Position numbers and translations under genes: made by a program. The notes below the pieces were generated by a model. That model did no database searches, had not been told where the DNA came from, and saw nothing but the letters and a program-made list of their open reading frames with translations. DNA of 42,484 bases. It comes from Gemmatimonadota bacterium. Its GTDB lineage: Bacteria; Gemmatimonadota; Gemmatimonadetes; Gemmatimonadales; GWC2-71-9. The DNA lies in the NCBI GenBank assembly GCA_039588295.1, contig JBDHAB010000024.1, positions 410 through 42,893 of the forward strand. Reading direction: 5' to 3'. Position 1 is the stretch's first letter. The number at the start of each line of letters is the position of its first letter. Positions 1 through 42,484 of this stretch are shown piece after piece.

Positions 1-1
1 C

Positions 2-481
2 GTCAAGCTTGACAGGCTCTCCCGCCGAACGCGTGACCTGCTGTATCTCGTCGAGGACGTCTTCCAATCTCACGACGTGGCGCTGCACAGCCTGCAAGAG
101 ACCGTCGACACATCCAATGCATCGGGACGCTTCTTTCTCCGAATCATGGGAGCCCTCGCAGAAATGGAGCGTGAACTCATTGGTGAACGGACGGCAGCCG
201 CTCTGGCCCACAAGAAGGCGAACGGTGAGCGCCTCGGGGCAACGCCGCTCGGATTTCGCACGGCTTCGCCGGGCGGGGATCTTGAACCTGACCCGAACGA
301 GTTGGTTTCGGTCGAGAGAGTCTTGACGCTCTGGAGGCGAGGAATGAGCTACCGACGCATCGCCTCGACGCTCAACGCAGAGCGGTGCAAGACCAAGCGA
401 GGAGGCCGCTGGCACGCTTCAACGGTGGTCAAGATAGTCCGACGCAGGGCTCGGTACGCGAACGTTCTGGAGGCCGTCTAG
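2..481 (+). CDS. Serine recombinase (resolvase/invertase family) with short C-terminal recombinase-type DNA-binding region; 5' truncated
   Basis: Frame is open from base 2: VKLDRLSRR...DTSNASGRFFLRIMGALAEMERELIGERT. C-terminal SYRRIASTLN...GGRWHASTV. Confidence 0.9.
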   Translation, partial: VKLDRLSRRTRDLLYLVEDVFQSHDVALHSLQETVDTSNASGRFFLRIMGALAEMERELIGERTAAALAHKKANGERLGATPLGFRTASPGGDLEPDPNELVSVERVLTLWRRGMSYRRIASTLNAERCKTKRGGRWHASTVVKIVRRRARYANVLEAV

Positions 482-887
482 GAGGTGAGTGTACACATGA
501 CGCTCGTCTTGTGTACGCCGCTCTCTCCAAGGGGGGTAATCAAGCCCCAGCGTGACACCATCCGCTGGAGTGGCCGGGGGGCGGCAGCAAGCCTTGATGT
601 TTTTGTTTATCGATGTACAGCGATATTGGCCGTTCGCTCACGTGATCCCCGTAGACCTTGGGATCCTGCCCATCTCCTCGCATCCTTGCGCCAAGTCAAG
701 ACCAAGAATTGCGATGTGAAAACCTGGAAGGAACGTGGTAACGAGCCTTCTTCCACGACTTGCAGGAGGAGCGGAGTTGTTGCAGCCTACCGGGCGCATG
801 CGGACTACCGAGAGTCCAGCAGACGGGGTGGAGTCGAGCGCGACTCTATCCCGTTCGCAGTTTCACCAACAGGAAATGGAGGTGCAG

Positions 888-1004
888 ATGGACCGACTCA
901 CCAACGGTACGGGCAACAACGCCTACAACACCCCGTGGGATTTGATCTGCAGCTTGCTGCCCACGGGTATCACCCCTAACAGCGCAGAGAGAGAGAGGAC
1001 ATGA
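888..1004 (+). CDS. Putative 38-aa leader peptide (MDRLTNGTGNNAYNTPWDLICSLLPTGITPNSAERERT)
   Basis: GGAGGT SD at 878-883; the stop overlaps the next start (ATGA at 1001-1004). No recognisable family. Confidence 0.45.
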   Translation: MDRLTNGTGNNAYNTPWDLICSLLPTGITPNSAERERT

Positions 1005-1774
1005 CGACGCAACCTGAGCACCATGCAGCAGGTTCACCCACCACGGACAGCCAACAGAGGCTTCACGACTGGAGGAAACAGAAGGCCGCCAAGGAGCGAC
1101 CTGTCCGCTGGATACGCGATGAAGAGTTCTTCGAGCTTCAGAGCCAGCAGCTAGCGCCCGGAAGACGCCTGGTGCTCTTGGCTCTCCGACTTCATGACCT
1201 GGAGGAAGACAATCCGTGGGGTGCCTTCCCTGGGCATAAGCGGCTTGCCGCTCTCACAGGGTTGTCGGCGGAATATGTCCGACGTATCCTCTCCGCGTTC
1301 TTCCGTAACGGAGTCATCGAGAAGAAGAAACGGGGAAAGTACACACACTACTATCTGGTCCCACCGACTACCGACGAGCATCTCAGAGAGCACGAGTGTG
1401 CTACCGGACCTGACATCGGTAGCTCATCGGCTGTACCCGACGTGTTACCTCCAGAGGTACACAGTAAAAGTATAGGTAACGGGAAAGTGATCCCGAAAGG
1501 GATCACGAACAGTAAGGGTATAACTGAAGGGAATGGTTCGGCGTCTACAGACACCGAACCACCTAATGTTAGACCTGGTGTAGGTGAGGGGTCACGGTCT
1601 GCGTCTGGTGACGGCGACCGCTCCCCTACCCCAGAAGGTCCAACGGAGCGCGAAGGCCGTCTTGGAACGGCCAGCGCTCCGACCCGATGCTCCTCTGGAG
1701 ACGAGAACACGGCCGAGTTTGGCGCCGCGCCCAAGCGCGGCATCCAAGGTCAGGATGACGAGGGGGGCTCATGA
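1001..1774 (+). CDS. Winged-helix (HTH_36-like) replication-initiator-like protein with low-complexity C-terminus
   Basis: RLVLLAL...AFPGHKRLAALTGLSAEYVRRILSAFFRNGVIEKKKRG..HYYL resembles the N-termini of phage/plasmid initiators. SD GAGGA upstream. Confidence 0.65.
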   Translation: MTTQPEHHAAGSPTTDSQQRLHDWRKQKAAKERPVRWIRDEEFFELQSQQLAPGRRLVLLALRLHDLEEDNPWGAFPGHKRLAALTGLSAEYVRRILSAFFRNGVIEKKKRGKYTHYYLVPPTTDEHLREHECATGPDIGSSSAVPDVLPPEVHSKSIGNGKVIPKGITNSKGITEGNGSASTDTEPPNVRPGVGEGSRSASGDGDRSPTPEGPTEREGRLGTASAPTRCSSGDENTAEFGAAPKRGIQGQDDEGGS

Positions 1775-2142
1775 CCCCCGACGACATCATCACTCGGTGG
1801 CGCAGACGCCGCGACGAGTGGTGTCGGGTGCACGCATCCGTTGACGGCGCAGCACTCTGCGACGAGGTCATACGAGACATCGAGAGCTTGGCATCTGCTG
1901 ACGCCGACGCGGAACTCACCCTGGCGGAAGCCGCTCGGCTCTCTGGCTATTCCCGAGAGCATCTGGGACGCCTTGTCGCGGAGGGCACCATCCTCAACGT
2001 GGGCCGTCCTGGGGCTCCCCGAATTCGCCGAGGCGATCTTCCGCGCAAGCCCCTGCCGAAATCGTCCCACCCTATCCACATTTCAGGCACCCGCAAGGGT
2101 CGGATTGTGCGGTCAGTCGTGGAGGAAGGAGTTCCACGATGA
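1771..2142 (+). CDS. Excisionase-like HTH DNA-binding protein
   Basis: LTLAEAARLSGYSREHLGRLVAEGTI..V....RIRRGDL is a MerR/HTH_17-like pattern. Coupled by ATGA overlaps to the upstream ORF and the integrase. Confidence 0.7.
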   Translation: MTPDDIITRWRRRRDEWCRVHASVDGAALCDEVIRDIESLASADADAELTLAEAARLSGYSREHLGRLVAEGTILNVGRPGAPRIRRGDLPRKPLPKSSHPIHISGTRKGRIVRSVVEEGVPR

Positions 2143-3338
2143 CAGCACGCATGTGGAGTTACAGCGCGGGGGAGCGTGGACGGAACCGCGTTCGGGTGTT
2201 CACGAACCGTTGCGGCGTCTGTTACGTCGAGTGGTACGAACCCAATGAACACGGACGACCCGTGCCACGCCGAATGAGCCTCGGCCACCGTGACCGGCAA
2301 CGTGCTCGACGCGAGGCCGACCGGATGGCGACGATGATCGGCGAGGGGAACAGTGTCCCCGTTTATGATCGGCTCACCCTCCGCCAGCTCTTTGACAATT
2401 ATCAGCACGATGAATTGGTCCAGCGGAAGTCACCGCAGGAGCGGACCCACGACCGGCGGGCGATCCATCTACTGCTCACGGTCATCGGGCCCCAGACCCC
2501 TGTGATGAAGCTGGGCCGTCGTGAGTGGAATCAGTTTATCGCTGCCCGACGGGACGGGCTGGTCTCCACCCCGTCCGGCCAGACGCGAGCGGTGGGCGAG
2601 CGTGTGATCGCGCAGGACCTCAAAGTCCTGCGCACTGCGTTGCGGTGGGCCGTCGGGGCGAGGCTCATTCCGCGGGACCCACTGGATGGAGTCGGGGTGC
2701 GATTGCCCGCCAATCCGAGCCCGAATCGCCCGGTGATGGACGACGCCACATATCAGGCGTTGCTCCTGGTGGCCCCCCGGATCGACTGGCGCTTCGAGGT
2801 CGCACTCGTCCTCGCGCACGAGACCGGCCATCGGATCAACGCAATTCGGTTGCTGCGGTGGTCGGACCTGGACCTGGACAGAAAGACGATCCAGTGGCGC
2901 GCAGAGATGGATAAGACTGGACGGGAGCACATGACCCCACTTACATCGCGAGTCGTGGGGGTGTTGGAGCAAGTGCGGCGCACGCAGGGCCGCATCGGGG
3001 ATGGCTGGCTCCTACCGTCTCCGCGACAGCAAGCGGAGCCAGTGAGCAGGAAGACACTGCACACCTGGTTTCGCACCGCGCTCAAGCGGACCGGAGAAGA
3101 CAAGCAACCGGGACTCGGTTGGCATAGTCTCCGTCGGAAGTTCGCGACCGACTTGAAGAGCGCCCCACTGAAGGACGTGATGGAGCTCGGGGGCTGGCGG
3201 AGCCAAGAAACGGTGTTGGCGTATCAAGCGACCGATGTTGCGGCGATGCGGGAGGTCCTCGCCCGTCGCCAACCTACTCACAAATCCACTCACCGCGCTG
3301 CGCCCGCGCAAGAGGTAGGGCAGCGGAAGCCGCTGTAG
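2139..3338 (+). CDS. int: Tyrosine recombinase / phage-type integrase
   Basis: TGHRINAI (Arg I), DKT (Lys), HSLRR, LGGW and VLAY (Tyr). N-terminal arm-binding-like domain. SD GGAG upstream. Confidence 0.93.
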   Translation: MTARMWSYSAGERGRNRVRVFTNRCGVCYVEWYEPNEHGRPVPRRMSLGHRDRQRARREADRMATMIGEGNSVPVYDRLTLRQLFDNYQHDELVQRKSPQERTHDRRAIHLLLTVIGPQTPVMKLGRREWNQFIAARRDGLVSTPSGQTRAVGERVIAQDLKVLRTALRWAVGARLIPRDPLDGVGVRLPANPSPNRPVMDDATYQALLLVAPRIDWRFEVALVLAHETGHRINAIRLLRWSDLDLDRKTIQWRAEMDKTGREHMTPLTSRVVGVLEQVRRTQGRIGDGWLLPSPRQQAEPVSRKTLHTWFRTALKRTGEDKQPGLGWHSLRRKFATDLKSAPLKDVMELGGWRSQETVLAYQATDVAAMREVLARRQPTHKSTHRAAPAQEVGQRKPL

Positions 3339-3360
3339 AAGTGTAGTTTACGCGCGTTCG

Positions 3361-3447
3361 GGACAGGTGGCCGAGCGGCTGAAGGCACACGCCTGGAGAG
3401 CGTGTGAACGGGGAACCGTTCCGTGGGTTCGAATCCCACCCTGTCCG
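3361..3447 (+). tRNA. tRNA-Ser(GGA), long variable arm, CCA not directly encoded
   Basis: Acceptor GGACAGG/CCTGTCC, anticodon arm CACGC-CTGGAGA-GCGTG, T arm GTGGG-TTCGAAT-CCCAC, discriminator G followed by TCCA. Confidence 0.97.
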
Positions 3448-3861
3448 TCCACAATCGTTGTCCGATGTGCGACGCCCACGGTGCGCGGGTGCCAGCTTGA
3501 GTCCCGGCCGACACCCCCCTATCGCGGGGAAGAGGAACTGCATATCTCGGAAAAGCGGGAAACCCTGATCTGACAACAGCTTGTAAAGACATCTTCATCC
3601 CGCCTTGCTACTCCTATTCCCCTAAACCCATTAGCTTTTCTTGCTGAGCAGCGGTGAGTGGGCTGACAGGTCGATACGCGCTGGGCAGACGCCCAGCGCC
3701 CTGCCCGTTGGACCTAACCTGCCGCAACAAGGTCGGGAGGGGTGGAGTGGCCGGTTTGTCGATAACGCTAATGGGCGAGGACCCCCTGAGGCGCCTTGAC
3801 CGCACTCCGCCCGGACTCACAGCCTTCACGTGACACGGACGCGTCCGCGCGAGAGTGTGAG

Positions 3862-5787
3862 ATGACTGCATCGTCTACCACCACGCCTGCCAAGCAGAAG
3901 AAGAAATCCAAGGCCAAGGCATCTCCTGATAAAAAAGCCATCCTCGAGGTGGCCGAACACACGGTCGAAATCGTATCCGACCCGGGTGAGGGCGCCCAGA
4001 AGTGCGGTCAGATCTTCGGCCGCGTCTCCGCCCGGATGGGTAACGGGGTCTGGACCGTGGAGATCATTCCCGCTGAAATCCAGCCACCACCGCGCACGCC
4101 ACCCAGCGCTTCGGGCAACCGGATCCGCATCGGCACCAAGCCGGTCACCAACTGGGGCGACGCCGCGCACCTCGTGGTGGCGTTCAACGAACAGGTCCTG
4201 CTCCACCGGCACCGCCTCGGCGCGCTGTCCCAGGGATGCACGATCCTCGTCGAGAGCATGTGGGAGAATCACGAGGACGAGGATATCCGCAACGCCTGGG
4301 CTACCGCGATGGAAGAGGTGGCCGGCAACGACTACCGGTTCGTCAAGGTGCCCTTCGAGGAGCAGGCCTTGGCCGTCGTCGAGAACCCGCGGCGCGGCAA
4401 GAACATGTTCGCGCTCGGGATGCTGGCGAACATCTACTCGCGGGATCTCGAGATCATCAAAGACGTCATCACAAGCGAGTTCCGCAAGAAGGCCCCTGAA
4501 GTTGCCGAAGCGAACATCGCGCTCCTGGAGCTGGGCCACAAATGGGCGGAGGAAAACCTCGATTTCAAAGTGGACGTGGCGATCGAGGCGCCGGGCGTGC
4601 CGATGGTCGTGATGAACGGCAACCAGGCAATCGCGATCGGCTCGATCGCGGCGGGACTCGAGCTGTGCGCGATGTACCCCATTACGCCGGCGACCTCAGC
4701 GTCCCATTACCTGAGCGAGATCTTCGAGAACTTCGGCGGGATCGTGCATCAGGCGGAAGACGAGATCGCCGCCATTGGCGTGGCGGTCGGTGCCTCCTTC
4801 GCGGGCAAGGTCGCGTTCACGATCACCTCCGGGCCGGGCCTGGCCCTCAAGACCGAGTTCATCGGGCTCGCCGTCATGACCGAGACCCCACTCGTATTGG
4901 TGGACGTGCAACGCGGTGGTCCGAGCACGGGACTACCCACGAAGATCGAGCAGGGGGACCTGCTCGCTGCCATCTTCGGGCAGCCGGGTGACGCCCCCAA
5001 GGTCGTCATGGCACCGGCTACCATGGAGGAATGCTTCCTCTGCATGACCACGGCCCGGCGGATCGCCGACGCGTTCCGCTGCGTCGTCGTGGTCCTAACG
5101 GACGCGAACCTGGCCACTGGCGTGCAGCCATTCCCGCGGCCCAACGTGAGCCGCGACTGGATCGCTGCGCCGCTGGACCTGAGTACGGTCCCGAAAGGCC
5201 AGCGACCACTCGATTGGGACCCCAAGACTGGTCTGTCGCGCCGCATCATTCCTGGCCAGCAGAACGGGATGTTCCGTGCGACCGGCCTGTCGCACGACGA
5301 GGACAGCAAGATCGGGTACAGCCCGGATGTCCACGAGCGCGGCTGCGCCATGCGGGCACGCAAGATGGCGGTGTTGCAGCAGACACTGAAGCCGCCGAAG
5401 GTTCGGGGCGACGACGAGGGCGATCTGCTCGTGGTGGGCTGGGGCAGCACCATGGGCGCGATCGAAGAAGCCGTCGATCGTGCGCGCCAAGAAGGGCTCT
5501 CGGTGTCTTCCCTGCACCTCCGGTTCCTGTCCCCGCTGGAACCCGGCCTCAAGGAGATCTTCAGCCGGTTCAAGCAGGTGATGACCGTCGAGATCAATTA
5601 CTCGGACGATCCTGCAGCACCGTTCATCACCGATGAGAACCGCCGCCGCGGGCAGCTTTCCTGGCTGCTGCGTGCTACCACGTTGGTCGATGTCGACTGC
5701 TGGACACGCGTGCCCGGTGAGCCGCTGCAGCCCCGGCACATTCACGAGGCGATTCGGGGCTACATGCCCAATGGAGCCCAGTCATGA
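3862..5787 (+). CDS. korA: 2-oxoacid:ferredoxin oxidoreductase alpha subunit (gamma-alpha fusion, KorA/OorA-like)
   Basis: YPITPA, QAEDE, TSGPG and QRGGPSTGLPT motifs. The ATG at 3862 is preferred over the TTG at 3796. Confidence 0.92.
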   Translation: MTASSTTTPAKQKKKSKAKASPDKKAILEVAEHTVEIVSDPGEGAQKCGQIFGRVSARMGNGVWTVEIIPAEIQPPPRTPPSASGNRIRIGTKPVTNWGDAAHLVVAFNEQVLLHRHRLGALSQGCTILVESMWENHEDEDIRNAWATAMEEVAGNDYRFVKVPFEEQALAVVENPRRGKNMFALGMLANIYSRDLEIIKDVITSEFRKKAPEVAEANIALLELGHKWAEENLDFKVDVAIEAPGVPMVVMNGNQAIAIGSIAAGLELCAMYPITPATSASHYLSEIFENFGGIVHQAEDEIAAIGVAVGASFAGKVAFTITSGPGLALKTEFIGLAVMTETPLVLVDVQRGGPSTGLPTKIEQGDLLAAIFGQPGDAPKVVMAPATMEECFLCMTTARRIADAFRCVVVVLTDANLATGVQPFPRPNVSRDWIAAPLDLSTVPKGQRPLDWDPKTGLSRRIIPGQQNGMFRATGLSHDEDSKIGYSPDVHERGCAMRARKMAVLQQTLKPPKVRGDDEGDLLVVGWGSTMGAIEEAVDRARQEGLSVSSLHLRFLSPLEPGLKEIFSRFKQVMTVEINYSDDPAAPFITDENRRRGQLSWLLRATTLVDVDCWTRVPGEPLQPRHIHEAIRGYMPNGAQS

Positions 5788-6737
5788 TTCAACTCGGATG
5801 CTCATTGCTCGGGAGCTCGGTCGACGACGACCGCTCCTGGAGCATGGATGACTACGAAGCGGCCGTTCCCCGATGGTGCTCCGGCTGCGGCGATCACGCG
5901 GTCCTGAGCGCCGTGCAGCGTCTGCTCGCTGAAGAGCAGCTGCCGCCAGAGCAAACGGTGTTTGTGTCCGGCATCGGGTGCTCGAGCCGCTTTCCGCACT
6001 ACATCAACTCGTACGGCTTCCACGGGCTGCACGGCCGCGCGCTTCCAGTCGCGACGGGAGTGAAGCTGCGACGGCCCGACCTGCACGTGTTCGCGGTGAT
6101 GGGCGACGGCGATTGCTGCTCGATCGGCGCCGGCCATTGGATCCACACGACCCGCTACAACCCGAACATCGTCGCGCTCATGCTCGATAACGGGGTGTAC
6201 GGGCTCACCAAGAACCAGACGTCGCCGACGAGCCCCAAGGGGCTGAGGAGCAACACGCAGCCACGGGGCGCGTACCTCGACGCCATCAACCCAATCGCCA
6301 CGACGCTCGGTGTCGCCAACGCGTCGTTCGTCGCGCAGACCGGGGATTGGGTGCCGGACCATATCTATGAGACGATCAAGGCGGCGTTCCATCACGGAGG
6401 CTTCAGCTTCATTCGGATCTTGCAGCGCTGCCCGCAGTACACGGACAACCTGTTCCTCGACGCGATGCGGAATCCGGACACCATCGAGCTGATGGTGCAC
6501 CCGAAGGGGATCCGATCCGAGGACACCGAGCAGATCTACAAGAATCACGTGCACCACGACCCATCGGATCTGGTCAACGGGTTCAGACTCGCACAGATCG
6601 GCGACAAGATCCGACTCGGGTTGTTCTACCGCGACGAGCACACGCCGGTGTACGAGGAGGTGCGGAACGTGCCGACTCACACCGCCGACGAAAAGCTCGC
6701 GATTCTCAACGAGGAGCTGGACCGCTATGCCGTTTGA
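5784..6737 (+). CDS. korB: 2-oxoacid:ferredoxin oxidoreductase beta subunit (TPP-binding)
   Basis: WCSGCG, SGIGCSSR, LHGRA, GDGD...DNGVYGLTKNQ and QRCP motifs. Confidence 0.93.
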   Translation: MIQLGCSLLGSSVDDDRSWSMDDYEAAVPRWCSGCGDHAVLSAVQRLLAEEQLPPEQTVFVSGIGCSSRFPHYINSYGFHGLHGRALPVATGVKLRRPDLHVFAVMGDGDCCSIGAGHWIHTTRYNPNIVALMLDNGVYGLTKNQTSPTSPKGLRSNTQPRGAYLDAINPIATTLGVANASFVAQTGDWVPDHIYETIKAAFHHGGFSFIRILQRCPQYTDNLFLDAMRNPDTIELMVHPKGIRSEDTEQIYKNHVHHDPSDLVNGFRLAQIGDKIRLGLFYRDEHTPVYEEVRNVPTHTADEKLAILNEELDRYAV

Positions 6738-7749
6738 CGAACGAGTGGAGCGTGCGCTCGAAGCGCTGTCCGGCCAACGCGACGCCTTCCAATCGGCGCT
6801 CGGCACGACTGTCGAGCAGGTGCAGAGCTTTCTCGGCGAATACCAAGCGTCAGGGAACGGTCACCTGGACCGGATGGCCGCGGAGCTTGGGCCATTCGCG
6901 GCCGATCGGATCGACACGGAACGGTTGGGGAAGCTGTTTGGCAGCACGGTCAGCGTCGATCGGCTGACGTTGGAGACGATCGAGAAGGCGCGCGACACGA
7001 TGGCCGAGTTGGCCAAACGCAACCACGAGCTGTTCCTCGTGGACGTGACACCTGGTGGTGACCTCCGTACCGCGGTCGCCAGGGCACTGGAGGAGGTCGG
7101 CCGCGCCTTCGGAGCGGTGCGAATCTTCGAGCTCACCCGCTCCGGCAGCTACCACGGCAACGAGCACGCCCGTTCGCTTGGCTCGTTCCCATTCGTGAAA
7201 TGGAGCAAGGGCGAACGGCGTCTCGCACCGCCGCTAGTGGTGTTGGTCGACGGCGCGGACCTTCGGGCGGGGATGCTCGCAGAGTTCCTCGACGGATCGC
7301 AGAAGCTCGTGCTCGTGGTACGCGGCTCCTGTGCCCCTGCGCCGCTCGTACGCTTGATCACCCCGGGCACATTCGTCGTGCAAACCCACGACGCAAGCGG
7401 GCTCGAGCAGCTCGCGGCATTCCCAGGACCCGGAGTGGGTGCGCTGGTGCCCGATTCCGCCGCACGGTTTGTCCATGACCCGAGTGCCGGACCGGAAGTG
7501 TCGCAGCGGCTCACGGTCTCCTTCGTGCCGGAGCAGGAACCGCGGATGTCACTCGGTGGCATGAGCGGCAGCCAGCAAGCGGAAGAGCTGAGACAGCTCA
7601 AGGAGCTCGCCAGCCGACCGGCCGCAGCCACGGGCTCCGCAGCGGAAGGAGTCGTGGCGGCACCGAAGGCACCGCCACCCCGGATGGATCCGGTGGACAA
7701 GCTCGCGGCCTGGCTCCTCACGCAAGCGGACCTGTCGGATCTCGGGTAG
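6727..7749 (+). CDS. Uncharacterised 340-aa protein; degenerate paralog of the PFOR beta (TPP-binding) region
   Basis: SD GAGGAG at 6711-6716, overlaps korB. Ungapped similarity to the C-terminal part of 8607-13592 (see findings). Confidence 0.8.
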   Translation: MPFDERVERALEALSGQRDAFQSALGTTVEQVQSFLGEYQASGNGHLDRMAAELGPFAADRIDTERLGKLFGSTVSVDRLTLETIEKARDTMAELAKRNHELFLVDVTPGGDLRTAVARALEEVGRAFGAVRIFELTRSGSYHGNEHARSLGSFPFVKWSKGERRLAPPLVVLVDGADLRAGMLAEFLDGSQKLVLVVRGSCAPAPLVRLITPGTFVVQTHDASGLEQLAAFPGPGVGALVPDSAARFVHDPSAGPEVSQRLTVSFVPEQEPRMSLGGMSGSQQAEELRQLKELASRPAAATGSAAEGVVAAPKAPPPRMDPVDKLAAWLLTQADLSDLG

Positions 7750-7758
7750 TCGCGCGTC

Positions 7759-8610
7759 ATGGAATTCACCGCCATCCTCGGCTCGGTCGCGATCTTGGGC
7801 GGCGTGGGATTCACGTTCGCCGGGCTGATCGCGCTGACGCATCGGAAGTTCAAGGTGTGGGAGGACCCGCGCATCGCGGGAGTCACCGACCTGCTTCCGG
7901 GCACCAACTGTGGTGCGTGCGGGCTCGCGGGATGCCACGCCTTCGCCGAGGCGCTGGTAGGAGGTGCCATACAGCCCGCCACGTGCACCGTGATGGGGGC
8001 CGACGATGTGGTCGACGTAGCCGACTACTTGGGTGTCGAGGCCGGCGAGGCCACCAAGCGGGTGGCACGGCTCCTGTGCGCAGGCGGCACCAACGTCGCG
8101 GTGCAGCAGGCCGACTACCTGGGCCTCGAGACCTGTAAGGCGGCCGCGGCGGTCGCGGGTGGCGGCAAGGGCTGCACGTGGGGGTGTCTGAGCCTCGCCG
8201 ACTGCGAGGTCGTCTGCGACTTCGACGCGATCTACATGAACCAGTACGGGCTTCCCGTCGTGATCCCCGACAAGTGCACGGCATGCGGGGACTGTGTGGA
8301 CGCCTGCCCGAAGGATCTGTTCACGCTCATGCCTCTCGACCAGAAGCTCCTGGTGCAGTGCAAGAGCGCGCTCGAGGGAGACGAGATCGAAGCGATGTGC
8401 AGGGTTGCCTGCACGGCCTGCGAACGGTGCGTGGCCGATGCGGCACCCGGTCTCATCGAGATCAGGGACGGGTTGGCGGTGGTGGATTACAGCAAGAATG
8501 ACTTGGCGAGTCCGGCGGCCATCGAACGATGCCCGACCGGCGCGATTGTCTGGGTTAACGGTGCGCAGTTCGCCGAGACCCGCAAGCCCCAGGAGAAAGC
8601 GGTCGCATGA
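7759..8610 (+). CDS. rnfB: Rnf complex subunit B (polyferredoxin type)
   Basis: N-terminal TM helix, LPGTNCGACGLAGC, GCLSLADCEVVC and CTACGDCVDACP. Confidence 0.93.
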   Translation: MEFTAILGSVAILGGVGFTFAGLIALTHRKFKVWEDPRIAGVTDLLPGTNCGACGLAGCHAFAEALVGGAIQPATCTVMGADDVVDVADYLGVEAGEATKRVARLLCAGGTNVAVQQADYLGLETCKAAAAVAGGGKGCTWGCLSLADCEVVCDFDAIYMNQYGLPVVIPDKCTACGDCVDACPKDLFTLMPLDQKLLVQCKSALEGDEIEAMCRVACTACERCVADAAPGLIEIRDGLAVVDYSKNDLASPAAIERCPTGAIVWVNGAQFAETRKPQEKAVA

Positions 8611-11600
8611 TGTTCAAGCGCAAAGAACACACACCTCCCGAGCCCAAGTATCCGGGTACCCCGACAGCCGACGACGGCACGGGCGCGGTCGTCCAGATGG
8701 AAACGGATGCGAGTGAGGGCGCCGGTGCCTACCCGATCACTCCGTCGACCCAGATGGGCGAGGGGTGGGCCGCCGCGGTCGCGGCGGGCAAGACCAATGT
8801 AAACGGCCGCCGGCTGCTGTTCTTCGAGCCCGAGGGAGAGCACGCCGCAGCGGCCGTAACGGCCGGGATGAGCATGGTCGGCCTCCGCGCGACCAACTTC
8901 TCCAGCGGTCAGGGCATTGCGTACATGCACGAGTCGTTGTACGCCGCAGCCGGTAAGCGGCTCACCTACGTGCTCAACATCGGCGCACGGGCCATGACCA
9001 AGCATGCGCTCAACGTGCATGCAGGGCATGACGACTACCACGCGGTCGACGACACTGGGTTCTTCCAGCTGTTCGCTAAGGACGCCCAAGAATCGGCCGA
9101 TCTCAATCTGATCGCGCACCGCGTGGCCGAACTCTCGCTCAACCCGGGCATTCTGGCACAGGACGGCTTTCTGACCACGCACGTCCTTGAGTCCTTCCGC
9201 ATGCCCGAGCGGGAGCTGGTCAAGGAGTTCCTCGGCGATCCGTCGGATATCATCGAGTCGCCGACGCCGGCACAGCGGTGGGTCTTCGGTGAAAAGCGGC
9301 GGCGTATTCCGGAGATGTTCGACCTGGATTATCCAGCCATGCTGGGCGTGGTACAGAACCAGGACAGCTATCAGCAGGGTGTCGCCGCACAGCGGCCGTT
9401 CTACTTCGACCATGTGGTCGACTTCACCGATCAGGCGATGGCCGAGTTTGCGGCCCTCACGGGGCGGCACTACGGCCGCGCCACCGGCTATCGGCTCGAC
9501 GATGCCGAGTGGGTACTCGCCGGTCAGGGGTCACTGGTCTCGAACGCGGAAGCGGTGTGCGACTACCTGCGTGAGACTCGCGGCCTCAAGGTTGGCGTCC
9601 TGAACATCACGATGTTCCGGCCCTTCCCCGCCGACGTGATCACCCATCTCGTCAAGGGAAAGCAGGCCGTCACCGTGCTCGAACGCGTGGACCAGCCGCT
9701 GGCGGTTGACCAGCCGCTCCTGCGTGAGATTCGCGCGTCGATGAGCAAGGCGCTCGAGAACGGGCGGGCCAAGGGCACGCCACCGCATGCCGGGGTCGCG
9801 GCCTGCCAGGCGCACGATGTACCGGAGTTCTATTCCGGGACGTATGGACTCGGGAGCCGCGATCTGCAACCGGGCGACCTGATTGCCGCCGTCGACAACA
9901 TGATCGAGGGCGGAACGCAGCGGCGCCAGTTCTACCTCGGCATCGATTTCGTGCGTGAGGGAACCAAGCTGCCAAAGCTTCAGATTTGGCAGGAGGAGCT
10001 GCTCGAGGCGTATCCGAACGTCAAGCATCTGTCGCTCCTCCCGTCCGAGGACGTGGACCTCATGCCGCCGGGCTCCATCTCGATCCGCATCCATTCGGTG
10101 GGTGGTTGGGGCGCCATCACCATGGGGAAGAACCTGGCGATGACGGCCTCCGAGTTGCTCGGCTTGAATATCAAGGCCAACCCCAAATACGGCTCGGAAA
10201 AGAAGGGTCAGCCCACGACGTTCTATGCGACTCTCGCGAAAGCGCCCATCCGGCTGAACTGCGAGCTCAAGCACGTGAACGTCGTGCTGTCACCAGACCC
10301 CAACGTGTTCCGTCACTCGAACCCGCTTGCGGGCCTCGAAGAGAACGGCGTGTTCGTGATACAGAACGACGGAACCCCCGAGGAACTGTGGAACAGTCTG
10401 CCGGCCGATGCGCAGCAGGCCGTCAAGGAGCGCAAGCTCCACGTCCACTGTCTCAACGCGTTCAAGATCGCCATGGAAGAGGCCAGCGATCCGGAGCTGC
10501 GCTACCGCATGCAGGGCGCAGCCTTCATGGGAGCGTTCTTCAAGGTCTCTCCGCTGATGGAGCGCGAAGGACTCACTGAAGAGACCCTGTTCGAGGGTAT
10601 CCGCAAACAGTTGCAGAAGAAGTTCGGGCATCTGGGCGAGCGCGTGGTGGAGGACAACCTTCGAGTGATCCGTCGCGGCTTCGATGAAGTCCTGACCGTG
10701 GACCACGAGGCCCTCGAGGTGAATCAGGACGCCGTGGCGATCCCACCCGAGATGCCCGCGATCCTCGACGGTTCGGAAGTTCGACCCGGTATCGGCAACC
10801 CCGGACGGTTCTGGGAGCAGGTGTGCTACCTCTACAAGACCGGTGACGACGGCATTGCCGATCCATTCGCCGCGTTGAGCGCGATCCCGGCGGCCACCAG
10901 CACGATTCGCGACATGACGGACGTGCGGTTCGAGGTCCCGGAGTTCATCGCGTCCAAGTGCACGGGCTGCGGCCAGTGCTGGATCCAGTGCCCGGACGCG
11001 GCCATCCCCGGCTTGGTGAGCGAAGTCGAAGACGTGATCAACGCCGGCATCAAGACCGTCTCGAACGGTCGGTCGTACGACCGGCTCGGACAGATCGTCA
11101 AGCACCTGGGCAACGAGTCCCGCAAAATCATGCGGGGTGTGCCGTTCAACGACTTCGCGTCCGTGCTATCTCAAGCATACAAGACGGTGGTCGACAAGCT
11201 GAAGCTCGATCCCGAGCGTCGCGCCGCGATGGACGAGGAGTTTGGGCCCGTGTACGCGGCGATCTCCGAGTTTCCACTCGCCAAAACGGGGCCGTTCTTC
11301 GACCTCCCCGAGACCGCGGAGAAGAACACGGGCGGGCTACTCTCAGTCACCATCAGCCCCGACGCGTGCAAGGGCTGCAACATCTGCGTGCAGGTCTGCC
11401 CCGACGAGGCGCTGATCACCATTCCGCAGACCGACGACGTCGTCGACAAGCTGCGCCGCAATTGGAAGCTGTGGGAGCACCTTCCCGACACGGACGATCG
11501 CTACATCAACGTGTCCGATATCGAGGAAGGGATCGGCGTGCTTCAGTCGCTGCTCCTCAAGAAGGACACGTACCGCTCCATGGCGGGCGGAGACGGCGCC

Positions 11601-13592
11601 TGCATGGGTTGTGGCGAGAAGACCGATGTGCACCTCGTCATGTCGGCGGTCAATGCGCTGATGATTCCGCGCGCCGAGCGATACGTCACCAAGCTCGATG
11701 GATTGATTACGGCGCTCGACGAGAAGGCAAGGAAGATCCTGTCATCCGATGCCGACCTGCACGAGCTAGGGGTCGGCGAGGGTAAGACCGACATCACGCT
11801 CGACGAAACGAAGAAGCCGGCCGTCGCGCGTATCACCAAGACGATCGACGAGCTCAAGGATCTACGGTGGCGCTACACTCAAGGCCCCACGGGCAAAGGG
11901 CGTTCGACGATGGGTATGGCGAACGCGACGGGCTGCTCGTCGGTGTGGGGCAGCACGTATCCGTACAACCCCTATCCGTTCCCGTGGGTCAACCATCTGT
12001 TTCAGGACGCTCCGTCCATCGCGATCGGCATTTTCGAAGGTCACATGCGCAAGATGGCCGACGGCTTCGTCGCCGTGCGACGCGCCGAGTTGGACGTGGC
12101 CGGTGAATACGATGCCGACGTGCACGAGCCGTTCTTCGTCCAATTCAACTGGCATCAGTTCACCGACGAAGAGTTCGCGATGTGCCCGCCGATCTTCGCG
12201 ACGGGCGGCGACGGCGCGATGCTGGACATCGGCTTTCAGAACCTCTCGCGACTCCTGGCGAGCGGGAAACCGATCCGCGTCATGGTGCTCGACACACAGG
12301 TGTACTCCAACACCGGCGGTCAGGCCTGCACCAGCGGCTTCATCGGTCAGGTGAGCGACATGGCGGCGTACGGCAAGGCGCAGCACGGTAAGGAGGAAAC
12401 CCGAAAGGAGTTGGCGCTGGTCACCATCGCGCACCGAAACGTGTTCGTGCTGCAGGCCTCACAGGCCAACCCATCACATCTCCTGGGCGGCGTGCTCAAG
12501 GGATTGCAGTCCCGCTTTCCAACGGTGCTGGCGTTGCACTGCCCCTGCCCGCCCGAACACGGACTCGGCGATGACCAGCCACCCGATGCGGCAAAGCTCT
12601 CGCTCGAGAGCCGCGCGTACCCGGTCCTGGTCTACGATCCGGCAGAGGGCGAGAAGATGTCGGAACGGTTGAGCCTGGACGGCAATCCGTCTATGGACGA
12701 CACCTGGCCTGAGTACGACCTCACGTATCTCGATGACGATAGCCAGGAACACACGATGACGTTGCCGGTCACAATTGCCGATTGGGCGGCGACGGAAGCA
12801 CGGTTCAAGAAACACTTCAAGCGTATCAAGGGGGACGGGGACGAGCTCATACCGTTCCATGAGTTCCTCGAGCTGCCGCTGGAAGACCGTGCGGAGAGAC
12901 AGCCGTTCATCTACGCGCTCGAGCGCGACCGCACGCTCGGACGGTTGTCGGTCTCGCCGGAGATGGTGCAGCTTGCCGAGGACCGGCTGGCGGTGTGGAG
13001 CCTGCTCAAGGAGATGGCTGGGCTCGACGAGGAGGTATCCGCCGAGGCCGAGGCAGGATTCGCGCAGGAGGCGGAATCCCTCAAAGCCGAGTACGAGGCG
13101 AAGTTGACCGATCTCAAGGCGCGCTACCCACAGATCATCGCGCGACGACTCGCCGAGGGGCTCGTACGTGCCGGCAACGGTCAGCGCACGATCGCCGATC
13201 TGCTCTCGGAGGTGCAAACGATGTCGGGGCTCGCGCCGATTCAGTTCGACGCGGGCGGCTCCGCCGCTCCGGCGGCGGGAGGTACGGCAACCGCCGTGGC
13301 CACGGCACCTGCGCCAGCGGTCGTGGAGGAGGAAGAAGGGCTAGCGATGGAGCCGTACATCGACTCGGCGCGATGTACGACCTGTAACGAGTGCACGAAC
13401 ATCAACAACAAGCTATTCGCGTACGACGACAAGAAGAAGGCATTCATCAAAGATCCCAAAGCCGGAACCTTCAAGCAGCTCGTGACGGCTGCCGAGCGCT
13501 GCCCCGTGCGGATCATCCACCCGGGCACGCCGCTCAATTCGAAGGAGAAGGGCCTCGACAAGCTGGTGAAGCGGGCGGAGCCCTTCAACTAG
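8607..13592 (+). CDS. Giant (1661 aa) single-chain pyruvate:ferredoxin oxidoreductase-like protein with C-terminal fused ferredoxin
   Basis: YPITPS, EGEH, YGLGSRD, YGSEKKG, two CxxCxxCxxxCP motifs, GACMGCGE, GCSSVWG, GGDGAM, VYSNTGGQ and terminal CTTCNEC...CP. Confidence 0.93.
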   Translation: MMFKRKEHTPPEPKYPGTPTADDGTGAVVQMETDASEGAGAYPITPSTQMGEGWAAAVAAGKTNVNGRRLLFFEPEGEHAAAAVTAGMSMVGLRATNFSSGQGIAYMHESLYAAAGKRLTYVLNIGARAMTKHALNVHAGHDDYHAVDDTGFFQLFAKDAQESADLNLIAHRVAELSLNPGILAQDGFLTTHVLESFRMPERELVKEFLGDPSDIIESPTPAQRWVFGEKRRRIPEMFDLDYPAMLGVVQNQDSYQQGVAAQRPFYFDHVVDFTDQAMAEFAALTGRHYGRATGYRLDDAEWVLAGQGSLVSNAEAVCDYLRETRGLKVGVLNITMFRPFPADVITHLVKGKQAVTVLERVDQPLAVDQPLLREIRASMSKALENGRAKGTPPHAGVAACQAHDVPEFYSGTYGLGSRDLQPGDLIAAVDNMIEGGTQRRQFYLGIDFVREGTKLPKLQIWQEELLEAYPNVKHLSLLPSEDVDLMPPGSISIRIHSVGGWGAITMGKNLAMTASELLGLNIKANPKYGSEKKGQPTTFYATLAKAPIRLNCELKHVNVVLSPDPNVFRHSNPLAGLEENGVFVIQNDGTPEELWNSLPADAQQAVKERKLHVHCLNAFKIAMEEASDPELRYRMQGAAFMGAFFKVSPLMEREGLTEETLFEGIRKQLQKKFGHLGERVVEDNLRVIRRGFDEVLTVDHEALEVNQDAVAIPPEMPAILDGSEVRPGIGNPGRFWEQVCYLYKTGDDGIADPFAALSAIPAATSTIRDMTDVRFEVPEFIASKCTGCGQCWIQCPDAAIPGLVSEVEDVINAGIKTVSNGRSYDRLGQIVKHLGNESRKIMRGVPFNDFASVLSQAYKTVVDKLKLDPERRAAMDEEFGPVYAAISEFPLAKTGPFFDLPETAEKNTGGLLSVTISPDACKGCNICVQVCPDEALITIPQTDDVVDKLRRNWKLWEHLPDTDDRYINVSDIEEGIGVLQSLLLKKDTYRSMAGGDGACMGCGEKTDVHLVMSAVNALMIPRAERYVTKLDGLITALDEKARKILSSDADLHELGVGEGKTDITLDETKKPAVARITKTIDELKDLRWRYTQGPTGKGRSTMGMANATGCSSVWGSTYPYNPYPFPWVNHLFQDAPSIAIGIFEGHMRKMADGFVAVRRAELDVAGEYDADVHEPFFVQFNWHQFTDEEFAMCPPIFATGGDGAMLDIGFQNLSRLLASGKPIRVMVLDTQVYSNTGGQACTSGFIGQVSDMAAYGKAQHGKEETRKELALVTIAHRNVFVLQASQANPSHLLGGVLKGLQSRFPTVLALHCPCPPEHGLGDDQPPDAAKLSLESRAYPVLVYDPAEGEKMSERLSLDGNPSMDDTWPEYDLTYLDDDSQEHTMTLPVTIADWAATEARFKKHFKRIKGDGDELIPFHEFLELPLEDRAERQPFIYALERDRTLGRLSVSPEMVQLAEDRLAVWSLLKEMAGLDEEVSAEAEAGFAQEAESLKAEYEAKLTDLKARYPQIIARRLAEGLVRAGNGQRTIADLLSEVQTMSGLAPIQFDAGGSAAPAAGGTATAVATAPAPAVVEEEEGLAMEPYIDSARCTTCNECTNINNKLFAYDDKKKAFIKDPKAGTFKQLVTAAERCPVRIIHPGTPLNSKEKGLDKLVKRAEPFN

Positions 13593-13598
13593 GGACCG

Positions 13599-14927
13599 AT
13601 GCCTCGCCGCATGAGGTTCCGCCACGGGGTGCACCCCCCTGAGCTCAAGGAACTGACTCAGGGGGTAGCGATTCGTCGCATGCCATTCCCCGATGAGGTC
13701 GTGCTGCCGCTCAGTCAACATACGGGGAAACCGGCCAAGCCCATCGTGCGGGCGGGCGACCGTGTGGAACGTGGTGACCTGATCGGTGAGGCCGATGGGT
13801 TCATCTCGTCACCGATCCACGCATCGGCATCTGGAACAGTCACCGGCATCGATCTCTGGCCGCATCCTACCGGGAGCTACCAGCCGGCCATCCGCATCGA
13901 CGTAGAGCCCTACTCCGCGCAGGTACCCCGTAAACGGATCATTCCCGACTGGCAGCACTTGAGCCGTGACGAGCTGGTGGAGGCTGTGCGCCACGCGGGC
14001 GTTGTTGGTTTGGGCGGCGCGGCGTTCCCGACGCACGTAAAGCTCGTCCCACCGAAGGATGTCGAGATCGACACCATTGTGATCAACGGGTGCGAGTGTG
14101 AGCCCTACCTCACCACGGACCATCGCACGATGGTGGAGTATCCCGAGCGGGTCCAACTCGGGATCCGGTTGATGATGCGGTGCCTTGGTGTCGATCGCGC
14201 GATGATCGGGATCGAGAAGAACAAGCCGGATGCAATCGAAGCCCTCCGAGCCACACTGCCGACGGACCTCGACGTCACGCTTCACCCGCTGACCGTGAAG
14301 TATCCGCAGGGCGCGGAGAAGATGCTCATCAAGGCGCTCCTCGGTCGCGAAGTGCCGTCCGGCAAGCTGCCGCTGAACGTCGGGGTGGTGGTGCACAACG
14401 TCGCATCGGTCGCCACGATCGCCGAAGTGTTCGAGACCGGTCTTCCCCTCATCGAGCGCATCGTCACGGTCACCGGGCGCGGAATCCGGCGGCCCTCCAA
14501 CTTGATCGTTCCCGTCGGTACGAAAGTGGGCGACTTGATCGAGGCCTGTGAAGGCGTGACCGACGACGCCCGCGAAATCGTATTCGGCGGTCCGATGATG
14601 GGCGCAGCCGTTGGCGGCCTCGAGATCCCCGTGATGAAGGGTACCACCGGTGTCATCGTCCTGACCGAGGCCGAAGTGAAGCCACAGAAGTCGTACCCGT
14701 GCATCCGCTGCGGCCACTGCCTCGACGCGTGTCCCGTGTTCCTCAACCCGCAGGCGCTCGGCCAACTCGCGTTGGCGGACCGATACGACGAGATGGCAAC
14801 GGACTTTCACCTCATGGATTGCATGCTCTGTGGGTGCTGTGGGTACACCTGCCCGTCGAACATCCCGCTCACGCAGCTGTTCGCGATGGCCAAGAACCAC
14901 CTGAAGAAGCATCCGGTGGCAGCGTGA
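13599..14927 (+). CDS. rnfC: Rnf complex subunit C
   Basis: GVHP, GVVGLGGAAFPTHVK, NGCECEPYLT, GGPMMG, CIRCGHCLDACP and CMLCGCCGYTCP. Confidence 0.96.
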   Translation: MPRRMRFRHGVHPPELKELTQGVAIRRMPFPDEVVLPLSQHTGKPAKPIVRAGDRVERGDLIGEADGFISSPIHASASGTVTGIDLWPHPTGSYQPAIRIDVEPYSAQVPRKRIIPDWQHLSRDELVEAVRHAGVVGLGGAAFPTHVKLVPPKDVEIDTIVINGCECEPYLTTDHRTMVEYPERVQLGIRLMMRCLGVDRAMIGIEKNKPDAIEALRATLPTDLDVTLHPLTVKYPQGAEKMLIKALLGREVPSGKLPLNVGVVVHNVASVATIAEVFETGLPLIERIVTVTGRGIRRPSNLIVPVGTKVGDLIEACEGVTDDAREIVFGGPMMGAAVGGLEIPVMKGTTGVIVLTEAEVKPQKSYPCIRCGHCLDACPVFLNPQALGQLALADRYDEMATDFHLMDCMLCGCCGYTCPSNIPLTQLFAMAKNHLKKHPVAA

Positions 14928-15940
14928 CCGGTTCGCGCCTGTTGATCACGGCCTGGCCGCATCTCGCGGAGAAGGACACGACTCCGCAGATCATGTGGAC
15001 CGTCAACGCGACCCTGCTGCCGATCGTCGTCGTGGCCACGTACTACTTCGGACCGAGTGCGCTCTTGGTCATTGGGGCGAGCCTGGCGGGATGCCTTGCC
15101 ACCGAATGGGCGTTCGGCAAGCACGGCGCGCTGACCGACGGCTCCGCGGTGATCACGGGACTCCTCCTCGGACTCACGCTCCCGGCGGGGCTCCCGATGT
15201 GGATGGCGTTCGTCGGCGGCGTGTTCGCGATCGGGTTCGGCAAGCTCATTTTCGGCGGGCTGGGACAGAACGTGTTCAACCCCGCCTTGCTCGGCCGAGC
15301 GTTCCTGCAGGCGTCGTTTCCGGTGGCACTGACGACGTGGCCCGTGATTCGGGAAAGCTGGTGGCAGCTCCGCGGTGACAATCTCGCGTTGCCACTGATG
15401 AGCGCGCGGGAAGTGGACGTCATGACCACCGCCACGCCGCTGGGGCTCCAGAAGTTCGAGCAGACCACGACGGACCTGTGGCAGCTGATGGTCGGGGCCA
15501 CCGAGGGATCGCTCGGTGAGACGGCGGGCATTGTCATCCTGCTCTGCGGCGCCTATCTCGCATGGCGCAAGTACCTCAACTGGCGCATCCCGATCTCGAT
15601 CTTCCTGACGGTCGCCGTGATCGCGGGTGGACTCCACCTGTTGGACCCCGTGCGCTACCCGGACTCGCTGTTCATGCTGTTCTCGGGCGGTCTGATGCTC
15701 GGCGCCGTCTACATGGCGACGGACATGGTGACCTCACCCGTCACGAACCGGGGATCGTGGGTGTACGGCTTCGGGATCGGGGCCCTCGTCGTCATCATCC
15801 GACTGTGGGGCGGGCTCGCCGAAGGCGTGATGTACGCGATTCTCCTCATGAATGCGCTGGTGCCGTTCATCAATCGGGCAACCCAGCCCACGGTCTTCGG
15901 CACGCAGCCGGTCAAGGCGCACGCCGGGGAGGGCGCGTGA
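14924..15940 (+). CDS. rnfD: Rnf complex subunit D
   Basis: GTG start overlaps the rnfC stop. FGGLGQNVFNPA, FMN site TTATPL, GSLGET and MATDMVTSP. Confidence 0.95.
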   Translation: MTGSRLLITAWPHLAEKDTTPQIMWTVNATLLPIVVVATYYFGPSALLVIGASLAGCLATEWAFGKHGALTDGSAVITGLLLGLTLPAGLPMWMAFVGGVFAIGFGKLIFGGLGQNVFNPALLGRAFLQASFPVALTTWPVIRESWWQLRGDNLALPLMSAREVDVMTTATPLGLQKFEQTTTDLWQLMVGATEGSLGETAGIVILLCGAYLAWRKYLNWRIPISIFLTVAVIAGGLHLLDPVRYPDSLFMLFSGGLMLGAVYMATDMVTSPVTNRGSWVYGFGIGALVVIIRLWGGLAEGVMYAILLMNALVPFINRATQPTVFGTQPVKAHAGEGA

Positions 15941-16608
15941 GCGGGCCGGTGCAGCTCGAAGTCCGCCGGGAGGTGCCGGCGTGGCGACTGCTGGTCACGC
16001 TGGGCCTGGGGGGGGCGCTGGCCGGGTTCGTCCTCGTGTTCGTCTTTCAGGCCACCGCACCGACGATCGAGCGCAACAAGGCCGAGCGCCTGGCAGCGGC
16101 AGTGCAAGAGGTGCTGAAGGCACCCCATCACTATGACACGCTCTACGTGCTCGACGATCAGCTCGCCAGCCAGCCACCGGAAGGAACCGACCCCAAGCGC
16201 CTGGAGCAGATTTACCGGGGCTACCGCGAGGATGGCACGCCAATCGGCTTTGCGATCGCCTCCGCGGAAGCGGGGTTTCAAGACATCATCCGCGTGATCT
16301 TCGGCTACGACGACGCTAATAGCTCGCTGCTTGGTATGAAGGTGCTCGAAAGCAAAGAGACCCCCGGACTGGGTGACAAGATCGAAAAGGACACGAGCTT
16401 CGTCTATCAGTTCGATGGCGTGCGGGCCCCGCTCGCGGGGGTCAAGGCCCGCCAGGCAACCGGCGATCCGCACGAGATTGACATGATCACGGGAGCGACG
16501 ATCTCGTCGCGGACCGTTATCAAGATCATCAACAACGCCCTCACGCGGCTGGGCCCCATGCTGGAGGCGCACACCGCCACCGTGGTTGCCCAGGAGGCCG
16601 GACGATGA
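15937..16608 (+). CDS. rnfG: Rnf complex subunit G
   Basis: GTG start overlaps the rnfD stop. N-terminal TM, ETPGLG and FMN site ITGATISS. Confidence 0.94.
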   Translation: MSGPVQLEVRREVPAWRLLVTLGLGGALAGFVLVFVFQATAPTIERNKAERLAAAVQEVLKAPHHYDTLYVLDDQLASQPPEGTDPKRLEQIYRGYREDGTPIGFAIASAEAGFQDIIRVIFGYDDANSSLLGMKVLESKETPGLGDKIEKDTSFVYQFDGVRAPLAGVKARQATGDPHEIDMITGATISSRTVIKIINNALTRLGPMLEAHTATVVAQEAGR

Positions 16609-17270
16609 GCCCCAGGGTGACCACGGCGCAGCACGATTTCTTCCGCGGTATTTGGAAGGAGAACCCGGTCCTGATCCAGATGTTGGGACTGTGCCCCGCC
16701 CTCGCGGTCACCAATACGGTGGAGAACGCGCTCGTGATGGGAATCGCGACGTTCTTCGTTCTGACGGGCTCCAGCCTCTTGGTCTCGCTGGTCAAGAAGC
16801 TCATCCCCAATGAAGTGCGGATCTCGACCTACATCCTGATCATCGCAACGTTCGTGACCGTGGCCGATATGACGCTCGAGGCGCTCGTCCCCGACATTCA
16901 CAAAGCCCTGGGCGCGTTCGTCGCTCTCATCGTGGTCAATTGCATGATCCTGAGCCGGCAAGAAGCCTTTGCCGCAAAGCACCCCGTCGGCAGATCCTTG
17001 TTGGACGCGTTCGGGACGGGGTTCGGGTTCATCATCGCCATGCTGCTCATGGGAGCCGTGCGGGAGGTCCTCGGCAACGGAACGTTCCTCGGAATGAAGG
17101 TGATTCCCGGGCCGTTCGAGCCGTGGGTGATCTTCATTCTCCCGCCCGGTGGGTTCCTCACGCTTGGATTCTGGCTCCTCCTGTTCGGCTGGCTCGAGAA
17201 GCGACGGACCGAGCGGGCCAAGGTACGGGAGTGGCCTCACGGTGTTGCCGCCGAGCGGGAGGCAGCATGA
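16605..17270 (+). CDS. rnfE: Rnf complex subunit E
   Basis: GIWKENP...LGLCPALAV, LIVVNC, REVLGNG and PPGGF. Confidence 0.95.
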   Translation: MSPRVTTAQHDFFRGIWKENPVLIQMLGLCPALAVTNTVENALVMGIATFFVLTGSSLLVSLVKKLIPNEVRISTYILIIATFVTVADMTLEALVPDIHKALGAFVALIVVNCMILSRQEAFAAKHPVGRSLLDAFGTGFGFIIAMLLMGAVREVLGNGTFLGMKVIPGPFEPWVIFILPPGGFLTLGFWLLLFGWLEKRRTERAKVREWPHGVAAEREAA

Positions 17271-17848
17271 TGGGCGAGCTCTTCTGGATCCTGCTGTCCG
17301 CGATGGTGGTGAACAACTTCACCCTGTACTACTTCCTCGGCCTGTGTCCGTTCATGGGCGTGTCAGCTCGCGTGGCAACCGCATTGCGGTTGGGACTCGC
17401 CAACATCTTCGTGCTCACCATCACGTCGCTCTGCGCTTCGTTCCTGAACGCGTTCATCCTGCCGTACGCCCCATACCTGCGGTTGATCTCGTTCATCGTC
17501 GTCGTCGCCTCCCTGGTACAAATCGTGGAGATGGTCATCAAGAAAGTCAGCCCCGTGCTGTTCCGGCAGCTCGGCATCTACCTGCCGCTCATCACTACAA
17601 ACTGCGCGATCCTTGGCCTGGCGATCTTCCAGACCAACCGTGGATACAACTTCTTTGAAGGACTGTTCTTCGCGCTGGGTGGGGGCCTCGGGCTCACGCT
17701 CGCCTTGGTGCTCATGGCCTCGATCCGCGAGGCCACCGAGGTGGCGGACATCCCGTCGCTCGCCAAGGGCATGGCGCTCGTTCTGATCATCGCCGGCAGC
17801 CTGTCGCTCGCGTTCATGGGTTTTGCCGGACTGTTGAGCTCGGCATGA
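17267..17848 (+). CDS. rnfA: Rnf complex subunit A
   Basis: VNNF..YFLGLCPFMGVS and LGIYLPLITTNCAILG. ATG overlaps the rnfE stop. Confidence 0.95.
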   Translation: MMGELFWILLSAMVVNNFTLYYFLGLCPFMGVSARVATALRLGLANIFVLTITSLCASFLNAFILPYAPYLRLISFIVVVASLVQIVEMVIKKVSPVLFRQLGIYLPLITTNCAILGLAIFQTNRGYNFFEGLFFALGGGLGLTLALVLMASIREATEVADIPSLAKGMALVLIIAGSLSLAFMGFAGLLSSA

Positions 17849-18012
17849 GTGAGATTCTCGGCGTTCTCGGTGTGGTCGTGCTGTTCGTGACCTTCGGATT
17901 GCTGCACCGGAACAGCCGGTCGGATCGCTGCCAGACCTGCTCGCACACGGCCGTGGGGCGGGACTGCTCATGCGATCTCATTCACGATCTCTCGGAGTCG
18001 TCGCATGGATGA
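17845..18012 (+). CDS. 55-aa single-TM Cys-rich peptide (NqrM-like architecture), absent from the ORF track
   Basis: MSEILGVLGVVVLFVTFGLLHRNSRSDRCQTCSHTAVGRDCSCDLIHDLSESSHG. ATGA overlap with rnfA and 8-nt overlap with apbE, exactly filling the gap. Confidence 0.75.
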   Translation: MSEILGVLGVVVLFVTFGLLHRNSRSDRCQTCSHTAVGRDCSCDLIHDLSESSHG

Positions 18013-19003
18013 CCGTCACCGTTTGACGCTGCGCTACCCGTCACGTCGTGAGGTGATCGCGCTCGGTGTAGGCGCATTCGTTGTCGCCGCGGTTCCGTTC
18101 GCCCGGAGCCGGCGCGCGAGACTCGTGCGACGCACCGTGCCGACCATGGGAACGCTCGGCGAGATCGGGGTCGTGCATCGCGATCCCCAATACGCACACG
18201 CGGCAATCGATGCCGCGATCGAGCAGTTGCAGATGGTCGAGCGACGGATGACGTGGTTCACCACCACCTCCGAAGTCGGTCGGGTCAATCAGCGGGCAGC
18301 CGTGGATGCGGTACCGGTGTCCAGGCCCACACTCGAGGTGCTCGAAGAGGCGCTCCGTTGGGCGGAATCGAGCCATGGGGCATTCGATCCGTGCTTGGGG
18401 CGAGCGACCGCGCTGTGGGATGTCGGGCATCGCAGCATGCCGCCGGCAGCGGACGCGGTTCGTCAGCTGGCGGGTCGCCGGTTGTACCGCGCGCTCGACC
18501 TGGACCATCGGGCCGACGGCGGGCGGATTCGGTTCACGGATGCCGATGCATCGCTGGACCTGGGTGGCATCGGAAAGGGTTACGCTGTGGATCGGGCGGT
18601 TGCGGCGCTCCGGGAATGGGGCATCACGAACGGTCTGGTCAACGTGGGCGGCGATCTGTACGCCCTAGGTACGTCGGAGGACGGAGATCCGTGGAACGTC
18701 GGGATCCGGTCTCCGTGGGAGCCCGACCGCGTGGCGGAAAAGCTCGAGGTCGGCGACGGGGCCGTCGCCACCTCAGGCGATTACCTCCAGTACTTCCAGC
18801 ATGGTGGCGGCCGGTTCCATCACTTGCTCGACCCAGCCACGGGAGCGCCGCGCCAGGCACGCATCCATAGCGTCACCGTACGGGCTGATGCCTGCATGAC
18901 GGCCGATGCCGCTGCGACAGCCGTGTTCGGAATGGAGTCGCCAGCCGCCACACGGCTGCTGCGGCGTGCGGCGCCGGATGCGCAGCTGGTAAGCGCCATA
19001 TGA
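18005..19003 (+). CDS. apbE: FAD:protein FMN transferase with Tat-type signal
   Basis: TMGT, GAFDP, DLGGIGKGYAVD, GGD, ATSGDY, HLLDPATG and ADAAATA. SRREVI plus hydrophobic stretch at the N-terminus. Confidence 0.95.
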   Translation: MDDRHRLTLRYPSRREVIALGVGAFVVAAVPFARSRRARLVRRTVPTMGTLGEIGVVHRDPQYAHAAIDAAIEQLQMVERRMTWFTTTSEVGRVNQRAAVDAVPVSRPTLEVLEEALRWAESSHGAFDPCLGRATALWDVGHRSMPPAADAVRQLAGRRLYRALDLDHRADGGRIRFTDADASLDLGGIGKGYAVDRAVAALREWGITNGLVNVGGDLYALGTSEDGDPWNVGIRSPWEPDRVAEKLEVGDGAVATSGDYLQYFQHGGGRFHHLLDPATGAPRQARIHSVTVRADACMTADAAATAVFGMESPAATRLLRRAAPDAQLVSAI

Positions 19004-19006
19004 AAA

Positions 19007-19093
19007 GGTGAAGCGTGAAGTGCGAAATGTGTTGAGCGGTTCTCCCGCTCACCGCTGCTCACATGGCCACATTCTCGCGCTTCACGCTTCACC
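19007..19093. repeat. Long heptamer-based inverted repeat (probable terminator/stabiliser of the Rnf operon)
   Basis: Arms 19007-19031 and 19068-19093 pair with one G-U and one bulge. Inner hairpin TGAGCGG-TTCTC-CCGCTCA. Confidence 0.8.
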
Positions 19094-19149
19094 CCTTCTT
19101 CCTTAGGCGCCGGTCGCTGCCACGGGGCGGCGGCCGGCGACCCGCTCAA

Positions 19150-19180
19150 TGTAAACGCCCCCAGCCCTCCGCGCGTCTCA
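19150..19180 (+). promoter_or_regulatory. Putative autoregulatory ECF sigma promoter
   Basis: TGTAAAC-N17-CGTCTCA matches the AAC/CGT ECF promoter pattern, directly upstream of the ECF gene. Confidence 0.6.
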
Positions 19181-19184
19181 CTGG

Positions 19185-19814
19185 GTGGATGGGGCAGACC
19201 CGGGACCGTTCGTGAGCGAACTCACCCGCCTGAATGAGGCTGTCGCGCCCCACGTGGCGCGGGCGCGAGGCGGCGACGAGCAGGCGTTTGCCGAGCTGGT
19301 CCAGGCTTGCCGTCAGCAGATCTACCGATGGGCGTTGGTCCAAACCGGGGACCCGGACGACGCCGAGGATGTCACACAGGAGGTGCTGGTGCGCTTGCAC
19401 GGCGGGATTCGCAGCTACCGATCGCAATCACGCTTCACGACATGGCTGTACCAGATCACGCGCAATGCGGGGCTCGAGCACCACCGGCGTCTGACACGGC
19501 AGGAACGGTTGCTGAATCGAACTCGAAATTCCGTACTCGTGCTCCGGCCGGCATCAGCCGACACCGAAACCGTCGATGCACTCTCGAGTCAGGGGGTCGC
19601 TGCGCTGGTGCGGGGCTTTCTCACGACACTGCCGCAACGCCAGCGCGAGGTATTTGACCTGGTGGACCTTCAGGACCACGCGCCTTCTGAAGTCGCTCGC
19701 ATGCTGGGCCTGAACCCGATCACCGTCCGGGCTCACCTGCATCGCGCACGTCGCGCGCTGCGCGCTCGTCTCCTGGCGCGTCATCCGGAGCTGGTGGAGG
19801 AGTGGGGCTCATGA
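19185..19814 (+). CDS. ECF (group 4) RNA polymerase sigma factor
   Basis: AEDVTQEV, FTTWLYQITRN, LPQRQREVFDL and EVARMLGLNPITVRAHLHRAR. Start may be 19185 or 19212. Confidence 0.94.
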   Translation: MDGADPGPFVSELTRLNEAVAPHVARARGGDEQAFAELVQACRQQIYRWALVQTGDPDDAEDVTQEVLVRLHGGIRSYRSQSRFTTWLYQITRNAGLEHHRRLTRQERLLNRTRNSVLVLRPASADTETVDALSSQGVAALVRGFLTTLPQRQREVFDLVDLQDHAPSEVARMLGLNPITVRAHLHRARRALRARLLARHPELVEEWGS

Positions 19815-20272
19815 GTTGCCACGACTGGCGTCAGCTAATTCTGGAAGCGGATCCCGCCGAGCTGCGGGGCGAAAAGGACTCCGCGCTGGGTCGCCACCTC
19901 ACGTCCTGTCCCCACTGTCGCGTTGAAGCCGATCGCGTCCTCGCGGGCCAGGACCAGTTGCGCGATCTACTCGCAGCAGTGCGTCCCCGCGTCCCGGTCG
20001 AGCAAGCCCTCCCCGATGCCGTGAGGGAAGCGGCGCGACGCCGGCGGTGGTGGTGGTGGCTCCGTGCCGCGCCGTTGGCTGCTGCTGCGGGGATTGCCGG
20101 CGTGCTCCTGTTCTCAAACGGGGGACCGACACCGACGCCCGTGGCGGAACGCCCCCCCACCATGCCGCCACTCGTGGAAGCCGCACCGGAGCGGGATGTG
20201 GTGGTCTATCAGACTGACAACCCAGACATCGTCGTCGTCTGGTTCTACCAATCGAATGGGAGCGGAACATGA
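19811..20272 (+). CDS. Zinc-binding (ZAS) transmembrane anti-sigma factor
   Basis: MSC...HLTSCPHC (HxxxCxxC), a single TM helix and a short extracytoplasmic tail. ATGA overlap with the sigma gene. Confidence 0.85.
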   Translation: MSCHDWRQLILEADPAELRGEKDSALGRHLTSCPHCRVEADRVLAGQDQLRDLLAAVRPRVPVEQALPDAVREAARRRRWWWWLRAAPLAAAAGIAGVLLFSNGGPTPTPVAERPPTMPPLVEAAPERDVVVYQTDNPDIVVVWFYQSNGSGT

Positions 20273-20949
20273 GAACACGCGTGTACTGGACGGCGATTGC
20301 CGTTGGCTTGGGCCTGGTCGCCTGCGGCCAAACCCCGGATCTCGATACGCGGACCTTCGAGCTACAGAATCTCGAGGCGGGTGACGCGGAGCTGATCATC
20401 CGCCCATACGTCTACCAGGACCGCCCAAACGCTGCTGGCTCCATCAGCTACTCGGGACACACGATCACCGTCCGTGAAACAGAGGATAACCTGGACAAGA
20501 TCGCGCGGGTGCTGACGGACATGGACCGACCACGCCCAACTGTGCGGCTGCACTTCCAGCTAATCGAGGCCAACGGAGCAGCCACCACGGATCCGGCCGT
20601 CGCCGAGGTCGAAGCAGAACTGCGGAAGCTGTTCCGCTACGAGGGGTACCGGCTACTGCACCAAGCGGTCGTTGGTGGCACCGAAGGCAGCCACATTGAA
20701 CAGGTGGTGGGTCCCGCGGAAGATCCCAGGCTGAATTACGTCGTCATGGCGACCATTCGCACCGTTCGGTCTTCCGGTGACTCCGGAACGGTGCAACTCG
20801 AGGTTGGGGTGCGGAACCCGATTCGCGGCGCACTGATGACCACGGTGAACGCGCGAGCGGGCCAAACGCTGGTGGTGGGAAACGCCGAATTGGTCGTTGG
20901 TGGCGGGACCCTGATCCTCACCGTCCGGCCGGAGTTCGTGGTACCCTAG
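20269..20949 (+). CDS. Lipoprotein with secretin N-domain (NolW)-like region
   Basis: Lipobox LVAC. TRTFELQN...ITVRETEDNLDKIARVLTDMDRPRPTVRL resembles the secretin N3 domain and the start of the following strand. Confidence 0.65.
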   Translation: MRTRVYWTAIAVGLGLVACGQTPDLDTRTFELQNLEAGDAELIIRPYVYQDRPNAAGSISYSGHTITVRETEDNLDKIARVLTDMDRPRPTVRLHFQLIEANGAATTDPAVAEVEAELRKLFRYEGYRLLHQAVVGGTEGSHIEQVVGPAEDPRLNYVVMATIRTVRSSGDSGTVQLEVGVRNPIRGALMTTVNARAGQTLVVGNAELVVGGGTLILTVRPEFVVP

Positions 20950-21038
20950 CCTTCACGAGACCGACACCGCCCCCCGATCTCGTCCGCGGAGGCCGTGGGG
21001 GCGTGGTGCTAGTGGGGCAGCGGTGAACCCGCGGTGCC

Positions 21039-21446
21039 CTATCGGTTGCCTGCCAACTTCCGGAGGTGGCCACGGAAGACCTCGAGCGAAAGGATCGATT
21101 CGCGGATCAGTTGCACCGAGCTGTACACGAGCGCCAGCACGCCGAGGATGGTGAGAACTTGGACGATCCACGCCGACTCATTCAGCCAAAGGCTCGCCAA
21201 GCCGCCCAGCATGCTCCCGAGTGCCAACGTGCAAACGCTCACGTAAAGGCCCACCAACGCCCCGCGAAACAGCGCCGCTCGTCTCCAGAGCTGCTCGCCC
21301 TCCACACGAGCCGAATCATCGATTGACTCAAGCAGGTGATGGAACTCCTCGTGGATCCGTCCATACCGTACGGACGTCGAGAGTACGAGCAGTGCTACGC
21401 CCGGGAGCAATACGAGCGGGGTGAGCCAGAGACCGGATTCGTCCAT
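21039..21446 (-). CDS. DUF2721-like membrane protein
   Basis: LLPGVALLVLSTSVRYGR N-terminus, three TM helices and an E...S C-terminal pattern. Confidence 0.7.
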   Translation of the reverse strand: MDESGLWLTPLVLLPGVALLVLSTSVRYGRIHEEFHHLLESIDDSARVEGEQLWRRAALFRGALVGLYVSVCTLALGSMLGGLASLWLNESAWIVQVLTILGVLALVYSSVQLIRESILSLEVFRGHLRKLAGNR

Positions 21447-21514
21447 GTCTGAACCTCAGTGCAGAAACCGAGTCATCGAACAGAAGGCGACGTGGTACGC
21501 TCCCCGCAAGCCTG

Positions 21515-22282
21515 TTACGAACCGAAGACGAGGCTCATACAGCTGCCGCCGGCCTCGGCCTTTTGCAGCTCCGAGAGATCGACCATGTGGACATCGTAGC
21601 CACGTTGGGCCAACAGGTCACGCGTGGCGGGAAACCCACCCGCCATGACCAGGGCATTTCCGATGCTGAACGTGTTGGCGGCTCGGGGCTCCGAATCGGG
21701 CACATCGAGCAGTGCCACCGCTCCGAACGCCTCCGAATCCAGCCACTCCCGATTCACCAGCACGAGACCGCCGCCGATGTGTGAGCACGCCGACTTCAGG
21801 TGGAGGCAACCGGTCACCGGCACCACCCGAACGTCGTACCCGTGAGGCGAGACGAGGCTGCGTAGCTGGGCGATCCCTTGGTCATTCGTGCGGCCAGTAT
21901 GACCAACGTACATCGTCCGATCGATCACCAACACGTCACCGCCGTCCAGGGTCCCCGGCGTGCGTATCGCTTCCACTGGTCGGTACTCGGCCATGACGGC
22001 CGCAACGCTCTCGACTTCGGCCCGTCGCGACGGCGCACCCGGGTTCGTCACGACAGCAAGCTCCTCGAGCACCACGGCGACGTCCTCTACGAACACGGCA
22101 TCGGGCAGATCGGGCTCCGGGGGCAGGGATCGCACGTGAGCGCCCAGGAATCGCAGCACTGACTCATAGGTCCGGTGCTGAGCCAGCGCGAGGTCGGTGT
22201 CGATGGGTTGCCGCGGAGCGTGCGTGAGCTCGCATCGCGATAGGGCTGGTGTAGGGCGCCGGGTGATGGCGATGATCGACAT
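21515..22282 (-). CDS. ddaH: Dimethylarginine dimethylaminohydrolase (amidinotransferase superfamily)
   Basis: PDAVFVED, SRRAE, LDGGDV, HLKS and GGSCMS catalytic motifs. True start is MSIIAITR at 22282. Confidence 0.92.
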   Translation of the reverse strand: MSIIAITRRPTPALSRCELTHAPRQPIDTDLALAQHRTYESVLRFLGAHVRSLPPEPDLPDAVFVEDVAVVLEELAVVTNPGAPSRRAEVESVAAVMAEYRPVEAIRTPGTLDGGDVLVIDRTMYVGHTGRTNDQGIAQLRSLVSPHGYDVRVVPVTGCLHLKSACSHIGGGLVLVNREWLDSEAFGAVALLDVPDSEPRAANTFSIGNALVMAGGFPATRDLLAQRGYDVHMVDLSELQKAEAGGSCMSLVFGS

Positions 22283-22289
22283 AAGACAG

Positions 22290-22352
22290 GGGGTAAGGGG
22301 TGAGGGGTGAGGGGTAAGGGAGAAGGGAGAAGGGAGAAGGGTGAAGGGTGAA
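22290..22352. repeat. Nine tandem G-rich heptamers
   Basis: GGGGTAA GGGGTGA GGGGTGA GGGGTAA (GGGAGAA)x3 (GGGTGAA)x2. Confidence 0.95.
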
Positions 22353-22375
22353 GACTGCTCCCGGCTCTGCAACAG

Positions 22376-22804
22376 CTAGCGACGGGCTTGGAAAAACTCG
22401 GTCAGCAGTTCACCACACTGCTCTTCCATGACACCACCCATCACTTCCGGCCGGTGGCTCAGCTTGGCGTGTCGCAAGAGGTCACCAACGCTCCCCGCCA
22501 TCCCTGCCTTGGGGTCAAACGCCCCAAACACGACGCGTTCCACGCGTGCCAGCACGGCCGCTCCCGCGCACTGCGCGCAGGGCTCGAGGGTGATATACAG
22601 GGTCGCTCCATCGAGCCGGTCCGTCGGCAGCACGTCGAGGGCCCGCTGAATGGCGAGCAACTCCGCATGCTGCGTCAGATCGCGGCGGGCCACCGTTTCG
22701 TTGTGCGCCTGACTCACCACCTGTCCGCCCACCATGACCGCAGCACCCACGGGCACCTCGCCCGCCTGGACCGCGTAGCGCGCTTCCGCCAACGCCGCGT
22801 CCAT
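22376..22804 (-). CDS. tadA: tRNA adenosine(34) deaminase
   Basis: GEVPVGA, HAE, TLEPCAQC, FGAFDPKAG and FFQARR. Start uncertain: ATG 22804 or slightly upstream. Confidence 0.9.
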   Translation of the reverse strand: MDAALAEARYAVQAGEVPVGAAVMVGGQVVSQAHNETVARRDLTQHAELLAIQRALDVLPTDRLDGATLYITLEPCAQCAGAAVLARVERVVFGAFDPKAGMAGSVGDLLRHAKLSHRPEVMGGVMEEQCGELLTEFFQARR

Positions 22805-22838
22805 TCCCGTCCGATCGTGCTCGGACAGAGCGGGACGC

Positions 22839-25484
22839 TTAGGAACCGACACCGGCGGGCTCGGACTCCGGCGGTGCGCCGCGCTCCTTGGCTGGCACGC
22901 GCACAAACGTGAGCTCCTCGTCGCGGCTGCCGCGCTGAACGCGAACCATATCCCCTTCCTGGTACTCGCCTTCGAGGATCGCCATTGCCAACTGATTCTG
23001 GATCCGCCGTTGAATGACCCGTTTGAGCGGGCGCGCACCGAACGCGGGATCGTATCCCTCACTGATGAGTACGTGCTTCGCCTCCGGCGTCACATCGATC
23101 CGTAGTCCACGGCTCGCGAGCAGCTGCTCGACACGCTGAAGCTGCAGATCGATGATGCGCTCGAGGTGCTCACGTGACAGCGGCCGGAAGACGATGGTGT
23201 CATCGATGCGGTTCAGAAACTCCGGCTTGAACGCGTGACGCAGTGCGTCCATGACCCGCACCTCCGTCAGTTCCCATTCCTCGTCGCCGGCTTCCAGGAT
23301 CCACTCCCCTGCGAGATTCGAGGTCATGATGAGCACGGTGTTCCGGAAATCCACCGTGCGACCCTGTCCATCGGTCAGGCGGCCGTCATCCAATATCTGG
23401 AGCAGGACATCGAAGACCTCCGGGTGCGCTTTCTCGATCTCGTCGAACAACACCACCGAGTAGGGTCGTCGACGAACGGATTCGGTCAGCTGTCCACCTT
23501 CCTCGTAGCCCACGTAGCCGGGCGGTGCGCCGATCATGCGGGCCACGGAATGCTTCTCGCTGTACTCGGACATATCCAGCCGCACCAGCGCTCGCTCGTC
23601 GTCAAACAGAAACTCCGCCAGGGTGCGCGCGGTTTCGGTCTTTCCGACACCCGTCGGGCCGAGGAAGATGAAGCTGCCGACTGGACGGTTCGGATCCTGC
23701 AGACCCGCTCGCGATCGCCGCACCGCATTGGCTACGGCCGCCAAGGCCTCATCCTGCCCGATCACGCGGAGACCCAGTTCGCCTTCGAGCCGCGTCAGCC
23801 GGTCGCGTTCCGATTCCAGCATTTTGCTGACGGGGATACCTGTCCACTTCGCAACAATCTCTGCTACATCCTCGGCATCGACTTCTTCTTTCAGATATCG
23901 AGCCTGGGCCTGGATTTCCGCGAGTCGCTGCTTCTCGCCCTCGATCTCCGCCTCGAGCGCCGGGACCCGCCCATAGCGGATTTCCGCCGCCCGCTGGAGA
24001 TCACCGGCGCGTGTCGCCTGGTCAGCCTCACCGCGTGCGTCTTCGAGCGCGGCCTTCCTCTCCTGCAGCCGCGTGATCGCCTCCTTTTCGGCTTGCCACT
24101 GGGCTTTCATGGCCTGTGCCTGCTCGTCCAGCTCGGCGAGCTCCTTGCGAAGCGCTTGCAGTCGTTTCTTGCTCGGCCGATCCTTCTCGCTGGACAACGC
24201 CTGCTCCTCGATCTGCAATTGGATCTTGCGCCGTTCAACCTCGTCGATTTCCTGGGGAAGGCTGTCGATCTCAATGCGGAGCCGGCTTGCCGCTTCATCG
24301 ACGAGGTCGATCGCTTTGTCGGGCAGATGCCGCTCGCCCAAGTACCGGTCTGACAACGTCGCTGCGGAGACGAGGGCGCGATCAGTAATGCGCACACCGT
24401 GGTGCACCTCGTAGCGCTCCTTGAGGCCACGGAGAATCGCAACCGTGTCTTCGACCGAAGGCTCACCAACATATACCGGCTGGAAGCGGCGCTCGAGCGC
24501 CTTGTCCTTCTCGACGTGTTTGCGGTATTCGTCGAGCGTCGTCGCCCCAACCACATGGAGCTCGCCACGCGCGAGCGCCGGTTTCAGCATATTCGACGCA
24601 TCGACCGCGCCTTCCGCCGCCCCGGCGCCGACCAGGGTGTGGAGCTCGTCGATAAACACCACGAACTTCCCTTCCTGACTCGTGATTTCCTCGAGCACCG
24701 CCTTGAGCCGCTCTTCGAACTCACCACGGTATTTGGCACCTGCCAGGAGTAGTCCGATGTCGAGCACGATGATGCGCTTGCCGCGCAACGACTCCGGCAC
24801 GTCGCCGTTCACAATCCGCTGCGCGAGGCCCTCAACGATCGCGGTCTTCCCGACCCCCGCCTCGCCAATCAACACCGGGTTGTTCTTCGTGCGGCGCGAC
24901 AGCACTTGAATGACCCGCCGAATCTCCTCGTCACGGCCGATGACGGGATCGAGTTTCCCCCGCCGCGCCAACTCGGTGAGATCGTTGGTGAAGCGCTCCA
25001 GCGCACGGTACTTCTGCTCCGGGTCGACGTCGGTCACCCGGTGACTGCCGCGAACGGCCGCCAGCGCCTGGAGTACGTCCTCCCGCTCGACGCCACGCCC
25101 TTTCAGTAGTTCACGCGCCGACGTCCCCGTGGTCTCGATCAGGCCAACGAGCATGTGCTCGGTCGACACGTACGCGTCGTCGAGCTCCCGTGCCAGTGCG
25201 TCCGCGCGATCCAGCGCCGTCGTGAGCTCCCGCGCCATGGTCGGGCTTGCACCACCGGTCTGCGTGGGGAGCCGCTCCAGTTCGCGCCGCGCCTCCGCTT
25301 TGAGTTCGGCGACGTTGAGCCCGCTCTTCTGGAGCACCGGGACGACGATCCCTTCCTCCTGCTCGAGCAGCGCAAGAAAGAGATGCGCGTCGTTCACCAC
25401 CGGGTTGCCTCGCTCACTCGCCGAGGTGACGGCAGTCTGCAGCGCCTCGCCAGCCTTTACCGTTAAACGATCACGTCCAATCAT
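22839..25484 (-). CDS. clpB: ATP-dependent disaggregase ClpB
   Basis: Two AAA+ modules ([16 protein letters not shown]), long coiled-coil M domain and GAPPGYVGY. Confidence 0.97.
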
Positions 25485-25553
25485 TGCTCAACCAGCTATC
25501 GGTTCTCGTTTCCCCGAACCCGCCGTTCGGGGTTTCCCATGACTCACCTTCGG

Positions 25554-25568
25554 GCAACCCCCATGCCG
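25554..25568 (-). promoter_or_regulatory. Putative sigma54 (-24/-12) promoter of clpB
   Basis: Minus strand CGGCATG-GGGG-TTGC (GG-N10-GC), ~70 nt upstream of the clpB ATG. Confidence 0.55.
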
Positions 25569-25602
25569 GAAGATTGCTGCAAGTTCGGCAATTTGCTGCC
25601 AC

Positions 25603-25635
25603 AAAGACAGACGCGCCGGCGTTTCCGCCGGCGCG
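25603..25635 (-). terminator. Putative intrinsic terminator
   Basis: Perfect 10-bp GC stem CGCGCCGGCG-GAAA-CGCCGGCGCG followed by TCTGTCTTT on the minus strand. Confidence 0.6.
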
Positions 25636-25683
25636 CTGGACTACAGGATCTGACAAATTGTCTGCGTTGCGATACGCTCCCCT

Positions 25684-26112
25684 CTACTTGATGATCGTCA
25701 TCTTCTTCGAGAGCGCTCTCCCGTTGACGATCAGTTGATAGACGTAGACTCCTGACGCTGCCTCACGACCCGTACCGAGCACCTTGCCGTCCCAATACGC
25801 GGCGTAGTCGCCCGTTCCATTCCACCCCAGCGTCACTTGGTCCAGCGACTCTCCCGAACCCTGGAGGATCGGAATCGCCACGAGCTGTGCCAGGATGTTG
25901 TAGATCCGAAGGCTGACAACTGGCTGTGATCCCCCCGCCCAGAGCGAGCGGTCCAACGAGAAGGGGATCGTAGTCTCCGGATTGAACGGATTCGGGTAGT
26001 TCCTGTGCAGCTGCACCGGAGACGCAGTACTGTCTTGCTGTGCATGTGCGACCGCTGGTGCAGCGATCAGGAGCCCGAGCGCTACCACTACCGCCCAGGC
26101 TTGCAACTTCAT
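25684..26112 (-). CDS. Secreted small protein consisting of a single T9SS type-A sorting / FlgD-Ig-like domain
   Basis: Signal peptide (AHA-QQ), NYPNPFNPETTI, LRIYNILAQLV, WDG, ASGVYVYQL and KKMTIIK. SD GGAG. Confidence 0.8.
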   Translation of the reverse strand: MKLQAWAVVVALGLLIAAPAVAHAQQDSTASPVQLHRNYPNPFNPETTIPFSLDRSLWAGGSQPVVSLRIYNILAQLVAIPILQGSGESLDQVTLGWNGTGDYAAYWDGKVLGTGREAASGVYVYQLIVNGRALSKKMTIIK

Positions 26113-26188
26113 GACCAACTCCTATCTGACAGAAATGAGTCTCGTGACTAACCCCTTCGGCTTGAGTCGTATCTGTCCACCTGACTCG

Positions 26189-26218
26189 AAGTTAGGATCA
26201 CCCAGCAACCGCTGTCAA
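26189..26218 (-). promoter_or_regulatory. Putative sigma70 promoter for the CTD-like gene
   Basis: TTGACA-N18-TAACTT on the minus strand, overlapping the selB stop. Confidence 0.5.
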
Positions 26219-28107
26219 GTTCCGTTCCCCGCCGCGGGTGCGGCCGGCCCCAGCCGCCGGGCGTCGCCCTCGCGCACCGTGTACCCCGCGCCGTCAAGCC
26301 ACTCTAGAATCGGGATGAGGTACTTCCTCGTAAGCCCAGTCATATTGCGGAGTTCCGCTGGAGTCGCCTGCCCGCGCTCACGGATGCCCCGCACCACGGT
26401 CTCTCGCAGTCGCTCGAGGGAATCGGGATCGTAATATCGGTCCTGGCCGACGCGCGCCGCTGTGCGCTCGCGCACCAGGAAGGCAGCCAAATTCCGCGTG
26501 TTCTTGTGGCGCACGAGGTTGGCAAGTTCAGCCTCCGAGCACCCCCGCGGTCCTGCGTCTCGCAGCGCGCGCAGCATCGCCTCCGTCAGTGCGCGCTCCT
26601 CTGGGGTGAGGGTTGGATGAAACGCGGCGAGCCGAACGATCCCGGCCTCGATGGAGACGATCCCCGTCTCTGAGAGTTCCGTCACGACGTGATCGGCGAG
26701 TCCCGGTGTCCGTGTCACCGCCCGCAGCAACTCACGTGGCATGCCAGGCTCCAGCGGCCGCTCCTGGTGATACGCCGTAACGGCAGTGACGCACTCCTCG
26801 CGAGCGTTGTCCACCGCCGCCTGACGCACCAAACGATCGCCGATCCGAACGGCACCGAGCGATCCCACCTGGGTCGCCACGGGTTGTACCTGGCTTGGAT
26901 GGATGCCAACGCGGATGGCGAGCTCGGTCACGTCGAGACCGTCCGGACCTGCGGCCTCGACGAACTGGCGCACTCGCTCGACCGGCTCCACCACCAACCG
27001 TGCCTCGAGATCCCGGGGTCGGCGGGGACGACGGGGCGGGGACGGATCGACGACGATGCAGCCCCCGATGGTCCGCATCGGCGAGTACGACCGGATCACA
27101 CCGCGATCGCCCCAGCGTGCAACAATCGGCTGTTCCGTTCGCAGCCGCGCAGCCATCGTCGCGCCTTGTGCAATCTCATCCTCGGCCGGCGTGACCCGCG
27201 CCATCACTTCGGCGGTTCCGAGGTGGAACCGCACCCGGGACCGTTGCGTGAGTGTGCGCGAGCCGGGAAGCAGGGTGAGCATCACATCGACCACTGAGGT
27301 CGCCTGCCACACCGTCCCCGAGACCACTACGCAGCCCCGTGCCGCCGCGGTCTTGTCGACACCCGGCAGCGCCAGAGCCGTGCGCCTGCCTGGCTCCGCA
27401 CGATCCCTGGCCTCTCCGTGCACCTCCACCGAGCGCACCCGCGCGCGGATGCCTCCCGGCAGTACCGTCACCTCTTCGCCGACCGCCACGGATCCGCTCC
27501 ACGTCGTGCCGGTCACCACGGTGCCGGCTCCGGCGATACTGAATGCGCGATCGACCGGCATGCGAAACACGTCGTCCGCCGACTGCTCGACGGCAGTCGC
27601 CGCAGCGCGCGTGAGGGCACGGCGCAGCTCCTCACTACCCTCCCCCGTCTGCGCGGAGAAGCACACGGGCGGTTCCCACCGGACCGACGAGGCGCCGATT
27701 CGCTCCGTCACGTCGGTCTGCACCAGCTCGAGCCAATCCGCCTCGACGAGATCGACCTTACTGATTGCGACCACGCCGCTGCGAACGCCGAGGAACTCCA
27801 GGATCGACAGGTGCTCGAGCGTCTGCGGCATCACGCCCTCGTCTGCCGCAATGACCATCAGTGCGACGTCGATACCGGTCGCTCCGGCCACCATGTTGCG
27901 CACGAAATCCTCGTGACCGGGAACGTCCACGATGCTGGCAGCCGTGTCATCACCGAGATCCAGGTGCGCGAACCCGAGGTCGATGGTGATTCCTCGCCGC
28001 TTCTCCTCTTCCCAGCGGTCGGTGTCCGTTCCGGTCAACGTCTTGACCAGGGCTGTCTTCCCGTGATCGACGTGACCGGCGGTACCGATGACCACATGCC
28101 GCCTCAC
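26215..28107 (-). CDS. selB: Selenocysteine-specific translation elongation factor
   Basis: [27 protein letters not shown] and C-terminal winged helix [17 protein letters not shown] start overlaps the recO stop. Confidence 0.96.
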
Positions 28108-28856
28108 GACACCAGCTCCTGCCAGACGCTCAGCGCCTTGAGCTCCTTCCCCTCCGCCACGTGCCGCTCGACGAACCGCACGAGGAGCCGTCGGTGCGCA
28201 GCGGCATGCTTCTCCGAGAGCCTGCCGACCTTTTCCGGGTGTCCAGCCATGAGCTGCTCGAGCGTCTCGCGGTCGGACGTCGCGAGCACCGTCGCAGCGA
28301 CGCTCTTGGCACAGGTCACACACAGGAATCCGCCGTCTACGATTGAGAAGGCCACCGCCCCCCGCGGCAGGACCTGCCCGTCGCGCGCGCATGCGTCACT
28401 CCGCGGCGCGAACCCCAGCGCCCCAACGGCAGCCCAGAGCACCCCGAGGGTCGCGGCGTCGAGCCGGTCGTGCTCCACGGTCCCGAGCTCGCGAAGCCCT
28501 TCCACCGCCAAGCGGTACAGCTCAGGATGCGGCTCAGCCGGACAGAAGCGCATGAGGAGCTCGGCCAGCGCCGCCGCTCCGGCAAAGCGCCGCACCTCGC
28601 CCGCGAGCTCGGGATGCTGGGCCGTGACATCGAATTCGGAGAGTGTTTGCAGGTCGCGGTGCGGCTTGAGGTAGAGTTGCGCCGTCCCCTCGCTCAGAAT
28701 CTGGAGCTTCGCACCGAACTTGGACCGGGGACGACTCGCTCCCTTTGCGATGGCGCTCACCACCCCGTGCTCTCTCGTCAGGAGCCGGACGATCTTGGAG
28801 CTCTCACTGTAGGGAAACGCATGAAGGATGACCGCTGGGGTCGAGATCAATGCCAT
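28104..28856 (-). CDS. recO: DNA repair protein RecO
   Basis: YSESSKIVRLLTREHGVVSAIAKGA OB fold and Zn-finger-like CARD...CVTC. Confidence 0.93.
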   Translation of the reverse strand: MALISTPAVILHAFPYSESSKIVRLLTREHGVVSAIAKGASRPRSKFGAKLQILSEGTAQLYLKPHRDLQTLSEFDVTAQHPELAGEVRRFAGAAALAELLMRFCPAEPHPELYRLAVEGLRELGTVEHDRLDAATLGVLWAAVGALGFAPRSDACARDGQVLPRGAVAFSIVDGGFLCVTCAKSVAATVLATSDRETLEQLMAGHPEKVGRLSEKHAAAHRRLLVRFVERHVAEGKELKALSVWQELVS

Positions 28857-28864
28857 GGTCCCAG

Positions 28865-30871
28865 TCACAGACTCGCCTTCATGCCAAAGCTCACCGTGCG
28901 TCCCGGGGTGCGAAAGCCGAACACCTGCTGGTCGACGGCGCCAAACAGGTTGCGGACACCGCCAGTGAGCGCGACCCGCGACCGAGCCGCCGATCGACGC
29001 CACACGGCGACCTCGGCAGTCAGGTCGACGGTCAGGTAGGACGGCAGCACGACCGGTGCCCCGGGGAAGACGGAAAAATCGCGGTCATCCCGCGCGCCAA
29101 CGTACCGCATCGTGCCGGCGAGGGTCGCCGTCTTGGCAATCCGCTGCACCGCCCGTACGCTCATCGTGTGCGCCGGTCGGCGTAGCAGGCGCGTGCCGGA
29201 CACGAACGTGGCGCCGCTCCCCTCGTCGAAACCCGCATCCGTCACACGTGTGTCGAGGTACGTATACGCACCGCGAAGTATGAGCCCCATTCCGAGTACG
29301 GCACTCGCTTCGAGCTCAAGGCCCCTCGCGTTGGCCGCCGCAACATTGAAGTAGGACGGATCTGTCGGCATGGGTGGCTGGTAGGTGTACTGGACAAGGT
29401 CGCGGAAGCGCTGATCGAAGTAGGTTGCGCCCACGCGTACGGCGTCCGCAAGATCCTGTTCGACTCCAACCTCCCACGTTGCGCTCCGCTCGGGACGCAA
29501 GTTCGGGTTTCCCCGAGCGAACGGCGCATCGGCAAACTGCTCGAAGAACGTCGGTTCCTTGAACGCTCGCCCGTACGCGATCCGGATGCGCGGGCCGCCC
29601 CCGAACCGAACCGACGCGCCTCCTCGATAGGACACAAAGGTCCCAAACGCGTCGTTGTCGTCGAGGCGGACACCGGCACTCAATGTCATCACATTTAGTG
29701 GCGTGGATTGCACCTGGGCGTAATACCCAACGTTGGTGCGTGCCGCATCGAACCTCGTGCTCGTTGGCCCGTACTCGCTCTGCGTTTCTGAAGCACTCTG
29801 TTGCTTCTGTCCTTCAATGTGGATGCCCCCCGACAGCACGAAGCCCCGAAGCACCGCGTTCACTCGAGCATCAGCGCTCTGCCGCGTTACGGCTTCGTCA
29901 CTCGTGAAACCGAAGAAGCCAAGCGTGTCCGCGAGACCATCTTGACGGTCATCGATCCCTCCGTCCGCGTCGCTGAGCGCCAGCAGCACTCTCCCCTCGA
30001 GTGACGGTGTGAATCGGCGGACGACTTCGAGCGCCCCCTCGAGCCGCCGCCGTTCCTGAAGCGCGTTCCTGTCTTCCACCACGCCCGTGCCATCAGTGGG
30101 AAAGTGGAACCGGCTCTGCCCGTACCGCAGCGATAGGCTCGCGTCCGTTCTACTGTCGGGTGTGGCTCGCACACCCCCACTCCACACGGTGTTCCGGTAG
30201 GAGTTGTTGAACGGATAGATGCCGCCGGTGCGAGCGTACGACACGGACGTGGAGTAGCTCACGTTCGTCGCGCCTCCCGCCAGGGTTGCCGTTGCGTCGA
30301 GCGACGCGAAACTGCCGGCGCGAGCACTGAGTTCTCCCCGCGGCGTTCCGCGACCCCGGCGGGTGAGGATCTGCACCACACCCGAGACGGCGTCGGTCCC
30401 GTACAACACGCTCACGGGGCCCCGAACCACCTCGATACGCTCTACATTTGTGGTCGTGAGATCGGCGAGGTCGACGGCACCACCAGGCTGATTGATCGGT
30501 ATCCCGTCGATCAATACCTTCACATAGTCGCTCTCGCCGCCGCGGACAAAGAGCGCCGTTGCACCCCCAAAGGACCCGGTCTCCACGATATCGAGGCCCG
30601 CGATATCGCGCAGCGCATCGAGCACTCTGGTCACCCCGTGGGCTTCGAGCTCGTCACGGTCCAGTACCGTCACCGTCGCCGCCGTCTGCGATCGTGCGAT
30701 CGGCAGTCGTGTGGCAGTCACAACGATCGGATCCAATCGCGTCGTGTCAGCCGGCTGCTGGGCAGCGGCGACCTGAGACATCGCACTCACGAGTAGGGTC
30801 GCGACCGCACACGTGACCGATTGGCCGAATCGGGACGCCGAGCACGACGCCGACGCCCTTCGGCTCGTCAC
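28865..30871 (-). CDS. btuB: TonB-dependent receptor, probably for cobalamin
   Basis: IVVTATR TonB box, plug (VERIEVVRGPVSVLYG) and beta-barrel C-terminus. Lies in a riboswitch-controlled operon. Confidence 0.88.
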   Translation of the reverse strand: MTSRRASASCSASRFGQSVTCAVATLLVSAMSQVAAAQQPADTTRLDPIVVTATRLPIARSQTAATVTVLDRDELEAHGVTRVLDALRDIAGLDIVETGSFGGATALFVRGGESDYVKVLIDGIPINQPGGAVDLADLTTTNVERIEVVRGPVSVLYGTDAVSGVVQILTRRGRGTPRGELSARAGSFASLDATATLAGGATNVSYSTSVSYARTGGIYPFNNSYRNTVWSGGVRATPDSRTDASLSLRYGQSRFHFPTDGTGVVEDRNALQERRRLEGALEVVRRFTPSLEGRVLLALSDADGGIDDRQDGLADTLGFFGFTSDEAVTRQSADARVNAVLRGFVLSGGIHIEGQKQQSASETQSEYGPTSTRFDAARTNVGYYAQVQSTPLNVMTLSAGVRLDDNDAFGTFVSYRGGASVRFGGGPRIRIAYGRAFKEPTFFEQFADAPFARGNPNLRPERSATWEVGVEQDLADAVRVGATYFDQRFRDLVQYTYQPPMPTDPSYFNVAAANARGLELEASAVLGMGLILRGAYTYLDTRVTDAGFDEGSGATFVSGTRLLRRPAHTMSVRAVQRIAKTATLAGTMRYVGARDDRDFSVFPGAPVVLPSYLTVDLTAEVAVWRRSAARSRVALTGGVRNLFGAVDQQVFGFRTPGRTVSFGMKASL

Positions 30872-31668
30872 TCGACTTCCTCCCCTTTGCGCAGTGGTAC
30901 CACCTGCGGGGCTCCCCGCCACGACGAAAGCGCGACCGGCCATCCGAACACCTCCTCCAGCACCGAGTGCGTGAGTACCTCCTGCGGGTTCCCCACGGCG
31001 CGCGCCGTTCCTCGATCCATTACGAGGATCCGGTCCACATACCGCGCGGCGAGATTCACGTGATGGGTGACGACGAGGCCACCGAGCGCCTCGCCACGCA
31101 CCAGCTCCGACGCCAACTCGAGCACCTCCATTTCGTGACGGATGTCCAGATTCGCGGTGGCCTCGTCCAACACCAAGACCCGCGGCTCCTGTGCGAGCGC
31201 CCGGGCGATGCGCACCCGTTGCCACTCTCCTCCCGACAACGTCGTCACCCAACGCCCGGCGATGTCGACGATGTCGCATCGCTCGAGGGCTCCTCGCACC
31301 GCCGCCCGATCTCGGCCACCGGGAGCCGCGACCGGTCCGAGGTGAGGATACCGCCCGAGCATCACCGCCTGCTCGACACGAAGCGGAAACAACGGTTCCT
31401 CGCGCTGGGAGACCACACCGATCAAACGCGCGAGCTCCTTGCGGCTCCAGTCGGCTGCCGGCCGGCCGGCGGCACGCACCTCTCCCATCGTGGGCGACAG
31501 CACACCGACCATGAGCCGCACTAGCGTCGTCTTACCGCTCCCGTTCGGCCCGACCACACCCACCAACTCTCCGGCAGCGACCGCGAGCGACACGTCGCGC
31601 ACGACGTCGGCGGCCGCTCCAGGATATCGATACCACATGCTCCTCGCTTCGAGGATCAGGTCGCCCAT
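30868..31668 (-). CDS. Cobalamin/iron-complex ABC transporter ATP-binding protein (BtuD/FecE family)
   Basis: GPNGSGKT, LSGGEWQR and LVLDEAT. Confidence 0.92.
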   Translation of the reverse strand: MGDLILEARSMWYRYPGAAADVVRDVSLAVAAGELVGVVGPNGSGKTTLVRLMVGVLSPTMGEVRAAGRPAADWSRKELARLIGVVSQREEPLFPLRVEQAVMLGRYPHLGPVAAPGGRDRAAVRGALERCDIVDIAGRWVTTLSGGEWQRVRIARALAQEPRVLVLDEATANLDIRHEMEVLELASELVRGEALGGLVVTHHVNLAARYVDRILVMDRGTARAVGNPQEVLTHSVLEEVFGWPVALSSWRGAPQVVPLRKGEEVE

Positions 31669-32627
31669 CGCCGCACCAAGAACACGAAGACCGGGACACC
31701 CAGCAACGCCGTCACCACACCGACCGGAAGCTCTTGCGGGGCGAAGGCGGTTCTGGCGAGGGCGTCGGCCAGTACCAGCAGCGCGCCTCCGAGCAAGAAC
31801 GCTGCGGGAAGCAGCCGCTGGTGCAGGTGTCCCCAGAGCATCCGAATGGCATGGGGAACCACGAGTCCGACGAATCCGATGATGCCCGAGATCGCAACCG
31901 CCACTGCTGTGAGCAGCGATGCGGTGAGATACAGGATCCGTTTGGACTGTTCCACGTTCGCGCCGAGAAAGCGAGCTGGCTCTTCGCCCAATGCGAGCAA
32001 GTCGAGCGTTCTCGCATAGCGATAGAGCAGCGCCAAGGGAAGTGTCGCGTAGACGGCGAAGACGGTGACCGCCCGCCAGGATGCGCGATCAAAACCGCCG
32101 AGCAGCCACATGAGGGCATTGCGGACCTGTGGCGCGGGAGACAGCGCCATGATGGCACCCATCAGGGACGCCGCGAACGCGCCGACCACCACTCCACCTA
32201 AGAGGAGCACTCGGGTATCCAGCATGCTCCCGGTTACGAGCGCCACACGATACACCAGCACAATCGCCAATAGGGCCCCGACGAGCGCTGCCAGCGGGAC
32301 CCCCCACGCGCCGCCGATGCCCAGGGCAATCGCCACCACCGCACCGAGTCCCGCACCGCCCGACAACCCGAGGAGATACGGGTCGGCGAGTGGATTGCGC
32401 ACGACGGCCTGCAGCGTCGCCCCCGTACACGCCAGGCTCCCACCGACCAAGAACGCGAGCAACACACGAGGGAGCCGGAGCGTCCGCACGATGGCGACGG
32501 TAACCTGGTCGGCGGTCCCGGTCAGGCCGCGCCAAACAGCGGCGATCTCCAGGCTGGCCGGTCCCACGGCGAGCCCGCCGACCAGGGCCAACGCCGCCAC
32601 CACGAGCAACGGGCCCCACCGCCTCAC
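31656..32627 (-). CDS. Cobalamin/iron-complex ABC transporter permease (BtuC/FecCD family)
   Basis: LRLPR, RNPLADPYLLG and GIIGFVGLVVPH. GTG start overlaps the upstream stop. Confidence 0.93.
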   Translation of the reverse strand: MRRWGPLLVVAALALVGGLAVGPASLEIAAVWRGLTGTADQVTVAIVRTLRLPRVLLAFLVGGSLACTGATLQAVVRNPLADPYLLGLSGGAGLGAVVAIALGIGGAWGVPLAALVGALLAIVLVYRVALVTGSMLDTRVLLLGGVVVGAFAASLMGAIMALSPAPQVRNALMWLLGGFDRASWRAVTVFAVYATLPLALLYRYARTLDLLALGEEPARFLGANVEQSKRILYLTASLLTAVAVAISGIIGFVGLVVPHAIRMLWGHLHQRLLPAAFLLGGALLVLADALARTAFAPQELPVGVVTALLGVPVFVFLVRRWAT

Positions 32628-33493
32628 CAGGACTGGCCCGCGAGACGCGTTCGCAGTTGGGCAACCGCCGCAGGCGCACGAAATGACGGCCAGCTGAACT
32701 CCGTGCCCTGCACCGTCGCAAAGCGCCGGCGGCGCACCGCCTCGACGGCGTGCCACTCCGGGCGATCCGCGAACGAGAGGTCGGCATCGCCAATCACGAG
32801 TACGACGTCGGGCGCTCGCGCCGCGATTGCCTCGATACTGACCGGGGCCGAGGGGCGCAGGAGGTCGCCGAACACGTTCTGGCCGCCGGCCAGTTCGACG
32901 ATCTCGTCGAGGAAGCTCCCTCCGCCAATGACAATGGGGGGTGCATCCCACGTGAGCATGAGGACGCGTGGCGCCTTCGGCATCCGCTCCAATCGAGTCT
33001 GGTCGAGATCCGCCCGAAAGCGACGCACGAGCGAGTCCGCCTGCGCCCGCTGTCCCGTGAGATCGCCGAGGAGCAGGGCCACCCGCTCGAGGTCTCCGAG
33101 CCGGTCCAGCGCCACGGTGATCGTCGCGATTCCCAGTGCCTCGAGCCGCTCCCGCGCCGGCGCGTTCGCCCCGGACTGATACAGCACCACGAGATCCGGC
33201 CGCAGACTCGCAATGAGCTCGACATTGGGATTCAGACCGTCGCCGACCGACGGTACCTCGAGTGCGGCCTCAGGCGTATTGCAGTATTGCGTACGACCTA
33301 CGAGCCGCGCGCCCGCACCGATACTGAAGAGCAACTCTGTGGTCGAAGGAGAGAGCGATACGATGCGGCTGGCCGGACCACCCGCATGCGCCGGCTGTCC
33401 ACCGTCCTCCAGCGCCGCGTCGGACGACCCAGATCCTCCACACGCGAGCGCCATGGCGGCGCAGAGTGCTGCCGTTGCTCTACGAAACGTCAA
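32624..33493 (-). CDS. Cobalamin-binding lipoprotein (BtuF-like helical-backbone receptor)
   Basis: Lipobox ALAC, RIVSLSPSTTELLF and PNVELIASLRPDLV. SD GGAGGAG before the TTG start. Confidence 0.9.
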   Translation of the reverse strand: MTFRRATAALCAAMALACGGSGSSDAALEDGGQPAHAGGPASRIVSLSPSTTELLFSIGAGARLVGRTQYCNTPEAALEVPSVGDGLNPNVELIASLRPDLVVLYQSGANAPARERLEALGIATITVALDRLGDLERVALLLGDLTGQRAQADSLVRRFRADLDQTRLERMPKAPRVLMLTWDAPPIVIGGGSFLDEIVELAGGQNVFGDLLRPSAPVSIEAIAARAPDVVLVIGDADLSFADRPEWHAVEAVRRRRFATVQGTEFSWPSFRAPAAVAQLRTRLAGQSW

Positions 33494-33602
33494 AACCGCT
33501 CACTCCTCCCGGTCCGGAAGGACAGTGAGCGGACGCTCGAACGAAGAATCGCTGTCGCGTACCCACCTTCCCCCCCGCGAGGGATGCTGGTGGAGCGAAC
33601 GC

Positions 33603-33740
33603 GCGGCGTCTCCTGACTTGGGGCAGCTGACTCGCCTTCCCGGTTGCCCAGTGGCGGTTGAGTCAGACTCCGTGCCCGTCACAGTGGCGGGGCCGTGCCG
33701 GCATCACACCGGCTTCCGCCCTCGCGGTCGCAAGGCTGTG
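33603..33740 (-). ncRNA. Cobalamin (B12) riboswitch
   Basis: Minus strand GGAAGCCGGTG..TGCCGGCACGGCCCCGCCACTGTGA...GCCACTGGG...CCGGGAAGGC...AAGTCAGGAGAC (B12 box), upstream of the btu-like operon. Ends are approximate. Confidence 0.93.
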
Positions 33741-33819
33741 TCAACAGGTCCGGCAGCGATTGACTCGTCGTCGATCGCGCGGACCACTCCTAACGAATAA
33801 TGAAGGACACGGTTCCCGT

Positions 33820-34908
33820 CTACCCCCGCTGTGCCCGCTCGTCCAGCGCGGCGTTCAACCGCTCTTTGAGCTCCGCGCGACGTCGGCGGTATGTCTCATC
33901 CTCACGGCCGGTATCTGCGGCATCGAGTGCTGCAATCTCGGCCGCGAGCTGCATCGGGTCGTCCCGTCGTGTGGTCTGTTCCTGCTGGCGGCGCCACCAT
34001 CGATAGAAACCGACGGTCAACGTGAGCGTGACGAGTGGGACCAGAATCCAGAGTAGCAACGAGCCCGTGCGGACACGTGGCGGGAACCGGATCTCGACCG
34101 GGACTCCGGCGGCCACGCTGTCGGCCCCAAAGCGCCGAAGCGCCGTGCCTTCGAGCTCCTCGACTCCCCGCAGGCTGAGCGAGCCCCCCGTGACCGTCGC
34201 CGCGTTGTCCTCGAGCAGGACGCTCAACTGATCGACCTCCTGATCAATCGGCACCCGCCACGCGCGGACACTGGGTCCGACGAGGTAGCTCACCAGGAGT
34301 TCCCGCTCGCCCGGCGGGATCGGTGCCACCACTTCGACCACATTGTCCCGCCACAGGATGGCAGCAGCCGCCATGTCGCTCATGCCGACTTCGAACTGCA
34401 AGGCGTCGGGGGGGAGTGACCAACGCCAGACGGGGGTCAGGGAATCCGGGGCAGTCCTCGTCATCGCTCCGCGATTGGCCAGCACCAACAACTCGATCAC
34501 CCGCCGGGAACCATCCTCGGCAGGGTTACGGACCAGGATGTGCCGCTCGGCGAGTCGAATGGGAGGAGCGGTGGAGGAAGTATCGTACACGAACAGCGTC
34601 GGCAGGGAGTCGCCCGACACCTCCGTGGCGGCAAACGGCTCCCCAAAGTAGCCGATTCCCTGATGCCCCACGCTCACGAGGTAGCTGGCGGTGGTGTCGA
34701 CGTTCTGGGCGCGCAGGACGTACCGCCCCCCGCGGTCGGTCTGCTGCGAGTCGATCGCGGCTCCCTGGTCGAGCGACACCTCATGGAGCACCACCCACAG
34801 CCCACGGACAGCGCTCGAATCATCGCCGGCAACGCGGAGGACCCGTCCCGCTACACGAAGGCCCTGGGCTTCGGCGGTTGCCGCGAGTCCCAGGGCCAAG
34901 ACCGCCAC
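33820..34908 (-). CDS. Exported beta-rich protein (carboxypeptidase-regulatory-like N domain) with C-terminal TM and cytoplasmic helical hairpin; function unknown
   Basis: Signal-like N-terminus (AEA-Q), TDRGGRYVL, TM helix and LAAEIAALD...YRRRRAELKERL. Start uncertain. Confidence 0.7.
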   Translation of the reverse strand: MAVLALGLAATAEAQGLRVAGRVLRVAGDDSSAVRGLWVVLHEVSLDQGAAIDSQQTDRGGRYVLRAQNVDTTASYLVSVGHQGIGYFGEPFAATEVSGDSLPTLFVYDTSSTAPPIRLAERHILVRNPAEDGSRRVIELLVLANRGAMTRTAPDSLTPVWRWSLPPDALQFEVGMSDMAAAAILWRDNVVEVVAPIPPGERELLVSYLVGPSVRAWRVPIDQEVDQLSVLLEDNAATVTGGSLSLRGVEELEGTALRRFGADSVAAGVPVEIRFPPRVRTGSLLLWILVPLVTLTLTVGFYRWWRRQQEQTTRRDDPMQLAAEIAALDAADTGREDETYRRRRAELKERLNAALDERAQRG

Positions 34909-34918
34909 GGCGACGCCG

Positions 34919-35416
34919 CTACGGAGTGAACTTGCCGAAATCTTCTGGGTCCAGGTTCTCCAGGTACGACCGCAGCGACTCGGGGTCCATCTTCTCCCCG
35001 TCGGGAGACAGCGGCTCGACCGTATCGATGGTCGTGAGCTCAAGCAGCGTTTCCTGGGTGAAGATGGGGGCCTTGAGTCGTAACGCCACCGCGATGCTAT
35101 CGGAAGGGCGCGCATCGATGTGCACTACCTGATCGTCCCGGTACAAATGCAGCTCGGCGTAGTAGGTGTTTTCCTTGACTTGACTGATCAACACCCGCTT
35201 GAGGTCCGCACCCAACCCGACGACGACTTGCTTGACGAGATCGTGCGTCAGCGGCCGCGAGAACTTCACCCCGGCGAGCTCCATCGCGATGGCACTCGCT
35301 TCCGCGGGGCCAATCCAGATCGGCAGCACCCGCTCACCCTCCTTCTCCTGAAGGATGACGACGGGCGTGTTCGTGGCCCGATCGAGACCGAGATGTGCGA
35401 CCTTCACTTCGATCAT
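34919..35416 (-). CDS. Bifunctional nuclease family protein (DUF151)
   Basis: LPIWIGPAEA, RPLTHDL and DARPSDSIAVA. Confidence 0.93.
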   Translation of the reverse strand: MIEVKVAHLGLDRATNTPVVILQEKEGERVLPIWIGPAEASAIAMELAGVKFSRPLTHDLVKQVVVGLGADLKRVLISQVKENTYYAELHLYRDDQVVHIDARPSDSIAVALRLKAPIFTQETLLELTTIDTVEPLSPDGEKMDPESLRSYLENLDPEDFGKFTP

Positions 35417-35422
35417 AGCGGA

Positions 35423-36823
<1,401 letters not shown>

Positions 36824-38011
36824 TCAGGCCGCGCTCCGCACGGCGTCCCGGAGATCCGAACTCTTCGTGGGGTCCTCCCACGTGAAGAGGTCCACGGTAC
36901 GGCCGAGCACATGCGCCTGTTCGGGCGTTCGACCGAAGTGCCCGTACGCTGCCGTGGCGCGGTAGATGGGGTTGAGCAGCTTGAGCGATTCGATGATTGC
37001 CCGAGGGGTCAGATCGAACACATCGCGAACGGCGTGTTCCAACTCCCGGTCGGACACATTGCCCGTGCCAAATGAGTCGACCATGATCGACACCGGCTCC
37101 GCGACGCCGATCGCGTACGCGAGTTGCACTTCGCACCGTCGGGCGAGCCCAGCCGCGACGATGGTCTTCGCGACCCAGCGCGCCGCGTAGGCAGCTGAAC
37201 GATCCACCTTCGACGGGTCCTTCCCGCTGAAGGCCCCCCCGCCGTGTCGTGCCGCTCCGCCATACGTATCCACGATGATCTTTCGGCCCGTGAGGCCGGC
37301 GTCACCCTGCGGTCCGCCCAGTACGAAGCGACCGGTCGGGTTGATATAGAGCTTCGCACCGCTGGCATCCAATGGGTATTCGCTCAGCACCGGCCGAATC
37401 ACGTGCTTGCCGACGCCGTGTTCGATCTCCTCGTTCGTCGCTGATGCGGCGTGCTGGGTCGATACCACCACGGCCCGCACCGCGATCGGGCGGCCTTCCG
37501 CATACTCGACGGTGACTTGGCTCTTGCCGTCGGGGCGCAACCAGGGCAACTCGCCACTGCGCCGAACCTCGGACAGGCGTCGTGTGAGACGATGAGCGAG
37601 CATGATGGGCATGGGCATGAGCTCAGGCGTCTCATCGCACGCGTATCCGAACATCATCCCCTGATCACCCGCACCACCCGTGTCGACCCCCATCGCGATG
37701 TCGGGTGATTGTGGATCCAGCGCCGCTAACACCGCACACGTGTGCGCGTCGAAGCCGAACGCCGCTTCTGTGTACCCAATGGACTCGATGATGCCCCGCA
37801 CCGTGGCGGGGACGTTCGGCGCGACCTTCGTGGTAACCTCACCAGCGACCACGACCAAGCCGGTCGAAACGAGCGTCTCGCATGCCACCCGCCCCTGCGC
37901 ATCGCACGCGAGCACGGCGTCCAGGATTCCGTCGGAAATCTGGTCCGCGATCTTGTCCGGATGGCCCTCGGTGACCGACTCGGAAGAGATGATGTAGCTG
38001 TGCGACGACAT
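36824..38011 (-). CDS. metK: S-adenosylmethionine synthase
   Basis: [17 protein letters not shown] and [16 protein letters not shown]. Start ATG 38011 or GTG 38023. Confidence 0.97.
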
Positions 38012-38024
38012 CGCGCTCCGCACG

Positions 38025-39848
38025 TTAGAGTGTGCCTGACTGAAAACTCCTCAACCTAGCGGCACCGACCACACGGGGCAACCGTCCAGCTTCGAGCAGT
38101 TCGATGTCCACGAACGCGGCGAGTCCTTCTTTGAGCGTTGTCTCGACTTCCGCACTGGTCGACGCCACGAGTGCGCGTTCTGCAGCCGCAGCCGCTGCGT
38201 TCATGTCAATTTGACGGACGAGCCAGCGTACCAACGGGAGCGCCGGCGGCGAAAGGCTCAGCACCCGGTACCCCAGGCCGAGCAAGAGGAATGCCGAAAG
38301 CGGATCGGAAGCCATCTCCCCACATACACTCGCCTCGATATTGGCCTGTTGCGCGGCCTCCGCAATTCGACGGAGCAGCTGCAACACCGCCGGATGACGC
38401 GGGTTGAAGCGCCCGGCCAAGCGCGCATTGCCGCGATCGATCGCGAGCGTGTACTGGGTTAGGTCGTTGGTACCGACGCTCAGGAAGTCGCTCCGGGCCG
38501 CGATCTGATCCACAATGACTGCGGCGGCCGGCGTCTCGATCATCACTCCGATGGGCAGCGATGCCGCAGCCGTGATGCCCTCCTGCTGGAGAGTGCGCGC
38601 CGACTCTGCAATCAGTTCGCGGGTGTGGTCGAGCTCTTCGACCTGAATGATCATCGGCAGCAGCAGCCGCACGTCCCCACTGACGCGGGCGCGGAGTGCT
38701 GCTCGGAGCTGCACCCGAAACAGCTCCGGGTTATCGAGACACACACGGATCGCGCGCCACCCGAGGAACGGGTTCGGCTCTGGCGCCGTCTGAAACGCCG
38801 CGGGGAACTTGTCTCCCCCGAGATCATACGTCCGCACCACCACCGGATACCCGCGGAACCGCCTGGCCACGTGTTCGAAGAGCCGGACCTGCTCGTCCTC
38901 GGTGGGCATCGTCTTGCGGCCCAACACCAGGAACTCCGTGCGGAGCAAGCCAACACCCTCGGCGCGATGCTGTTGCGTTTCGTCCAGCTCTTCCGGGAGA
39001 TCGACATTGCCGCGCAGCGTGACCGACTGCCCGTCCCGGGTCTCGGCGGGGAGACCGTCTACCTCCTCCAGTCGGTCTTGTAGTTGGTGCCGGCGCTGCT
39101 CGCTGTCCGCTGCCTCGGCGATCTCGGCTTCCGTGGGCTCGAGCAGCACGAAGCCGTGTGTCCCGTCGAGGAGCACTTGCATCCCGTCGCGGACGCGTTC
39201 GAGGCCGTCGATCACCCCCATCACGCACGGGATGCCGAGGCTGCGGGCGAGGATAGCGGCATGCGCCGTTCGTGCACCCTCGACACTTGCCAATCCCGCC
39301 ACGTTTTCGCGTTCGAGCTGGACCGTCAATCCTGGAGTCAGCTCGCGGGTGAAGACGATGGCCGGCGGTGCATCCGGAGCCGCAAGCGCCGGATGGATGG
39401 GCTTGTCGACCAGGTGATTCAGCACCCTCAACAGGATTCCCGAAAGATCCGCCACACGCTGTCGAAGCTGGAAGCTGGACGACTGGGACCACAGCGCCCT
39501 CAGCTCAAGCGTCTTGAACTCGAATGCCCGCTCCGCGCTTAGCTGGTTCTCCCGGATGAGTCGCTCGACTTCCCACACAAATTCCGGATCTTCGAGCATC
39601 AAGATCTGGGCGTCGAAGATCTTGGACTCTTCTGCACCGGCACGTTGGCGGGTGCGCTCCCGCAGATCTTCCAGCATCCGCTGGACCGCTCGGAGCGCTT
39701 CGCGCAGTCGCTCGATCTCGCGGTCGACCTCCTGCGGCGCCACGACGGTCCGCGTGACCGTCGGGATCTCCCACTGAATCACCTGGGCGGGACCGATCGT
39801 GATGCCGGGCGCGACGCCGACACCGCTCAAGACGCGATCCGTGGTCAT
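38025..39848 (-). CDS. ptsI: PTS enzyme I
   Basis: [38 protein letters not shown] and CGEMA. Confidence 0.96.
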
Positions 39849-40117
39849 TCTTCCACCAGCTCTTTGCTCAGAATCTCGATCAAGGCGGATGTGGCCGCTT
39901 CGGCATCCGCCCCCTCGGCACGCACGGTCACCGTGGAGCCGCACTCGGCTGCGAGGGTCATAACCCCCAGAATGCTCTTTCCGTTCACCCAGACACCGTC
40001 CTTACCGACCGAGACGTCCGCCGTGAACTTCCCCGCCGCCTTCACGAAGGCGGCAGCTGGACGTGCGTGAAGCCCAAGACGATTCTTGATGACCGTCGTT
40101 CGCTCCACCGCTACCAT
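39845..40117 (-). CDS. ptsH: Phosphocarrier protein HPr
   Basis: GLHARPA (His15) and GKSILGV (Ser46). Confidence 0.96.
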   Translation of the reverse strand: MVAVERTTVIKNRLGLHARPAAAFVKAAGKFTADVSVGKDGVWVNGKSILGVMTLAAECGSTVTVRAEGADAEAATSALIEILSKELVEE

Positions 40118-40848
40118 ACCCATCCGACCACCAATGCAATAGCGGCTGCGGCTAGCCCGAACCGGAGCCCGCGAAACCTGGGAATGAGCCATCCGGCAAA
40201 CGCGGCTGCCAGACCCGCCACTAGCACCATGTTCCCCTGTGCTCTCAATGAGAAGTCACGCGCCAGCCACTCGCCGACGACCGGTAAGGCAAACCCCACG
40301 GCGAGGGCGCCGAGCGGTCCTACGATTCGAAGCCCACGCTTGAGCCCTCTTGCCGTCAGTGCCCGCGACACGTCGCGGCCGCGTTCCCAGCCGGCATGGA
40401 GCGCCCACCAGCGCGTCACGAGGTGCACGGCATTGTACAGCACGAGAAACGTGATCGCGCCGGCGATGGGGGACGTCAGCGCGCACACGGCGAGCCCGAT
40501 CCCGACGGCCGTCGGCATGACGCCTGCCCAGATCAGTTTGTCGCCGACGGAGCCGAGCGGCCCCACCAATGCGTGCCGCAGACGCCGTACCGTTTCCGGC
40601 GGCAGATCCTCGTGTTCGGCCCGAGCGACCGCGCCGATCGCCATGCCCGCCAGATACGGGTGGGCGTTGAAGAATTGCGTCGCGCGCGCCATTGCCGCGC
40701 GATAGCGCGGACCGTTCCGCCCACCAGGAAGCGCGCGCAGCATCGGTTCGATGGCCCAGGCCGATCCCACCCCAATCATGCGATCGTCATTCCAGGACGC
40801 TTGCAGCAGCAACGTTCGGAGCCAGGACACGAACAGGCGCCACCTCAC
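40111..40848 (-). CDS. PTS mannose/fructose/sorbose-family EIID
   Basis: QASWN..RM, FFNAHP and GPLGSVGD. Confidence 0.9.
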   Translation of the reverse strand: MRWRLFVSWLRTLLLQASWNDDRMIGVGSAWAIEPMLRALPGGRNGPRYRAAMARATQFFNAHPYLAGMAIGAVARAEHEDLPPETVRRLRHALVGPLGSVGDKLIWAGVMPTAVGIGLAVCALTSPIAGAITFLVLYNAVHLVTRWWALHAGWERGRDVSRALTARGLKRGLRIVGPLGALAVGFALPVVGEWLARDFSLRAQGNMVLVAGLAAAFAGWLIPRFRGLRFGLAAAAIALVVGWVW

Positions 40849-41513
40849 GAGATCACCACCCACAGCACGCCGCCAGCCAGGCCCAGTCCAAACCAGCGCA
40901 GACCTGCTCCACGACCCACGGCGCGCACGACACCGCCCGCAGCCGCACCCAAGGCCGTCCCAACAACCACCAGGGTCACCAGCACGGCCCCCTGCACCGT
41001 CACGGGCGGCCAGCGGTACGCGGCGATCGCGAGGATCAGCCCGAGTGCGGTGACCACGATCGACCGCAGCGCGTCGCGGAGGAGCCCCCGTGCATGGCTG
41101 GTCACCACCGAGGTCAGGTCTCCCTGATCGAGCATCGCGCGATACCTCCTCACGTCGGTGGTGTTGCCCCTCCGCACGAGCCGCATACCGACCTCTCCCA
41201 GGTATGCCACAGCCAACCCCACGCAGACGGCCACCCCGGTTCCCAATACACCCGGCGCTCCGGCCGCTGTCGCCGCGGCAGCAACCGCGCCCACGCCGTA
41301 GTCCGGGTACCGCACGCCACCAACTGGGAGCACATCGAGCGCGAACAGCTCCAGGACGGCTCCCACCGTCCCACCGGCCAGTGGATCGCCGAGGATGACG
41401 CCGGCCACGGCACCCGCCACGATCGGGCGCGCAATCATGAACTGACCCACGCTCACCAGATCGAGACCAACGACGGTCCCCCACACCAGGAGCCAGCCAA
41501 ACTGCTCGCTCAC
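40845..41513 (-). CDS. PTS mannose/fructose/sorbose-family EIIC
   Basis: RPIVAG, LGD...G..VGAVLEL and PVGG..PD. Confidence 0.88.
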   Translation of the reverse strand: MSEQFGWLLVWGTVVGLDLVSVGQFMIARPIVAGAVAGVILGDPLAGGTVGAVLELFALDVLPVGGVRYPDYGVGAVAAAATAAGAPGVLGTGVAVCVGLAVAYLGEVGMRLVRRGNTTDVRRYRAMLDQGDLTSVVTSHARGLLRDALRSIVVTALGLILAIAAYRWPPVTVQGAVLVTLVVVGTALGAAAGGVVRAVGRGAGLRWFGLGLAGGVLWVVIS

Positions 41514-41983
41514 TTCAGCGCCTCGATCGGGATTGTGCGAGCCGTCGGCACATCTTGCGCGGTCACTTCAATGCCCTGCTCACGGAGTCCACGCAGTCGC
41601 GAGGCCTCCTCATCCGTCAAGTAGACGTACGCGAGACGCTGGGACCTGTCGTCTCCCTCGTGCAGGCCACCGAGGTTCACCTTCCGAACAACGGACGTGC
41701 GCTCGCAGAGCCGCACCATCGTGTCGACGTCTCCGACTAGGAGAATCGTCTTCGTGGCGTCTTCGCTCCAGCCGTCGATCGCCCGTGCGGCATCCACGAC
41801 CGACACGAAATCCACCCGCAAGTCAGCGGGTACGCCGAGGGAGTACAACTCCTGCTCCCACGCATTCGCGCTCACCTCGTCGTCGATCAGGACTATGCGC
41901 TTGACACCGAGCGCCTGCACCCAGCCGACGACGACCTGTCCGTGAATCAGCCGGTCGTCGATCCGCGTGAGCACGATACTCAT
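41510..41983 (-). CDS. PTS mannose/fructose/sorbose-family EIIB
   Basis: RIDDRLIHGQV and VNLGG. Confidence 0.95.
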   Translation of the reverse strand: MSIVLTRIDDRLIHGQVVVGWVQALGVKRIVLIDDEVSANAWEQELYSLGVPADLRVDFVSVVDAARAIDGWSEDATKTILLVGDVDTMVRLCERTSVVRKVNLGGLHEGDDRSQRLAYVYLTDEEASRLRGLREQGIEVTAQDVPTARTIPIEALK

Positions 41984-42360
41984 ACGCTGAGTGCGCGAAC
42001 CGACCGCGTTGCCGCGTCGATGGCGCGCTCCGCTGCCTGGTCGGGCGCCAGGTCGCGATGGAACACGAAATCCAGGAGCATGGGAAGGTTCACCCCCGCG
42101 ACCACCGCCACATTGGACCGGGCGCGGAGCTCGAGCAGCGTGGCGTGCAGACAACTCCCGCCCGGCATGTCCACGAACACCACCGCGGAATCCACACCAA
42201 CGGCGGCCGCGATGTCGCCACACAAGCGATCTCGGCCGGCGCCGGTGTTGCTGATCGGCACCAGCCCTCCATCGTCCCCCGTTATTTCTTTCACGGCGCG
42301 GACCAGCGCACCGGCGACGTCGCCGTGCGAGATGACCACGCCCGTCAGTAGGTCACTCAT
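41980..42360 (-). CDS. PTS mannose-family EIIA
   Basis: VISHG, VDMPGGS and GVNLPML. Confidence 0.93.
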   Translation of the reverse strand: MSDLLTGVVISHGDVAGALVRAVKEITGDDGGLVPISNTGAGRDRLCGDIAAAVGVDSAVVFVDMPGGSCLHATLLELRARSNVAVVAGVNLPMLLDFVFHRDLAPDQAAERAIDAATRSVRALSV

Positions 42361-42484
42361 AATCCTCCGAGAGGTACTCCCGGAGCTCCGCCTGCTCCGC
42401 CATGCGTCGAATCAGGCGCTCGTTGAACTGTCGCGCTGAGTCGACGCCGCTGTAGCGCAGTAGGTGGTTCATCGCGACGACCTC
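42353..42484 (-). CDS. hprK: HPr kinase/phosphorylase C-terminus (partial)
   Basis: EVVAMNHLLRYSGVDSARQFNERL...EDYE* resembles the HprK C-terminal helices and lies upstream of the PTS genes. Confidence 0.8.
   Translation of the reverse strand, partial: EVVAMNHLLRYSGVDSARQFNERLIRRMAEQAELREYLSEDYE

Follow-up and report, generated by a model that had tools for sequence, protein, structure and literature searches.

A conserved, cofactor-less relative of PFOR domain VI as a candidate third subunit of KorAB in a Gemmatimonadota PFOR-Rnf operon

The window, by which we mean the whole stretch of 42,484 nucleotides that was analysed, carries a tightly packed operon of korA, korB, orf340, rnfB, a gene for a 1661-residue ("giant") PFOR, rnfC-D-G-E-A and apbE, all on the forward (+) strand. 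Its features, with positions numbered from the first letter of the window, are as follows:

3862-5787, +: korA, alpha subunit of a two-subunit 2-oxoacid:ferredoxin oxidoreductase (TIGR03710 above cut-off)
near 5014-5073, 5140-5160, 5371-5400 and 5521-5541, +: predicted contact patch on KorA
5784-6737, +: korB, beta subunit, with TPP and proximal-cluster motifs intact
6727-7749, +: orf340 (the "X" subunit), 340 aa, a cofactor-less derivative of giant-PFOR domain VI
6871-6939, +: arm ELGxFAxGRIDxxRF, orf340 residues 49-71, predicted KorA-binding surface
7087-7539, +: degenerate ThDP PP-domain core, orf340 residues 121-271, homologous to PFOR 1147-1364
7687-7725, +: tail helix DPVDKLAAWLL after a flexible linker, a candidate docking helix
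7759-8610, +: rnfB-like polyferredoxin (Pfam and NCBIfam scans)
8607-13592, +: giant PFOR, 1661 aa, catalytic motifs intact
8730, 11601, 11931 and about 12204, +: giant-PFOR motifs YPITP, CMGC, GCSS and GGDGAML, respectively
12303 and 12540, +: giant-PFOR motifs YSNTGGQ and CPCPPEHG
13125-13175, +: YPQIIARRLAEGLV, the end of the helical stalk of the giant PFOR
from 13350, +: C-terminal Fer4_13 ferredoxin of the giant PFOR
13599-19003, +: rnfC, rnfD, rnfG, rnfE, rnfA and apbE

The korA reading frame opens at 3796, the start at 3862 being inferred, and the nearest solved chain to its product is 6n2n_A. orf340 starts with an 11-nucleotide overlap with the korB stop and has a GAGGAG site upstream. 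Two of the genes are presumably rnfD and rnfA, named from their position and from rnf gene order. A scan found no sigma-70-like promoter, and terminator-like sites occur at chance frequency. Gemmatirosa kalamazoonensis possesses an identical gene set in identical order. Besides this operon the host has SucA and another KorAB, one without X, so that the operon is not its sole 2-oxoglutarate route.

In its own genome orf340 is a single-copy gene. Scans of Pfam and NCBIfam returned no family match, and sequence searches of the PDB gave chance matches only. An S41 peptidase identity, the sole type of hit in the ESM Atlas, was rejected, with scores of 0.79 or below that fall under the lead threshold. 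Among 8000 candidates scored, 1546 were homologues of orf340; the family comprises 597 clusters at 50% identity, and the nearest relatives, up to 74% identical, come from genomes of Gemmatimonadota.

The first-pass annotation had read orf340 as a catalytically dead paralog of the TPP-binding domain of the giant PFOR, based on matched segments such as FGAVRIFELT (at 7108) and FVAVRRAELD (at 12066), both of which lie where it placed them. Pairwise BLASTP alone finds the relationship marginal (26.6 bits, E 0.005), and a first, shallow comparison of profiles gave a weak signal (probability 34%, P 4e-4), which became clear only after diverse homologues were added. With 146 diverse orf340 homologues set against 50 giant PFORs, profile-profile comparison is significant (probability 92.5%, P 4.8e-7), with a score of 64.4 as against 19.3 for a reversed profile and 28.8 for the best of 40 block shuffles. 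The alignment spans orf340 residues 121-271 and PFOR residues 1147-1364, and comparison of the core with deeper alignments gives P 4.3e-10. All four segment pairs named in the first-pass annotation fall within this single collinear alignment; its description of the match as essentially ungapped applies to the first segment, in which gaps are nearly absent, but the remainder needs deletions in orf340 of about 32, 6, 13 and 10 residues. A giant PFOR came second among the matches to the orf340 profile in 10 of the 53 positive genomes. Profile comparisons of orf340 with KorB, KorA, RnfB, the N-terminal half of PFOR and a profile of catalytically dead full-length PFORs (described below) were not significant.

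Structural modelling points to the same domain. Foldseek, queried with the AlphaFold model of orf340 (pLDDT 84), placed PFOR (6cin) first at E 5e-3, with nothing at E 0.001 or better, and the top VIA-align match was 6cin_A (Z 8.3, rmsd 6.6, 194 residues aligned, chain range 807-1170), a Z near the level that the VIA tool calls common. Taken alone, the fold evidence is moderate. When PFOR residues 985-1540 were modelled, the result was clearly recognisable as domain VI (E 3e-15), and the orf340 model shows the corresponding elements in the same order, long N-terminal helices included. The orf340 model has no GCSS strand-helix and no YSNTGGQ loop, and it also lacks a beta-rich insertion and the helices that follow the final cluster cysteine. 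Solved examples of this domain in the single-chain PFORs of Moorella thermoacetica (6CIN) and Desulfovibrio africanus (1B0P/2C3Y) share the fold and element order of orf340, from which they differ at about 10% identity; orf340 is by contrast a stand-alone protein without the GDG motif, the YxNTGGQ loop or the proximal-cluster cysteines, and has in addition a helical arm at the N-terminus and a helix in its tail.

The loss of cofactor sites was assessed by counting motifs in 150 orf340 homologues, 50 PFORs and 99 KorBs. GDG, YxNTGGQ and CxGCGE are kept in 48-49 of the 50 PFORs and in 98-99 of the 99 KorBs. At the aligned columns 174-176, GDG occurs in 0/150 orf340 homologues, the commonest replacement being VDG (73/150). 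An earlier statement that orf340 lacks GDG...YSNTGGQ is thus right for YxNTGGQ, which is absent from all 150, but too strong for GDG, which has been degraded to a vestigial xDG and not erased; that the cluster ligands are missing agrees with the absence of CxGCGE (0/150). The homologues contain a mean of 1.3 Cys per protein, and the sole column in which Cys exceeds 8% is position 202 (33%). At the former diphosphate site G176 is kept in 149/150 and D178 in 135/150, as might be expected were orf340 to regulate KorAB by sensing a metabolite or nucleotide through a vestigial ligand pocket. We regard such a role as very improbable, since the Mg-binding Asp column holds D in only 88/150 homologues, the Mg-Asn loop is 8 residues long in 148/150 and any Asn occurs there in only 7/150, while a conserved Gly and helix-cap residues would be expected from the fold alone. 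In orf340, then, an intact and conserved gene retains an enzyme fold from which the catalytic residues have been lost. Profile comparison, fold search and motif counts together bear out the reading as a dead paralog, and at the level of sequence orf340 is confirmed as a conserved copy of the thiamine-binding domain of PFOR that has lost its cofactor sites, and is a predicted pseudoenzyme.

A search among longer proteins returned one match, P0267 (800 aa, E 7e-3), which aligns with PFOR 999-1661 at 28% identity, has lost the cofactor motifs and has kept the C-terminal ferredoxin. Long X proteins of this kind (700-800 aa), whose named members include proteins of Woeseiaceae and other Gammaproteobacteria, occupy the same operon slot: of the testable loci, 65 of 69 have korB before the X gene and 68 of 72 have rnfB after it. 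Their whole-protein profile matches that of orf340 at P 3.9e-18. In a tree of the core, orf340 forms a long branch at an open fork; the best tree does not group it with the long X proteins, and a joint clade of the two is not rejected (AU p 0.424). A C-terminal Fer4_13 ferredoxin is found in 0/150 orf340 homologues. One sequence outside that set, P0142, does have one, its orf340 core running directly into a PFOR-type stalk and ferredoxin, and as a single sequence it could be a deletion product or a misassembly. In many long-X operons the "PFOR" is itself dead: none of 37 complete genes has YPITP, CxGCGE, YxNTGGQ or the terminal ferredoxin, and all 37 keep both domain V cluster motifs. Besides giant PFORs without an X gene in the vicinity, three types of locus can be distinguished, the counts being taken from 40 hand-picked regions in two other phyla that do not amount to a census:

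Type A: an active PFOR that bears a ferredoxin, together with orf340 (9 loci)
Type B: a dead PFOR and a long X protein (10 loci)
Type C: korAB and a long X gene, followed by neither PFOR nor rnf (5 loci plus L166)

The operons examined have a single tethered ferredoxin, with one cluster. That of type A is carried by 47/48 complete PFORs and 0/150 orf340 proteins, and that of type B by X in 80/80 loci and 0/37 dead PFORs, the figure of 80/80 arising partly by selection since type B loci were found in part through ferredoxin-domain patterns.

Gene order was examined at the 80 best orf340 loci, 78 of which were testable on each side. korB lies upstream in 76/78 and rnfB downstream in 77/78, and the two loci without korB upstream look like contig-end effects; wherever the contig shows it, the X gene follows korB. 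By comparison, no X-like gene was found in the flanking stretches examined of 16 KorAB paralogues of another subfamily. Across 301 genomes of the phylum Gemmatimonadota, orf340 is present in 53 and the KorA subfamily of this operon (identity at least 55%) in 55, including all 53; of the two remaining genomes, one (L166) has a long X after korB and the other (L234) is cut by a contig end. The giant PFOR (identity at least 54%) is present in 54 genomes, 52 of them shared with the 53 orf340 genomes, a co-occurrence almost as tight, so that co-occurrence within the phylum cannot choose between the two partners.

This bears on the possibility that the dead domain VI of orf340 pairs with domain I or VI of PFOR, replacing a PFOR protomer as a scaffold or inhibitor. 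orf340 derives from this very PFOR subfamily, of which it keeps a family-specific insertion, and the giant PFOR accompanies it in 52/53 genomes. Furthermore, its helices LAEFLDG and PAPLVRLITPG are nearly invariant, and their counterparts in PFOR lie near the dimer axis. Nonetheless we think pairing of this kind quite unlikely. Some giant PFORs stand alone, without an X gene in the vicinity (L164, L172 and L174-L176), and X occurs without a PFOR neighbour. Wherever the contig extends far enough, the X gene lies after korB, and the arm common to all X proteins is not detectably present in PFOR. KorA and KorB were chosen for complex prediction because X stays with korAB in broken-up operons.

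The first-pass annotation made no mention of the N-terminal arm of orf340 (residues 49-71) or of the ferredoxin-bearing long form. No other part of the N-terminus is as well conserved as this arm (mean conservation 0.72, as against 0.41 for the other residues of 1-110), which is common to orf340 and the long X proteins (P 1.2e-9), but not detectably to PFOR (P 0.045). A complex was predicted from KorA residues 246-641, KorB residues 16-317 and orf340 residues 1-298, which leaves out KorA domain III, a second alpha-beta protomer and the orf340 tail, so that the patch described here could be occupied in the tetramer. The orf340-KorA contact was scored at ipSAE 0.74, 0.74 and 0.72, compared with 0.00 for the best of three controls; in calibration, 116 of 157 solved pairs and 2 of 215 mismatched ones attain that mark, counts that are a rough guide here, with three chains and custom alignments. 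At least 76% of contacts agree between runs, with a partner pLDDT of at least 77, and the confident part of the predicted interface joins orf340 49-71 to KorA 385-404, 427-433, 456-458, 504-513 and 554-560. No confident contact with KorB was listed, and a control in which KorB was kept and KorA replaced scored 0.00, a value which by the rule of the tool is no evidence against KorB binding. Since the X family alone has this arm, the predictor is unlikely to have reproduced an alpha-beta interface from a solved structure. The multimer prediction thus suggests that the arm docks on KorA domains I/II.

The predicted patch on KorA differs according to the presence of X. Numbered from the start at 3862, X-linked KorAs carry W433 (98/99), L458 (89/99), F555 (98/99) and T397 (74/99), whereas X-less paralogues carry L433 (14/16), A458 (16/16), Y555 (13/16) and E397 (16/16); position 508 is T in the former and D in the latter. 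By permutation the difference has P 0.006 on 7 columns, a value to be read in the light of the close mutual kinship of the 16 X-less KorAs and of a pool that includes buried columns. The first-pass annotation had offered two roles for orf340, heterodimerisation with PFOR or a link between KorAB and the rest of the complex, and the second is the better supported by gene order, co-occurrence, the KorA complex prediction and the KorA patch.

An interface with KorA would also suit another role, in which orf340 binds KorA only as a stabiliser, assembly factor or regulator, shielding for example the proximal cluster from oxygen, with no tether and a tail that serves self-association. KorA is the sole interface predicted, X stays with korAB at 6 loci with no PFOR or rnf following, and the SucA and other E1 dehydrogenases of the host suggest a life with some oxygen. 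We judge this role unlikely on account of the ferredoxin borne by the long X forms, which points to electron transfer, and of the distribution of the tail helix, which is lacking in the korAB-X-only clade and matched by a helix on which dead PFORs end even when their stalk is shortened.

The tail itself had been described earlier as an Ala/Pro linker plus a short amphipathic helix, and the model concurs, with residues 301-319 at low confidence and 322-333 helical. An LAxWLL-like tail is present in 146/150 orf340 homologues, and an EAVDRLxxxL helix precedes the ferredoxin linker in 11/11 long X proteins of the Rnf-operon type. The helix is absent in 6/6 X proteins from korAB-X-only loci; because these six form one clade, the contrast counts as one event. 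Profile similarity of the orf340 tail to the long-X helix is P 0.0098 and to the PFOR helix not significant (P 0.089). Giant PFORs have YPxxVARRLAEGL at the corresponding place, and in dead PFORs such a helix forms the last residues. L164, a lone PFOR in a complete genome without orf340, ends just before the helix, while the lone giant PFORs L172 and L174 have kept it. The tail helix is the sole link to PFOR or Rnf that we found, and an indirect one.

Taken together, we consider it fairly probable that orf340, a cofactor-less copy of a PFOR domain, binds KorA by its arm and serves as a third, non-catalytic subunit that ties KorAB to PFOR-Rnf. The tail helix, on its flexible linker, may dock either on an Rnf subunit or on the PFOR stalk, at the helix that matches it. 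The proximal cluster is the only one in two-subunit KorAB (PMC13768988), which therefore needs an outside ferredoxin. The ancestral X is likely to have borne its own tethered ferredoxin, as the 700-800-residue forms still do, and orf340, having lost it, would instead keep KorAB close enough to use the one that PFOR carries. Electrons from 2-oxoglutarate (the substrate of KorAB being putative) and from pyruvate might then reach RnfB without a free carrier, or flow could run in reverse for carboxylation. The simplest arrangement would be a single assembly, with X gripping KorA, tail helices connecting the KorAB half to the PFOR half, and the one ferredoxin serving RnfB.

A more far-reaching possibility, which we put forward tentatively, is that the products of the operon form a single supercomplex, anchored in the membrane and hard-wired as a 2-oxoacid:NAD+ ion pump. 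In such an assembly orf340 would clamp KorAB, its tail helix would lock onto the PFOR stalk, and a single tethered ferredoxin would shuttle between the two carboxylases and RnfB. Across phyla, PFOR-derived parts would have been stripped stepwise to scaffolds and wires, leaving dead forms of domain VI, some with a ferredoxin and some without, and dead full-length PFORs in which only the domain V clusters survive.

The nearest solved relatives of KorA and KorB are the (alpha-beta)2 OFOR/OGOR enzymes of Magnetococcus marinus (6N2N) and Sulfolobus tokodaii (5B46/5B48), which comprise two subunits, whereas the KorA subfamily described here has a distinct surface patch and an X gene downstream. Two-subunit OFORs are described in the available text of PMC13768988 as having no domain V and one cluster. 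The same text describes, in the five-subunit PFORs of Aquifex and Hydrogenobacter, an epsilon subunit that is likewise an extra OFOR subunit of unknown role; by that description it matches none of the seven PFOR domains and is thereby set apart from orf340, which derives from domain VI. The beta' of Magnetococcus marinus PFOR was considered as an X protein and set aside, the recombinant alpha-beta pair being active with three clusters according to the accessible part of PMC12337175.

In the Riftia symbiont Ca. Endoriftia, the "PFOR-like ferredoxin" L0Y14_RS16070 follows, by locus tag, KorA(3) (RS16060) and KorB(3) (RS16065), and we infer from its name and position that it belongs to the X family. 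In the portions of PMC11636981 available, it is listed only as a "possible PFOR", with no mention there of lost catalytic residues, and the three genes fall together in expression (logFC -2.62, -2.57 and -1.91). Supplementary note 4 of PMC6315080 places por genes together with rnf in tubeworm symbionts, and in their accessible sections the two tubeworm-symbiont papers (PMC6315080, PMC11636981) report korAB, por and rnf together and describe no dead subunit. The full gene set of the Rnf complex (RnfABCDGE) is present in the orf340 operon. In the available text of a review of Rnf (PMC12174285), no built-in OFORs or PFOR-derived subunits are described, and OFORs and Rnf are thought to exchange electrons via soluble ferredoxins (available text of PMC13768988 and PMC12174285). 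No description of an orf340-type protein was found in the literature covered, which included accessible parts of PMC3534657 and bioRxiv 10.64898/2026.01.22.701106 and few subscription papers.

Judging by their sequence motifs, many genes annotated as PFOR or ferredoxin in such operons are probably catalytically dead, which would affect metabolic reconstructions. With the reading of orf340 offered here, more than 1500 "hypothetical" proteins acquire a role that can be tested at specified interface residues. If true, it would represent an undescribed pseudoenzyme coupling of TCA-cycle carboxylases to an ion pump in Gemmatimonadota, in several other phyla and probably in tubeworm symbionts.

In type B operons, where the gene slot after korB is occupied by long X (700-800 aa, a dead PFOR domain VI joined to a ferredoxin), the full-length 'PFOR' is predicted from its motifs to be catalytically dead too (loci L085-L163; L177-L183, L191, L192 and L202). 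A motif check of the complete type B 'PFOR' genes from metagenome loci found TPP motifs or proximal-cluster motifs in 0 of 37, while both cluster motifs of domain V were retained in all 37.

At some loci, the reading frame of long X reaches approximately 1290 residues, with approximately 500 additional residues at the N-terminus, as listed below. At L202, korB and the long X gene lie 2.8 kb apart (stretch 5128-7934).

Long X reading frames of approximately 1290 residues
L177:6437-10321, long X frame
L178:6514-10383, long X frame
L180:9940-13818, long X frame
L181:9877-13824, long X frame

Variation was also observed among type A operons, which pair the short X protein, orf340, with an active ferredoxin-bearing PFOR: at L007 the rnfB match is short and no PFOR follows it, and L047 has no rnfB between orf340 and PFOR. 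In the orf340 homologue P0142 (457 aa), a PFOR-type stalk and ferredoxin are joined in register to the orf340 core, an arrangement that may represent a missing link or may have arisen by deletion or by chimeric assembly.

The region surrounding the operon in the window contains the following features.

Other features of the window
77-3447, fragment of a resolvase, a pair of small unknown genes, and a tyrosine integrase
3361-3447, tRNA-Ser(GGA), beside which the tyrosine integrase ends
19185-20949, genes for an ECF sigma factor, an anti-sigma-like protein and a protein bearing a secretin N-terminal-like domain, immediately past apbE
26215-28392, SelB, selenocysteine elongation factor
41403-41502, tRNA-Arg of 100 bases (ARAGORN), sharing bases with a PTS IID reading frame around the frame's start

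The segment at 77-3447, immediately upstream of the operon, is the border of an integrated element, and the ARAGORN tRNA-Arg at 41403-41502 is possibly spurious. Elsewhere, the host genome carries another KorAB, lacking an X gene (G000:C45, L233), as well as a SucA that scores over the family cut-off (G000:C3:76363-79941).

Giant PFORs were additionally found outside the usual operon. The complete genome G134 encodes a lone giant PFOR (L164:13114-17760; 63%) that stops just short of the tail helix, the stalk helix positioned like the C-terminal helix of orf340, and of the ferredoxin. On plasmid pPP1 of Persicobacter psychrovividus (L172:8446-20484), a giant PFOR is followed by rnfCDGEA with rnfB displaced, and neither korAB nor X occurs in 25 kb. 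Finally, the PFORs of L204-L207 are encoded in separate parts of approximately 650 and 510 residues, and may resemble the two-subunit enzyme of Magnetococcus marinus.
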